NCBI GenBank assembly: GCA_964388535.1
Contig: CAYMBA010000001.1
Coordinates: forward strand, 15,602 to 65,191
Direction: 5' to 3'
Source: an uncultured bacterium
GTDB taxonomy: Bacteria; Eisenbacteria; RBG-16-71-46; CAIMUX01; WJJG01
Length of the DNA: 49,590 nucleotides
The notes below the pieces were generated by a model, which was not told the origin of the DNA, did not search any database, and worked only from the letters and a program-made list of their open reading frames with translations. How positions within the stretch are numbered: position 1 is the first letter of the stretch; each line of letters starts with the position of its first letter. Position numbers and translations under genes: made by a program. Of the stretch, positions 1 through 49,590 are shown one piece after another.

Positions 1-6
1 CTCGCC

Positions 7-36
7 TTGACGAAGCGCAGCCCTTGCGACTAGAGT
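7..36 (+). promoter_or_regulatory. Putative sigma70 promoter for the DHH gene
   Basis: TTGACG (7-12), 18-nt spacer, TAGAGT (31-36), upstream of the ORF at 103. Confidence 0.35.
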
Positions 37-102
37 TCCTGCTTTCTTGTTGCAGGACGGGCAACTCAACCGGCTCCCATCGGTGCTGCGGGCTGGGGAG
101 CC

Positions 103-1110
103 TTGGGAGACAGCGTGGCAAGCTCACCCTTCGAGGGACTACTCGGCAGAATCAGAGGGGCACGGTCCATCATCCTCTCCACACACGACTGCCCCGACGG
201 CGACGGAATCGGGACTGAGCTCGCACTCTGGCACTGCCTTCGCCCCGGTGAAAGAGAAGTACTGGTCGTCAACCCAGGAGAAATACCAAGACGCTTCCGG
301 TTCCTGCCGGGTGCCGAGGCAGCACTTGAGTGGCAAAGCACCTCCGACGAGGACCGCGAGCGCGTACTGAACTCCGATCTCATCGTCGTGGTCGACACAC
401 ACGAGTGGTCCATGCTCGGCCCGATGGAAGATCCGCTGAGGAAAACCGGGCAGGTCGTCTTCCTTGATCACCACCCCATGGGCGACGCCGATCCTAGAAA
501 CGTCTTCTGTGACCCTGGGTCGCCTTCTGTGGGAGAAGTGGCTTGGGTGGTGATCGAGAGTCTAGGTCTGGAGCTCTGTCCGGAGGCAGCCACGTGTCTC
601 TACACCGCTGTCGCCTACGATACGAACTCCTTCAAATACCTGCGGGGTCGTCACGAAACGCACTTGATCGCAGCCGAGCTGATCCGGCGAGGCGCAGACA
701 CCGAGGCAATCTACAGGAACGTATTTGCCTCAAACCCGCCGAGCAAGATAGAGCTGCTGGGTGAGGTGCTGCGCTCAATAGCCTTCGAGGCTGAGGGCCG
801 CATCGCATGGGTCCGGATCGAGCAGGATCTCCTCGAGCGTGTCGGCGCGTCCCGTGACGATCTGCGCGATGTCATTACGTACCTGCTCGAGATCGGGGGC
901 GTGGAGATCGCGATCACCTTCAAGCAACGCACCGACGGTACGTATAAAGTTAGCTTCCGCTCGAAGGGGCGCTATCCGGTCGGCCCCCTGGCAGCCAGCC
1001 TAGGGGGTGGCGGGCACCAGTTCGCCTCGGGGGCTTACGTTCCCGGCGACTTCGACGAGGTGAAGGCCCACGTGCTCGCACTGGCCTCCGCCACCCTCCG
1101 CGACTCCTAG
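103..1110 (+). CDS. nrnA: DHH/DHHA1 family phosphoesterase (NrnA-like oligoribonuclease/pAp phosphatase)
   Basis: Motifs H-x-x-PDGDG, VVVD, LDHH, YDTNSF, SFRS, GGGGH. TTG start. Stop overlaps the convergent tricorn stop (CTAG). Confidence 0.9.
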   Translation: MGDSVASSPFEGLLGRIRGARSIILSTHDCPDGDGIGTELALWHCLRPGEREVLVVNPGEIPRRFRFLPGAEAALEWQSTSDEDRERVLNSDLIVVVDTHEWSMLGPMEDPLRKTGQVVFLDHHPMGDADPRNVFCDPGSPSVGEVAWVVIESLGLELCPEAATCLYTAVAYDTNSFKYLRGRHETHLIAAELIRRGADTEAIYRNVFASNPPSKIELLGEVLRSIAFEAEGRIAWVRIEQDLLERVGASRDDLRDVITYLLEIGGVEIAITFKQRTDGTYKVSFRSKGRYPVGPLAASLGGGGHQFASGAYVPGDFDEVKAHVLALASATLRDS

Positions 1111-4100
1111 CGAATCTCGTCCCTGAATGCCTCCCGCGACTTCACTGGCGCCGGTGCGAAGTGGGGCTCCAGCGGTGGGTGTTCCTCGAGCAGCCTAAGC
1201 ACTTCCTCGATACCGCGGTCCAGCTGTGCGTCGAGCCCGCGGGCCACATCCTGAGGGAGATTCTCCACCTCAATGTCAGGCTCGACTCCCCTGTTCTCTA
1301 CCGCCCAGCCCCACCTGGGATGCCACCACGCAAACTCGGGCTGGGTAACAAGACCGCCATCGACAAGCCTGCGCGAGGCGCTTATCCCTATGACCCCACC
1401 CCAAGAACGCTTGCCAATGACAGGAGCAATCCCCGCCTCCTTGATGGCGGCACAGAATATGTCCCCGTCGGATGCGGCATACTCGTTTGTCAGAACCACG
1501 AATGGACCACGCAGTGCCCTTACAGGATATGGTGTTATGTCCCCCCAGCGTCCCCGGTCCCACCACAGCACCTTGCGCATCAGCCGGCTGACTACAAGCT
1601 GTGAGACGAACCCGCCTCCATTCCACCGCGCATCGACGATCATCCCATCGAGATCCAACTGCGGATAGAACCATCGCTCGAACATGGAAAGTCCCCACCC
1701 TCCCATGTCCGGGATGTGCACGTAACCAATCCGCCCACCGCTCCGCTCGAGAACATACTCCCTGTTCCGACGCACCCAGTCGGCGTAGCGCAGCATGAAC
1801 TCCCGCCAGAAACCGATCGGTTCGACTACGACCTCGCGAGCCCCCTCCAGTCGCGGCTTGTCGTTTATCCCAAGCAACACTGCGTGCCCGGCCAAGCCAT
1901 CCATGTACGCCTCGAGTGGCAGAGCGTCCTCGAAGCTACGATGATTGAGCGAAACGATATACTCTCCCTCCCGTGCATCTACACCCGGCTCCAGCAGAGG
2001 CGAGCGGATCCGGTCTACTGGATCCGCTCGCAGGATCCTGACGATCCGAAACGCATTGCCCTCCCGCTCGAGATCGGCTCCCAGGAGACCAGCCCCCCGG
2101 TGCTCGACCGACCTTCCCGGATCGCCGCCCCATACGTATGTGTGAGAAGTCGCAAGCTCGCTTATCATCTCGGCCAGCAGGTCGCTCAGGTCCTCTCGCG
2201 TGCCCAGTCTTGGCAGGAGTGTCGCATAGCGGTCCCTGACTGCTTCCCAATCCAGACCGCACATAGTGGAGTCCCAGTAGAAATCACGCATCTGCCGCCA
2301 AGCCTCGAAGAAGATCTGCCGCCACTCCTGTTTTGGATCCACCTCCAGAACCAGCGACGATAGCGAAACCTCCTCGCCTCCGTCCTTGCCCCCGCCCCCG
2401 GGGCCGGCATCCATGACCACGATGCGTCCCCGCGCTTTGAGCACCGCTATCTTCCCCGGCTCCGATTCGAAGTCATACGCTCTCACTCCCTCGCAGACAG
2501 TCTTAAGCTCCTTTTTCTTCATATCAAAGGCGACCAGTGTCGCCTTCGGCGCCCGCTCTTCGTCCATCTCTTCCTCGTCCCGGAGAAGCCCTCGCCGCTG
2601 ATACGAAAGGAAATAGATCCTCTCAGATGCAGCTGCGAGGTTCGCATAGTCGCCGGCATCTACAGGCACCTCGACGAAACGCTCTTCAATGCCATCAAAG
2701 TCGATTTTCACTTCCTTCGGCTTCTCTTGCTTGCCGTGCTTATGCTCGCCCTCATGCTCTTGACCGTCTTCATCCTCCTCCTCCCCGTCCTCCTCGGAGT
2801 CCTCAGCATCCTCGAGCTCAGGAATCCCTGCCGTCTTCGCAAACGGATTTCTCACGTCCTTGCGAAGCAATATCAGATAGGGCTTCACCGAGTTCATGAT
2901 GATGCTCTCGAAGTCCAAGTCCCCTAGGTGGGGATTTATGACACGGTTGCTGAAGAAGTAGAGATAGCGGCCTTTCGGATCCCACTGAGGCCCATAGTCG
3001 TTGGTGGTCCAGGTCGTAAGCTGGTGGGTTTCCTTCTTGCGGACGTCGTATACGAAGATCGAAGTGAACCCCACCCTGTTGGCTTTCGAGTATGCCAACC
3101 ACCTGCCGTCGGGACTCCACGCATAGTCCTCTATCCTCTCCTGATCGGAGTGGTCGACAAGATGAGGTTTACCACCGCCGGCCTTGACGATCCACAGATC
3201 GTGTGCCTGGTCTCCGTATGCAATCCACTCGCCGTCGGGGCTCCAGGAGGGGTGCAAGTGCCACCGGCTCCGATCCTCCTTGCTCACAAGAAGCTCTTCG
3301 CCTCGGCCCCACGCATCCTTGCTGACCAGGCGCTCCTCTCCAGAGGCGTCGGTGACATAGGCAATGCGCTCACCTTCGGGATCGAAGCAGATCCTGCTCT
3401 CTCGGGAGGAGCTGCGCTGTACAACAGGCAGTATCACACCTTCTTCGACCGGGACAGAAAAGATCTCTCCGCGCACGACCACCGCAAGCCGCTCGCCGTC
3501 GGGGGCAAGATCGAAGCCCGTCATGAAGCGGCTGGGGTTTGGGTACCTCGAGCGAGTAAGTATCCGCTCGCTGGGAACCTCGATCTCTACGACTTGCACA
3601 GAGCTCGTTCGTGGGTCGAAGATGTGTACCGAGGCACCAAGTGTGAAGACAATCCTGCCGTCAGGAGACATCCCGGGATGCCGAACGTCCCAGAGATCGA
3701 AGTCCGTATGGCGCTTCTTCTGCGAACCGTCCGGGAGCATCGACCAGATGTTGGCTGTTCCTCCCCTGTCGCACACGTAGTAGATCCTTCCGCCGTGCCA
3801 CATGGGGTACGCATCCAGCCCATCGAAGTGCGTCACAGGATGGAAGTCTGCCTTCTGCGGGTCCCCAACCCAAACCTCCGGGGCTGTCCCGCCCCGGTAA
3901 CGCTTCCATGTGCCGCCACCGCGCAGCCTGTTGAAGGCCCACAGACCCGTTTCGGGGTCGACCGCAAGCCAGACAGCAGTCCCGATTGGCGCCCGTTCGG
4001 GTTCTCCGCCCTGAGGATCGACGAAGTAGATGCCACCCGGAAAGTGTGCGTCGTTCCGGGGACTCTGGAATATGATCTTCCCATCTGGGGTCCAGCCTAT

Positions 4101-4436
4101 GACCTGGTCCGGCGCAGGATGCCACGTCAAACGGCGTGGTTCCCCCCCGCCGGCAGGAATGACGTAGACATCGCTGTTGCCATCGTAGAGGCCCGTGAAG
4201 GCAATCAGTGACCCATCGGGGGAGAACCGCGCGAATGCCTCATCCCCGGGGTGCGTAGTAAGACGGCGGGCCTGCCCGCCTGAGGCATCAACGAGCCAGA
4301 GGTCACCCTCGGCTGTAAAGACAATCCTGTCGCCCCAAAGATCTGGGTTGCGGACATAGGCCTCTTGGGTGGCCCTGGAATCCGGGGCCACACACAAGAG
4401 CCAAGCAAGTAGCCAGAGCAGGATTGTTCTTTGCAT
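1107..4436 (-). CDS. Tricorn-like protease (S41 family) with PD40/beta-propeller and PDZ domains, secreted
   Basis: Signal peptide, repeated F/WSPDG motifs, TSHTY, GYVHIPDM, DARWNGGG, catalytic ASDGD, GKRSWGG, ENRGVEPDIEV. Confidence 0.93.
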   Translation of the reverse strand: MQRTILLWLLAWLLCVAPDSRATQEAYVRNPDLWGDRIVFTAEGDLWLVDASGGQARRLTTHPGDEAFARFSPDGSLIAFTGLYDGNSDVYVIPAGGGEPRRLTWHPAPDQVIGWTPDGKIIFQSPRNDAHFPGGIYFVDPQGGEPERAPIGTAVWLAVDPETGLWAFNRLRGGGTWKRYRGGTAPEVWVGDPQKADFHPVTHFDGLDAYPMWHGGRIYYVCDRGGTANIWSMLPDGSQKKRHTDFDLWDVRHPGMSPDGRIVFTLGASVHIFDPRTSSVQVVEIEVPSERILTRSRYPNPSRFMTGFDLAPDGERLAVVVRGEIFSVPVEEGVILPVVQRSSSRESRICFDPEGERIAYVTDASGEERLVSKDAWGRGEELLVSKEDRSRWHLHPSWSPDGEWIAYGDQAHDLWIVKAGGGKPHLVDHSDQERIEDYAWSPDGRWLAYSKANRVGFTSIFVYDVRKKETHQLTTWTTNDYGPQWDPKGRYLYFFSNRVINPHLGDLDFESIIMNSVKPYLILLRKDVRNPFAKTAGIPELEDAEDSEEDGEEEDEDGQEHEGEHKHGKQEKPKEVKIDFDGIEERFVEVPVDAGDYANLAAASERIYFLSYQRRGLLRDEEEMDEERAPKATLVAFDMKKKELKTVCEGVRAYDFESEPGKIAVLKARGRIVVMDAGPGGGGKDGGEEVSLSSLVLEVDPKQEWRQIFFEAWRQMRDFYWDSTMCGLDWEAVRDRYATLLPRLGTREDLSDLLAEMISELATSHTYVWGGDPGRSVEHRGAGLLGADLEREGNAFRIVRILRADPVDRIRSPLLEPGVDAREGEYIVSLNHRSFEDALPLEAYMDGLAGHAVLLGINDKPRLEGAREVVVEPIGFWREFMLRYADWVRRNREYVLERSGGRIGYVHIPDMGGWGLSMFERWFYPQLDLDGMIVDARWNGGGFVSQLVVSRLMRKVLWWDRGRWGDITPYPVRALRGPFVVLTNEYAASDGDIFCAAIKEAGIAPVIGKRSWGGVIGISASRRLVDGGLVTQPEFAWWHPRWGWAVENRGVEPDIEVENLPQDVARGLDAQLDRGIEEVLRLLEEHPPLEPHFAPAPVKSREAFRDEIR

Positions 4437-4479
4437 CTAGACCTCCAAGAGCCGTCAGCGGGGGAACCCAGGCTCGGGA

Positions 4480-6081
4480 TCAACGATGGTCTTTCCGATC
4501 ATGCCCCCGCGAGGATGGTCTGCCCCGCCAGTATTTCCGCAGCGCTTCGGCAAGGACCTCGCTTGGAACAGGCAGTGATCGGAGGGCAGCTGGACGGACC
4601 AGCCACCAGAGGTAGTTCGCAGCTGTCGAGATGGCCCTCTGGGGCAGCCGGGACATCGCCGGAGGCATTGGCAGGTTCCCTCCCTCCCGGGCCTCTTCCA
4701 GCACGCCACGCAACGAAAGCCGATCGAGCGTAGCTTCGAACTCCTCGCGGGCGCGCTGCTTGGCCTCCGAGAGGACCATCTGGATCCTGCTTTTCACATG
4801 CACCTCGCTGTCACCAGAGGTCTCAACCGACACGAAAAGTATCTGCGGGTGATCGGCGACGACCTTTACCTGTACGCCATCGCTCTGAGTGCTGGGCATG
4901 CAACCGAATGGCTTAACCGAGACGACCATGTGAGCCTTGCGCTTTCGCGCGGCGAGGATCGTCTTTGCCACCTCCAGATGGCCTTCCCCACCCGCTATTC
5001 TTGTGTTGTAGTAGTCCTGCGCGTATTTCGCCAGCAGCTCCATGGATGCCAGCGGTTCCGTGCGGAATCCGAGAGCAGCTCGGTAGGTGTTGTACACCGA
5101 GTCGAATAGTATCTGCCCTGCCAGCAGCTTGAGCTCGGCAAGGGGTGAGTAGCGTGGCCCGTCTTTGCCTCGTGCGATCTTGCGGTCCCGGTTTTTCTGC
5201 AGCCGCGACCACAGAAGGTACTCTATCCAGGTGCCGACGGGCTCGACAATGACCTCAGCACCCTCGCTCTCCAGCCATCTAGCGATCTGGTAGTTCCCAT
5301 CACCCTCGGTCGTTTGCGCCCAGAACTCACCTGTGATCTTCACCTTCGGTTTGACGCGGAGGTAGTCTATCCGAACCCGATCCAGAGCACGTCGAACACG
5401 CCGCAGGGTAGGTACCGGGCTTTCCCTGTCTCTCAAGGCCCAGTAGAGCCATCTCTTCGCTTGCTCCAGAACGTCGTCCACAGAACCTGGTTCGACCTCG
5501 TACGGTCTGAGGGCGTAGCCTGTTTCATTGAGCAGGTCGCCCAGGATGAGCGCCCGGATGAGCGCATTGATGAACTCCCGGTCCACCCACTCCATGCCTT
5601 CGGGAGGTTCACCGGAGATGCCTGCATCCTGTTGCAGGACGAGCACTCTGAATCGCGGGAACCCCGCCTGGGCCAGGGCCCGCCTGTATTCGGCCTCGTA
5701 CATCCCGAAGCGGCACGGCCCGCAAGAACCAACGGTCAGGTAAGCAAAGCGGTCCTCGATATCGGGGACACCAGCTTTCTTCAGCTTGAACAAGTACTTC
5801 AGCAGATTCCCTATCGTGTAGTAAGCGGGATTGCACATGCCCCGGTTGCAATACTCCTTCCCCAGGGCGAGCGCGTCGTTGTCAGGTACTGGAAGTGCCT
5901 TGACGTGGAAACCGAGTCCCTCCCACGCCCCCTCGATGAGGCGCTCGTGCGCGCGCGTCAGGCCCCCAAAGAGGATCGTTACGCGCCTGGCGTCTTGCAC
6001 ATCCAGACCGCGCTCGGGTGCAAGCCGATACTGGGTGCCCCCTTCGCTCCCGGAAGCCCGGTTGTCTTTAGCCGAAGCCAT
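4480..6081 (-). CDS. 2-hydroxyacyl-CoA dehydratase/activase-associated protein (C-terminal partner, DUF2229-like)
   Basis: CNRGMCNP, GSCGPCRFGMY, GGEGHLE and KPFGCMP motifs, typical of the C-terminal part of CoA-substrate-specific enzyme activases. Start at 6081 or 6093. Confidence 0.75.
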   Translation of the reverse strand: MASAKDNRASGSEGGTQYRLAPERGLDVQDARRVTILFGGLTRAHERLIEGAWEGLGFHVKALPVPDNDALALGKEYCNRGMCNPAYYTIGNLLKYLFKLKKAGVPDIEDRFAYLTVGSCGPCRFGMYEAEYRRALAQAGFPRFRVLVLQQDAGISGEPPEGMEWVDREFINALIRALILGDLLNETGYALRPYEVEPGSVDDVLEQAKRWLYWALRDRESPVPTLRRVRRALDRVRIDYLRVKPKVKITGEFWAQTTEGDGNYQIARWLESEGAEVIVEPVGTWIEYLLWSRLQKNRDRKIARGKDGPRYSPLAELKLLAGQILFDSVYNTYRAALGFRTEPLASMELLAKYAQDYYNTRIAGGEGHLEVAKTILAARKRKAHMVVSVKPFGCMPSTQSDGVQVKVVADHPQILFVSVETSGDSEVHVKSRIQMVLSEAKQRAREEFEATLDRLSLRGVLEEAREGGNLPMPPAMSRLPQRAISTAANYLWWLVRPAALRSLPVPSEVLAEALRKYWRGRPSSRGHDRKDHR

Positions 6082-6237
6082 CAGGTGCCCCAAGTTCTAC
6101 GCCCTGGCCCATGCCCCGCATCCCGGTACCATGGAGCAGCGTTCTCTGTTCCGCCCGACGCGGGTCCCTTGGCGCTTGAGCCCCGAATCGGGCAAGGCCC
6201 TCACCCCGTACCGCCTTGGTGCAAGCAGTGCGGTGAC

Positions 6238-9200
6238 CTAGACAGCCGCGCCAGCCATGGCAGGCTCTGTCACCTCCTCCAGATTGCGCACTTCCGAATC
6301 CACGCGCCCGAGCACCTCGCGTTCGTACTGCTTCAGGAAATAGTGGATCGTTTCTACGCGAAGTTTGATCGCTCCCGTGGGCCGGTTCTCGTCGATCTCA
6401 TGGAAAGTGAAATATGGTGTGTGAGAGGCCTCCATGATAGCCTCTATCGTAGAATAGATTGGTGCATCGTGACCGCAGCGGAAACTGCTCAGATCCAGCG
6501 CCACCAGGTTGCGATGCCTAGCTACCACCTTGGCTGCCCAAACCTTCAGGTTCGAGTTCGCGCTGAAGGAGTTCTTCCAAACGTCGGATATGTCCATGGG
6601 TCCCGAAATCAGACCCTCTTCAACCTCGGAGCCGAAAAGCTCGTTGAGGAAGCCTGGCTCCCGTGGGAGCGCCATAGCCGGTATGACCGGATAGCCCAGC
6701 TGCACCAACCTCTCTACAATGCCATGGTTGAGACCCGGGTCGTCATGGTAAGGGCGAGCTAGCAGCACGATGCCGACGCGCCGATGCTTCTCCAGTTTGC
6801 GTATCTCCGCAAGCGCGCGGGCCTGAAGGCGCGCAAGCCGCGCTTCCATGACCCGGAAGCCAACCTCGATAGCCTCTCGGTTCTCTGCAGCGCTCACGCC
6901 GAGCAGAGGACCCCAGAAGGAAAGCATCTCCCCTTCCAGCAAACCCTTTTGATTCATGTGAAAGTGCGGGTCGAAATACCGCTTACCCATCCGTGAAAAC
7001 GTGTCGGTCTCGCGTGTGAAAGCAGCCTTGACGACTTCCGGTGCAGCCTGGGATGTCGGACAGACGGCCTGATCCACGGCCGGCTCCACTTCACCAGGCA
7101 GGTCTATGAGGACCGGGAAGAAGATCCAGTCGCACTTCTTCTTAAAGAGCAGGTCATGGACGTGTGCTAGGGCCAGTTTCGACGGGTAGCACGTATCGAT
7201 AGACCCGCGGCGCATGCCCTCCCGAAACAGCTCCTCAGTCGTGCGGCCCGAGAAGACGATCCCTTCCCGGGGAACGCCAAGGGCTCTCAGGTAGCCCACA
7301 AAGAAGGGAGCCACCTGGTAGAGATTGAGCGCCCTCGGTATGCCGATACGAATCCGATTGCGGAGCGAGACACCTTTGCGCCGCCCCAAGAAGTGAGCAA
7401 GTCCTCTCCAAGGCTTCCGGGGCTCCCGCACAGGCAGCAGGTGTTCGTCGACTCTGGCGTCGAATGCGGTTCGCGCTGCCAGCAAGGAAAGATCGGTCCC
7501 AGAAGGCTTCTTCAAGGCCCGACTCTTCTCCATCCCAGGAAGAACTCGGCCCCGCTCGCAAGAGGCAACCACGAAGTGCCGAGGCTCGCCGCCTGGCAGC
7601 CGAGCCGTGAGGATGGTCCTGGGGCACCTGTTCGGACACAACTTGCACCGGGTCGACTCGTCTTGCCTCGAAGAAACGGTCATTCCCTCGAGCGCCTCGA
7701 AACCAACAAAGCGGCTCCCACGTTCGTGCAGACGCTTCTCCATCATTTCGAGGACGACACCGATGGCCCCCGACTCACCGGCGTGCGGATGGACCCTTAT
7801 CCTCGCGCCCTCGACCCTCTCGGTGATGAAATCCACCTGTGCCTTGACCGCAGCCTCGTTCCGCTGGGTCCCGCCCTGGAGCATGAAAGAACGTCCCAAG
7901 CGCTCCAGATTCGGTTCCCCCACCACATAGAGCCACACGTTCTGCGGAAGCACCCTGGCCAGGCCGGCCAGGATCTCCTCGGGCCTCCAACCCATCTGCT
8001 GGAAATTGACGATGTCAGCCTCGAGGAAGACCGCACAGCCGAAGTTGAAGCGCGGAACGCGTTGGGCGGAGAAGGCCGCATCAGCGAAGCGCTCCAGGGG
8101 AATCCCGAAGCGCTGGGCGGTGCTCTGGAGGAAATAGCCGTTACCGGCGGAGCATTGGGTGTTCAGGCGGAAGTCTCTCACGCGGCCGTCCCTGAGCACC
8201 ATCACCTTTATGTCCTGACCGCCTACATCCACGATCACATCCACATCGGGGTCGACCTCCAGGGCACTGCGCGCGTGGGCAACCGTCTCGACAAGCACCA
8301 TGTCAGCCCCGATGAATTCTCCCAAGATGTCTTTGGCATAGCCCGTAACCCCCAGGGCAGCGATCTCCAGACGCTTACCTGCCTCAGCTGCCTCATCCCT
8401 CATTCGCTGCAGCACATGGCGGGCGTCGTCCACAGGGTCACCGCCTGAGAGGCGGTAGGCCTTTGCGAGGAGCCGCCGCTGCTCGTCCATCGCAACGGCC
8501 TTTGTCGAAGTAGAACCGGCATCGAGCCCCACGAGCACCCTCGCAACAGGGCCACGGCAAAGGCGGAATCCCAAGGCCGGCTCCTGTCGTGCCAGATTGG
8601 CGACCCACTCGCGGTCGGCCCTATTCTTTATGAGCGGCGGCAGCGTCGTCTGCGAGACATCGGTGCAAAGACCCGCAGCGAGCCTCTTCCTGACCTCGGC
8701 GAGGCTCGGGCCCATGACTCCATCCGCCTCCGCCTGGACCTCGAGCACGGCACCTATAGCCGCGAAGAAGCAGCTCGAGTCTGGAACGACTACCGGCGGG
8801 TGCCCGTTGCCAGGTCTGAAGCCCCGCTCTTCCCATAGGGCAAGAAGGTTCCTGTGCCAGGCGTCCTGAAGCCCGGGCAGGAAGGCATTGGGCCCTCCCA
8901 GGAGCAGTACGGGCGGAATGAGCGTCGTTCCGCGTGCGAGAACACTCAGGTTCTGCTGCACAATGGCTTCGAAGAGCGAAGCCATCAGCTCGTCCCTCGG
9001 GACCCCCTGCTTCTGGAGGCTGTTTATGTCGGTTTCGGCGAATACCCCACATCGGGCGGCGACGCGGTGGATCCGTTTTCCTTCAAGTCGTATCCCGCGC
9101 AGTTGATCATCAGGAATGCCGAGCTTAGCGGCGATGCGGTCGATGACACTACCGGTGCCGCCCGCGCACTTGTCGTTCATGCTGAAGAACTTCCGCCGGC

Positions 9201-9576
9201 TTCCACCCTCCCGCATCCAGATGATCATCTTCGCATCCTGCCCGCCAAGATCGACCACGCTGCCGGCTTCTGGGTGGAGGCGCTCTGTGGCAATGGCCAC
9301 AGCGTTGACCTCCTGCAGGAACCGGGCCCCAGCGCACTCGGCAAGCGGCCGGCCGCCGCTGCCGGTGAAGGCAACAACAGAGTGATCGGTTGCTTCGGGA
9401 AACTCCTTGGCGACGCGGGCAAGGAGACGCAAGAGCGAGTCGGTCTGGCGCGTGCCGTGGCGCTCGTAGAACTCGGCTAGCCTCAAGGTGCTGTCACCTT
9501 TGGTCACGACGACCTTGACAGCCGTCGATCCGATATCACAGCCGATCCAGTACGTCTGCCGCCCTGCCCGACTCAC
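6238..9576 (-). CDS. CoA-substrate-specific enzyme activase (two BadF/BadG/BcrA/BcrD ATPase domains plus DUF2229-like region)
   Basis: GCDIGSTAVK...DLGGQDAK...CAGGTG...CGVFAE; second copy GLDAGSTSTK...DVGGQDIK...CSAGNG...CAVFLE; CKLCPNRC. GTG start at 9576 overlaps the upstream TGA. Confidence 0.88.
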   Translation of the reverse strand: MSRAGRQTYWIGCDIGSTAVKVVVTKGDSTLRLAEFYERHGTRQTDSLLRLLARVAKEFPEATDHSVVAFTGSGGRPLAECAGARFLQEVNAVAIATERLHPEAGSVVDLGGQDAKMIIWMREGGSRRKFFSMNDKCAGGTGSVIDRIAAKLGIPDDQLRGIRLEGKRIHRVAARCGVFAETDINSLQKQGVPRDELMASLFEAIVQQNLSVLARGTTLIPPVLLLGGPNAFLPGLQDAWHRNLLALWEERGFRPGNGHPPVVVPDSSCFFAAIGAVLEVQAEADGVMGPSLAEVRKRLAAGLCTDVSQTTLPPLIKNRADREWVANLARQEPALGFRLCRGPVARVLVGLDAGSTSTKAVAMDEQRRLLAKAYRLSGGDPVDDARHVLQRMRDEAAEAGKRLEIAALGVTGYAKDILGEFIGADMVLVETVAHARSALEVDPDVDVIVDVGGQDIKVMVLRDGRVRDFRLNTQCSAGNGYFLQSTAQRFGIPLERFADAAFSAQRVPRFNFGCAVFLEADIVNFQQMGWRPEEILAGLARVLPQNVWLYVVGEPNLERLGRSFMLQGGTQRNEAAVKAQVDFITERVEGARIRVHPHAGESGAIGVVLEMMEKRLHERGSRFVGFEALEGMTVSSRQDESTRCKLCPNRCPRTILTARLPGGEPRHFVVASCERGRVLPGMEKSRALKKPSGTDLSLLAARTAFDARVDEHLLPVREPRKPWRGLAHFLGRRKGVSLRNRIRIGIPRALNLYQVAPFFVGYLRALGVPREGIVFSGRTTEELFREGMRRGSIDTCYPSKLALAHVHDLLFKKKCDWIFFPVLIDLPGEVEPAVDQAVCPTSQAAPEVVKAAFTRETDTFSRMGKRYFDPHFHMNQKGLLEGEMLSFWGPLLGVSAAENREAIEVGFRVMEARLARLQARALAEIRKLEKHRRVGIVLLARPYHDDPGLNHGIVERLVQLGYPVIPAMALPREPGFLNELFGSEVEEGLISGPMDISDVWKNSFSANSNLKVWAAKVVARHRNLVALDLSSFRCGHDAPIYSTIEAIMEASHTPYFTFHEIDENRPTGAIKLRVETIHYFLKQYEREVLGRVDSEVRNLEEVTEPAMAGAAV

Positions 9577-10115
9577 TTGGACTTTCCTTGGGCGAGTGTG
9601 AACTCCCAGGCGCACACGTAGTCTTCCCCCCGCGGATCCGGTGGGGCACCGATGCACCTGGTCTCGATCCTGGGATCAATGGTACTAGCGAAGGTCGTAT
9701 ACTCGATGATCCCTACCTCCTTGCATGGGAAGTCTGGAAGGCCCTTTCGCTGCCTGGCATCTTGTACCCTGCACGTGCGCATCTTGAAGATTAGTTTTCC
9801 CGCCTCGGGTCTCTCAGCCGCCTGCACGTTGAGGTGACTGTAGAGCCGGTAGCGGAGCGCGCGTTCCAGCGCATCTAGGCCGCCTCCGGGCTCTATCCCC
9901 AGCGCCTTCATGATCCGCTTCGCCTCCAGCGGCGAGAAGCGGCTCCAGGCCTCTTTGTCGCACTCTATTGCGGCCTCCATCCCGAAGCGCTTCTCGACGG
10001 CCTGGAACCACAGTCCATCGTGCGCCAGCCACAGTTTGGCAGCGATCTGCAGGAACCCGCGCAAGGAGTCGGCGTCCATCGCCTCCCAGATGCTTTGCCT
10101 CTCCCGATCTGCCAT
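9573..10115 (-). CDS. DUF6125-like conserved protein
   Basis: WLAHDGLWF, CRVQDARQRKGLPDFPC, PPD...CAWEF. RBS GGGAGGT before MADRER. Confidence 0.7.
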   Translation of the reverse strand: MADRERQSIWEAMDADSLRGFLQIAAKLWLAHDGLWFQAVEKRFGMEAAIECDKEAWSRFSPLEAKRIMKALGIEPGGGLDALERALRYRLYSHLNVQAAERPEAGKLIFKMRTCRVQDARQRKGLPDFPCKEVGIIEYTTFASTIDPRIETRCIGAPPDPRGEDYVCAWEFTLAQGKSK

Positions 10116-10306
10116 CTGCAAATACCTCCCGAAGCGGTGAATTTGACACTAGAGCGGCGGTTCTTCAAGTGAGCCACGGCTGCACGAAGGATCGGGTGTG
10201 TGGAGAGCCTGAGGTGTGGGCCAGGAGGATGGAAAGCGAAAGCGAAAGCGAGAGAAGAACATGAGCTGCCCCCTCGACGAGGACCATTCCCGCAGCCAAG
10301 TGGGAA

Positions 10307-10855
10307 TCAGGGCGCAGCCCCTTCTTCCGCAGCCCCACCCGCAGCAGCACCGGAGCGCTCTATTTCGCGCAGTCGCCTCCGCAGCAGACTCCTGCGCATG
10401 GCAGAGAGGTGATCCACAAAGAGCTTACCGTCGAGGTGGTCAATCTCATGCTGGACCACCCTGGCCATAATGCCGGTCATTTCCTCCTGGCGCTCCTTGC
10501 CCTCGGGATCCACGTATGCAACAAGGATCCTCGCCGGACGCCTGACGTCTGCATAGACACCCGGGATGCTCAGACACCCCTCCTCGCGCACCTCACTGCC
10601 GGAGTACTCCAGCACCTCCGGGTTGACAAGGGCCAGCTTCCTCGTGCCTGGCTCATCCAAAGGCGTGGGATCCACGACCACCACCCGCAGCAGCGTATCA
10701 ACCTGAGGAGCCGCCAGGCCTATGCCAGGGGCCTCGTACATCGTATCGAAAAGGTCTGTTATGAGAGCGGCTACTTCGCCGTCGACCTCACGCACCGGGC
10801 CGGCCACCTTCCTGAGGCTCGGGTGACCGTATACTATGATCCTCCGTGTAGACAT
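10307..10855 (-). CDS. def: Peptide deformylase
   Basis: GIGLAAPQ, EGCLS, QHEIDHLDG. Start moved to MSTRRII. Confidence 0.96.
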   Translation of the reverse strand: MSTRRIIVYGHPSLRKVAGPVREVDGEVAALITDLFDTMYEAPGIGLAAPQVDTLLRVVVVDPTPLDEPGTRKLALVNPEVLEYSGSEVREEGCLSIPGVYADVRRPARILVAYVDPEGKERQEEMTGIMARVVQHEIDHLDGKLFVDHLSAMRRSLLRRRLREIERSGAAAGGAAEEGAAP

Positions 10856-10874
10856 CTGGCTCCCTCGCACAGAA

Positions 10875-11801
10875 TCACGGCTCACCGCCCAGGAATCTCT
10901 CGGCGTCGATTGCGGCCATGCACCCGGACCCAGCCGCCGAGATCGCCTGGCGGTACCGCGGGTCGGCCACGTCGCCGGCCGCAAAGACCCCACGGACACT
11001 GGTTCTGGTTGAGTGGGGTTCGGTAACGATGTAGCCGACCTCGTTCACCTCTAGCTTTCCCTTGAAAGGATCCGTGTTGGGCTTATGTCCAATTGCAATG
11101 AACACGCCGTCGCACGGAAACTCCGTCTTCTCCCCGGTCTTGACGTTCTTCAAGACCACGGCGGTGACTTTCTTCTTCTCCACGTCCTTTATCTCGTCGA
11201 CGACCGAGTTCCAGATGAACTCTATCTTCTCGTTCGCCTTCGCCTTCTCCTGCATGTACTTCGAAGCGCGAAGCTCGTCACGCCTGTGAACGATGCTTAC
11301 CTTCGATGCAAAGCGTGTCAGGAAGATGGCATCCTCGAGTGCCGTGTCACCGCCGCCCACTACCACCACGTGCCTATCCTGGAAGAAGAACCCATCACAA
11401 GTCGCACATGCACTCACCCCGGCGCCGCGAAGCGCCGTCTCGGACTCCAGACCCAGCCAGCGCGCGGAGGCCCCGGTCGCTATGATGAGAGCCTCACACT
11501 CGATCTCCTTTCCCCCGCTGGCACGGAGCTTGAACGGCCTTCCCGAGAGATCCACGTCGGTGATTTCGGTCTGAAGGAAGCGGGCCCCAAAGCGCTCAGC
11601 CTGCTTCCTGAAGCGGTCCATGAGCTCAGGACCCTGGATCCCCTCCGGGAAGCCTGGGAAGTTCTCCACATCCGTCGTGATCATCAACTGCCCGCCGGGC
11701 TCGGTTCCCTCGACGACTAGTGGCTCCAGCTGCGCACGCCCGGTGTATATGGCTGCAGTCAGCCCCGCTGGACCTGACCCCAGGATGACCACCTTCTCCA
11801 T
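10875..11801 (-). CDS. trxB: Thioredoxin-disulfide reductase
   Basis: GSGPAG, CATCDG, GGGDTA, HRRDELRA, AAGDV. Start MEKVVILG. Confidence 0.97.
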   Translation of the reverse strand: MEKVVILGSGPAGLTAAIYTGRAQLEPLVVEGTEPGGQLMITTDVENFPGFPEGIQGPELMDRFRKQAERFGARFLQTEITDVDLSGRPFKLRASGGKEIECEALIIATGASARWLGLESETALRGAGVSACATCDGFFFQDRHVVVVGGGDTALEDAIFLTRFASKVSIVHRRDELRASKYMQEKAKANEKIEFIWNSVVDEIKDVEKKKVTAVVLKNVKTGEKTEFPCDGVFIAIGHKPNTDPFKGKLEVNEVGYIVTEPHSTRTSVRGVFAAGDVADPRYRQAISAAGSGCMAAIDAERFLGGEP

Positions 11802-11838
11802 TCCTCTCCCCCCGTAGTTGCTCAACCCTGCATCCCAC

Positions 11839-13773
11839 TCAAACGCGCCGCGGCTTGCGGCGAGTCCCGGTCTCCACTCTCTCGACCCCGAGCATGAACC
11901 GCTCAACGCTCGATGCGATCGAAGAGGCGTCGAGTCCTACCAACCGCAGCAGCTCGGTTCGGGTTCCATGCTCGATGAACCGATCGGGAAGTGACAAGCG
12001 CAGGAACCGAGCCCTCGGACCGTCCGGCTTCATAGAAGCAAGCCCTGCGGCTACTAGATCACCCAGTCCGCCCCGCGGTGCATTCTCTTCTATCGCCACC
12101 AGAACTGGCTCTCTCAACAAGTGCGACAGCATGTTGGAGTCGATGGGGCGCAAGAATCTGGCGTTTACGACTCCCAGCCGAATGCCCCGTTCTCCCAGGA
12201 TCTCGGAGGCCTCAAGTGCTGCCTGAACCATGGTGCCAGTGGCCACTATGGTGCCCTGGGGACCCTCTCGCAGACGCTCCCAGGAGCCAAGGCGTACGGG
12301 CTCAGGCTCGTGGGCCAGGGCATCTTCATCGGGAACCTCTGCCCTCGGGTAGCGGAGCGCGAAGGGACCCGAGTCATATTCGAGTGCCGTAAGAAGAATA
12401 TCGCGCAACTCCTTGCCGTTTCTGGGGATGGCTATCACCATTCCCGGGACCGAAGATAGATAGGAAAGATCGAACGCTCCATGGTGGGTCGCGCCGTCCT
12501 CACCTACCAGTCCTGCCCTATCCAAACAGAAGATCACCGGCAGTCTCTGAAGCGCTATGTCATGGATCAGCTGGTCGTATGCCCTCTGGAGGAAGGTCGA
12601 GTATATGGCGACTACTGGCCGGAGACCTTGAGTCGCCAGCCCTCCAGCAAATGTAACCGCATGGCCTTCGGCAATCCCGACATCGAAGAACCGCGAAGGG
12701 AAACGCTCTGCAAAGGGCGCAAGCCCAGTGCCGTCGCACATGGCCGCCGTTATGGCCACCATCCGCGGGAAGCGCTCTGCGAGCTCCACCATCGTCTCGC
12801 CAAAGATCTTCGTATACGTGAAGCGCTCAGGCTCTGGCTCGCTCTTGCCACTCTCAGCCCTGATCGGGGGAATGCCATGGTATTTCCGCGGGTTCGACTC
12901 GGCATCCGCGAGGCCCTTTCCCTTCTGGGTGACGACGTGAACGAGGACCGGGCCGCGCATCGAGCGAACCCTCTCGAAGACAGAGATCAACCTCTTCAGG
13001 TCATGGCCGTCCAGGGGACCCAGATAGCGGAAGCCGAGGTTCTCGAAGAAAAGCCCGGGTGTGATGAGCCCCTTCAGGCTCTCTTCGATCTTCCGGACGG
13101 CCTGCCGCACTGCCGAGGTGACTTTGGGCAGCCGGCCTGTCAGGTCCCAGACATCCTTCTTTACCCTCTCATACAGCGGATGGGTGATGATCTCGGTGAG
13201 ATGCCTCGAGAGCCCGCCCACGGTCGGGGAGATGGACATCCGGTTGTCGTTCAGAACCACGATGAGATCCCTGTCCGAACCTCCGGCCTTATCCAAGCCT
13301 TCGAGTGCCAGCCCACCGGAGAGGCCCCCATCACCTATCACCGCAACAACCTTGAAATCCTCGCCACGCAGATCACGCGCCGTCGCAATGCCGAGGGCGG
13401 CGGAAATGGAAGTACTGGCGTGCCCTGCGCCGAAAGGATCGTGGGCACTCTCGGTGCGCTTGCAGAAGCCGCTCAGACCTCCCATCTGGCGTAAGTGCCT
13501 GAAGGCTTCCCTCCTGCCGGTCAGGATCTTGTGCGCATAGCACTGGTGCCCCACATCCCAGACGATCTTATCCCTGGGAGACCGAAACACCCTGTGAAGG
13601 GCCACGGTCAGCTCGACGACCCCAAGACTCGGAGCCAGGTGCCCACCCGTTCGCTTGACGGTCTCTATGATGTAAGAGCGAATCTCCCTGCACAGATCCT
13701 GCAGATCCTGAAGAGGCAGCTCACGCAGGTCCCCTGGCCCGTCTATGTGGCTCAGCAGCCGATATCCTTCCAC
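11839..13773 (-). CDS. dxs: 1-deoxy-D-xylulose-5-phosphate synthase
   Basis: GGHLAPSLG, WDVGHQ, GDGG...NDN TPP motif, GIAEGHA, YSTFLQR, DGATH. Probable GTG start at 13773. Confidence 0.96.
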   Translation of the reverse strand: MEGYRLLSHIDGPGDLRELPLQDLQDLCREIRSYIIETVKRTGGHLAPSLGVVELTVALHRVFRSPRDKIVWDVGHQCYAHKILTGRREAFRHLRQMGGLSGFCKRTESAHDPFGAGHASTSISAALGIATARDLRGEDFKVVAVIGDGGLSGGLALEGLDKAGGSDRDLIVVLNDNRMSISPTVGGLSRHLTEIITHPLYERVKKDVWDLTGRLPKVTSAVRQAVRKIEESLKGLITPGLFFENLGFRYLGPLDGHDLKRLISVFERVRSMRGPVLVHVVTQKGKGLADAESNPRKYHGIPPIRAESGKSEPEPERFTYTKIFGETMVELAERFPRMVAITAAMCDGTGLAPFAERFPSRFFDVGIAEGHAVTFAGGLATQGLRPVVAIYSTFLQRAYDQLIHDIALQRLPVIFCLDRAGLVGEDGATHHGAFDLSYLSSVPGMVIAIPRNGKELRDILLTALEYDSGPFALRYPRAEVPDEDALAHEPEPVRLGSWERLREGPQGTIVATGTMVQAALEASEILGERGIRLGVVNARFLRPIDSNMLSHLLREPVLVAIEENAPRGGLGDLVAAGLASMKPDGPRARFLRLSLPDRFIEHGTRTELLRLVGLDASSIASSVERFMLGVERVETGTRRKPRRV

Positions 13774-13870
13774 TTCTGTGCCCTCCCGGGCCCCTTGGGG
13801 CCCTGCTCGCCACGCGAGAGCGCGGTCATACGATCCGCGCTCGCCCGCAAGCACGGTCTGCAATCCACGC

Positions 13871-13900
13871 AGGCTATTCCCGGGTGTACATCCCTGTCAA
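13871..13900 (-). promoter_or_regulatory. Putative sigma70 promoter for dxs-trxB-def
   Basis: Minus strand TTGACA, 18-nt spacer, TAGCCT. Confidence 0.4.
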
Positions 13901-14097
13901 GCCGCACCCGCCTAGGCCTTTGCTGTGCTCCGGTTCCGAGCGACTTGGATAGGCCCTCGCACAATCTGTATTCTGCTCGGGTTCCGTGCGCTGGGCGGGA
14001 GCGGTTGCATGGAGAGGCGCCCGACTGCACCGAGGATCTGTGCCCGGCGCGGCGCAGGGCAGGCAGCCTGGCCTGCTCCTTGGTTTCGGGGGTGGAT

Positions 14098-14988
14098 GTG
14101 CCGTATAAGGGCGAGCTCTATTCGCTGCTCACAGCTTTGCTGTGGGCCAACTCAGTGGTGCTCTTCCGCATGAGCGGAAGGCATCTAGCTCCTCTTGCCC
14201 TCAATCTGTTCAAGAATGTAGTCGGCACAGCCTTACTAGCTATCACAACCTTGGCCCTCGGCCATTCGCTGCTTCCCCATGCGCCCCTCAGGGAGTACGT
14301 GCTTCTGGTGGCAAGCGGTGCTGTGGGCGTGGCGCTGGCGGACACGTTCTTCTTCAGGAGCCTGAACATCCTGGGTGCTGGCCTCTCATCGATCGTAGGC
14401 TTCCTGTACAGCCCGTTCGTGATCGCTTTCTCCATGATGCTGTTGGGCGAGCGTCTGAGCTTCGGAGATGCCACCGGCGGCCTCCTCATCCTGGCGGCCG
14501 TCCTCCTCTCCTCGAAACATGCCCCACCCAAGGATGTCAGCCGCGCCGAGATGATGCGCGGGCTCATCGAGGGCGCGGTTTCGATGGCACTGATGGCACT
14601 CGGTGTCGTCATGACCAAGCCCGTCCTCGACCGATCGAGCGCACCACTCGTCTGGATAACGACCCTGAGAATGCTGAGCGGGACACTGAGCCTGGCCGTC
14701 ATCTGTAGAGTGGCGCCCTCGCTGCGCTGGACGTGGGAAGCCTTCAAGCCGTCTGCAGCATGGCGGATCACACTTCCATCGGCGTTCCTGGGATCCTACA
14801 TTGCTGTGGTGGTCTGGCTGGCAGGGATGAAGTACACCACCGCGAGTGCAGCTTCACTGCTCAACCAGATGAGCGCAATCTTCATCCTTCCGCTGGCCTC
14901 GCTGTTTCTCCAGGAGCCGATAACACGGCGCAAGGCGGTGGCAATTGCGATAGCACTCGCGGGCATTGTACTGGTCACCTTCTGGTAG
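14098..14988 (+). CDS. DMT/EamA family transporter
   Basis: About 10 hydrophobic helices in two repeats ending LGERLS and LQEPIT. The N-terminal extension in the ORF track is an antisense shadow of dxs. Confidence 0.88.
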   Translation: MPYKGELYSLLTALLWANSVVLFRMSGRHLAPLALNLFKNVVGTALLAITTLALGHSLLPHAPLREYVLLVASGAVGVALADTFFFRSLNILGAGLSSIVGFLYSPFVIAFSMMLLGERLSFGDATGGLLILAAVLLSSKHAPPKDVSRAEMMRGLIEGAVSMALMALGVVMTKPVLDRSSAPLVWITTLRMLSGTLSLAVICRVAPSLRWTWEAFKPSAAWRITLPSAFLGSYIAVVVWLAGMKYTTASAASLLNQMSAIFILPLASLFLQEPITRRKAVAIAIALAGIVLVTFW

Positions 14989-15018
14989 GGTGCTTTGCAT
15001 AGGGCGAGGAGGGAAACC

Positions 15019-15681
15019 ATGAAGAGAATAGGTGTCATCCTGAGCGGATGCGGTGTCAAAGACGGAAGCGAGATCCACGAAGCCACTCTCACCCTCTATT
15101 ACATCTATGCGAAGGGAGCAGAAGCAGTCTGCATGAGCCCCGATGCCCCCCAGGCGGCGGTCGTCGACCATAGGACGGGCAAGGAGACCGGTGAGAAGCG
15201 AAACATGCTGACCGAGGCTGCCAGGATCGCACGCGGCGAGATCCTCCCTCTGAAGTCGGTCAAAGAGGCCGACCTAGACGGCCTCCTGCTGCCCGGCGGC
15301 TTCGGGGCTGCGATGAACCTCTGCACATATGCGCAGAAAGGCCGCCAGATGGAGGTGCGAGCGGACGTTGCATCGCTTCTGGAAGCGGTCCATCGCGCCG
15401 GTAAGCCCATCGGAGCAATCTGCATCGCCCCCGTGCTGGTGGCAGCGGTATTTGGTCGCATGGGCATTCCCGTGGAGGTCACGGTCGGGAACGATGCTTC
15501 CGTAGCAGCAGACATCGAGTCCTTCGGCGCCCGGCACGTAGAGAAGCCGGTGCACGAGGCCCATGTGGATGAAGCCCACAAGATCGCTACTGCGCCGGCC
15601 TACATGCTCGGCCAGAACATCGCCGAGATAGCGCCCGGCATCGAGAGGGTGGTAGAGGCTGTGCTGAGGATGGCCTCATAG
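15019..15681 (+). CDS. elbB: DJ-1/PfpI family glyoxalase ElbB
   Basis: LSGCGVKDGSEIHE, EAARIARG, PGGFGAA, GAICIAP, TAPAYML. RBS GAGGAGG. Confidence 0.93.
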   Translation: MKRIGVILSGCGVKDGSEIHEATLTLYYIYAKGAEAVCMSPDAPQAAVVDHRTGKETGEKRNMLTEAARIARGEILPLKSVKEADLDGLLLPGGFGAAMNLCTYAQKGRQMEVRADVASLLEAVHRAGKPIGAICIAPVLVAAVFGRMGIPVEVTVGNDASVAADIESFGARHVEKPVHEAHVDEAHKIATAPAYMLGQNIAEIAPGIERVVEAVLRMAS

Positions 15682-15699
15682 CCCTCAGGCCGAAGGAAC

Positions 15700-17421
15700 A
15701 TGGATCAGGCACAGACAGCCCAGTACCTCAGGCGGGCAGCACTGGCCTCCTACCTGAGGGACGGCCCGAACACATTGGCATCGGAGCTGAGGCGGACGGC
15801 GGCGGCGATCCGCAGGATGGATGCCCACACCTGGGAAGCGTGGCTGGCCGGCACCGCCGGTGCCGATATGCGGGTCCCCAAATGGCTGGCCGCCGAGGTG
15901 AGATCGCTGGCCCGGGAAGGCCTCTCGCCGCGCATTGACGAGCTCATGGCAGCCGTGCCACCGGGGCTCTTCGACCTCGTAAGACTGCGGGGCCTGAACG
16001 AAGAGCGGGTCCGCAGGCTCTGGAAGGACCTCGGTGTCATCTCCATAAACCAGCTCGACAGGGCCATCCGGAGGGGCCGGCTGGACGACCATGAGCGCTT
16101 CGGGCCGCAGATGGCTCGCCGGCTTGCCGATGCCATAGCCAAGCTCCACAAAGCCCGCGGCTACAGGCTGCGCAAGGAAGCTCTCGCGCAGGCGGAACGC
16201 CGGGAGGAGGAACTGCGCCAAACGAAGGGCCTGCTTCGGTTGCAACGAGCTGGAGAGCTACGCCGAGGCAACGAGCTCGTGGGTGCACTGGTGTGGGTGG
16301 CCGAAGCCGAGGACCCAAACGCCGTGCTGGGGAGGCTGGGAACAATCGATGAGGGCGCCCTGGACCCCCCGGGGGTGCCGGACCGGGTGCTGCTCTATCC
16401 GGAAGACGGACTGCCGGAAGAGGTCGTCGTCGTCGACCCGAGGCGCTTCCCCGCGAGGCTGTTTCTCGAGACCGGCAGCAGAGCCCATGTGAGGCTGGTA
16501 CTGTCTCGGCTCGCAAGATCTGGGCTGGCTTACGCCGACGGCGGGGGTGAAGGCAGCAGAATCTCATGGTTGCCCGCCTCTGAGGAGGAGATCTACCGGA
16601 AGGCCGGGCTCCAGTTCGTTCCGCCCGAGCTTCGCGAGGCCCGCGGTGAAATCGGTGCTGCCGCCTCGGGCACCCTGCCCCGCCTGCTCGAGGCCGAGCA
16701 GATCCGCGGTGCCATACACATCCATTCGCGGTGGAGCGACGGGAAGGCCACAATCGAAGAGATCGTGCGCGAGGCAATCGACCTTGGATGGTCGTACGTG
16801 GGGATTGCCGATCACTCGAAGGCCGCCTTCTACGCCGGCGGGCTCAGTGCCGAGGACCTCTTGCGGCAAGCCAAGGAAATCCACTCGCTCAGGAAGGCAT
16901 ACCCACAGATAAGAATCTTCCACGGCGTTGAATGCGACATCCTGCCCGACGGCTCGCTCGACTACACAGAAGAAGAGATGGAGCACCTGGATTTCGTCAT
17001 CGTCTCGGTGCACAGCGCAACGGCAATGGCCCCGGATGCGATGACGGAGAGGATAATCAAGGCCATCGAACACCCGCGCGCCAACATACTGGCCCACCCC
17101 TCGGGCCGCCTCCTCCTGGAGCGGGGGCCGATAAGGGCCGACTGGGAAAGAATCCTTGATGCAGCGGCAAGTCATGGGGTGGCCATAGAGTTCAACACCG
17201 TTCCCCGCCGCCTCGACTTGGACTGGAGACTGATCCGCACGGCCACACGCAAGGGTGTCAAGATAATGCTCAACCCCGATGCGCACGACCTGGCTGGCAT
17301 GCACAGTGTCTATGACGGGCTCCCAACAGCGAGGAAGGGGTGGCTGACAGCGGAGCAAACACTGAATGCGCTCGATGCAGAGCGCCTGGAGGCTTTCTTC
17401 CAAAATGGCACGACGGCTTAG
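15700..17421 (+). CDS. polX: PolX-PHP family protein; PHP nuclease motifs intact, polymerase site degenerate
   Basis: HhH region, AGELRRG, ETGS, PPELRE. PHP motifs HIHS-x-WSDG, ADHS, GVECD, SVHS, AHP, DAH. Confidence 0.88.
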   Translation: MDQAQTAQYLRRAALASYLRDGPNTLASELRRTAAAIRRMDAHTWEAWLAGTAGADMRVPKWLAAEVRSLAREGLSPRIDELMAAVPPGLFDLVRLRGLNEERVRRLWKDLGVISINQLDRAIRRGRLDDHERFGPQMARRLADAIAKLHKARGYRLRKEALAQAERREEELRQTKGLLRLQRAGELRRGNELVGALVWVAEAEDPNAVLGRLGTIDEGALDPPGVPDRVLLYPEDGLPEEVVVVDPRRFPARLFLETGSRAHVRLVLSRLARSGLAYADGGGEGSRISWLPASEEEIYRKAGLQFVPPELREARGEIGAAASGTLPRLLEAEQIRGAIHIHSRWSDGKATIEEIVREAIDLGWSYVGIADHSKAAFYAGGLSAEDLLRQAKEIHSLRKAYPQIRIFHGVECDILPDGSLDYTEEEMEHLDFVIVSVHSATAMAPDAMTERIIKAIEHPRANILAHPSGRLLLERGPIRADWERILDAAASHGVAIEFNTVPRRLDLDWRLIRTATRKGVKIMLNPDAHDLAGMHSVYDGLPTARKGWLTAEQTLNALDAERLEAFFQNGTTA

Positions 17422-18130
17422 GACCGAAACAAGGCGTAAGAAGACTCAGGGTGCTGAGTGCCCGAAGGCCGATCCCTCGGCCGACCTCGAGGCTCGCAAG
17501 AAAAAAGTCCGCTCCATCATCCGCATCTTGAAGCGGCTCTATCCAGAGGCGGGATGTACCCTGGACCATAGGGATCCCTTTCAGCTCTATGTCTCTACGG
17601 TCCTCTCGGCCCAGTGCACGGACGAGCGCGTCAACCAGGTCACACCGAAGCTCTTCAAGCGCTTCCCCAGCCCAGAGGCGCTCGCAGCAGCTCCGCTCTC
17701 CGAAATCGAGGAGATCATCAGGCCCACCGGCTTCTTCAGGAACAAGGCAAAGAACATAAAGGCTGGCGCAAGGGTCATTGCTGAGCAGTTCGGGGGCAAG
17801 ATGCCCCGGACCATGGAAGAGTTGCTGAAGATTCCCGGCACCGGGCGGAAAACGGCCAATGTGATACTCGGCGACGGATTTGGGATACCGGGGATCGTGG
17901 TTGACACGCATGTGAAGCGGCTCTCGAAGAGACTGGGTCTGACCAAACACACCGATCCGGTCAAGATAGAGGCCGATCTGTGCGCTGTGATCCCCAAGAG
18001 CCAGTGGATCGCGATCGGGCATCTTTTCATGTACCACGGAAGGGCGGTCTGTACGGCAAGGAAACCGGCGTGCGACCACTGCGCGCTGAGGAAGCACTGC
18101 CAGGCCTACGCCGCAGGTGAAGTTCCATAG
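17405..18130 (+). CDS. nth: Endonuclease III
   Basis: LSAQCTD, HhH PGTGRKTANV, VDTHV, 4Fe-4S motif C-x6-C-x2-C-x5-C. Confidence 0.96.
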   Translation: MARRLRTETRRKKTQGAECPKADPSADLEARKKKVRSIIRILKRLYPEAGCTLDHRDPFQLYVSTVLSAQCTDERVNQVTPKLFKRFPSPEALAAAPLSEIEEIIRPTGFFRNKAKNIKAGARVIAEQFGGKMPRTMEELLKIPGTGRKTANVILGDGFGIPGIVVDTHVKRLSKRLGLTKHTDPVKIEADLCAVIPKSQWIAIGHLFMYHGRAVCTARKPACDHCALRKHCQAYAAGEVP

Positions 18131-18207
18131 GGTGGATTCACGCCGGAGGGGCACCCCGGCCGTCCCAGGGGGTGGCCCCGCTTGGAGCAGCGGGCCCGAC
18201 CACTCTC

Positions 18208-19074
18208 CTACCCCCCCGATGCCCCCTGCGCCGATGGGACCCCAGATGGTTCCTGCACCCCAGACATCACCTTGGTTTGCAGCAAGGCCAGCTTGCGCTT
18301 CACCTCCTCCAGATCGATCTCTGAGTTCCGGCAGGGCCCTTCCGGCCGCCTGTTGGGAATGCCTATCACAGGCACCTGGGGCCCCACCTCGAGGATGCCC
18401 GCCACGAGGTCCCTCTCGCATGCAACTGCAAGCACCCCCGAAGGCGCACAGCGCCTCACCTCGAAGCGCGCCTCCTCCCCGCCAACCACGACTGCGACAC
18501 AGACGCCGGCCTCGGCCGCCAGCGCCTTGACAGCCTTCATGAGCGGGGCCTTCAGACAACGGGGGGCGAGCAGGAGTACGGGCGCGGCTGACCGGGGCGT
18601 ATGGGCTGCCTCTACCAGCCCGTTCGAGACGTGCACGAAGGAGTGACCCAGCCTGTCGCGGTCGATTCGGAAGAACCCCGCAAGCGAGCGGGCCGCAGAC
18701 CAGCTGGCGGCCGAAAGCCGCAGCAGCCGGCTGGCGAGCGACCAGGGAAGCCGCAGGCCCCAGAGGGCAGCCCGCAAGAGCGCTACGGGCAAGAGCAAAG
18801 AGAGCACGAAGAAGCTGCCTATCACCCTCAGGATGCTGGTGCTCACCCCAAGGGCCGCCAGCCTCGGAGCAGCAAGCCACAGCAGGAGAATCAACGCGGC
18901 AGCAGCGGTCAGCGAAAGCAGAAGCGCAATCAGAAGGTATGTGCCCGGGCCGTCGGTTGGCTGCGAGAGGGGCATCCCGGGACGCCAGTCGGCCCACTCG
19001 TCGCCGAGATAGCGCGGCCTGGGGTCTTCCACCCGGGCGGCCCCTCCGGCTTCAGCAGGGCTCTTGGCTGACAC
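18208..19074 (-). CDS. DUF116 family membrane protein
   Basis: N-terminal TM helices, APRCL, AVACERDL, GPCRN. RBS AGGAGG. Confidence 0.8.
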   Translation of the reverse strand: MSAKSPAEAGGAARVEDPRPRYLGDEWADWRPGMPLSQPTDGPGTYLLIALLLSLTAAAALILLLWLAAPRLAALGVSTSILRVIGSFFVLSLLLPVALLRAALWGLRLPWSLASRLLRLSAASWSAARSLAGFFRIDRDRLGHSFVHVSNGLVEAAHTPRSAAPVLLLAPRCLKAPLMKAVKALAAEAGVCVAVVVGGEEARFEVRRCAPSGVLAVACERDLVAGILEVGPQVPVIGIPNRRPEGPCRNSEIDLEEVKRKLALLQTKVMSGVQEPSGVPSAQGASGG

Positions 19075-19150
19075 GCTCCGCCTCCTGCGGATACAACACT
19101 ATTGCAATCGCCACCTCGGGCGCACCGTTGGCCGGGAGCTCCGGCGGGCC

Positions 19151-19375
19151 CTAGACGCTGACGACTTCCTCGATCTCAGGGAACGCCTGCTTGAGCACCC
19201 TCTCCACACCGAGGCGCAACGTCATTACCGCCATGGGGCATGTGCCGCACGCCCCCTTCAGCCGCACGAACACCTTGCTGTCCTTGACATCGATCAGCTC
19301 GATGCCGCCGCCGTGCGAAGCCAGGGCCGGCCTGATCTGCTTCTCGATCAGCTCCTCGATTGCAGCGCGGTCCAT
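19151..19375 (-). CDS. NifU C-terminal domain Fe-S carrier protein
   Basis: IRPALASHGGGIEL, GACGTCP. 74 aa from MDRAAIEE with RBS GGAGG. Confidence 0.92.
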   Translation of the reverse strand: MDRAAIEELIEKQIRPALASHGGGIELIDVKDSKVFVRLKGACGTCPMAVMTLRLGVERVLKQAFPEIEEVVSV

Positions 19376-19605
19376 CGTTCCTCCGTCAATCCACGAAGAG
19401 AAGCCTCTCCGCAGGATACCCGCATAGTGGAACATGCGGGGGCCACTCGCCGCAAGCACCATAGGACCACCGCCGGGTTCCCGTTCTGTGCCTTGGTCGT
19501 ACCAGCAGGTTGCAGCTTCGCATCCAACTACGCTAAGATCTTCCGCTTGCCTTGCCAAGGCGGGCTTGTCGACCTGGGTTTGGTGCAAAACGGGAGATTC
19601 GAGAC

Positions 19606-20736
19606 ATGGCAGACAAAAAAGCAGATCTCGCCGGTCCCGGCATCGGTGACTATGCGGAGGTGGAGAAGATCCTCCCCAACGATTACGAGCCGCTGCTGGA
19701 CAAGAAGGAAACGCAGCTCGCCATAAGCGCGCTGAAGGACTTCATCATGGACGGGCTGTGCAAGGAACTGAACCTCATCAAGACGGAGGTGCCGCTCATA
19801 GTCGACGCCGAAAGCGGAGTTAACGACTATCTCGACCGCGATGGTTCCAGGACCCCCATCCAGTTCCACATCTCGAACGACAACGACAAGAACCCCATCG
19901 AAGCACAGATCGTCCAGGCCGCGACGAAGTGGAAGAGGATGGCGCTCGCGCAGTTCGGCATGGACGTCGGCGAAGGAATCATCACCGACATGCGCGCCGT
20001 GCGTAAGGACTACTTCCTCGACCACGACCACAGCGCCTATGTAGACCAGTGGGACTGGGAGAAGGTCATCACAGAGAAGGAACGCAACCTAGACTACCTG
20101 AAGGAGACGGTGCTTAAGATCTGGAAGGTGCTCAAGGGCGCCGAGCGCTTCATCCAGAAGGAATTCCCGAAGCTCAAGACGGACAAGTACCCCGACCTGC
20201 CCGAGGAACTTGAGTTCTTCCACGCCGAGGACATCCTGGACCGCTATCCCGACTTACCAAGGAAGGCCAGGGAAACCGAGATGCTCAAGGAGCATCCGGC
20301 GATCTTCATCATAGGCATCGGATGGCCTCTCAAGGACGGCTACCCGCACGAGCTGCGGGCTGCCGACTACGACGACTGGATCACCGAGACGACCAGCGAG
20401 GACGGCCGGCCCATGCACGGGCTCAACGGGGACATCCTCGTATGGAATCCGGTGACCAGACGCCGGCACGAACTAACCTCCATGGGGATCCGCGTGAACG
20501 CCGAGACGCTCAAGAAGCAGCTCGAGATGACCGGTCAGCTCGACTTCCTCAAGATGCCCTACCACCAGGCAATCGTGAACGGGGAGATCCCCCTCAGTAT
20601 CGGTGGAGGCATTGGTCAGTCGCGCACCGTCATGCTCCTCTTGAGGAAGGCACATCTGGGCGAGGTGAGCGTCACGGTCTGGCCGAAGATCCTCAAGGAG
20701 ATGTGTGCCAAGAGGAACATCCACGTGCTCGAGTAG
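19606..20736 (+). CDS. asnA: Aspartate--ammonia ligase
   Basis: KWKR, MRAVRKD, HSAYVDQWDWEKVI, RAADYDDW, LNGDI, SMGIRV, SIGGGIGQSR. Confidence 0.95.
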   Translation: MADKKADLAGPGIGDYAEVEKILPNDYEPLLDKKETQLAISALKDFIMDGLCKELNLIKTEVPLIVDAESGVNDYLDRDGSRTPIQFHISNDNDKNPIEAQIVQAATKWKRMALAQFGMDVGEGIITDMRAVRKDYFLDHDHSAYVDQWDWEKVITEKERNLDYLKETVLKIWKVLKGAERFIQKEFPKLKTDKYPDLPEELEFFHAEDILDRYPDLPRKARETEMLKEHPAIFIIGIGWPLKDGYPHELRAADYDDWITETTSEDGRPMHGLNGDILVWNPVTRRRHELTSMGIRVNAETLKKQLEMTGQLDFLKMPYHQAIVNGEIPLSIGGGIGQSRTVMLLLRKAHLGEVSVTVWPKILKEMCAKRNIHVLE

Positions 20737-20769
20737 CGAAGCGTAATGCGATAGGAGGCAGTCAGGCGG

Positions 20770-20797
20770 GCCGGGGTCCGTAGTGGGCCCCGGCTTT
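20770..20797 (+). terminator. Putative intrinsic terminator after asnA
   Basis: GCCGGGGTCC-gtagt-GGGCCCCGGC hairpin followed by a short T run, between convergent genes. Confidence 0.55.
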
Positions 20798-20855
20798 CGC
20801 ATCCCGGGCGGGACTCAAGCCGCCATCGGCGCGCAAGGAACCGCCGGCCCGGCCC

Positions 20856-21806
20856 TCACGTGCCCTCGGCCGCCAGCCGCTCGAGGTTCCGCAACAGCCC
20901 CTCCCTGCCTGCCCGAAGCAGCGGGCTTCCGGATTCAGGAAACCGCCCTGTTGCCAGCTCAATCCGCCACTGCTCCTTCGACCAGCGACTGAAGGGCGGA
21001 ACGACCAGGAACTCCTCATGGCTGCTGGCGGCAGCACCCTCGTTCCACGGGCAGACCTCCTGGCAGCGATCGCACCCGAAGAGCCAAGGCGCTATCGAGG
21101 GCACGCCTGAGGCCGGAAAGGCCCCTTTGTGCTCTACGGTCCAGTAACTCACACACAACCTCAGATCCAGGATCCCCGCAGCACCGCGGGCACGCGACGG
21201 GCAGGCATCGAGGCATGCCCTGCAGTCACCGCAGCGGTCCCTGGCCGGCTCATCGGCACGCAGATCCAAGTTCAGGAAGACCTCACCGAGGAAGACCCAC
21301 GATCCCAGCCCGGGCACGATGAGCAGCCCATTGCGCCCAATCCAGCCGAGGCCTGCCTGCTGGGCCCAGTAGCGCTCGGCAACCGGTGCCGTGTCCACGG
21401 CCACCCTTCCTCGGGCACCGGGAAGGCGCTCTTCCACAGCCGAAAGCAGCCTCTTCAGCTTCGAGCGCACGACATCATGGTAGTCCATGCCCCATGCGTA
21501 TCTAGAGACGCGCAGTGGCGAACCCCAGCGCAGAGAAGGATTGTTGTAGGAGAGCGCCAGGCTGACTATCGATCTCACCTCAGGAAAGAAGGCCCAAGGA
21601 TCGCACCACACCGACGGGTTTCGCTCCAGATAGCGCAGACCCGCTGTGAACCCCTTCTCGACCCACTGCGCGTATGGGCATGGATCGATCCTGTGCGGGC
21701 GGGTGATCCCGGCGGCGTCGAACCCGAGGCGCGCGGCTTCAGCCTTGATCCACGCGGCCGCCTCCGCCGGATCCGCCCACCCCGCTGCCGATGCCTCCCC
21801 GCCCAT
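20856..21806 (-). CDS. queG: Epoxyqueuosine reductase
   Basis: SRYAWGMDYH, VDTAPVAER, GLGWIGRN, GSWVFLG, CGDCRACLDACP, GCDRCQEVCPWN. Confidence 0.93.
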   Translation of the reverse strand: MGGEASAAGWADPAEAAAWIKAEAARLGFDAAGITRPHRIDPCPYAQWVEKGFTAGLRYLERNPSVWCDPWAFFPEVRSIVSLALSYNNPSLRWGSPLRVSRYAWGMDYHDVVRSKLKRLLSAVEERLPGARGRVAVDTAPVAERYWAQQAGLGWIGRNGLLIVPGLGSWVFLGEVFLNLDLRADEPARDRCGDCRACLDACPSRARGAAGILDLRLCVSYWTVEHKGAFPASGVPSIAPWLFGCDRCQEVCPWNEGAAASSHEEFLVVPPFSRWSKEQWRIELATGRFPESGSPLLRAGREGLLRNLERLAAEGT

Positions 21807-21813
21807 CCGGCGG

Positions 21814-23190
21814 CTACTCCCCCAGCGGTTCGAAACGGGCCGTGAAATGCCTCAGGAATGGGGCTTCGTAGACCAGCTTCAGCCCCCGCAACTCGCGGCG
21901 CCGCTCATAGACGTCCAGGATCACCTCCGCGGCATAGTCCACGTGGCTCTGTGTATAGACGCGCCGCGGTATGGCAAGCCTGACCAGTTCCATCGGAGGC
22001 GGCTGGAACTCGCCCGTCTCAGGATCGGTCTTGCCGAACATGACACTTCCTATCTCAACGCCGCGCACACCGCCGGTGAGGTAGATCTCGTTCGCCAGTG
22101 CAACACCAGGGAACTGCTCCGGGGGTATGTGCTCAAGGAAAGCTCTGGCATCGATGTAGATCGCATGCCCGCCCGGGGGGGCTATCATGGGCACTCCACC
22201 CGCTTCGAGTCTTTCAAAGAAGTACTCGACAGAGCGGATGCGGTATTTGAGGTAGTCCTCCTCGAGCACCTCTCGCAGACCCTGCGCGATCGCTTCGAGG
22301 TCTCGGCCCGCAAGCCCTCCATATGTGGGAAAGCCCTCGGTCAGAATCAACATGTTCCTTGCCGCTGCGGCCATGTCGTCGTCATTGAGCGCAAGGAAGC
22401 CGCCTATGTTCGCAAAGGCATCCTTCTTGGCACTCATCAGGACTACATCAGCGTAGCTGAACATCTCACGGGCTATCTCGCGCACGGACTTTGACGAGTA
22501 GCCTTCCTCCCGAAGTTTTATGAAATAGCAGTTCTCCGCAAAGCGACATGCGTCGATGATGACCAGTGTGCCATGCTCGTGCGCAAGCCTTGCGGCCTCC
22601 CGAATGTTCTCCATACTGACCGGCTGACCCCCGCCCGAGTTGTTCGTCACCGTAAGGATCACACCGCGGACGCGCTCCCCGTACTCCTTCAGGTGATCCT
22701 TGAGCTTCCCGAGGTCGATGTTGCCCTTGAAAGGGTGGCGCTTCGATGGCACCAGGCCCTCGGGAATCGGCAGATCTATGGCCGTATCCTTCAAGTACTC
22801 GATGTTCGCGCGCGTCGTGTCGAAGTGCGTGTTGGACAGATAGACGCCACCTGGTTTGTGCAAGACGTTGAAGAGGATCTTCTCCGAGGCACGCCCCTGA
22901 TGGGTGGGAATGATGTTCTTGAAACCCGTTATCTCCCTGATGGTGCGCTCAAAGACGAAGAAGGATTTCGATCCGGCGTATGCCTCGTCTCCGCGCATGA
23001 TCCCGGCCCATTGCTCCGAGCTCATGCTGGATGTGCCACTGTCGGTGAGAAAGTCGATAAGAACGTCCTCGGCCTTCACCATGAAGAGATTGTAGCCGGC
23101 CTCCCGCAGTATCCTCTCCCGCTCGGCCCGCGTGGTCATCCGGATGGGCTCAACCGACTTGATCTTGAAGGGTTCGATGATCGTTTTCAT
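21814..23190 (-). CDS. tnaA: Tryptophanase (beta-eliminating lyase)
   Basis: PLP lysine in MSAKKD. Diagnostic residues FDTT, GVEIG and LRHFTARF match tryptophanase rather than tyrosine phenol-lyase (FTTT, MERG, LRFF). Confidence 0.85.
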   Translation of the reverse strand: MKTIIEPFKIKSVEPIRMTTRAERERILREAGYNLFMVKAEDVLIDFLTDSGTSSMSSEQWAGIMRGDEAYAGSKSFFVFERTIREITGFKNIIPTHQGRASEKILFNVLHKPGGVYLSNTHFDTTRANIEYLKDTAIDLPIPEGLVPSKRHPFKGNIDLGKLKDHLKEYGERVRGVILTVTNNSGGGQPVSMENIREAARLAHEHGTLVIIDACRFAENCYFIKLREEGYSSKSVREIAREMFSYADVVLMSAKKDAFANIGGFLALNDDDMAAAARNMLILTEGFPTYGGLAGRDLEAIAQGLREVLEEDYLKYRIRSVEYFFERLEAGGVPMIAPPGGHAIYIDARAFLEHIPPEQFPGVALANEIYLTGGVRGVEIGSVMFGKTDPETGEFQPPPMELVRLAIPRRVYTQSHVDYAAEVILDVYERRRELRGLKLVYEAPFLRHFTARFEPLGE

Positions 23191-23313
23191 GGCAGTTGGC
23201 CTCCCCTAGTGGGTTCCAAGGTGCGCCCCCAGCTACTGGAACGAACGAGGATAGAGCAGGCAAGGCAACTAGGGAAGAAACTCTCGTCTGGGAGGCGTGC
23301 GGAGATCTCCAAG

Positions 23314-24246
23314 CTACCGCTTCGCTCCGCGGGTTCTCAGCAGCTCGACGTACTCGGTCAGATGTCTCACCCTCGTTCTCGAACGCAGGCGGGAGTAGAT
23401 GAGAAGCAAGTTGCGCAGCATCCTTATCGTGATGTCACGCGCTGAAGAGATGGCCAGGTATTCCGAAACGAACCCCTCGCGTACGAAGTAGCCCTCGTTC
23501 GAGAGAAGCTGGGTGCAATCCTTCCTGGTGAGAATCTGCCCCCCATTGAAGGGATCGAAGAAAACCTCTTCGCGGGCATCCTGATACTTGACGAGGAAAT
23601 GTTTGGGAAGGCCCACGCCGTAGAGGGGCATCCCCACGCGCCGACCGACTAGGATGGTGACCACTGAAAGGGAGACCGGGATGCCCAGTCTCCTCTCGAT
23701 GACCTTGTTTATGTACGTGTTATCCGGGTCGTAGTAATCGCGGGTGTTGCCGGTAAAGCCCAGCTCGTCGAAGAGGTATTCCGAGAGAATCTCGACCTTC
23801 TCCCTGCCCGAAACCTCGCTCCTCGGTATCAGCGGACGAAGGCCGTCGGCCAGCTCTTCGAGCTGCAGATCGATCTCATCCGCATCGAGATCGGGATATT
23901 CGATTCGGGCAACCAGAACGGCAGCGTCCTCAAGATCGAAGGCCCCGTCAGGACGTGAGCCCAGCTCCCAGAACGCTCGTCTGAGGGACGCCACCTCGAT
24001 CTGGCGGGCAACCTGTCTGGCCCGCAGCCTCAGTCTGGGGTCGGGATCCTCCGAGATCTTCCTCAGCGCAGGCAAGGCCCTCTCGCCCACCCTGGCGAGG
24101 TTCTCCCTCACCATACTGAGGATCCGCTCGTCGTCATCTGCGAGCAGCGAGACCAGCGCCTCGATCTGGCTATCGGGCCACTCGGTAGCCGGGCGCAACT
24201 CCTTGCTGCCCTTCCGGCCCGAGATCTCACCCAGTCTGTCGCCCAT
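23314..24246 (-). CDS. SirB1/transglutaminase-like domain protein with N-terminal HEAT-like repeat
   Basis: GFTGNTRDYYDPDN, RRLGIPVSLS, GVGLPKHFLV, DPFNGG, RMLRNL. RBS GGAGGA. Confidence 0.85.
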   Translation of the reverse strand: MGDRLGEISGRKGSKELRPATEWPDSQIEALVSLLADDDERILSMVRENLARVGERALPALRKISEDPDPRLRLRARQVARQIEVASLRRAFWELGSRPDGAFDLEDAAVLVARIEYPDLDADEIDLQLEELADGLRPLIPRSEVSGREKVEILSEYLFDELGFTGNTRDYYDPDNTYINKVIERRLGIPVSLSVVTILVGRRVGMPLYGVGLPKHFLVKYQDAREEVFFDPFNGGQILTRKDCTQLLSNEGYFVREGFVSEYLAISSARDITIRMLRNLLLIYSRLRSRTRVRHLTEYVELLRTRGAKR

Positions 24247-24510
24247 GTATCCTCCAAGGTGCTTCCCACAGCCGGACCGGCACCAGTAGGCTTCCCTTGA
24301 CACCTCACCCAATCCGCACCGCGACCCATCCTAGCAGAGCGGGTTGCGCGCCCACAACAGAGTTTCCCTCTCTCGGCAGCAGACGACTCCCGAAGCGGGA
24401 CCTCGCACAGTTCCGGGCAGCAGACAACCCCGCCGCCGCTGCCGATCAGCGGGCCTTCAACACCAGTATCGGTCAGGTGTTCCCTCATCCCTGGAAGTCC
24501 CAAGGGCGCT

Positions 24511-24539
24511 TTGCCTTCTCGAGGACACCCAGCTATACT
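24511..24539 (+). promoter_or_regulatory. Putative sigma70 promoter for the peptidase-dusB-cdd-deoC operon
   Basis: TTGCCT, 17-nt spacer, TATACT. Confidence 0.6.
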
Positions 24540-24581
24540 GGCCAACCTCGATGGGAGGATCCCCGCCCGAGGAGGTTGCGC

Positions 24582-25727
24582 ATGGCGATGACGCAGCAGG
24601 AGAAGGACGAGGCCATGGCGTTGCTGGAGAGGCTGGTCAGCGTGCCCACCACCAGCTACTGCGAGCACTCGGTGCTGGCAGAAATCGAGGGAATCCTTCG
24701 CAGTGAAGGAATAGAGACGGAAAGGGACACTTGGGGCAATCTCCATGCTTCCCTCAGGGGCCCGGCGTCCGAGCCAGGCTGGGTCCTTGCCGCACACACC
24801 GACCACCCGGGCCTCCTCGTGACTGAGGCTGAGGGTACCAAGGCGAGGGCGCGCTGGTTTGGCAGGGTCTATCACGAGTTCTTCCGCGATGCGCGATTCC
24901 ATCTCTACCGGCCAGATGCAAGGGACTCATCACGCCGGATCGAGGCTTCGCTGATCGAGATCGAGGAGACCGACGAGCGGGACGTTCCGGTGCGACTCCT
25001 ACTGGAGGCTGCCCAGGCCGTTGAGCCTGGCACGGTCGGTGCCTTCGCAGTGGCCGCATTCAAGCGCAGGGGCGAAGAGTTGAGCATGAGGGCGGCCGAT
25101 GACCTGGCGGGTTCAGCAGCTGTAGTGGCCACACTCATCCGGCTCAGGCGCAAGCACGGCAAGGCACCAGTAGACGGGCTGTTCACCAGGGCCGAGGAAT
25201 CGGGACTAGTGGGAACTGCTGCCCTGGCCAAGGCGGAGCGGATGGATAGGCGATTCCGGTTCGTCGTGCTTGAGACGAGCAAGGAGATGCCTTGTGGCCG
25301 CTTCGGCGGAGGTATCGTCATACGGGTCGGCGACCGCTCGGCGGTGTACGACCCGGACCTCAACGCCCACATCTTGGAGCGCGCCAAGGACCTCGAGAAA
25401 GAGAACGAGGAGTTCCACTACCAGCGCTGCCTCATGGACGGGGGCGTGTGTGAGGCCAGTGCATGGCTTGCCTTCGGCTATCGAGCCACGGGGCTCGCCA
25501 TGCCCCTGCGGAATTACCACAACATGGGGCCCAATGGCTATGCACCCGAACAGATCCACGAAGGCGACTACCTGGGGGCGATCCAACTCATGGAGGCTCT
25601 TGCGGCTACCCCTCCTCCAAAGGCCAGTGACCCCCTGCCTGGGGTGCGCGACCGGCTCCTGGCCAGGCTCGATCGGATGAAGGATTGGCTCGAGAGAAGT
25701 GCCCGCGGGAATCCTGTCCTCGGATGA
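24582..25727 (+). CDS. M42/M20/M28 family metallopeptidase
   Basis: AHTDH, ADDLAG, AEE, LET and YHN metal-ligand pattern. RBS GGAGGT. Confidence 0.8.
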   Translation: MAMTQQEKDEAMALLERLVSVPTTSYCEHSVLAEIEGILRSEGIETERDTWGNLHASLRGPASEPGWVLAAHTDHPGLLVTEAEGTKARARWFGRVYHEFFRDARFHLYRPDARDSSRRIEASLIEIEETDERDVPVRLLLEAAQAVEPGTVGAFAVAAFKRRGEELSMRAADDLAGSAAVVATLIRLRRKHGKAPVDGLFTRAEESGLVGTAALAKAERMDRRFRFVVLETSKEMPCGRFGGGIVIRVGDRSAVYDPDLNAHILERAKDLEKENEEFHYQRCLMDGGVCEASAWLAFGYRATGLAMPLRNYHNMGPNGYAPEQIHEGDYLGAIQLMEALAATPPPKASDPLPGVRDRLLARLDRMKDWLERSARGNPVLG

Positions 25728-26755
25728 GCACGAGTCGATTGAAAGCCGTGCTGCCCGGGCTGGAAAGCGACCTGCCTCTGGTGCTAGCTCCACTGGATGA
25801 GATCTCCGACAGCCCGTTCCGGAGGATCGCCAGGCGTATGGGTGCCGACCTCGTCGTAACGGAGTTCGTATCCTCCGAGGGGCTCGTCCACCAGGCGCGC
25901 AAGAGCCTCAGGAAGCTGCCCATATCGGAAGAAGAGCACCCCGTGGCCGTGCAGGTGGTAGGCTCAAGGATCGCATCTGTCGTCCAGGCTGCGAAGATGG
26001 CAGAACAAGCCGGGGCGGATATCGTGGACATCAATTTCGGCTGCCCCGCCCGCAAGATCGCCGGGAAGGGCGCCGGCGCCGGCATGCTCAAGACCCCCGA
26101 GCTGCTCGAGCGGATGACCGAAGCGGTGGTTGAGTCCGTGAGTGTGCCGGTAACAGCGAAAATCCGCCTGGGATGGGATGAATCCAGCATCAACGTCTTA
26201 GACGTCTGCCAGCGGATCGAGCGAGCTGGAGCCAAGGCGGTCACGATCCATGCCCGCACGCGGAGCCAGGGTTTCAAGGGCCAGGCGGACTGGCGGTGGA
26301 TCGCCCGCGCCCGCCAGGAAGTGGGCATCGCGGTCATCGGCAACGGGGACGTAAGGACCCCGCAGGATGCGCTCAGGATGTTCCGGGAAACCGGGTGTGA
26401 CGGTGTCATGATTGGCAGGGCTGCAATCGGAGATCCATGGATCTTCGCCCGCACCCAGCAGTTCCTTCGCACGGGCACCGTTCCACCCCAGCCCCCACTC
26501 GAGGAACGCTTTGCCGTTCTGCTGGAGCACCTCGAGGATGCGATCCGATTGAAAGGCGAAAGGCTTGGCGTGATAGAGATGAGGAAGCACTACCGCGGCT
26601 ACTTCCGTGGACTCCCGGGTGCCCCGAGGCTGCGGGAAGCCATGATGGAGGCCACGACGTACGAAGGGGTTCGCAGGGTGCTGGAGCGCTACTGCAAGGT
26701 CGCACCCTCCCGCAGGAGCGCCTGGAATCTCCTTAGCGATGGAGATGAGCAATGA
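25724..26755 (+). CDS. dusB: tRNA dihydrouridine synthase DusB
   Basis: LAPL, DINFGCP, VTAKIRLGW, IHART, GNGDV, GVMIGR. ATGA overlap with the upstream gene. Confidence 0.92.
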   Translation: MSTSRLKAVLPGLESDLPLVLAPLDEISDSPFRRIARRMGADLVVTEFVSSEGLVHQARKSLRKLPISEEEHPVAVQVVGSRIASVVQAAKMAEQAGADIVDINFGCPARKIAGKGAGAGMLKTPELLERMTEAVVESVSVPVTAKIRLGWDESSINVLDVCQRIERAGAKAVTIHARTRSQGFKGQADWRWIARARQEVGIAVIGNGDVRTPQDALRMFRETGCDGVMIGRAAIGDPWIFARTQQFLRTGTVPPQPPLEERFAVLLEHLEDAIRLKGERLGVIEMRKHYRGYFRGLPGAPRLREAMMEATTYEGVRRVLERYCKVAPSRRSAWNLLSDGDEQ

Positions 26756-27165
26756 CGGACGAACACCTCCCGGAGGAAGATCTCGATCTGCTCGCCGAAG
26801 CGCGGCGCAACGCAGCACGATCCATCGCCCCGCCGGGTGAACAGGCGGGAGCCGTAGTCGTCTGCGAGGACGGACGCCACTTTGCAGGGGCCGCGATGGT
26901 GCTGCGCGTGGCCGGCCTCTCTGTCTGCGCGGAACAAGTAGCGCTCTCTGCTGCACGGGCGGCCACGGAGGCGCCGGTGGCCGCCATCGCGCTATGGATT
27001 CCCGAGGCCGCGGCGGAGCATCCCTGCGGAAAGTGCCTGCAAGTCTGGAAGGAGATTGCCCCGCAGGCCCGCTTTGTCTTCCAGCGAGGAGACCGGCCAC
27101 CCCGCCTACTGGATCTCGAGGCGCTGCTTCCAGACGCCTTCGAGCACTTCGAACCACGGAGGTAG
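26752..27165 (+). CDS. cdd: Cytidine deaminase-like zinc protein (atypical substrate pocket)
   Basis: CAE and PCGKC Zn/catalytic motifs, C-terminal LLPDAF. Confidence 0.75.
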
Positions 27166-27167
27166 AA

Positions 27168-27866
27168 ATGAGTGCAGAGTATGGCTCTGACCTAGCGCAG
27201 CGGATCGTATCGGCCATAGATCACACCCTACTGCGTCCGGATGCCTCGAGCGCAGACATAGCCCGCTTGTGCGAGGAAGCCAGGCAATGGGGCTTCGCGG
27301 CCGTCTGTGTGCACCCGCTGAGGGTGGAGCAGGCAGCGCGCACCCTTGCAGGCAGGGGGATCGCCGTCTGCACGGTGATCGACTTCCCCCACGGTGCCGG
27401 AACGGCCGCGAGTAAGGCCTTTGAGGCCAAAGAGGCAGTGGCAGCGGGTGCGACGGAGCTCGATATGGTGATCCCGGTCGGGGCCCTGAAGGAGGGTGAC
27501 ACAAGGGAGGTGCTCAGGCACATCGAGGCCGTTGTCAAGGCAGCTAGCCAAGCCATCGTCAAAGTGATCATAGAGGCCTGCCTGCTCGAGGACAGCGAAA
27601 AGGAAACCGCATGCCAGCTGGCTATGGAGGCAGGAGCGAGGTTCGTCAAGACCTCGACAGGCTTTGGTGGCGGCGGTGCGACACTCGAGGATGTACGCCT
27701 GATGCGCTCGGTTGTCGGGGAAAGGCTGGGGGTCAAGGCCGCAGGTGGCATCAGGACAGCCGAAGACGCCGTGGCCATGTTCGAGGCCGGCGCAACGAGG
27801 ATCGGCACGAGCTCCGGTGTCGCCATCGCCCGCGCCCTCCTGGGTCGGGAGCCCAGAAGCACATGA
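27168..27866 (+). CDS. deoC: Deoxyribose-phosphate aldolase
   Basis: [38 protein letters not shown]. Confidence 0.96.
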
Positions 27867-27979
27867 GTGTGGAGAGGCCCATGGGATCCTGATAGGCTCG
27901 CGAGCATGAGGTCTGTGACGAGGCGTCGCCGCATTGCCGGCTTCCTCGGGGTCTCTCGATGCTCGGCAGCTTCGACCAA

Positions 27980-30943
27980 ATGAAACTTCTGCTCAGTGTA
28001 GCGATCGCGCTCCTTGCAGCCTTTGTTCATCCGAGCACTGCGCAGCAGACCGCTGGCGGTTCTACCGCGACAGGGACGGTCATAGGCATGGTCAAAGACG
28101 CAGAGACCGGTGAACCCCTCTCGCCCGCCAGCATACTGCTTCTTGGGACCCGCATCGGGGCGGCCACGCTCAAAGACGGTCGTTTCACCATCAAGAGCGT
28201 GCCGGCGGGAAGGGACACCTTCGAAGCAGTCTTCCAGGGCTATGCTCCCCAGCAGCAGGTCGCCGAGGTGCAAGCCGGGAAGACCGTCTTCCTGGAATTC
28301 ACCCTCCGCCGGACGATAGTGGGCACCTTCGTTGCCCCGACGGCTCACGGCACGCGCCCCGTGATCGACGTCAAGAAGACCTCCACCATCCACAGCTTCG
28401 ACTCGAAGGAAATAGAGCAGATGCTCACCCAGTCGCCCACGCTCGAGGACATAGTCGAGCAGCAGCCAGGTGTCGTCAAAGAGCGTGGCAAGCTGCACTT
28501 CAGGGGCGGACGAGCCGACGAGAGCCTCTTCGTCATAGACGGTGTGAAGGTGCGCGACCTGCTCTCCGGCGAGACGGCCGAGAACGCAATCGCCGCCCGC
28601 AGCGCCCAGCAGGTGAGCGTCATAACGGGCGGATTCAGCGCCCGTTACAGCCAGGCGATGTCGGGCGTCGTGGAAACCCGCATCAAGGAAGGCTCCTCAC
28701 ACTGGCATGGAGCGCTCAGCTATGACAGCGACATCCTTTTCGACACCCAGAACCTCCACCAGGTCTACGCGGAGCTGAGCGGCCCCAACGTGCCTCTGGC
28801 CTCCCTGCTCCGCCTCCTCGGGGGCAACTCCCCCAGGGTGACCTTCTTCAGCAGCCTCAGTGCCGACTTCACGAACACAAAGCGGCCGAGCGTGAAGGAC
28901 GTCCCCGGATCATCGGGCCTCCGCTCATCGGTCGAAGATCGCTTTCTCGGAATCCGCTTTCATTATGGCACGGACATGTACCCGTGCGCCCAGAACCGCT
29001 GGAGGGCCATCTTCAAGACTGCGTGGCATGTGAGCCCCTCGAGTAAGATCTCGCTTTCCTGGACGAAGACGATTTCCTTCTCCCAGGACTGGGGGAGCCC
29101 GGACATAGGCCAGATCGATCGGAACACCGACCGCTATCCGTGGGCCTGGGCGAAGCGCATGGACCACCACTACACGGTGACGAAGGACGTCAACATAGCG
29201 AGCATCAGCTGGGAGAAAACCCTCGGCGAGAAGACGATGACCGCACTCCGGCTCTGGCGGCACTACTCCGGCAGCCACAAGGACGTGCGCGGAATGCGCT
29301 GGGACGACCCCGACTACGACCGCCTGAACGATTCCCAGCGTAGCGAGATCGACTCCTCGTTCGTGGACACACCCTATTTCATCGACTCCGGCGACGCCCC
29401 CGACTGGAGAGACCGCTACGTCGTCGTCTGGGGCGCCAGCAACGAGTGGCACTACAAGGCCGGCGCCCACGACTTGCAGGCCGGGCTCTCTGCCGAGTAC
29501 CACGACGTGCAGTTCATCTCGATAAACGCGCGCAATGTCAGCCCTGCCACCCCTCTTGGCGACGAGTTCGATCTCTTCCACGTCACCCCGAATGCCGGCA
29601 ATCTCTACGTCCAGGACCACTTCGAATACCAGGGGCTCGTTGGAAAGCTGGGACTCGTCTACGACTACTGGTTCCCGGGGGCACAGATCGAGCGCGTGAT
29701 GAAGCAGGAGCCCTCTGACGAGGACAACCTTCCGCCACACCTGACCGAGGAGCTGCGCGAGAAGTTCTTCCGCGAAACGAAGTCCCTCTTCGGCCACAGG
29801 TTCCAACAGCAGCTAAGCCCGCGGCTGGGTATCTCCTTCCCCGTAAGTCGCAGGGCACACCTGTTCTTCGACTACGGCCACTACTACCAGCGCCCTCCCT
29901 ACTACTACATCTACACGAAGTGCGCTTCCCGTTCGGGCGAGAACTATCCGCGCATAGGAAACCCGACGCTCAAACCGAAGGTCTCCGTCACCTACGAGGT
30001 TGGCGCCGGGTATCAGTTCACGTCGTCCACCGCTCTTCGGGCAACGATATTCTGGAAAGACTTGTACAACTACCCGCAGACGATCACGTTGCAGCTGAGG
30101 GAGCGGCAGGGCGCGAGAAGCAACTTCTTCATGTACTGGAACAAGGACTATGCACGCTCCAGGGGCCTCGAGATCGAACTGCGGCGCAAGCGCAGCAACT
30201 ACCTCTCAGGATCGATCTCCTACTCGTACTCGGTCGCCAAAGGCAAGAGCTCCGATCCCAACAAGACGAAGCTCATTCAGGAGAGCGGCGGCGACTCTCG
30301 CGAGACGAGTCTCGGGGAGGAATACCTCTGGTGGAACCGGCCCCACAAGCTGACGGCCAGGTTCACATTCCTGGTGAGGAGGGATGAAAGGCCGCCCCGG
30401 TGGTTCGGTATTGCGTGGCCGAAGGACTTCTCCTTCACGATCTACTACAAGATCCGCTCTGGCAGGCCTTATACACCGATGACGCCTGATGGTCTGATGG
30501 CCGGCGAAGCGTATTCGGCCAACGGTCCCTACGACGCCACATGCAATATTTCAATCAGCAAGGGCTTCAAGACAGGGAGAAACCGCATTCGGATCTCATT
30601 GAACGTATACAATGTCTTTGACTACCGCACCCCCCTCGTCTTCGACTGGGCAACCGGAGAACCGTACGAGGTGGGGAAGGGATCGCTCACCGATCCGAGG
30701 GACGACCCTTCGACATACGAATCCAGACTCGAGGAGGATCTCAACCGAAGGCTCTCATCGTACGAGCGATGGTTCCGCGCGACCTATCACCGCGATCCCA
30801 CGCCCGAGGAGACCGACAAGTACGCAAAGGAGATAGCAAAGGGCACGGCCGCAGCGACGACCGCGGGATACTACAGCCGCAGCAATCCGGGGTATTTCGC
30901 CTCCGGCAGGAGCTTCAGGCTTGGTGTGAGCTACGAATGGTGA
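27980..30943 (+). CDS. TonB-dependent receptor with N-terminal carboxypeptidase-regulatory-like domain
   Basis: Signal peptide, G-x-VKDAETGEPL, plug motifs RGGRADE...IDGV and TGGFSARY, LSPRLG, GNPTLKP, C-terminal beta-strand ending in W. Confidence 0.92.
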   Translation: MKLLLSVAIALLAAFVHPSTAQQTAGGSTATGTVIGMVKDAETGEPLSPASILLLGTRIGAATLKDGRFTIKSVPAGRDTFEAVFQGYAPQQQVAEVQAGKTVFLEFTLRRTIVGTFVAPTAHGTRPVIDVKKTSTIHSFDSKEIEQMLTQSPTLEDIVEQQPGVVKERGKLHFRGGRADESLFVIDGVKVRDLLSGETAENAIAARSAQQVSVITGGFSARYSQAMSGVVETRIKEGSSHWHGALSYDSDILFDTQNLHQVYAELSGPNVPLASLLRLLGGNSPRVTFFSSLSADFTNTKRPSVKDVPGSSGLRSSVEDRFLGIRFHYGTDMYPCAQNRWRAIFKTAWHVSPSSKISLSWTKTISFSQDWGSPDIGQIDRNTDRYPWAWAKRMDHHYTVTKDVNIASISWEKTLGEKTMTALRLWRHYSGSHKDVRGMRWDDPDYDRLNDSQRSEIDSSFVDTPYFIDSGDAPDWRDRYVVVWGASNEWHYKAGAHDLQAGLSAEYHDVQFISINARNVSPATPLGDEFDLFHVTPNAGNLYVQDHFEYQGLVGKLGLVYDYWFPGAQIERVMKQEPSDEDNLPPHLTEELREKFFRETKSLFGHRFQQQLSPRLGISFPVSRRAHLFFDYGHYYQRPPYYYIYTKCASRSGENYPRIGNPTLKPKVSVTYEVGAGYQFTSSTALRATIFWKDLYNYPQTITLQLRERQGARSNFFMYWNKDYARSRGLEIELRRKRSNYLSGSISYSYSVAKGKSSDPNKTKLIQESGGDSRETSLGEEYLWWNRPHKLTARFTFLVRRDERPPRWFGIAWPKDFSFTIYYKIRSGRPYTPMTPDGLMAGEAYSANGPYDATCNISISKGFKTGRNRIRISLNVYNVFDYRTPLVFDWATGEPYEVGKGSLTDPRDDPSTYESRLEEDLNRRLSSYERWFRATYHRDPTPEETDKYAKEIAKGTAAATTAGYYSRSNPGYFASGRSFRLGVSYEW

Positions 30944-32028
30944 GAAAGCCCGCAAAAATCCAGGCGCCTCGCTGGCAGTACGCGGGGGAAGGGCAGGCAG
31001 CACGGGAAGCCCTGGCCTGGTGGGGAACCCACTTGCCGGCACGGCTGGCAGCTGCAGCCACCTTAGGGTTGCTCCTGCTCCTAGGCGCCTCGGCGCGCGG
31101 GCAGACCGACCTCGGCGGGCAGCGCGTGGGGACCTCCTCGGGCGTCTTCCTCAAGATACCGCTCGATGCACGAAGCGCCTCCATGGCATCAGCCGTCTCC
31201 TCGTGTGCGGAGGGACCAGCCTCCATCTTCACGAACCCCGCAGGTCTCGGCACGGTGGAGGGTTTCTCCTGGTGCTTCTGCGCCGTCGACTACACAGCCG
31301 GCATACCCGTGGGTGCTGCCAGCGCTGCCCTGCCCCTACCATCCGCTGGCATCACCGTGGGCGCCGCCCTGGCCGGGCTGTCCACCAGCATGGAGGAAAC
31401 CGACGAGTTCCACCCGCTGGGCACGGGCCGCGAGTTCAGCTACGGGGCATGGGCCCTCTCGCTTTCGGCAGCCAAGGCAATGACCGACAAGCTGACCTTT
31501 GGGCTCACGGTCCGGGGCTACTACGAAGCCCTCGCACGCGAGATCGGGGGACCGCAGCTGTGGGGCTTCATGGTCGATACGGGAGCCCTCTACGAGATCG
31601 GCTACAGGCACGCGCGGATAGGGCTTGCGGTCAACAACTTCGGTCCCGACATCCGCCCTTCGGGCGAATACACCAGCAGGCGAAACGGATCTCGGGTCGA
31701 GTACTCGAGCTTCAGTCCCCCCGCATTCTTCCGCTTCGGTGTCAGCATGGACCCGTACAGTTCCGAGAACCTGGAAACCCTGGTTTCGGTGGAGATGGGG
31801 CACCCGGCGGACCACCGCGAGGTGCTCCGCGTGGGAGCCGAGGCTCGCTTCTCAGGCAGGATCCACCTGCGCGCAGGCTATGACTTCAGCGCCGACGAGC
31901 TCAAACTCCATGCCGGTGCAGGAATCTCGCTGCGCCTCGGAGACAAGGAAGCAAGAATCGATTACGCCTTCTCTGAAGGCGGCTACTTCGGAGACATCCA
32001 TCGGTGGTCGGTTGCCGTCGGACCATAG
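30937..32028 (+). CDS. PorV/PorQ-like (FadL-type) outer-membrane barrel
   Basis: FLKIPLDARSASM, IFTNPAGL, amphipathic strands, LRAGY, IDYAF, C-terminal HRWS. Start uncertain. Confidence 0.8.
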   Translation: MVRKPAKIQAPRWQYAGEGQAAREALAWWGTHLPARLAAAATLGLLLLLGASARGQTDLGGQRVGTSSGVFLKIPLDARSASMASAVSSCAEGPASIFTNPAGLGTVEGFSWCFCAVDYTAGIPVGAASAALPLPSAGITVGAALAGLSTSMEETDEFHPLGTGREFSYGAWALSLSAAKAMTDKLTFGLTVRGYYEALAREIGGPQLWGFMVDTGALYEIGYRHARIGLAVNNFGPDIRPSGEYTSRRNGSRVEYSSFSPPAFFRFGVSMDPYSSENLETLVSVEMGHPADHREVLRVGAEARFSGRIHLRAGYDFSADELKLHAGAGISLRLGDKEARIDYAFSEGGYFGDIHRWSVAVGP

Positions 32029-32048
32029 GATGCACCGCCACACTGGCG

Positions 32049-33032
32049 ATGATGGCGTGGCTGGCTCTGCTCGCAGCCTCCGGGTGCGGCTGGGAGAGAG
32101 ATCTACCCCCCCAGCCCGATGTCGTCATCGACATCCCCGAGCCCGGCACGTACAACCTCCGGGCAGTCTGGGATCTGGAGCAGCCCGGAGACGTCGTCAT
32201 CTCCGGTTCCTTCGTCTACGCGATCACAGGCTCCTCCCATGTCGGTGTCTACTTCGCCGACCGCTACGCACCCGAACCCCTGCCGATCGCCCGGGAGTAC
32301 GAAGGCCTGCTGGCCCCGGCCGCTCTCGCGGTGGCAAAGGCCGGTTCCACGTTCGTTGTCGTCGCCGACTCGGGTGATATGAGATGCAAGGTCTATTACT
32401 GGCTCGGAGGAGAGCCCCTCTCGAGTTTCACCGACAGCACCTGGACCCGATTCGGCGGCATCGCAGCCGACGACAGGCTGCGGATCTTCGTGGCCGACGC
32501 CGAGCGGGATACGATCGCCGCCTACGACCGTTGGGGCCACCCACTGGGACTCGTGGCCTCCAAGGGATCTGGAAGCGGCTACGTGCAATCTCCCCATGGG
32601 CTCGATTGGGCCGGTGGGGTCCTGGGTGTAGCGGATACCGGAAAGCGCTGGGTGCAGAGGCTAGATCCCGACTCCGCCAACACGCCCGTGGTCGTTGAAC
32701 CCATAGGCCCGGACGAAGACTGGTTCGACTCGCCCGTGGACGTCGCACTGGAGGATGATGCGGGTCACATCTACGTGGTGGATGCAAGCAGGCGCTTCGT
32801 GCTCAAGTTCGAGACACTGACCGGCGCCTTCGTCGATACGGTGGCCTCGCCCTCGAAGACTGCTCTCGATGTGCCGATGGTGCGGCCTCTCTACGTTTGC
32901 GCCAACGACACCCTCGTCTTCGTGAGCGAGCCGGACCTGAACAGGATACTCGTTGTTCGCCTTGCCGTGGAGACGCCGGAGAGCACATCGGTCCCCGCGC
33001 CGTTGCCCGGGGTGAAAAAGGAAGGCGAATGA
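32049..33032 (+). CDS. NHL-repeat beta-propeller lipoprotein
   Basis: Lipobox ASGC; repeated P-x-x-x-A...(I/V)(Y/F)V(A/V)D blades. Confidence 0.75.
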   Translation: MMAWLALLAASGCGWERDLPPQPDVVIDIPEPGTYNLRAVWDLEQPGDVVISGSFVYAITGSSHVGVYFADRYAPEPLPIAREYEGLLAPAALAVAKAGSTFVVVADSGDMRCKVYYWLGGEPLSSFTDSTWTRFGGIAADDRLRIFVADAERDTIAAYDRWGHPLGLVASKGSGSGYVQSPHGLDWAGGVLGVADTGKRWVQRLDPDSANTPVVVEPIGPDEDWFDSPVDVALEDDAGHIYVVDASRRFVLKFETLTGAFVDTVASPSKTALDVPMVRPLYVCANDTLVFVSEPDLNRILVVRLAVETPESTSVPAPLPGVKKEGE

Positions 33033-35092
33033 CTTCGAAACTCATCATCGCCGAGGCGCTTCTGTTCGCCCTTGCGGCCTCTGCGGCCGCGGCATACGAC
33101 CACCTGGCCCCCGAAGCCGGGCGGCCGGAGGCGCTGTCCGCGCCCGCAGCCCCCGCGCAAGCCGCGTTAGAGGAGACGGTGATCACCTACCGGGTGACCA
33201 GTGGCAACAGCGTCGGCTTCACCTTCTACAACAACGGCTTCATGGGAAACAACCTTGCCTCGAGGGATCCCTCCCTGGAGTACCCAGTCGGAAGCGGCCA
33301 GGAGCATCTGGTCCGAGCTGGACTGTGGATCGGGGGCCTCGTCAGCGAGACGTTCCAGATAACCGAGGCCGAAACGCTCACCACTACCGCCACCCTCGAC
33401 GGCTACTACGGCGGTACGAATCTGGAGACCGAAAGCGAGTTCTACCCGGCTTCCTCAGAGATCCTCGAGCGATCGATCCTCATAAGCAGCCCCTACTACG
33501 ATCCGGTCAACGCAATCTCCGAGCAGGATCTCATCTGCACTTATACGGACGCTCACAGCCACGGTACTTCCATGCACAAGCCACTCTATGTGAAAGTGAT
33601 ACAGGAAATCCTACAGTTCAGTTACGAGCCCTTCGATGCGACAATCTTCATGAACTTCTACATAGTCAACGAGCACGACTCGCGCGCGATCTTCGATCTC
33701 TATGTGGGCCTCTACGCGGAGATGGCATCGGGGTGGAAGGACGGCCACGAGGAGTGGCCCCCCCGCGGATGGTTCGAGAAGAAGGATATCGCCTACTACG
33801 AGGCCGACACCCTGCAGCTCGTCACGGAGCACCACTTCCGCTTAGACGACGGCAACTGCCCCTCCTGGGCAGGCTACTGCCTGCTTGGGACCAAGCCCAT
33901 ACCGGCCGAGGAGAAGACCGTATCGTTCAACTGGTGGAACTGGGATCCCGGCGGCTACGAGCCCGAAACCCCGTCGAACGACCGGGAACGCTACGAAACC
34001 CTCGCCAACGGCTGGATTGACAACACGGCCGGCTGCGAAGCCCCCAACAACGATCCGGTCACCCTGCTGTCGGTAGGCCCACTGGGGACGGCCTCCTTCA
34101 TCGCCGAGGACGGAAAGGAACACTGGCTGCTCGAGGCCGGGGACACGGTCGCCGTCTCTTTTGCCTTCGTCTGCGGGACGCCGAGCCTGCAGGCCGATCC
34201 GCCGCGGGATGCCGAGGAAGACATCCTGTACAACGCAGCATGGGCTAGGATGGCGTACGACATGGACTTCAGCATCCCCATGCCGCCTCCTTCGCCGAGG
34301 CTGCATATCGAGCCATCGCATAGAGCCATAACGCTCTGGTGGGACGCCTCGCCGTTGCACTTCATCGACCCTAGAAGCCACGAAGAGGACTTCGAAGGGT
34401 TCCGGGTGTACCTGAGTGAGAGAGGCAAAGCCGAAGGGTTCGAACTGGTCGGTGAGTTCGATGTCCGCGACGGGCTCTTCTTCGACGTGGGCCTCGACGA
34501 GATCGAAGCGGAGGAACCCCTGGTCGTCGCCACCGACTCGGATACTACTGAGTATCCCTTCAGGTTCACGATCGACGGGCTCAAGGACGGTTTCAAGTAC
34601 TGGGTCTCGGTCACGAGCTTCGATCAGGGTTCAGCCGATGTGAAGTCACTCGAATCCGGTCTGGCACAGAACCGATCGTTTGTGATTCCGGGGGCCAGGC
34701 GGGAAGAGTGTCCGGGCAACCGGGTCCTGGTCTTCCCCAATCCCTACCGCGGGGACGCCGTCTGGGATGAAGAGCTGCTCAGGGACCGCTACATCTGGTT
34801 CGTGGGGCTTCCCAGGCGGTGCAAGATAAGGATCTACAACCTGGCGGGCGATCTCGTCCACACGATCGACTTCGACGCCAGCTCCTACGGAGCGACCGAC
34901 GTCCGCGGCATCTACGACCCGGACGATCCCCGGCGGCCGGCTGCCGACATACCGGTCCTGCCGGGCAGCATGGCCGCCTGGGACATGACGACGAGAAAGG
35001 ACCAGGCCATAGCCTCAGGGCTCTATATCTTCAGCGTGGAGGACCTGGAGACGGGTCGGGTCGAACGGGGGAAGTTCCTGATACTGAAATGA
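33029..35092 (+). CDS. Secreted protein with FnIII-like region and T9SS/FlgD-like C-terminal domain
   Basis: Signal peptide, PPPSPRL...WWD...DFEGFRVY...YWVSVTSFD, VFPNPY, IRIYNLAGDLV, WD, IASGLYIF, terminal KFLILK. Confidence 0.75.
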   Translation: MTSKLIIAEALLFALAASAAAAYDHLAPEAGRPEALSAPAAPAQAALEETVITYRVTSGNSVGFTFYNNGFMGNNLASRDPSLEYPVGSGQEHLVRAGLWIGGLVSETFQITEAETLTTTATLDGYYGGTNLETESEFYPASSEILERSILISSPYYDPVNAISEQDLICTYTDAHSHGTSMHKPLYVKVIQEILQFSYEPFDATIFMNFYIVNEHDSRAIFDLYVGLYAEMASGWKDGHEEWPPRGWFEKKDIAYYEADTLQLVTEHHFRLDDGNCPSWAGYCLLGTKPIPAEEKTVSFNWWNWDPGGYEPETPSNDRERYETLANGWIDNTAGCEAPNNDPVTLLSVGPLGTASFIAEDGKEHWLLEAGDTVAVSFAFVCGTPSLQADPPRDAEEDILYNAAWARMAYDMDFSIPMPPPSPRLHIEPSHRAITLWWDASPLHFIDPRSHEEDFEGFRVYLSERGKAEGFELVGEFDVRDGLFFDVGLDEIEAEEPLVVATDSDTTEYPFRFTIDGLKDGFKYWVSVTSFDQGSADVKSLESGLAQNRSFVIPGARREECPGNRVLVFPNPYRGDAVWDEELLRDRYIWFVGLPRRCKIRIYNLAGDLVHTIDFDASSYGATDVRGIYDPDDPRRPAADIPVLPGSMAAWDMTTRKDQAIASGLYIFSVEDLETGRVERGKFLILK

Positions 35093-36654
35093 CGGGAGAT
35101 GGCAAACCGATGATCGGCCGGTGCAAAGAAGGTGCCCCTGTGCGCTCGGGCCCTGAGACCGCGCTCCGGTGTGCCGGGAACGGGTGGCGATCCTACGCCC
35201 TCTCCGCGCTGCTGGCGTTGCTCGTGCTTGCCGGCTGCAGCATCGAGCGCCTGCCGGCACCGGCCAACTCGCCGCCCGATACGCGCCTCGCCGTCCAATC
35301 CGACAGCCTGAGAGAGCAGAACTATCACATCATCCTTTCCTGGTGGGGCACGGACACAGACGGCGAACTGGCCGGGTTCGTATACAGATGGAGCGACCCC
35401 TGGGAACCCGCGGAGACCGACAGCGTCTGGGACGGTGCGCCCGGATGGGTCTTCACGAAGGCCACCAGGGACACCTTCGATTTCCCTGTGGGCGGAGTGA
35501 GGACGGAGGCGGTCTTCGAGGTGGCCGCGGTCGACGACGGCGGGCTCATCGACCCCACCCCGGCGTCACAGCGCTTCGTCCTGACCGACAGCCTGCCCAC
35601 CGTCCGCTGGGTCCTCACCCCGACGGTGAGCCTCGCCGCCGTAGCGTTCGCCTGGACGGCGGAGGACGCGGACGGGCGGGAGACCATAGCCAGAGCCGTG
35701 CTGTGGCTCGATACGCAAGAGGGTGAAGACCCGGCGGCCTCGAGGATCGAGGTTACCGGCGATACGATCGCTGTCTTCCTGCCACAGCACTTCCAGGGCC
35801 GATACGGACGGCGTACGGCATACATACAGGTCTTCGATGCCGCCGAAGCGCCCTCGAACATAGACTCATGCTCATGGACCGTGGAAGCGCCCGCAGGCGA
35901 GTACCTCCTCATCGACAATGCCTGGCCCGACAACGGCCCTGCTCGAAGCGATGATGAGTTCTGGCGCGAGAGGATGAGCGCTGTGGTTGGTGACAGCGCC
36001 TTTCACATATACGACGTCAGCCGGGAAGGACCGTTCCGGGTGCGCGAGGAGGTCGAGCACGTGCTGGGGCTGTTCAAGGGCGTTGTCTGGTACGGCACGA
36101 CTTGCTACTCGGGCAGTGCGCCTGCGGATCAAGCAATGCGTGAAGGCCTCGAGGTAGCAGAGGAAGGTATCTACGACTATGTGCTTTCAGGAGGAGGCAT
36201 CCTCATCACGGGCCACAACCTGATCGGGACCGAAGGAGGCCTGAGCCAGACCTTCTGGAACGAGCGCTTCGGGATCGATCACGTCTACCTGGCCTGCATC
36301 CAGGATGAATGGACGAGCAACGTCACCCTTCCCAGGCGTGCAATCCTGCGGTGCGGGCCACAGACCGGCGGGGTAGATTCCCTGAAAACGAAGGTCCCGG
36401 TCGCCAATACGGACTATTTCCGCCCCTCCGATCGCATAGACCCCCTTTTCTGGGTGGAACCAGGAACGGTGGACACTACCCTCTTCCCCGAGCACGCGAC
36501 CGAGCCATTCTACGTAGGTGCCACGGCGGAGAGGGGAGCAGGGAGGATGGCGCTGATCACAACTCGCGTTACGAGGCTCCAGGAGGGCGGTCAGGGCACA
36601 GGGACGCCTGAGGAGGCGCTTGAGAACGTGCTACGGTATCTCTTCCGCCTCTAG
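35089..36654 (+). CDS. Lipoprotein with Ig-like repeats and a C-terminal alpha/beta domain
   Basis: Lipobox LAGC, N-x-PPDT, W-x-G-x-D-x-DG, AVDDGGLIDPTPA. ATGA overlap; exact start uncertain. Confidence 0.7.
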   Translation: MTGDGKPMIGRCKEGAPVRSGPETALRCAGNGWRSYALSALLALLVLAGCSIERLPAPANSPPDTRLAVQSDSLREQNYHIILSWWGTDTDGELAGFVYRWSDPWEPAETDSVWDGAPGWVFTKATRDTFDFPVGGVRTEAVFEVAAVDDGGLIDPTPASQRFVLTDSLPTVRWVLTPTVSLAAVAFAWTAEDADGRETIARAVLWLDTQEGEDPAASRIEVTGDTIAVFLPQHFQGRYGRRTAYIQVFDAAEAPSNIDSCSWTVEAPAGEYLLIDNAWPDNGPARSDDEFWRERMSAVVGDSAFHIYDVSREGPFRVREEVEHVLGLFKGVVWYGTTCYSGSAPADQAMREGLEVAEEGIYDYVLSGGGILITGHNLIGTEGGLSQTFWNERFGIDHVYLACIQDEWTSNVTLPRRAILRCGPQTGGVDSLKTKVPVANTDYFRPSDRIDPLFWVEPGTVDTTLFPEHATEPFYVGATAERGAGRMALITTRVTRLQEGGQGTGTPEEALENVLRYLFRL

Positions 36655-36756
36655 CCTGCTGGAAGCAGGGCAAGGGGCACGCCCCCGAGCGCGCGGAACT
36701 ACTGGAGACTCAATCGATTGCGACTGCAGGTATGGGCCATGCAAGGGCTGCTTTCG

Positions 36757-36785
36757 TTGACCTCGGCCCGGAGGAGGGTTATACT
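36757..36785 (+). promoter_or_regulatory. Putative strong sigma70 promoter
   Basis: TTGACC, 17-nt spacer, TATACT, about 85 nt upstream of the ATG at 36869. Confidence 0.7.
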
Positions 36786-36868
36786 GAATTGGTTCCGGGT
36801 GCGGCTGATGTCGGCATTCTGGCCGGCATCGGAAGGGTTCTCCACGTGTCGAAGGAAAGGGCAACGTC

Positions 36869-38845
36869 ATGAAGGCGCGTCTTTTGGTTCTTATCGGTCT
36901 TCTGTCGCTCGCAGCAGCCACTGCTTCGGCAGAAGTCACCACTATCTTCGACATCCAGCTGGGTAGCTTCAATGAAGGCGATGAGGTAACCGTCCAGAAC
37001 GTGGTTGTCACCGCAAGCGGGCGTTTCGGGTTCTTCATCCAGGAGATAGAGCCTCATCCCACCTGGCAGAGGATGTACTCGGGAATCTGGGTTTTCACGA
37101 ACGGGTCCCACCTGGGTCAGATCCACAGGGGTGACGTCGTCGACGTGACGGGTATCTATGAGGAGTACTACGACTTCTCGGAGATCGATGTCTATCACTC
37201 CCCCTGCGGTGAGGATGTTGAGTGCGGGTTCGAGATCGTAGGCAGCGCCGAGGTGCCCGATCCCGTGCCGATGCTCATCAGCGAGGTCAACGACACCGGC
37301 GAATACAACGAGGCCTACGAGTCGGTGCTGATCCGCGTTGACCGCGAGGACAGCACCCTGTATGCCGGCGAGCCCAATCAGTACGACGAGTGGTACATCT
37401 ACACAGACGGCGTGGGCGCAGGAGATGCCCTCCTGGTCGACAGCTACTCCGCCGATCCCGAGGGAGACTTCGACTACCCGCTTCCATCGGAAGGCGACGA
37501 GTTCAGCTTCCTGGCCGGCATCCTCGTGTACAACTACGGCAGCTACAAGCTGGCCCCACGCAACTGCGTCGACGACATGGGAACCACGTGTCCTCCCGAG
37601 TTGCGGGGCATGTGGGCGTACGACAACACCAGGATCGATGTTCTCTTCGCTGTCCCGGTCGACGAGGCGAGCGCTGAGAATACGGACAACTACTACTTCG
37701 AGTCGGGTCTCGAGGTGCTCGCAGCGGAGCGGGATGAAAGCAATCACAGGATTGTGCACCTCACGACCGAAGAACAGACACCGGGGTACATCGATATAGG
37801 CTACGTCGAGGGCGTCCTCTCCGAAGACGATCTCGTGGAAATGCCGCCTGGCCAGTTCAGCTTCACCCAGGGCATAACACCCATCTACGACATCCAGCAC
37901 GTGGACGACCCGGTCCAGGACGACTCGCCGTATCTGGATGCGGTCGTTACGATCACAGGAAGGGTCACTTGTGTCGACGGCAACTACTACTTCCTGCAGG
38001 AAGGCGATGCTGGTCCGTACAAGCACATCTATGGACGGGTGGCGCGCACGGGTGATCTGGCGATTGGAGACAGTGTGAAGATCGCCGGCAAGGTGAGGGA
38101 GTACTACGGCGCGACATACGTCGGCTTCACACCGGGCGTGGTCCTCTATGAGAACCTCGGCCCTGCCACGGACCCCGTGATCGTGACCGACGTCTCGGCG
38201 AGCGAAATCCTCTATGACGCCGACGCCGGGGACGACAATCCCCCGGACGACAACGCGCCCGAGCCCTGGGAGGATGCTCTCATCCGGCTGAACGCGGAAG
38301 CCGTCATAGACAGCGTCGAAGGTGAGGCCGAGCTCTACGGGGAGTGGTGGCTGCTGGTCGATCCGGACACCTGCCGCGTAGACCTCAAGCACAGATTGAA
38401 CGAGGGCGGTGAAAACATCAGCTACGATCCCACACCGGGCGACACCCTCATGGTGAGCGGCATCCTCCGGTATGAATACGGGATCTACAAGATCGTGCCT
38501 CGCTTCGATGACGACATCGTGGTCCTCTCGCAGAGCGGTGTGGAAGAGACTGCCGACGGGCTGCACCTGAGGCTGTGGCAGACCGGGTCGAACCCATTCG
38601 GCTCGGCCACGACGGTCGCCTTCACCCTGAGTGAGCCGGCTGCAAGAGTGAGCCTCGGTATCTATGACGTGACGGGCAAGAAGGTGGCAACTCTCTTCGA
38701 GCGCAGCGGCGTTGCTGCCGGGACCTACATGGCGAACTGGAACGGCCGCGATGGATCAGGCGCAGCACTTGCCTCCGGCGTCTACTACTGCCGCCTGGAG
38801 GCGGACGGCAAGACCGCTACGAAGGAGATGATACTCGTCAAATAG
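36869..38845 (+). CDS. Secreted acidic protein: two OB-fold modules, Ig-like linker and T9SS/FlgD-like C-terminal domain
   Basis: Signal peptide; repeated I(F/Y)DIQ...F(I/L)QE...GD-x-V-x-(V/I)-x-G...EYY...(Y/W)E...IR...GIL-x-Y-x-YG-x-YK-x-x-PR; C-terminal NPF...IYDVTGKKV...WNG...ASGVYY...KEMILVK. Confidence 0.8.
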   Translation: MKARLLVLIGLLSLAAATASAEVTTIFDIQLGSFNEGDEVTVQNVVVTASGRFGFFIQEIEPHPTWQRMYSGIWVFTNGSHLGQIHRGDVVDVTGIYEEYYDFSEIDVYHSPCGEDVECGFEIVGSAEVPDPVPMLISEVNDTGEYNEAYESVLIRVDREDSTLYAGEPNQYDEWYIYTDGVGAGDALLVDSYSADPEGDFDYPLPSEGDEFSFLAGILVYNYGSYKLAPRNCVDDMGTTCPPELRGMWAYDNTRIDVLFAVPVDEASAENTDNYYFESGLEVLAAERDESNHRIVHLTTEEQTPGYIDIGYVEGVLSEDDLVEMPPGQFSFTQGITPIYDIQHVDDPVQDDSPYLDAVVTITGRVTCVDGNYYFLQEGDAGPYKHIYGRVARTGDLAIGDSVKIAGKVREYYGATYVGFTPGVVLYENLGPATDPVIVTDVSASEILYDADAGDDNPPDDNAPEPWEDALIRLNAEAVIDSVEGEAELYGEWWLLVDPDTCRVDLKHRLNEGGENISYDPTPGDTLMVSGILRYEYGIYKIVPRFDDDIVVLSQSGVEETADGLHLRLWQTGSNPFGSATTVAFTLSEPAARVSLGIYDVTGKKVATLFERSGVAAGTYMANWNGRDGSGAALASGVYYCRLEADGKTATKEMILVK

Positions 38846-38896
38846 GCTTCTCAGACGGCCGGTAGTACGGAGCGGCCGTCACGAAGACGATTGCAC

Positions 38897-38932
38897 AGAG
38901 AGGCGGGATCGCGCACACGATCCCGCCTCTCT
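38897..38932. terminator. Perfect 15-bp inverted repeat, probable bidirectional terminator
   Basis: AGAGAGGCGGGATCG-cgcaca-CGATCCCGCCTCTCT between convergent genes. Confidence 0.8.
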
Positions 38933-38943
38933 TGCGCTTGGGA

Positions 38944-41475
38944 TCAACTCGTATGAACAGCCGCACCGGAGCGATCGCGAAGCCCGAACTTGTCTAACAA
39001 TCTATAGGCGTGAGGGCGGCTGATCCCAAGAACTCGCGCTGCGGCACCGACACTACCCCGACACACCCGAAGTGCCAACTCCATCTCCGCGGGCTTCACA
39101 GGTCCCTCCGAACCGCGACGTCGAGCCGTACCTCCTCTGCCAGCGACAACGAGGAACTTGGCCAGCGCAACTTCAAGGCCATGGCGCTTCCACCAGGAGA
39201 CAGCCCGGCCCACCTCAAAAAGAAGCTCCCTAACGTTCCCTGGCCATTCACGCAGCGATATGAGGTCGACAATGTCACGAGATATGAAAGCCCCGGAGGA
39301 AGAGGGCTCTCCCCCACTCTTCTCCCAGAGATGCTGGATAAGCAGATCGAGGTCACATATCCGCTCCCTGAGAGAAGGGAGACGAATCGTCGCCCCGGCC
39401 AACCTATGGTACAAGTCTTCCCTGAAACGGCCCTCGCGCACGAAACCTTCCAAGTCCCGATTGGTTGCTGCCACAACACGTACATCCACCCGCTTTGCCT
39501 TCACTGAACCCAGGCGCTTCACCTCCCCCTTGTCGAGGAACCTCAGCAACAACCCCTGCTCTTTCTCACCGAGGTCGGCGATCTCATCAAGGAAGATCGT
39601 GCCCCCGTCTGCTGCTTCCAGACATCCCTTCCGATCTTGCTTGGCATCGGTGAAAGCCCCCTTCCTGACCCCGTGCAGCTCCGCCGCAAATACTGGGCCC
39701 CGCGCCGAGGCACAATTGATGGACAAGAAAAGGCCATGCCGACGGCTCAGCAGGTGCAGGCCCTCCGCGATCAACTCCTTGCCCGCCCCCGAGGGACCCA
39801 ATACCAGCACTGGAATTCTCTCCTCTGCCACCTCCTCGACCTCACGAAGGGCCGCCAGCGCGTCCGGATCTCTTGTCCTAAACCCGAGCCGCCACCAGAC
39901 ATCCGCGGGGGTCCACAGTCGTGCAAGCCGCGTCTCACGAGCGAAGCCTACACGCACGTCCACCAACTGCTCCAAACCAGTGGAGGCCGCGGAAGCCTCG
40001 GGTGATGCTCCAGGATAAGGCGACAAGAAACGGGCTGCGGCGCCTTCCCCAACCCGCTCCTCCAACCATCCCAACGGTCCCACAGCCGGGTTTTCAACCC
40101 AGAACACAAGGGCTTCTGACGCATGACTGCCACGAGTCCACTTCCGGGGCGGATCGTCCACTCCCACGCCTGAGCAGCAGGCGTACTCCAAGGATTCCTT
40201 CCACGCACACACAAGTGCCCGCTCGAGAACTTCACCGACCTCCTCAAGGCAGGAGCTGGCCTCCTGGAATCTTCGGTACGCCTCTGGGCAACGTCCCAAG
40301 TGAGCCAGTGCCGTTCCGGCGACCCGAAGCAGACTGCCTACCTCCCACGTCAACCCCAAGCGTTCTGCCCTCTCGAGCGCCGCAGTAGCCACCCCTAGAG
40401 CGTCCGTGTAGCGTTCTTCCAAGACCAACAGGGTGGCATCCTTCAGAGCCACTTCAATGCTGAGGTCGGCGTGAGACTCCAAGACGCCCCCGAAGTCACG
40501 CCTCATTGTCTCCAGAACCTCTCGCGCTTCCCGAGAACGCCCGTCCAAGATCAATGCCTCCACTAGGTACTCCAGGGCGGTTGCCTCCTCAAGTGACAGA
40601 CCGAGGCCCCTAAGCAAGCGGACAGCCTCCCGCAGCTTGGCGATCCCGGACTCCGGATCACCAGCCCTCGACTCTGCCCACCCGAGGCCCATCAACGCCT
40701 TGGCAACCGTCGTGTCGGACACGCTAGCAAAGCTGCCTCGGACACCCTCGAATGCTTCGATCGCACCCTTCAAGTGGCCAGATGCAGCCAGATGAAAGCC
40801 CCGACTTAGGGCGACTCTTGAAGCACTGGTGAAGTCACCCACTTGCCTGTACAAAGCTTCGGCCTCTGACAGAGCAGCCCACGCAATGGCCATGCTGCGA
40901 GTGCCTAGCGCCGCCATAGCCAGAGCCACGGAAGCGTCTGCTCTCAACGCAAGCAAACCCAGGGCCCTTGCTCTCTCTGCCATTCGGGCAGCGAGAGGCT
41001 TCGCATCCTCGGCACTGCCCTGACGCACCAAACACTTGACGGCTGCTAGCCCCGAGAATATCGCAACCCAGTCATCGCCTGTGCCCAGGCCGTCAAAGCC
41101 GGCATCACGCAACAGCGTCAGGCCCTCCCCCGGATCTCCGTCTTCAGCCAACCACGAAGCCAGAACGGATGCCCTCAGTAGTGAGTCCCTCGGGCTCAAC
41201 CCCTCCGGATCTTCCTCACGTAGCCTGGACACAACATCTCTCGCAGCTGCGGGACCAACCAAGTGAGCCGTGGCCACGCCCAGCAGGCACAGTCCCTGCA
41301 AGCGGTCCGATCGCCCCCATAGCGCCATACTGTCTACTTCCGCCTCCAGTACACGTTTCACCTCTTCCCAGGCCCCCAACTCAGCGTAAGCCCACGCCTC
41401 CACTATAGACCCAGATGCCAGCTCGCGTTGCCGGACCCCAGTGGGCTCCACAGGCCTTTTCCGTACCTTCGCCAT
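38944..41475 (-). CDS. Sigma54-dependent transcriptional activator (bEBP) with large N-terminal TPR-like domain
   Basis: Walker A GPSGAGKE, INCA, GAFTDA, Walker B IFLDEI, ATNRDL, FREDLYHRL, WPGNVREL, Fis-type HTH AARVLGISR. About 430 aa of helical repeats at the N-terminus; no receiver domain. Confidence 0.92.
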   Translation of the reverse strand: MAKVRKRPVEPTGVRQRELASGSIVEAWAYAELGAWEEVKRVLEAEVDSMALWGRSDRLQGLCLLGVATAHLVGPAAARDVVSRLREEDPEGLSPRDSLLRASVLASWLAEDGDPGEGLTLLRDAGFDGLGTGDDWVAIFSGLAAVKCLVRQGSAEDAKPLAARMAERARALGLLALRADASVALAMAALGTRSMAIAWAALSEAEALYRQVGDFTSASRVALSRGFHLAASGHLKGAIEAFEGVRGSFASVSDTTVAKALMGLGWAESRAGDPESGIAKLREAVRLLRGLGLSLEEATALEYLVEALILDGRSREAREVLETMRRDFGGVLESHADLSIEVALKDATLLVLEERYTDALGVATAALERAERLGLTWEVGSLLRVAGTALAHLGRCPEAYRRFQEASSCLEEVGEVLERALVCAWKESLEYACCSGVGVDDPPRKWTRGSHASEALVFWVENPAVGPLGWLEERVGEGAAARFLSPYPGASPEASAASTGLEQLVDVRVGFARETRLARLWTPADVWWRLGFRTRDPDALAALREVEEVAEERIPVLVLGPSGAGKELIAEGLHLLSRRHGLFLSINCASARGPVFAAELHGVRKGAFTDAKQDRKGCLEAADGGTIFLDEIADLGEKEQGLLLRFLDKGEVKRLGSVKAKRVDVRVVAATNRDLEGFVREGRFREDLYHRLAGATIRLPSLRERICDLDLLIQHLWEKSGGEPSSSGAFISRDIVDLISLREWPGNVRELLFEVGRAVSWWKRHGLEVALAKFLVVAGRGGTARRRGSEGPVKPAEMELALRVCRGSVGAAARVLGISRPHAYRLLDKFGLRDRSGAAVHTS

Positions 41476-41541
41476 TCCACAACCTCCGCTGCAGCGTTCT
41501 CTCTCACCAAACCAAGTCCTGTTGCACCGACACGCCGGGTT

Positions 41542-41820
41542 CTACTCACCGGTCTTTTCACAGTGCTCCAATCTCGGCAGCTGCCGGGCTCCAGCATCTT
41601 CTCTCAAACCCTTCGTGCACCTCCAACTTCGCCACAGAACGTTCTGGACGCCCCCATCAACCCCGTTCCTGTAAGGGAAGTCGTCCGGGATTCGAATCTC
41701 CGCCATTGCTGGCTTCCTCTGTGCAAAGGCAAGGGCGTCACCCGGCAGCACCGCCAGAAGGCCAAGCGCCCCTATGATTCCCAGTGCTAAACTCAGCAAC
41801 CTTCCTAGGTCTCTCTGCAT
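41542..41820 (-). CDS. Small putative secreted protein (92 aa)
   Basis: MQRDLGRLLSLALGIIGALGLLAVLPGDALAFA signal-like N-terminus; G-rich RBS; fills the gap between two co-oriented genes. Confidence 0.5.
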   Translation of the reverse strand: MQRDLGRLLSLALGIIGALGLLAVLPGDALAFAQRKPAMAEIRIPDDFPYRNGVDGGVQNVLWRSWRCTKGLREDAGARQLPRLEHCEKTGE

Positions 41821-41851
41821 TTGCCCACCCCCATTGACTTCGGTCCAATCC

Positions 41852-43111
41852 CTACCGTGGATATTCTCCAATCTCCGCAAGCCTATATGCCGCTACTGCA
41901 ACAGGGCCCTCGTAGCGTGTTGACGCAGGGTCTTCGATCCCTGCAAGGGATCCCTTTGCCGCGTCAAAGCCCTCTAGCACGACCAGGATACTCTCCGCAG
42001 GCTGAACGACCTCGTCAAACATGGGGTCAACCCGCCCTAGCAATACCGCCTGCCATAGAAACCGTCCGTCAACCGAAAGCACATCAAGCACGCCTGCCAC
42101 GGAATCTGGCAATCCAAACCACCCAGAACTGGAACCGACCCAAATCCGCTCCCCAAACACTGCCAAGGTATAAACATCCGGTCGGTACTCCGAGACCCGA
42201 GCTTCCACCGTGCCTTCGAACTCCCGCATCAGATTCGCACGCGCAACCTCCATCTCCAGCTCCGTCCTCCGCACATGTTCATGCTCGATTCGGATAACTC
42301 GCTCAGTTCCCCCTCCGAACGAGTAAACATCAATGCGGTACTCTAGGTGTTGAGGGCAGAAGAACACCTGCTTCCCTGCCGCGTCCACGAGGGGTCTTAG
42401 CCCATCTCTTACCTCATCTCGCCGTATGGCCCCCCGGACGAATACGAATTCATTGCTCCAGTGCTCGGCGACTAGTCTCCCAGTCCAATCAAAACTCCTG
42501 CAGAAATGACCAGCGGAAATCCTTACGTTGTTTCCTTCTCGCCTCCATCGGGCGTACCAACCAATTCCTACAACGCCGTCGTCGGTACTGGCGCACCCAG
42601 CTAGCCCCATCATCTCTTGGCTCCCGCTTTCCAGTGTCACGGTCCGACCCGGCGACCCGTCCAGCGGGACTATGGCAACTGAAGCACGTCCGAAGACGAT
42701 TCCGATCGAATCCGAAGACGCCCAAAACAAGTCGAGAGGTTCGCGGAACTCCCCAGGTCCTTCTCCACCGTGGCCCAAACGGCCAACAAGGTTCCCGCGA
42801 CGGTCGAGCACGTGGACACAATCATACGCGTAATCAAGAAGGTAGTATCTCCCCGCGGAATCGACGAGAACGTCCTGGACTAGCCCAAAGGGAACTTCTC
42901 CACCCGAGTCGGGCCATTCCCAGCGCCACGCCGGCAGCAAGCGGTAATAACGACGGCTAGGTTCTCGAGGAGGTGTAACGTAGACGTACTCGACACTGTC
43001 AGCTCCCTTGCTTCGCGCCGTCCGGCCGCTCTGATCTGGCGGTCCGCAAGCGAGAGACAGGAGCAATGGCAAAGCCAGTAGGTCGAGCAGCCTCCACCGC
43101 AACAGGATCAC
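41852..43111 (-). CDS. 6-bladed beta-propeller lipoprotein (NHL/TolB-like)
   Basis: Lipobox SLAC, DVLVDSAGRYYLLD, GHGGEGPGEF, repeated D-x-x-G turns. Start either GTG 43111 or TTG 43189. Confidence 0.8.
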   Translation of the reverse strand: MILLRWRLLDLLALPLLLSLACGPPDQSGRTARSKGADSVEYVYVTPPREPSRRYYRLLPAWRWEWPDSGGEVPFGLVQDVLVDSAGRYYLLDYAYDCVHVLDRRGNLVGRLGHGGEGPGEFREPLDLFWASSDSIGIVFGRASVAIVPLDGSPGRTVTLESGSQEMMGLAGCASTDDGVVGIGWYARWRREGNNVRISAGHFCRSFDWTGRLVAEHWSNEFVFVRGAIRRDEVRDGLRPLVDAAGKQVFFCPQHLEYRIDVYSFGGGTERVIRIEHEHVRRTELEMEVARANLMREFEGTVEARVSEYRPDVYTLAVFGERIWVGSSSGWFGLPDSVAGVLDVLSVDGRFLWQAVLLGRVDPMFDEVVQPAESILVVLEGFDAAKGSLAGIEDPASTRYEGPVAVAAYRLAEIGEYPR

Positions 43112-43234
43112 GGGACAGCCCGGAGCACCAGGATTGAGTAGCTTCCCCACGAGCCGTCTCCGAGGGTGGCGCAGACCTTTGGTCCGCAAACAGGGATTGG
43201 CTGCGATCCATGTACCGCTTCCGCGTCGACTGTA

Positions 43235-43263
43235 AATCTACCGCCCGTGCACGAACGTGTCAA
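43235..43263 (-). promoter_or_regulatory. Sigma70 promoter for the propeller / small protein / bEBP operon
   Basis: Minus strand TTGACA, 17-nt spacer, TAGATT. Confidence 0.65.
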
Positions 43264-43555
43264 GACCTGACTCGCTAGCTGAGGAGCTTTGGGCCCTCCG
43301 GTCGCGGCCTTTGGTTGGCCAGCTCAAGCCTGGAGCAGACGCCCATCATTTCCGCATCTCACACGTGATCCCACCCTAGTGTCTCCCCGAAGATCGCCGG
43401 GCCTTCGAAGAGACATCACTCGTGCGCATTCCTGCCGCTTCTATCGGAAACCCAACACCCGAGAGCACCGCCGAGCTGACACAGAGTGTTGGAAAAGCCT
43501 CATATTCCAAGAGGACAACGCATTCGTCCGCTCCGCTCTGCCCGACTCCCGAGGC

Positions 43556-43572
43556 TTGGCACAGTTCTTGCA
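43556..43572 (+). promoter_or_regulatory. Sigma54 (-24/-12) promoter
   Basis: TTGGCACAGTTCTTGCA has exact GG-N10-GC spacing and matches TGGCAC-N5-TTGCW; 65 nt upstream of the peptide ATG; a bEBP gene lies in the same locus. Confidence 0.88.
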
Positions 43573-43636
43573 ATTGCCGCCATACGGACTCAGTACGATT
43601 CAGGATCCACCCACTAACCTCAAGGAGGTAGTCGTC

Positions 43637-43921
43637 ATGGCAAAGTTTTCGCGATCACTTTTCGTAAGGTTGCTCCCAGCGGTGCTAGCCTTCTCTGTTC
43701 TGACAGGGACCGTGCTCTTTGCGCATCCGCCCAAGGCCAGCGCAGCCCAGCAGGTCGTCGTTATCTTCAAACCCTGCTGCCAGGCCACCTGTGAGGGCGG
43801 AAGCTGCACCTGCTTCGGGGCGCCCTGTGAATGTTCTTGCGTATTGGGAATGCCCCGATGCATCTGCGGGGGAAGCTTGTACATCTCAGAGAACATTGAC
43901 TGGTGCGCACCCTCTCGGTAG
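43637..43921 (+). CDS. Secreted cysteine-rich peptide precursor (94 aa, 11 Cys)
   Basis: RBS AAGGAGGT (43622-43629); Sec signal ending ASA; mature part AQQVVVIFKPCCQATCEGGSCTCFGAPCECSCVLGMPRCICGGSLYISENIDWCAPSR. Confidence 0.88.
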   Translation: MAKFSRSLFVRLLPAVLAFSVLTGTVLFAHPPKASAAQQVVVIFKPCCQATCEGGSCTCFGAPCECSCVLGMPRCICGGSLYISENIDWCAPSR

Positions 43922-43923
43922 GC

Positions 43924-43958
43924 GGAGTCGGGAGAGGGCAACGCCCCTCTCCCGCTCC
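43924..43958 (+). other. GC-rich RNA hairpin directly after the peptide gene, no U-tract
   Basis: CGGGAGAGGG-caacgc-CCCTCTCCCG, extended by GGAG/CTCC. Confidence 0.65.
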
Positions 43959-43990
43959 CCCACATCCCTCTGTGAGGAGGAAGTAGCACA

Positions 43991-45178
43991 ATGCTGCGGG
44001 GCGTCGCACGCCTATCTCGCATTGTTCTTATCTACCGCCGCAAGTTCGTACGACCCCATGGCTGGCGCACAGTCTGGTGCTTCCTAGTGAGCGCTCTTCT
44101 AAGCGCTGCCTTCGCCGCAGAGACATTCAGCACTGCCCCACAGCATAGCGACCACCAAGTTCCACTCGAAGTACTCCACGTCCCTGCTGCCGGAATCATT
44201 GATCTCGCCCCAATTGGCGGACAGGTCGTCTCAGCAGCGCTTTCGCCTGAATGCTTGTCACTGTACCTTCTTGACCGTTCCGCCTCTCGCTTACTGTCCA
44301 TTCCCCTTCACCACGGCGGACCTTCTGGTGAAGTAGAAACCATCGCTCACCTCCAGTGCGAGAATCCTACTTGCGTCGCTGTTGGGAGCTCCGGGCGCGT
44401 CTACGTCGCAGATCCCGGACGCCAACTGGTCTTGGTGATTGACCCCGCGAGTGGCCGCGTCGGCACAGTTCCTGCTCCTGGCCTGGCCGGCCCAGCCAGG
44501 CGGATAGACGTGTTGGGCGATACGCTGTTTGTACCCGCCCATCCGGCCACAGACGCGACGCTGGTGAGGTACTATGTAGGCTCCGATTTGCACCCCGTCA
44601 GAATAGATAGCCTCCTCCTCGAGCCAAGCGAAATACCAGGGTTGATGCTATCAGTAAGGGCCACTCTTACCCGCGCGTGTGTGACGCGTCTTGCCTATGG
44701 GGGGAGGAACGTCTTGGCGGTAGCGCTCCAAGCGGTTCCGCGAGTCTACATAGTAGATGAAAACGAAAACGAACTATGGGGTTTCACACTGAGGACCCCC
44801 GAAATACGGCGCGTGCGGAGTCACTTTCACAGGCTCCGATCCCTTGACACCCCAGGCTGGGCAAGGCGGTGCTCGATGCAGTTCGAATGGGACGAGATTA
44901 TCGAAGATATGATCGCGGCTAGCACGCCTACAACGACATCTCTAGCTGTGTATGTAATGGGAATGGTAACATCCCACAAACACCTCTTCCTTCTCATGGA
45001 CGGGGTTCTCTCAGAGCTCACACCCCGCGGAAAGCTTGTGCGCCGGTTTGTTCCGGTCAGCCCCGACGGGGACACACTGACGTTGCATGGAATTGCGCAG
45101 GGCTGTGGGGGCCTGTGCGCGGGAGTAGCTCGGCACGAGAACTGTGCTGTCGTGTTCTCGCTCCCAGACCCGAGGTGA
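43991..45178 (+). CDS. Exported beta-propeller (NHL/SMP-30-like) protein
   Basis: RBS GAGGAGG; hydrophobic signal segment; LYLLD, PTCVAVGSSGRVYVADPG, IDVLGDTLFV blades. Confidence 0.7.
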   Translation: MLRGVARLSRIVLIYRRKFVRPHGWRTVWCFLVSALLSAAFAAETFSTAPQHSDHQVPLEVLHVPAAGIIDLAPIGGQVVSAALSPECLSLYLLDRSASRLLSIPLHHGGPSGEVETIAHLQCENPTCVAVGSSGRVYVADPGRQLVLVIDPASGRVGTVPAPGLAGPARRIDVLGDTLFVPAHPATDATLVRYYVGSDLHPVRIDSLLLEPSEIPGLMLSVRATLTRACVTRLAYGGRNVLAVALQAVPRVYIVDENENELWGFTLRTPEIRRVRSHFHRLRSLDTPGWARRCSMQFEWDEIIEDMIAASTPTTTSLAVYVMGMVTSHKHLFLLMDGVLSELTPRGKLVRRFVPVSPDGDTLTLHGIAQGCGGLCAGVARHENCAVVFSLPDPR

Positions 45179-45280
45179 TTCTTCTGCTGCAGAGCAAGGA
45201 CCAAAGGTGCGCCTCACAGCCGTTCGTGGAACCGATACTCCCGACGCATCGGGCCCCGTGACGCGACCAAACGCGGCGCA

Positions 45281-45309
45281 TTGACAGCGCAGCGCATAGC
45301 AGTTAGGGT
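45281..45309 (+). promoter_or_regulatory. Putative sigma70 promoter for the permease operon
   Basis: TTGACA, 17-nt spacer, TAGGGT. Confidence 0.55.
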
Positions 45310-45455
45310 TCCAACAGTCAGTTCGAAGGACGTGGCACTCCATATACGCCAATACATGTCGTGCTTCTGGACTGGCTTGCATGTTGCTCAGCCTCACCCG
45401 GATTGCAGTCGACGGTGAGGAATGCGATCGCCCGACGAAGGGGCGGTGTCCACAG

Positions 45456-46862
45456 ATGATCGGCTACCTGGCAGCCCGCGAGATCCGCTCTCTGGTCCTC
45501 TCCTGGAGGGCCATCGTCCTGGTTGCGGGGATGATCCTGCTGGCGGTGGCAGTGACTCTTTCTTCCAGTGCACGCTATTCCGACGCCACCCTCTCTGCCC
45601 GTGCATCGACCCGCCAGCACGCAACCTGGCTGCGCAAGGCACGCGCCTACATCGAGATGATCCCGGCTATCGAAGTCGAACCCAACCCGCTGCAAGGACT
45701 CTCGGGCAGCGGATACAGGCCCCTGGCCACTACGGTCGTCATCCCGGGCTGGTACGCCCCAGTTTCTCTAATCTCGGGCCGGGAGGCCACCAACCCCTTT
45801 CTCGATGCACTCGCCGATCTGGACCTGGCCCGGGTGATCAGTCTTCTGGCAACGCTGCTCGTCGTCTTCCTCGGGTTCGATGCGATCACGGGGCCCAGGG
45901 AACGGGGGGTGTTGAAGTCCGTAATGGCCCTTGGAGCCACCCCCAGGCAGATCCTGCTCTCGAAGTACCTGGCATGCGCGGTCGTAGCCGGCATCGCAGC
46001 AGCGGTGGCGCACCTGGTCTGGTACGTCGGCATGCTCCTGGCAGGGCACTCCGAGCTCGCCTCGGCCCCTGCCATTGGGGCCGTGGTGGCCCACCTGGTC
46101 CTCTCTCTCTTGCTCGTTTCGGTCTTCGCCGCAGGCACGATCGCTGTCTCCTCGCTTAGCAGCAGTTCCGGCCAGTCGCTGCTCACCCTCATTCTCCTGT
46201 GGATGCTGGCTGCGGCGGTCGCCCCTGACCTCACATCGCAGGTCGCCCGGTTGCTCAGACCCGACCCGCCCCCGCAGGCAGCCGCCGCCGGAACGTTCAC
46301 CCCTGGGCGTGTTCCGGGCGAAACGGCCGAACCGCCGACATCCGAGTACGCAGCCATGAGCGTCTGCATGCTGCCGCCGCTCAGGGACTACGGTGACGAG
46401 TTCGTAGCCGGCTTGTACGACGAACAGCGGATCAACAGGCTGCTCGAGCAGTGCACGCTGAACTATCTCCTTGGGTTGATCAGCCCCGTGGGCTGTTTCC
46501 TGGCGTCATCGGCAAAGATCACGGGCCTGGATCCGATCGCACACGTGGCGCTCCTTAGAGAGTGCCTTCACTACCAGCAGACACTGAAGGAGTGGCAGGA
46601 AAGCAAGGTTCGCGCGGCTCCGCACAGAAGCAGGGTCGTCATCTCCTCCGACCCACCGCTGGATACGCGGGGCTTTCCTTTCATCTCCAGGGGGCGGGTG
46701 CTGGAGCGGGACCTCACGGAAGCAGGTCTCTCGGGAATCCGCATGCCGTGGCTCGGTCTGGCCGCCCTCCTGCTGTGGAACCTCGCCATGCTGGCGCTGC
46801 TGCTGGCTCCCGCAGTGCGGCCGGGAATCGGCGGAGCCGTACACATCCTGAGGAGCAGCTGA
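45456..46862 (+). CDS. ABC-2 type transporter permease subunit
   Basis: N-terminal AAREIR, periplasmic loop, LGFDAITGPRERGVLK, ILLSKY, SSGQSLL, ISP motif, C-terminal TM. Confidence 0.85.
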   Translation: MIGYLAAREIRSLVLSWRAIVLVAGMILLAVAVTLSSSARYSDATLSARASTRQHATWLRKARAYIEMIPAIEVEPNPLQGLSGSGYRPLATTVVIPGWYAPVSLISGREATNPFLDALADLDLARVISLLATLLVVFLGFDAITGPRERGVLKSVMALGATPRQILLSKYLACAVVAGIAAAVAHLVWYVGMLLAGHSELASAPAIGAVVAHLVLSLLLVSVFAAGTIAVSSLSSSSGQSLLTLILLWMLAAAVAPDLTSQVARLLRPDPPPQAAAAGTFTPGRVPGETAEPPTSEYAAMSVCMLPPLRDYGDEFVAGLYDEQRINRLLEQCTLNYLLGLISPVGCFLASSAKITGLDPIAHVALLRECLHYQQTLKEWQESKVRAAPHRSRVVISSDPPLDTRGFPFISRGRVLERDLTEAGLSGIRMPWLGLAALLLWNLAMLALLLAPAVRPGIGGAVHILRSS

Positions 46863-48307
46863 TGATCCTCTGGGTCGCTCGAAATACCGTGCTCAGAATC
46901 GCCCGGTCCCGCAGCCTCGTCATACTCGTCCTGCTCTGGCTCGCGCTCATGGTCCTAGGCGGTGCCCTCTCGGGCACGGAGCGGCTGCGGGCACTGGAAG
47001 AGAAGTCCTCCATATCCGCCAGGGCGGCACAGGAAAACCCCTTCGAGAGTACCATGGCATGCTCGGATCCGCCGGCGCTCTTCCATGTGACACAGTCCTG
47101 GCTGCCCGGACTCTCCCAGTGCCTGCGCTTGAGCCCCAGTAGTGTGGAGTACGCGGACCCGGTCACGAGGAGGCGATCCCTGCTCGCGAGGGTGAACGGC
47201 CTGGACTGGGTGTTCGTCTTCGCCGTGCTGGGAGGGATCATCGCGATCTGCCTCTCCTTCGATGCCTGCAACGGGGAGATCTCCAGCAGGAACCTGCGCT
47301 TGATGCTCACCAGCGGCCTGAGGCGCTGGGAGTTCCTCGCCGGTCGCTTCGCCGGGACGATGGCCGTACTCTGCACATCTTCCCTGGCGGGGGCGATCGC
47401 CTCGAGTGGGGCGTACTTCGGTGTGGCCGGAATCTCCCCTGCCCCATCTCACCTCTGGCGCCTGGGTGCGGCCCTGCTCCTTGGATGGGCATGCCTCGCC
47501 TTGGCGGTGGGCCTCGGGCTCTTCTTCTCGAGTGCACTGCGCCGCCCCGCCGCATCGCTGGCTGCAGGGCTCCTCGTGTGGATCATCGCTTCGATAGCGG
47601 TCCCCGAAGCAGCCCCCAGCCTGGCGCCGGCACTGCGTCCAATCGTCTCGCTGCGCAAGTTCCAGAGGATGATCTCGAGCCAGGCTTCCGCGGCGGCCGT
47701 GTCTTTCCAGTCGGAGCGCGAGGGGGCCGCTCTGAGGGAGATAGTGGAGCGCGAGATCCCGGACTGGATGAAGGCGAAGGAGGTGGAAGCGCTCGGCAGG
47801 CGTTTCAGCGCCGAGCAGGAAGAGAAGCGCTGGGAGAGGGAAATCGAGATCCGCAGGTTGAGGCGCCGCTACGACCGCCGGCGCCGCGACCAGGTGGCGA
47901 TGGCGACGTCACTGGCGCTCGCTTCGCCCTCGGGGCTCATGCGGTGGGCGCTCGAGCGCCTCTGCGACGCAGGGTGGGCCAGATACGCACGCTTCATAGA
48001 GGCCGTCGAGGCCTACCAGGAGCCCTACTCCCGATACGTCCGCAGTAAGACGCTCGAGAACCTGGATAAGGCATCTTTCCGCAACTCGGTCTCCAGTTGG
48101 TACAAGGGCTACGAGCTCGTGATCCAGACCGAACCATACCTGCCGCGGGGAGCAGTCGACGCGAGCGACATGCCGCTCTTCGAGCTGCAGCCGATCGAGG
48201 TCTCCGACTCCGCCGCTGCATGGGTGCTGGGAACCGCAGCCCTGCTGCTGCCCTCTCTCATCCTGCTCGTTGCAGGCTACATCATGCTGGCCCGGAGGGA
48301 TGTCTGA
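46862..48307 (+). CDS. ABC-2 type transporter permease subunit (paralog)
   Basis: TGATG coupling, LDWVFV, SFDACNGE, LAGRF, GLFFSS, ASP, C-terminal RRDV. Confidence 0.85.
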   Translation: MILWVARNTVLRIARSRSLVILVLLWLALMVLGGALSGTERLRALEEKSSISARAAQENPFESTMACSDPPALFHVTQSWLPGLSQCLRLSPSSVEYADPVTRRRSLLARVNGLDWVFVFAVLGGIIAICLSFDACNGEISSRNLRLMLTSGLRRWEFLAGRFAGTMAVLCTSSLAGAIASSGAYFGVAGISPAPSHLWRLGAALLLGWACLALAVGLGLFFSSALRRPAASLAAGLLVWIIASIAVPEAAPSLAPALRPIVSLRKFQRMISSQASAAAVSFQSEREGAALREIVEREIPDWMKAKEVEALGRRFSAEQEEKRWEREIEIRRLRRRYDRRRRDQVAMATSLALASPSGLMRWALERLCDAGWARYARFIEAVEAYQEPYSRYVRSKTLENLDKASFRNSVSSWYKGYELVIQTEPYLPRGAVDASDMPLFELQPIEVSDSAAAWVLGTAALLLPSLILLVAGYIMLARRDV

Positions 48308-48319
48308 GGAGGCAAGGGA

Positions 48320-49590
48320 ATGAAAGAAAACCGGTCCCGCTTCTTCTGGATCGCGTGGCTTCTCCTGTGGCTGGCCCCGATCCATCCGGCGGCCTCGGAG
48401 TCCGCCGGGCAGGTGAGCAGGCTCGGCCTCACGGCAGAGGAAAACGTTTCCGCCTACCGCATCCGCGAGGCGCTGCTCAGACTCCGTGAGGCCAGAATGG
48501 ATTTCGAGACCGCCGAATCGCTCCACACCTGGGGACTCATATCCTCCAACGAACTCACCCGGCGGCGGATCCACTGGCGGGCCGAGTCACTCCGGGTCTC
48601 CTCGGTCGTACGTGCAGCCGTCGGCGAAGCGATCCGGATCATGGTCGCGGAAGCCGCCCGCTACCGCGCCGCCGACGGCGCCCTGCACGTTTCTCTGCTG
48701 CTGCGCGTGGCGAACGAGGGCCTCCCACCCGGGCTCGAGATTCCCCCCTACCTCTTCGCAGGCGGTCTTCACCGCTGCGAGGTCCTCTACGTTTCCCTTC
48801 TCCATGGCGGAGCCATCGTGGGCCAGCCCTACGAGATGCGCTGCAGAATGCCGCGGGCGGGCCAGTCGATACGGCTCGACTTCCGCCTGCTGGAAGAGAC
48901 CGACCGCGTGGTGGTGCGGATGGATCACTGCGGAGCGACTGAAGAGAAGAACATCATCCTCACCGAGCTCGGCACTACGGGCGGTGGCGTCAAGATCAGG
49001 TGCAACCTGATATCCCAGGAGGTGCCCCTGGGCGAGACGGCCCACTTCCCGATAACGATCGAGCATCCCATCGGCACCGAACACTCAGTCAGGCTCGAGG
49101 TCTCAGGGCTGCCCCGTGAGATGCGCTGCGGCTTCATCGACCCGGCCAAGGGCGCGCGCCTGACGAGCCTGCTGCTTCCGGCCACGGAAAGGGAGTATCC
49201 GGTCGACCTCCAGGTCTCGGCACCCGAGCGGGTGAGCCGGGAGGTCGTCCCTGGAGAAGCCCTGGCCTTCCTTGTCAGGATCCGGGCGGAGGAGAGTTCC
49301 ACAGCCGGTGCACCCTCGGGCGGGGCGGTCCTCGACTCGCTTCAGCTGGAGGTGATCCCCAGGGGCCGCGGCGAGCTCAGTGTCCGCTGCGCCAATCTCT
49401 ACGTCACCGCTGCGAAGGGGAAAACCACCTCCACGAAGATCATGGTCTCCAACACAGGCACCGGAGCCGTGCAGAACATACAGGTCACACTCGAGGGCCC
49501 CTTGGGATGGGAACTGGGCACGGAACCCGCAGCTCTCTTCGATCTGCCCCCGGGCGGGTCACGCGAACTGGAGGCACTGTTTGCAGCACC
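48320..49590 (+). CDS. Exported NEW3 (NPCBM-associated) Ig-domain protein, truncated by window end and absent from the ORF track
   Basis: My translation from ATG 48320 stays open to the end: MKENRSRFFWIAWLLLWLAPIHPAAS..., helical FETAESLHTWGLISSNEL, ...VSNTGTGAVQNIQVTLEGPLGWELGTEP...DLPPGGSRE. RBS GAGGAGG. Confidence 0.8.
   Translation, partial: MKENRSRFFWIAWLLLWLAPIHPAASESAGQVSRLGLTAEENVSAYRIREALLRLREARMDFETAESLHTWGLISSNELTRRRIHWRAESLRVSSVVRAAVGEAIRIMVAEAARYRAADGALHVSLLLRVANEGLPPGLEIPPYLFAGGLHRCEVLYVSLLHGGAIVGQPYEMRCRMPRAGQSIRLDFRLLEETDRVVVRMDHCGATEEKNIILTELGTTGGGVKIRCNLISQEVPLGETAHFPITIEHPIGTEHSVRLEVSGLPREMRCGFIDPAKGARLTSLLLPATEREYPVDLQVSAPERVSREVVPGEALAFLVRIRAEESSTAGAPSGGAVLDSLQLEVIPRGRGELSVRCANLYVTAAKGKTTSTKIMVSNTGTGAVQNIQVTLEGPLGWELGTEPAALFDLPPGGSRELEALFAA

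Follow-up and report, generated by a model that had tools for sequence, protein, structure and literature searches.

In Bacteroidota, the 'NVEALA' loci contain small signal-peptide genes beside genes for 6-bladed DUF5128 propellers. In methylamine dehydrogenase, the propeller large subunit MauB, which has 7 blades, is paired with MauA, a small disulfide-rich exported subunit, with MauD as a thioredoxin-like helper, and regulators of the RRNPP type (Rap, NprR, PlcR, and PrgX) have been described in Firmicutes. Features reminiscent of these systems were observed in the window, that is, the whole stretch of 49,590 nt analyzed here, which derives from the 2.93-Mb genome (labelled G000) of an uncultured soil-type bacterium. 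The locus carries a real, undescribed peptide-propeller module, here placed under sigma54 control. A first-pass annotation had read it as a self-contained sigma54-controlled system that makes and handles a Cys-rich peptide, and this overall reading was partly supported.

The elements of that annotation were all located, in the divergent layout it had described. The minus strand encodes propeller 1 (445 aa, nt 41852-43189), a small secreted ORF (nt 41542-41820/41880; 92 aa from MQRDL...), and a sigma54 activator with a TPR sensor (TPR-bEBP, 843 aa, nt 38944-41475); the plus strand encodes the peptide (nt 43637-43921), propeller 2 (395 aa, nt 43991-45178), two ABC-2 permeases (nt 45381-46862 and 46862-48307), and a NEW3/NPCBM_assoc protein (493 aa, C-terminal TM) that starts at nt 48320 and is cut by the window end at nt 49590. 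The module is not self-contained as had been proposed, since the operon continues beyond the window with the end of the NEW3 gene (window-equivalent 49801), an ABC ATPase (window-equivalent 49822-50685), which was found on the same contig and strand by the contig extension that the annotation had suggested, and propeller 3 (window-equivalent 50751-52043, plus strand). Families of modifying enzymes (radical SAM, YcaO, Lan, MNIO, and peptidases), which the annotation had reported as absent, were matched by none of the 10 genes, including those past the window end.

The peptide is a 94-aa Sec peptide with 11 Cys and a mature part of about 58 aa, and AAGGAGG sits 8 nt ahead of its ATG at nt 43637. 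In keeping with the proposal that the system matches nothing already characterized, the peptide had no match in Pfam, NCBIfam, or PDB. Modelled alone (pLDDT 67), it formed a small beta-sheet with no fold match in PDB; this model is equally compatible with a disulfide ladder or a metal site. The family to which it belongs, with the framework C-x-C...C-x-C-x-C-x-C...C-x-C-G conserved and the sequence otherwise variable, is previously undescribed and very rare, comprising 13 distinct sequences in all, with 8 real members among 1.84 billion representatives, including the window's own two. A profile built from 11 non-G000 peptides ranked the window peptide first of 54,758 ORFs with an E value of 0.0012; no other member of the family is as divergent. 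The hairpin that had been noted ahead of propeller 2, after the peptide gene (nt 43918-43963, plus strand, without a T-tract), has a folding energy of -40.6 kcal/mol (z -4.4), equalled by 0 of 200 shuffles.

Propeller 2, which matches the NHL repeat in Pfam and was termed A-type, is of the 6-bladed NHL type and is homologous to propeller 3 (27% over 181 aa, E 1e-10), also A-type, and to propellers of two other genomes, G004 and G015. Propeller 1, termed B-type, is DUF5128-like and had been called a lipoprotein; the propeller is present, although it matches DUF5128 in Pfam only weakly, at 16.9 bits against a cut-off of 22.9, and it is probably a lipoprotein to the extent that its N-terminus, ...LLLSLAC, looks by eye like a lipobox. 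DUF5128 was matched above the cut-off by the A-type propeller of G004 (35.9 bits) and by the B-type propeller of the metagenome locus L096 (25.5 bits). Propeller 1 belongs to a multi-copy family that occupies no fewer than 9 paralogous places in G000 and occurs in 28/206 Eisenbacteria genomes and in 14/14 other genomes of the host's own family.

The peptide gene was accompanied by both A-type NHL and B-type DUF5128-like propellers in all six distinct loci with readable context. Searching with the propeller as query led to G004 and G015, which besides G000 are the only genomes to encode a full-length A-type propeller, and in both a signal-peptide Cys peptide adjoins the A-type propeller with a B-type propeller also there. 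Three more distinct metagenome loci combine A, B, and peptide; as the peptide was the query that led to them, their synteny is partly ascertained. Strong peptide-profile matches (E <= 1e-12) were confined to G000, G004, and G015 among the 206 Eisenbacteria genomes, and full-length A-type propellers to the same three. A further protein, here called X, with the pattern P-x-x-C-x-x-C-x-L-x-x-Y, is common to G004, L095, and L098 (3/6 loci) and absent from G000. Its look-alikes in the Atlas were TlpA, redoxin, and Sco proteins (features 0.93-0.94, structure TM 0.38-0.46), a likeness that serves as a lead only.

The C-terminal tail of propeller 3 is Cys-rich and peptide-like, with 7 Cys in register with the peptide core and 40% identity over 37 aa. 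The triple C-x-C framework pattern, which was picked after the fact, occurs in 3-4 of the 54,758 ORFs in the genome against 0-2 in shuffles, and two of the matches are the peptide and this tail, encoded in one operon. By genome-wide BLAST, tail and peptide gave a non-significant E value of 0.29, equalled in score by two unrelated matches; the tail was not recovered by the peptide profile built without G000 sequences, and in the AlphaFold model of propeller 3 it had pLDDT <50 and was not confidently docked. The complex check that had been suggested gave the peptide with propeller 2 a score of 0.80 (runs 0.88, 0.80, and 0.01), against 0.00 for the best of 3 controls. Of 80 solved complexes, 58 attain this mark, as do 2 of 110 mismatched pairs; these counts hold only roughly here because the alignments were our own. 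The alignments were shallow (7 and 13 rows). At least 55% of contacts are shared between the runs, with a partner pLDDT of at least 48, and the predicted interface joins peptide residues 76-91 to propeller 2 residues 275-282, 313-323, 336-338, and 364-366, which adjoin the invariant R276 and H366. The peptide thus probably binds its A-type propeller, as judged from the model. Synteny in 6/6 loci, co-occurrence in 3/206 genomes, the fusion, and the complex prediction together support that the peptide gene is real and linked to the propellers.

The synteny check proposed in the first-pass annotation held for the peptide and the propellers but not for the bEBP or the ABC-2/NEW3/ATPase genes. The permeases (ABC2_membrane_2 at 63.6 and 70.3 bits, the second with DUF3526 at 38.3 bits) and the NEW3/NPCBM_assoc protein were identified in Pfam as expected; the unit is absent at all 5 other peptide loci, and a propeller-free paralog of it lies elsewhere in the genome (G000:C14), so that its membership in a conserved peptide system is not supported. 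The sigma54 promoter TGGCACagttcTTGCA (nt 43557-43572, plus strand), 65 nt ahead of the peptide start codon, lies where it had been noted and is an exact TGGCAC-N5-TTGC, the sole one in the window, where shuffles expect 0.10 (at least one site in 10 of 100 shuffles); the whole genome has 13 such sites and also rpoN. The exact site is unique to G000 among peptide loci: scanning the homologous loci, another suggested check, yielded a 1-mismatch site upstream of the G004 operon but nothing within 2 mismatches upstream of the modules in G015, L095, L096, and L098, at which an adjacent bEBP is also missing. Membership in a conserved peptide system is thus likewise unsupported for the promoter and the bEBP.

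A palindrome, TGTCTCCCCGAAG-N10-CTTCGAAGAGACA (nt 43380-43415), precedes the -24 element by about 150 nt; it is the only TGTCTC-N18-30-GAGACA in the genome and by its sequence and position may act as an enhancer (UAS). On the other strand, the sigma70 promoter proposed for propeller 1 exists as a consensus match, TTGACA-17-TAGATT at nt 43235-43263, but amounts to no more than chance, 1 site being found against 1.2 expected in shuffles. The bEBP consists of a TPR superhelix, a sigma54 AAA+ domain (Sigma54_activat, 177 bits), and a weak C-terminal HTH_8 (in Pfam, TPR_12, TPR_16, and HTH_8 were all weak, TPR_12 and HTH_8 being below cut-off); its N-terminal profile shows TPR_12 in 6/7 homologs and TPR_MalT in 4/7, and its loop reads GAFTDA, not GAFTGA. 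The B-propeller/small ORF/TPR-bEBP half is a multi-copy cassette in the host's bacterial family. The small ORF has, as had been noted, a signal-peptide-like N-terminus, and no Pfam or NCBIfam match; G000 has 5 places where such an ORF immediately precedes a TPR-bEBP, and the arrangement recurs in 6/7 related cassettes. The motif G-x-x-[DE]-[DE]-aromatic-P aligns in 12/12 of these ORFs (from the 5 G000 places and from 6 relatives), which share this short acidic-aromatic-Pro motif and nothing else. Among 20 related loci of the propeller 1 family, 7 have a TPR-bEBP downstream and none contains a Cys peptide.

Taken as a whole explanation, we lean slightly towards a sigma54-run operon for an exported Cys mini-protein with a dedicated A-type propeller partner. 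A sigma54-dependent operon, in the order peptide, A-type propeller, two ABC-2 permeases, NEW3, ABC ATPase, and tail-fused A-type propeller, would produce a mini-protein of about 58 residues, 11 of them Cys, for Sec export, together with a dedicated periplasmic NHL propeller. The peptide would be a small ligand or subunit of the A-type propeller rather than a free RiPP precursor, its conserved C-terminal strand (C-x-C-G-x3-aromatic) docking on the propeller's most conserved face, and the same kind of Cys-rich module would recur as the C-terminal fusion on the propeller of the last operon gene. The B-type propeller would be the constant companion of the pair, and the TlpA/redoxin-like CxxC protein of some loci suggests that the Cys framework undergoes thiol/disulfide handling. 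The cytoplasmic TPR-bEBP of the divergent cassette is the most likely activator of the -24/-12 promoter, working from the palindrome upstream, and the ABC-2/NEW3/ATPase unit may have been recruited locally as an accessory to export, immunity, or surface handling. In this account, the gene content, promoter sequence, family membership, synteny, and phyletic co-occurrence are direct observations, the interface is a model prediction, and regulation, disulfide state, and role are inferred. As for the role, we lean towards an envelope-located peptide-carrier pair for competition or signalling.

A peptide released as a bacteriocin- or toxin-like competition factor, with propellers that process, carry, or immunize and a LanFEG-like ABC-2 unit for self-protection, is a doubtful alternative. 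Consistent with it are a small Sec peptide that keeps its Cys framework and varies elsewhere, tandem peptide genes in L098, a 3′ hairpin as with precursor genes made in excess, the patchy spread (3/206 genomes; peptide loci of 46% to 65% GC), the dedicated regulator, and an ATPase that is DrrA/GldA/lantibiotic-protection-like, below family cut-offs; however, the ABC unit occurs at none of the 5 other loci and its paralog lacks propellers, a toxin fused terminally to the protein that carries it would be unusual, no protease or modification enzyme was found among the 10 genes, and PADLOC and bacteriocin families were unmatched. A role in metal handling, with the peptide as a periplasmic metallothionein-like Cu/Zn thiolate binder served by the propellers, a Sco/TlpA-like protein, and NosY-like ABC-2 permeases, appears quite improbable. 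The C-x-C motifs are dense, SCO1/SenC clusters occur among the look-alikes of X, and the permeases belong to ABC2_membrane_2, the family of NosY; yet metallothionein, copper-chaperone, and NosD/NosL families were unmatched in any gene, X has CxxC instead of the CxxxC-His signature of Sco proteins, the beta-sheet model suits a disulfide ladder equally, and a metal-responsive regulator is absent at the locus.

That the bEBP senses, through its TPR domain and in RRNPP-like fashion, a peptide that has been exported, processed, and taken up again (the small motif ORF or the Cys peptide), with the Cys-peptide operon as sigma54 output, is unlikely. The position of the motif ORFs directly upstream of TPR-bEBPs and a copy number like that of Rap-Phr-type pairs would fit, as would the TPR profile matches to NprR (E 3.6e-4; second entry 2.1e-4) and Rap (E 0.68), but these lie among generic TPR proteins, NprR doing no better than OGT, IFIT, and designed TPRs. 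Moreover, an oligopeptide importer was not found in the locus, none of 7 other cassettes has a neighbouring -24/-12 site, and the B-propeller is left without a role. A chance neighbourhood, in which the small ORF is silent or the genes are merely unrelated neighbours, is already disfavoured and very improbable: spurious ORFs are common in high-GC DNA, but the ribosome binding site is strong, the sigma54 site exact, family members elsewhere keep the same neighbours, and the phyletic match is exact.

Compared with known systems, the operon of an exported Cys mini-protein and its propeller partner resembles methylamine dehydrogenase in that a propeller, a small Cys-rich exported partner, and, in some loci, a Trx-like helper are encoded together. 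The peptide alignment, however, has no conserved Trp pair for the TTQ cofactor, a MauG-like haem protein was not found, the propeller is of the 6-bladed NHL type instead of 7-bladed, and no sequence similarity to the dehydrogenase subunits was detected. According to PMC6107167, NHLRC2-type proteins combine a Trx-like module with an NHL propeller; a thioredoxin-like CxxC module is similarly associated with NHL propellers here, but in separate genes and in 3/6 loci, the Trx-likeness of X being that of Atlas look-alikes only. With NtrC/NifA-class operons the locus shares Sigma54_activat, the exact TGGCAC-N5-TTGC, rpoN, the divergent layout, and the upstream palindrome, whereas its sensor is a TPR superhelix of about 520 aa in place of a receiver, GAF, or PAS domain, its loop is GAFTDA, and its regulator belongs to a multi-copy cassette in which it is predicted to share a transcript with a propeller gene and a small secreted ORF. 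Like RRNPP systems, it places a TPR receptor, here with a weak NprR profile match, beside a small Sec-type propeptide gene, with several paralogous pairs per genome; the output is nevertheless a sigma54 AAA+ activator instead of an XRE-type HTH or phosphatase, the cassette includes a propeller gene, the phylum differs, and peptide sensing is putative. With regard to NVEALA loci, no peptide matched the NVEALA family or any other in Pfam, and neither 'NVEALA' nor 'DUF5128' appeared in any of the top 15 papers of a full-text literature search. A small Sec peptide gene adjoining genes for 6-bladed propeller lipoproteins is common to both, but the present locus differs in its Cys framework, its two distinct types of propeller, its fusion, and its phylum.

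Two gene groups diverge from an intergenic region of 447 nt between prop1 and the peptide gene, in an assembly of 2.93 Mb and 323 contigs (G000), of which the window is C1:15602-65191. On the minus strand, prop1 (41852-43189), a 445-aa propeller of the type here called B with a weak DUF5128 match (16.9 bits, below the cut-off of 22.9) and an N-terminus read by eye as lipobox-like, is followed by a small signal-peptide ORF (41542-41820) and by bEBP (38944-41475), a sigma54 activator of 843 aa with TPRs in its N-terminal half. On the plus strand, AAGGAGG lies 8 nt 5' of the ATG at 43637, where the gene for the 94-aa, 11-Cys Sec peptide begins (43637-43921); 3' of this gene are a hairpin (-40.6 kcal/mol, z -4.4) without a T-tract and then, in order, the A-type NHL propeller prop2 (22.1 bits, cut-off 20), two ABC-2 permeases and a NEW3 protein. 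An ABC ATPase, which the first-pass annotation proposed to look for by extending the contig, is indeed encoded past the window end: on the same contig and strand the NEW3 protein completes at 493 aa with a C-terminal membrane anchor, followed by the ATPase gene and a second A-type propeller, prop3 (430 aa), and a convergent gene ends the unit. This last gene (L001:13722-14168, minus strand, equivalent to window positions 52120-52566) is at the contig end and had no Pfam match; its G-G-x-F and W-D-G repeats suggest another propeller-like repeat protein.

None of the 10 cluster genes matched radical SAM, YcaO, Lan or MNIO families in Pfam or NCBIfam, as had been read from the sequence, and no such RiPP-class modifying enzyme was found among the neighbours examined with the same libraries in two related Eisenbacteria genomes (G004 and G015) and three metagenome loci (L095, L096 and L098). 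PADLOC matches in the cluster were limited to generic AAA+/HTH (RtcR-like) and ABC-ATPase domains; no protein specific to a known anti-phage defence system was matched, and the other eight cluster proteins gave nothing. Three DNA runs, all from one study, contain the stretch, and no RNA run was among the runs listed. Upstream, a same-strand block at 27959-38845 (plus strand) encodes a TonB-dependent-receptor-like protein (CarboxypepD_reg and Plug), a further protein with NHL repeats (32004-33032), two large proteins without a Pfam match and a 658-aa protein with a C-terminal FlgD_ig domain. The FlgD_ig domain of a G015 neighbour also weakly matched the type IX secretion tail family.

The sigma54 promoter placed before the peptide gene by the first-pass annotation was borne out: TGGCAC-N5-TTGC at 43557-43572 is the sole exact -24/-12 site of the window, against 0.10 expected, and the genome encodes RpoN, with two strong Sigma54_DBD matches (168 and 145 bits). 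As three Sigma54_DBD matches, two of them strong, were located in all (G000:C44:4284-4724, C70:1556-1990 and C224:625-1104), the genome may have two or three rpoN paralogs; Sigma54_activat matched at 23 places, 18 of them with E <1e-16. The intergenic region also has a palindrome with 13-nt arms (43380-43415) that is unique in the genome, and the sigma70-like hexamer pair on the minus strand was no commoner than in the scan's own shuffles. Among the homologous loci, a one-mismatch version of this -24/-12 pattern precedes the G004 module, and none was found at G015, L095, L096 or L098.

Peptides of this family have 72-94 aa, a signal peptide and the framework C-x-C..C..C..G-x-C-x-C-x-C-x-C..C-x-C-G, and matched nothing in Pfam, NCBIfam or PDB. 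With a four-row profile of the peptides, HMMER (E <= 1e-3) retrieved 10 of 1.84 billion representative proteins, eight of which were family members, prop3 among them, and two eukaryote-like repeat noise. Word-index searches of 5.8 billion proteins gave nothing beyond the peptide itself and, in the second search, the G004 peptide; an Atlas search with the peptide was uninformative (top score 0.79), and the only match of the profile among PDB sequences was by chance (E 0.15). A metagenome scan with three family members yielded four loci, three of them distinct, and at each the peptide gene or genes adjoin propellers of both types, A and B; the peptide gene is a tandem pair in one of them, and GC content is only 46% in one. 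With a profile built from 11 peptides of other sources, the window peptide ranked first among the G000 ORFs (E 0.0012, the next being 0.15), and the prop3 tail was not recovered. Over 206 genomes of the phylum, three alone had peptide-profile matches with E <= 1e-12, namely G004, G015 and G000, the last with both the peptide and the prop3 tail; 11 others had weak partial matches only (E 1e-3 to 9e-3). The 206 include one unpublished genome (G072), on which no specific claim depends. At L098, the tandem pair of Cys-peptide genes is followed directly, in convergent orientation, by a gene for an M3 oligopeptidase F (8762-10693, minus strand), the sole peptidase seen near any family member. G000 has a second small ORF with a signal peptide (C263:722-994, plus strand; 90 aa, 8 Cys) and a very Trp-rich C-terminus (...CWCWYCFDWDW); a secreted ORF of 205 aa and a propeller of the prop1 family lie downstream of it on a contig of 2.7 kb.

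The A-type propellers co-occur with the peptide. G004 was found by a weak match with prop2 as the query, and its locus has, in order, a CxxC protein without a Pfam match (X), an A-type NHL/DUF5128 propeller, a 78-aa signal-peptide ORF with 12 Cys and the C-terminus CSCGAGMGF, and a B-type propeller; G015 has, in a row, genes for an A-type propeller, a Cys peptide of 79 aa and a protein like prop1. Among the 206 genomes, full-length A-type profile matches were confined to G000, G004 and G015, and a further 155 genomes matched through generic NHL-repeat segments only; the strong matches of both profiles being in these same three, peptide and A-type propeller occupy the same genomes. A protein search with the A-type profile gave, beyond the G015 protein, only generic NHL proteins, and a contig scan of genomes gave no additional full-length A-type propeller. 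Two proteins that were inspected (P0012 and P0021) are ordinary NHL repeats without a Cys tail; contig matches from Obscuribacterales and Phycisphaerae were partial NHL without a nearby Cys-rich ORF.

Prop3 and prop2 are homologs (27% over 181 aa, E 1e-10), and the last ~40 residues of prop3 form a Cys-rich tail that aligns to the peptide core with seven Cys in register. Tail and core share 40% identity over 37 aa, a similarity not significant by genome-wide BLAST (E 0.29), in which two unrelated matches were equally good. The triple C-x-C framework pattern, which was picked after the family was seen, occurred in 3-4 of 54,758 six-frame ORFs (shuffled ORFs, 0-2), two of these being the peptide and the prop3 tail in one 8.4-kb operon. 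In its AlphaFold model, prop3 is an NHL propeller of six blades (core pLDDT ~90), and the top PDB matches of the model were the NHL domains of Brat and TRIM proteins (TM by target 0.73-0.80, E 1e-12 to 1e-14); as the Cys tail has pLDDT <50, the geometry of the fusion is not shown by the model.

The first-pass annotation proposed modelling the peptide against each propeller, and the pair with prop2 was modelled, using mature prop2 (residues 43-395) and mature peptide (residues 37-94) with alignments of 7 and 13 rows, respectively. Three runs scored 0.88, 0.80 and 0.01 (median 0.80), the best of three controls being 0.00, with contact agreement of at least 55% and partner pLDDT of at least 48. 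That mark was reached by 58 of 80 solved complexes and 2 of 110 mismatched pairs, counts that are only approximate because our own alignments were supplied. We know of no similar complex, so that a pass from a memorised solved structure is unlikely. Confident predicted contacts join peptide residues 76-91, the conserved C-x-C-G-x3-aromatic end, with prop2 residues 275-282, 313-323, 336-338 and 364-366, which adjoin R276 and H366, invariant in the A-type family. Alone, the peptide was modelled as a small beta-sheet (pLDDT 67) without a fold match in PDB (Foldseek, nothing below E 6). The result supplies a concrete predicted interface that is open to experiment.

Other genes are less regularly associated. 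X proteins occur at three of the six loci (G004, L095 and L098), share an invariant P-x-x-C-x-x-C-x-L-x-x-Y and are absent from G000; the proteins that resemble them in Atlas are TlpA, redoxin and Sco proteins, hence a lead towards thiol/disulfide handling, and the X profile matched only Coronin-6 in PDB (E 0.058). The G004 member (L006:2806-3981, minus strand), which has two CxxC motifs (CPEC and CTTC) and no Pfam or NCBIfam match, resembles tandem TlpA/redoxin domains in Atlas features and structure. The ABC-2 exporter is recognisable by its domains (ABC2_membrane_2, 63.6 and 70.3 bits; ABC_tran, 102.5 bits). The ABC-2/NEW3 unit was rejected as a defining part of the system: a paralog with the ATPase lies on G000:C14:7881-12846 (plus strand) without propellers or a Cys peptide, and one relative is in a further genome, G019. 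The unit was not found at the other peptide loci and is read as self-contained and recruited locally; the bEBP, ABC-2 and NEW3 genes, which the first-pass annotation grouped into one broader system, are a local assembly and not a conserved one.

The regulator belongs to a cassette present in several copies. bEBP matched Sigma54_activat (PF00158) with 177.3 bits (cut-off 20.2), has Walker A/B motifs (GPSGAGKE) and a C-terminal HTH_8 match below the cut-off (20.2 bits, cut-off 22), and its sigma54-contact loop is GAFTDA in place of GAFTGA, that of the relatives being GAYTGA in most or GAYTDA. Prop1 paralogs were found at at least nine places in G000: on contigs C4, C67 and C84 bEBPs of 828-857 aa are encoded after the propellers in the same orientation, and C265 has the same cassette start interrupted by the contig end. 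The prop1 family occurs in 28 of the 206 genomes and in all 14 other genomes of its own family, mostly in several copies; among 20 prop1-family loci from relatives, seven had a long TPR-bEBP directly downstream and none encoded a Cys peptide of the family. At five places in G000 and in six of the seven related cassettes, the bEBP gene is closely preceded by a small ORF with a signal peptide, located after the propeller or between two propellers; 12 such ORFs have in common one motif only, G-x-x-[DE]-[DE]-aromatic/aliphatic-P, ~15 residues past the predicted cleavage site. The TPR halves are homologous between cassettes, and their profile matched many generic TPR proteins as well as NprR (E 3.6e-4) and Rap (E 0.68). 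No sigma54-like site was found upstream of eight B-propeller cassettes, that of the window included, nor a -24/-12 site beside the other cassettes, and no one-mismatch site at these loci precedes a plausible gene. An exact TGGCAC-N5-TTGC is at G000:C4:20225, ~460 nt upstream of a cassette (C4:14163-20225, minus strand) that encodes a pair of prop1-family propellers, a small secreted ORF and a TPR-bEBP; besides that of the window, no further cassette has an exact site.

These data define a new family of mini-proteins, exported and rich in Cys, that have a protein partner of their own. The best-supported reading is that the mini-protein is a ligand or subunit of the A-type propeller; the B-type propeller is the constant companion of the pair, and in G000 the module is best regarded as controlled by an exact sigma54 promoter next to a TPR-bEBP cassette. 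For the role of the peptide, a competition peptide, a metal binder and a signalling output are candidates. A broader reading joins two linked novelties and is, as a whole, rather unlikely. The A-type NHL propeller, the B-type propeller and the C-x-C-ladder mini-protein would form a new extracytoplasmic machine, of which we know no characterised counterpart, and the mini-protein would serve the propeller as a functional subunit that can detach and is sometimes fused to it. The multi-copy cassette of propeller, small secreted motif peptide and TPR-bEBP would constitute peptide-sensing cell-cell signalling with sigma54 output in a candidate phylum, with RRNPP-like logic outside Firmicutes wired here to turn on the triad. 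From this arrangement, some bEBPs would seem to sense through large TPR domains whose genes neighbour those of small secreted peptides; should the two act as receptor and ligand, peptide quorum sensing would reach sigma54 control in an uncultured phylum. Since the peptide comes with its own propellers, which it is predicted to bind, and no known modifying enzyme is alongside, enzyme-centred mining pipelines would probably miss it. Both module and regulator half are testable by ordinary heterologous expression.

Among titles and abstract openings, a literature search gave no account of such a peptide-propeller system. Unlike methylamine dehydrogenase (MauA/MauB), the peptides have no conserved Trp column for TTQ in the 13-row alignment, and the cluster has no haem-peroxidase family as expected of MauG. 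As for NVEALA/DUF5128 loci, DUF5128 scored above the cut-off in the G004 A-type (35.9 bits) and L096 B-type (25.5 bits) propellers and below it in prop1, and the window, G004 and G015 peptides had no NVEALA domain or any other Pfam family. The bEBP cassette differs from RRNPP systems in its output domain, a sigma54 AAA+ module, which to our knowledge no RRNPP member has; in its layout, with the gene for a small exported propeptide-like product next to that for a TPR protein, it recalls RRNPP receptor-propeptide pairs.

Follow-up and report, generated by a model that had tools for sequence, protein, structure and literature searches.

A putative exported disulfide-rich domain of an undescribed family, encoded beside NHL-type propellers and a sigma-54 promoter

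P0001 is a Cys-rich precursor encoded in the 49.6-kb stretch of DNA analyzed here (49,590 nt; below, the window). Sequence comparison places it in a family of Cys-rich domains that has not been described before and whose core is CC-x3-C-x4-C-x6-CxCxC-x6/7-C. Our preferred reading, to which we assign a probability of roughly one half, is that P0001 is an exported disulfide mini-domain that would serve an extracytoplasmic module of two propellers as its small partner, placed in this genome under predicted sigma-54 control. Small exported Cys-rich proteins are routinely overlooked or mis-started by gene callers, and P0001 is an example. The features discussed in the text are collected in Table 1.

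Table 1. Coordinates of the features in the window.
Feature	Position	Strand	Remarks
P0001 coding sequence, Cys-rich precursor	43637..43921	+	94 aa plus stop
RBS AAGGAGGT	43622-43629	+	7 nt before ATG 43637
Sec-type signal peptide, residues 1-36	43637..43744	+	predicted cleavage A-S-A/A; hydropathy and charge pattern
Conserved Cys-rich core, residues 47-77	43775..43867	+	10 Cys: 8 family-wide plus the C59/C77 pair
Non-conserved C-terminal tail GGSLYISENIDWCAPSR	43868..43918	+	carries the eleventh Cys, C90
Sigma-54 -24/-12 promoter TGGCACAGTTCTTGCA	43557-43572	+	perfect TGGCAC-N5-TTGCW match
Inverted repeat TGTCTCCCCGAAG / CTTCGAAGAGACA	43380..43415	.	13-nt arms, 85% complementary, 10 nt apart
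Divergent sigma-54 enhancer-binding protein, 843 aa	38944..41475	-	N-terminal TPR, AAA+ domain, Fis-type HTH
Sigma-70-like promoter candidate for P0004, TTGACA-17-TAGATT	43235..43263	-	consensus match only
GC-rich hairpin between the P0001 and P0003 genes	43918..43963	+	without T-run
Group-A NHL-type six-bladed propeller P0003, 395 aa	43991..45178	+	signal peptide; RBS GAGGAGG upstream
Group-B propeller P0004, 445 aa, DUF5128-like	41852..43189	-	probable lipoprotein, LSLAC lipobox read by eye
Two ABC-2 permeases	45381..46862, 46562..48307	+	context not conserved with the module
NEW3-domain protein	within 45381..49590	+	runs off the window end

The P0001 gene and its control

The mechanical ORF call for P0001 begins at a TTG codon at 43289. 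The first-pass annotation had placed the start at 43637 instead, on account of a ribosome-binding site and a sigma-54 promoter, and this start is well supported: the RBS is present as reported, M1 coincides with the aligned start position of the stand-alone homologues, and the GC content by codon position is 0.51/0.56/0.68 in 43637-43921 versus a flat 0.61/0.55/0.60 in 43289-43636. The 43289 start is further disfavored because the sigma-54 promoter falls within the long ORF. The promoter itself, which had also been proposed earlier, has canonical spacing, and nowhere else in the window is TGGCAC-N5-TTGCW matched perfectly (0.05 matches expected; at least one such match in 5 of 100 shuffled windows). 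P0001 is a genuine gene, with predicted transcription from the sigma-54 promoter; the 4 sequencing runs found are all of DNA, with none of RNA listed. No other ORF in the genome has a signal-peptide-like start together with a CxCxC motif and 8 or more Cys within 45 aa. As a side observation, the first version of the Cys-density scan of the six frames was swamped by GC-rich off-frames.

The divergent 843-aa protein matches the Pfam families Sigma54_activat (E-value 2.8e-52), AAA_lid_14, HTH_8 and TPR_12, and rpoN-type Sigma54_DBD was detected three times in the genome, each time over cut-off. In G015, one of three related genomes considered below, a TPR-sigma54 activator is found ~4 kb from the corresponding Cys/propeller module, and its AAA+ domain is 42% identical to that of the 843-aa protein (87/206, E-value 2e-42). 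The inverted repeat, some 150 bp 5' of the -24 element, is, by its position alone, a candidate enhancer (UAS) for the activator. No convincing sigma-54 promoter was found at the G015 and G038 loci, and a site with 2 mismatches in G004 is no more than chance would give. The sigma-70-like candidate assigned to P0004 is one TTGACA-17-TAGATT-type site found versus 0.5 expected from shuffles. The stretch 43915-43995, which contains the hairpin, has a predicted dG of -40.6 kcal/mol (z -4.42; none of 200 shuffles folds as well); no intrinsic terminator was called at the hairpin, and it may possibly serve as an attenuator or mRNA stabilizer.

Export signal and cysteine layout

By rule and hydropathy, the n, h and c regions of the signal peptide predicted in the first-pass annotation are all present in P0001: K3, R6 and R11 are followed by a hydrophobic core (best 11-residue Kyte-Doolittle mean 2.51, residues 12-22) and by A-S-A at -3 to -1 (residues 34-36). 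The homologues carry a signal peptide or a lipobox at the same place, and this holds for 9/9 stand-alone members. The predicted cut at Ala36 leaves a mature chain of 58 aa, which does not read as cationic. The 11 Cys are found at residues 47, 48, 52, 57, 59, 64, 66, 68, 75, 77 and 90, with the spacing CC-x3-C-x4-CxC-x4-CxCxC-x6-CxC-x12-C exactly as described before. C90 occurs in P0001 only and is missing from every homologue; therefore the odd free thiol, for which a role in dimerization, partner attachment or metal binding had been suggested, is no family feature.

An undescribed family of Cys-rich domains

P0001 matches no Pfam, NCBIfam or PDB family, as the first-pass annotation had supposed when it could not recognize the family, and a PDB profile search for the Cys-rich family gave 0 matches at E-values up to 10. 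A phmmer search of 1.84 billion representatives with P0001 as a query reported five homologues (P0005-P0009, E-values 1.7e-6 to 7e-4), all of which keep the 8-Cys core together with a Gly and a Pro. The first-pass annotation had named a lack of homologues with the conserved Cys spacing among the grounds for refuting it; such homologues exist, so that it is not refuted on this count. Four of the five are lipoprotein-like, with an extra domain of ~90 aa. At E-values up to 1e-3 the family comprises 6 clusters among the 1.84 billion representatives, all of them singletons; P0001 defines a very rare domain that has no counterpart in Pfam, NCBIfam or the PDB.

The relationship was confirmed in the reverse direction with a profile HMM built from the five distant homologues alone. 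When 54,888 ORFs from all six frames of the genome and of a single G004 contig (L028) were searched, the P0001 ORF was the sole significant match (E-value 3.7e-13, next match 0.25). Composition-preserving shuffles of P0001 against the five homologues gave z-scores of 10.5-14, and none of 2000 reached the real score. In the alignment A9, C48, C64, C66 and C75 are invariant, while C52, C57 and C68 are present in at least 90% of the 10 members; in the alignment A10, C64, C66 and C75 are invariant, with C48, C52 and C68 present in at least 90% of members. The same HMM misses two proteins described below, the tail of P0002 and P0010; P0010 is also absent from the six best phmmer matches of P0001. 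We regard the P0002 tail and P0010 as putative members on the basis of similarity chains and context. The similarity of P0011 to the other members is weak (shuffle z 1.7-3.8).

Word-index searches with P0001 (1 candidate) and P0002 (8000 scored candidates) retrieved only the query itself, and the 4 proteins that a search with the alignment A2 retrieved from 1572 candidates had all been known before. Searches of contigs for the genomic contexts of the distant homologues matched 19 stretches with A4 (genome contigs), 101 with A6 (metagenome contigs) and 178 with P0008 (genome contigs), of which 0 were confirmed in each case. A single-sequence search of 41 relatives with P0001 matched 16 genomes at E-values up to 1; 12 of these weak matches were translated, and all 12 turned out to be off-frame or Arg-rich noise.

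Propeller partners at four loci

Analysis of the genomic neighborhood revealed a link to two kinds of propellers. P0003, encoded downstream of P0001, represents group A. Four partner propellers score above the NHL cut-off of 20 bits (P0003, 22.1; G004_358, 42.2; G015_393, 35.3; G038_421, 23.0); the propeller profile A7 identified the NHL structures Pizza, TRIM71 and PknD in the PDB, with E-values from 9e-39 (Pizza7H) to 9e-12 (PknD). P0003 is homologous to P0002 (E-value 1e-10), G004_358 (1e-9) and G015_393 (2e-5). P0004 represents group B; its E-value to DUF5128 is 0.0037, below the curated cut-off, and blastp related it to G038_383 (3e-6), G015_457 (3e-4) and an NHL blade of G004_358 (2e-8). 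P0002, a protein of 430 aa encoded 7 kb downstream of P0001 and beyond the window, is a propeller with a C-terminal Cys module fused to it: its last ~40 residues share 15/37 identical positions with the P0001 core (E-value 9e-5; shuffle z 6.8).

A profile of the C-terminal half of group A matched 5 genes in 4 of 206 genomes of the phylum, and the 10-member profile of the Cys domain matched the same 4 of 206. Three further matches of the latter, at E-values of 0.003-0.01, were discarded as off-frame noise. The Cys module accompanies all five group-A genes as a neighbor, in the same operon or as a C-terminal fusion. In this genome (G000) the P0001 gene precedes that of P0003 and the module is fused in P0002; the Cys-rich signal-peptide ORFs of the three other genomes lie downstream of G004_358 (P0010), overlap the stop of G015_393 (P0012) or head the operon (P0011, G038). 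In 4/5 cases the module is encoded apart from the propeller and starts with a signal peptide of its own. A group-B propeller is present in 4/4 loci, and the gene order varies between them. Because the four genomes are kin of one phylum and both profiles contain their own sequences, this co-occurrence is descriptive and carries no statistical test. The first-pass annotation had read the features of the gene correctly, but it missed the propeller link, which is the strongest clue and includes the fused P0002 beyond the window.

The neighbors at the four loci are propellers, the activator, ABC parts, proteins with a T9SS tail and proteins without a family match. No cytoplasmic maturase family was found among the neighbors scanned at the four loci. 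In a test for a RiPP system, no radical SAM, YcaO, LanM/LanB or similar enzymes were found nearby, and P0001 has a Sec-type signal, not a leader.

Chemistry of the cysteines

The first-pass annotation offered two chemical readings of the mature peptide, disulfide-stapled or metallothionein-like. The former is the better supported of the two; the latter found no profile match (8 members searched, no metallothionein family at E-values up to 10). The number of Cys in the mature part is even in 8 of 10 members (8, 8, 8, 8, 10, 10, 10 and 12), and odd counts occur only in this genome (11 in P0001, 7 in the P0002 tail). C59 and C77 are both present in 3 members and both absent in 4, and a homologue of VKOR-type disulfide-forming enzymes is encoded in the genome (38.6 bits, over cut-off). 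Because of the even counts, the paired gain of C59/C77 and the VKOR homologue, we favor a putative knot of 4-5 disulfides over a thiolate cluster. The family alignment has no conserved His and no conserved Trp, but the Cys are separated by conserved hydrophobic residues. The more specific suggestion of a defensin/granulin-like fold has no sequence support: EGF, granulin, defensin and knottin toxin families gave no match above the curated threshold, and the few weak Pfam matches, which are to disulfide families and never to metallothioneins, concern 1/8 members each (EGF_4, E-value 0.006; Toxin_34, 0.23; hEGF, 0.29; Myticin, 0.49).

Proposed role and alternative explanations

As the Cys peptide adjoins the propeller pair or is fused to a propeller, it is probably a small partner subunit and not a free toxin or metal sponge. 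We propose that P0001 would be exported by Sec and cleaved after Ala36, and that the mature chain would fold in an oxidizing envelope into a compact knot with four family-wide disulfides and a fifth, C59-C77, C90 being a lineage-specific extra. In this phylum, the Cys domain would complete a conserved extracytoplasmic module as its third, small component, the other two being the secreted group-A NHL-type propeller (P0003) and the probably lipid-anchored DUF5128-like group-B propeller (P0004). As a subunit of its own, the knot would dock onto the group-A propeller and play in trans the role that the Cys tail of P0002 plays in cis; the propellers themselves may function in ligand capture, sensing or catalysis. 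In a predicted complex of P0003 residues 44-395 (A7) with mature P0001 (A5), the ipSAE values were 0.01 and 0.01 versus a mark of 0.32; the fold of the partner being uncertain, this counts neither way. The family provides the first functional handle on a set of NHL/DUF5128-type propellers, which are accompanied by a dedicated, probable small partner, split or fused. If the partner model is true, P0001 provides a compact new disulfide scaffold.

A bolder version, which we put forward tentatively and consider rather doubtful, is that of an envelope machine in which the NHL/DUF5128 propeller pair needs a separately exported ~50-residue five-disulfide knot as its obligate third subunit and is switched on by a TPR-sensing sigma-54 activator, as a split counterpart of the propeller-plus-Cys-knot ectodomains of eukaryotic receptors. 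Covalent cross-links between the two systems might form through the Cys left unpaired in P0001 and in the P0002 tail. Should one of the alternatives below be true, P0001 would represent either a novel peptide product that is secreted or a novel metal binder of the periplasm.

Among these alternatives, an unlikely one that nevertheless survives best makes P0001 a substrate: the propellers, as enzymes or chaperones outside the cytoplasm, would modify, fold or process the exported peptide, and what is finally secreted could be, for example, a signal or a natural product. The tight operon linkage in 4/4 genomes is consistent with this, and adjacency and one fusion fit an enzyme-substrate relation equally well as a subunit relation. 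The hairpin 3' of the peptide gene resembles the attenuators between precursor and enzyme genes in peptide operons. Some NHL-type propellers are enzymes, and the profile A7 touches the PAL domain of peptidylglycine amidating monooxygenase (E-value 8e-6); however, P126 is the sole invariant column among the five propellers aligned in A7, and therefore no catalytic constellation stands out. The first gene of the G004 operon encodes a 391-aa protein that is membrane-anchored and in which CPEC and CTTC motifs were read by eye, but we rejected a thioredoxin identity for it, as it matches neither thioredoxin nor any other Pfam family at E-values up to 5 and has no homologue in G000. Moreover, the Cys module is a permanent part of the propeller protein in P0002, and in the four lipoprotein-like distant homologues the domain is built into a larger protein.

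We find it improbable that P0001 is instead a periplasmic metal-thiolate protein, similar to metallothioneins or metallochaperones, which, jointly with a NosY-like ABC-2 system, might deliver Cu, Zn or Cd or buffer these metals. Its dense CxC/CxCxC motifs with small residues between them would suit such a role, and the neighboring permeases belong to ABC2_membrane_2, the family of NosY. Many 4Fe-4S proteins are encoded in the genome and may point to low-oxygen life with reduced thiols in the envelope, and neither DsbB nor the Thioredoxin_4 (DsbA-like) family was found in this 92%-complete genome. Against this stand the presence of VKOR, the even Cys counts with C59 and C77 gained as a pair, the failure to match metallothioneins, and the lack of a conserved His in a family that keeps hydrophobic residues between its Cys. 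Nor was any ABC-transporter family found in the 14 neighboring proteins scanned at the G004, G015 and G038 loci, where the module recurs.

The same absence bears on the possibility, to which we give similarly little credence, that P0001 is a Sec-dependent antimicrobial (a bacteriocin or defensin-like peptide) with self-immunity conferred by the downstream ABC-2 transporter. P0001 is indeed small, exported (as predicted), Cys-rich and preceded by an inducible promoter; the two permeases lie downstream on the same strand, an ABC ATPase follows past the window end, where the fused P0002 is also encoded, and this layout of two permeases and one ATPase resembles LanFEG-type immunity. The faint Toxin_34 and Myticin matches point in the same direction. 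On the other hand, P0003 and the first permease gene lie 200 nt apart, and the GC3 of the downstream ABC genes is 0.76-0.81 versus 0.60-0.68 for the activator, P0004, P0001 and P0003. The mature peptide lacks cationic character, and a domain that is also fused to a propeller and found in lipoprotein-like proteins is ill suited to a diffusible toxin.

Finally, spurious Cys- and Arg-rich frames are plentiful in high-GC genomes, but that P0001 is such a chance frame and no functional gene is hardly credible given its RBS, promoter and signal peptide, its homologues across lineages very different in composition, its status as the unique HMM match in the genome, and a combination of start and Cys motif found in no other ORF there.

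Comparison with known systems

Among eukaryotes, propellers are combined with Cys knots in the YWTD propeller-EGF proteins of the LDL-receptor family, in Sema-PSI proteins and in teneurins, whose NHL propeller is accompanied by EGF repeats. Like these, P0002 is predicted to consist of a six-bladed NHL-type propeller followed by a Cys-rich module of ~40 residues and to be extracytoplasmic; under the partner model, the propeller-plus-knot ectodomains of animal receptors would have a parallel in bacteria. The system differs in being bacterial and in encoding the knot mostly as a separate gene, and the domain shares neither a sequence relation (the EGF_4 and hEGF matches mentioned above are those of single members) nor the Cys spacing with EGF-type knots.

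The periplasmic quinoprotein amine dehydrogenases offer another parallel. The light subunit of methylamine dehydrogenase and the gamma subunit of QHNDH are small Cys-dense chains that sit on a propeller subunit and, like P0001, are exported and encoded beside the propeller; they work only in complex. The propellers of these enzymes are seven-bladed and not NHL, and their small subunits contain Trp-derived cofactors that need MauG or radical-SAM, protease and flavoprotein maturases, whereas the P0001 family has no conserved Trp and no such maturases were found among the neighbors scanned. The metallothioneins (the bacterial SmtA/BmtA type and those of eukaryotes) share with P0001 the dense CxC motifs with small residues between them, but differ from its family in export, in the parity and paired gain of Cys, and in profile.

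Sec-dependent class II bacteriocins, with their ABC-2 (LanFEG-like) immunity, resemble P0001 in the signal-peptide precursor, the inducible promoter and the two ABC-2 permeases plus ATPase downstream. Unlike in those systems, no ABC-transporter family or immunity gene was identified at the other three loci, and the domain also occurs inside other proteins.

In Bacteroidales, DUF5128/NHL propellers may have small NVEALA-type neighbor genes, and the loci studied here likewise join propellers that match NHL and DUF5128 with a small ORF with a hydrophobic start. NVEALA (PF14055) gave no match with P0001 and P0012 (E-values up to 0.01), with P0005-P0009 (up to 1) or with the mature parts or cores of 8 members (up to 10), P0011 lying outside the scan. 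None was found in the genome at E-values up to 0.1, and the control, Bacteroides thetaiotaomicron, was also without a match. The NVEALA link was dropped for lack of a profile match. A literature search found no mention of NVEALA or DUF5128 and nothing that joins NHL repeat, cysteine-rich, precursor peptide and gene cluster; papers joining at least three of the terms cysteine-rich, NHL, sigma-54 and secreted peptide came from plant biology only and were irrelevant. A second small ORF with a hydrophobic start lies beside such a propeller in the genome and encodes an unrelated Cys/Trp-rich peptide.

Sequence family of the Cys-rich peptide

The frame of P0001, the Cys-rich precursor, appears in the mechanical ORF list as a 210-aa ORF beginning with TTG at 43289, for which the first-pass annotation had proposed a corrected start at ATG 43637. 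This correction is borne out by the AAGGAGGT ribosome-binding site (RBS), by the GC content by codon position (flat across 43289-43636, with position 3 elevated in 43637-43921) and by the alignment of homologues, whose predicted starts coincide with M1 of P0001. Translation from this ATG gives 94 aa and reproduces exactly the claimed Cys spacing, with 11 Cys residues at positions 47, 48, 52, 57, 59, 64, 66, 68, 75, 77 and 90. The N-terminus exhibits three basic residues followed by a hydrophobic core and A-S-A at residues 34-36, a pattern of charge and hydropathy that agrees with the predicted signal peptide and 58-aa mature part.

P0001 matched no family in Pfam (E up to 0.01) or NCBIfam (E up to 0.1), and its homologues P0005-P0009 and P0010 were likewise without a significant family match. 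Among eight members scanned at E up to 10, only weak matches were reported, each for a single member (EGF_4, E 0.006; Toxin_34, 0.23; hEGF, 0.29; Myticin, 0.49), while a PDB search with the family profile returned nothing at E up to 10. A search for homologues conserving the Cys spacing had been suggested from the outset, and phmmer against 1.84 billion representatives (E up to 1e-3) found them: six proteins were reported, namely P0001 and P0005-P0009 (E 1.7e-6 to 7e-4), all in clusters that are unnamed singletons. P0007 (77 aa) consists of a signal peptide and the domain; P0005, P0006, P0008 and P0009 are Asn/Lys-rich proteins of 149-182 aa, with a lipobox-like LTSC, FTSC or FVAC, the domain and an extra region of ~90 residues. 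All five retain CC-x3-C-x4-C-x6-CxCxC-x6/7-C plus one Gly and one Pro. A profile HMM built from P0005-P0009 alone identified the P0001 ORF among 54,888 six-frame ORFs with E 3.7e-13 (runner-up 0.25), and composition-preserving shuffles gave z 10.5-14 for P0001 against these proteins, the real score being reached by 0 of 2000. By these sequence comparisons P0001 is a member of an undescribed family.

Association with six-bladed propellers

When the source genome G000 was searched with P0001, one further match was found (E 0.0049), corresponding to the C-terminal ~40 residues of the propeller protein P0002, which is encoded beyond the window. This tail, containing 7 Cys, is a Cys domain of the P0001 type. 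It shares 15 of 37 residues with the P0001 core (E 9e-5, shuffle z 6.8), and the two are reciprocal best matches in the six-frame ORF set, with weak E-values (0.069 and 0.38). P0002 is in turn homologous to P0003, the propeller encoded 3' of P0001 (27% over 181 residues, E 1e-10).

Features of the P0001 locus and of related loci (window positions unless a genome or locus is named)
Feature	Position	Strand	Remarks
TonB-dependent receptor with CarboxypepD_reg domain	27959..30943	+	
NHL-repeat protein, 342 aa	32004..33032	+	matches NHL blade region of G004_358, E 4e-6
658-aa protein, ExeM/NucH-like extracellular nuclease similarity	36869..38845	+	FlgD_ig / T9SS-type C-terminal sorting domain
Sigma-54 activator, 843 aa, TPR N-terminal region	38944..41475	-	Sigma54_activat 2.8e-52
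P0004, 445 aa, lipobox	41852..43189	-	weak DUF5128 match, E 0.0037, below cut-off
Inverted repeat	43380-43415		~150 bp upstream of -24 element
Predicted sigma-54 promoter, TGGCACAGTTCTTGCA	43557-43572		inside long ORF begun at 43289
RBS of P0001	43622-43629	+	
P0001	43637..43921	+	stop codon 43919-43921
Hairpin 3' of P0001 stop codon	43918-43963		no T-run; -40.6 kcal/mol, z -4.4, 0/200 shuffles
P0003, 395 aa, secreted NHL protein	43991..45178	+	NHL 22.1 bits, cut-off 20
Overlap (~300 nt) of two ABC-2 permease ORFs as mechanically listed	46562..46862		GTG start of second ORF probably too far upstream
P0002, 430 aa, secreted group-A propeller	G000:C1:66352-67644 (L021 3353..4645)		~1.2 kb past window end
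Cys/Trp-rich peptide, 90 aa	G000:C263:722..994	+	outside window
391-aa membrane-anchored protein	L028 (G004:C236) 2806..3981	-	heads G004 operon
TPR + sigma-54 AAA+ activator, 1119 aa	L042 (G015:C55:95165-98524)		~4 kb from peptide/propeller module

A search of 40 relatives with P0003 reported one homologue, a 358-aa NHL/DUF5128 protein of G004 (G004_358; E 1.4e-6). It is adjoined by P0010, an unnamed NCBI-sourced protein of 75 aa containing 10 Cys, whose ORF has an RBS and encodes a signal peptide. A second propeller-like gene lies 3' of P0010. The first gene of the operon encodes the 391-aa membrane-anchored protein, in which a CPEC and a CTTC motif each follow a strand-like hydrophobic stretch; Pfam gave no match for it (E up to 5), and a homologue was not found in G000.

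The A8 profile, which covers the family-specific C-terminal half of group-A propellers, matched 4 of 206 phylum genomes: G000 (twice), G004, G015 and G038; the 10-member A10 profile of the Cys domain again found those four only, which are kin and whose own sequences are included in both profiles. Three additional A10 matches (E 0.003-0.01, 206 genomes) were rejected as off-frame noise. In G015, P0012 (79 aa, 12 Cys, with a signal peptide) overlaps the stop of a 393-aa propeller and is followed by a 457-aa gene. The G038 operon begins with P0011 (88 aa, 10 Cys) and further encodes a 383-aa DUF5128 protein (1.2e-10) and a 421-aa NHL protein. Membership of these peptides is more remote: the P0005-P0009 HMM misses P0010 and the P0002 tail, P0010 is linked through P0007 (shuffle z 5.6) and P0005 (4.2), P0012 through P0010 (6.0), and the similarity of P0011 to other members is weak (1.7-3.8).

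All-against-all blastp sorted the propellers into group A (P0003, P0002, G004_358, G015_393, G038_421; E 3e-4 to 1e-39 among the pairs that passed the 1e-3 cut-off, with three pairs unmatched, including P0003-G038_421 and P0002-G015_393) and group B (P0004, G015_457, G038_383, G004_330; E 8e-4 to 3e-6 in four of the six pairs, G004_330 matching G038_383 only). With this sorting, each of the four loci combines one peptide with a single gene from group A and a single gene from group B, and the Cys module is adjacent to, in an operon with or fused to all five group-A genes.

Another contig of G000 encodes a second small exported peptide, unrelated to P0001, with the same RBS, a signal peptide, a Cys/Trp-rich end (...CWCWYCFDWDW) and GC3 of 0.79. 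Next to it come a secreted protein of 205 aa and then a DUF5128-like propeller running off the contig. This suggests that a small Cys-rich peptide accompanying a six-bladed propeller is a general theme in the source organism.

Genomic neighborhood and composition

P0003 is followed, after a 200-nt gap, by two ABC-2 permeases, a NEW3-domain protein, an ABC ATPase and, as the last gene, P0002. The activator, P0004, P0001 and P0003 (38944..45178) have GC3 of 0.60-0.68. The ABC genes, P0002 and other neighbors (including 45381..49590) are higher, at 0.76-0.81; P0002 and P0003 themselves differ (0.78 vs 0.61). The four-gene block is thus compositionally distinct. It may have been gained by horizontal transfer, in keeping with the patchy spread of the module (4 of 206 genomes, in three families of the phylum).

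Cysteine chemistry

The mature parts contain 8 Cys in P0005, P0006, P0008 and P0009, 10 in P0007, P0010 and P0011, 12 in P0012 and 11 in P0001, where C90 is found in no other member; the P0002 tail has 7. P0001, P0007 and the P0002 tail have C59 as well as C77, and the four lipoprotein-like members have neither; a paired gain of this kind is what would be expected of a fifth disulfide. An export signal is predicted for all nine stand-alone members, and G000 (92% complete) encodes a VKOR homologue, with DsbB and Thioredoxin_4 not found. The first-pass annotation had left the choice between disulfides and a metallothionein-like thiolate cluster. The Cys counts, the C59/C77 pairing, export, VKOR and the lack of a cytoplasmic maturase family among the neighbors scanned at all four loci make a disulfide knot more likely than a thiolate cluster or a RiPP. 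By the membership tests, the peptide does not belong with the metallothionein, EGF, granulin or toxin families, nor with NVEALA or RiPP precursors; the suggested defensin/granulin likeness has no support in the sequence.

Possible function and regulation

The proteins that accompany the peptide are six-bladed propellers of the NHL/DUF5128 type. Among known systems, those that appear closest by architecture are propeller-plus-Cys-knot ectodomains of animal receptors and, in periplasmic amine dehydrogenases, the small subunits dense in Cys; the literature searched made no mention of NVEALA or DUF5128. P0001 would be a novel form of a known type of protein, the exported disulfide-rich mini-domain, with a conserved genomic partnership that is apparently new. 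We propose that sigma-54 and the TPR activator would drive expression of P0001 and P0003, that P0001 would be exported, cleaved and oxidised, and that its mature form would then associate with the group-A propeller as the minor subunit, in trans equivalent to the P0002 tail in cis, with the group-B lipoprotein as the tether of the assembly.

The claimed sigma-54 promoter is supported as the sole perfect TGGCAC-N5-TTGCW match in the window (GC ~61%; 0.05 expected, and a match in 5 of 100 shuffled windows); with one mismatch tolerated, there are 3 matches vs 1.19 expected. Three Sigma54_DBD matches indicate that rpoN-type genes are present in G000. Since no convincing -24/-12 site was found at the G015 and G038 loci, and a sigma-54-like site in G004 (two mismatches, ~80 nt upstream of the 391-aa protein) is within chance, the predicted sigma-54 control is supported for G000 only. 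No ABC-transporter family was found among the 14 neighboring proteins scanned at the G004, G015 and G038 loci, and we therefore treat the ABC system as neighboring context. A TPR-sigma54 activator is also encoded near the G015 module, its AAA+ domain being 42% identical to that of the window's activator. Proteins with a T9SS tail flank the G015 and G038 modules also.
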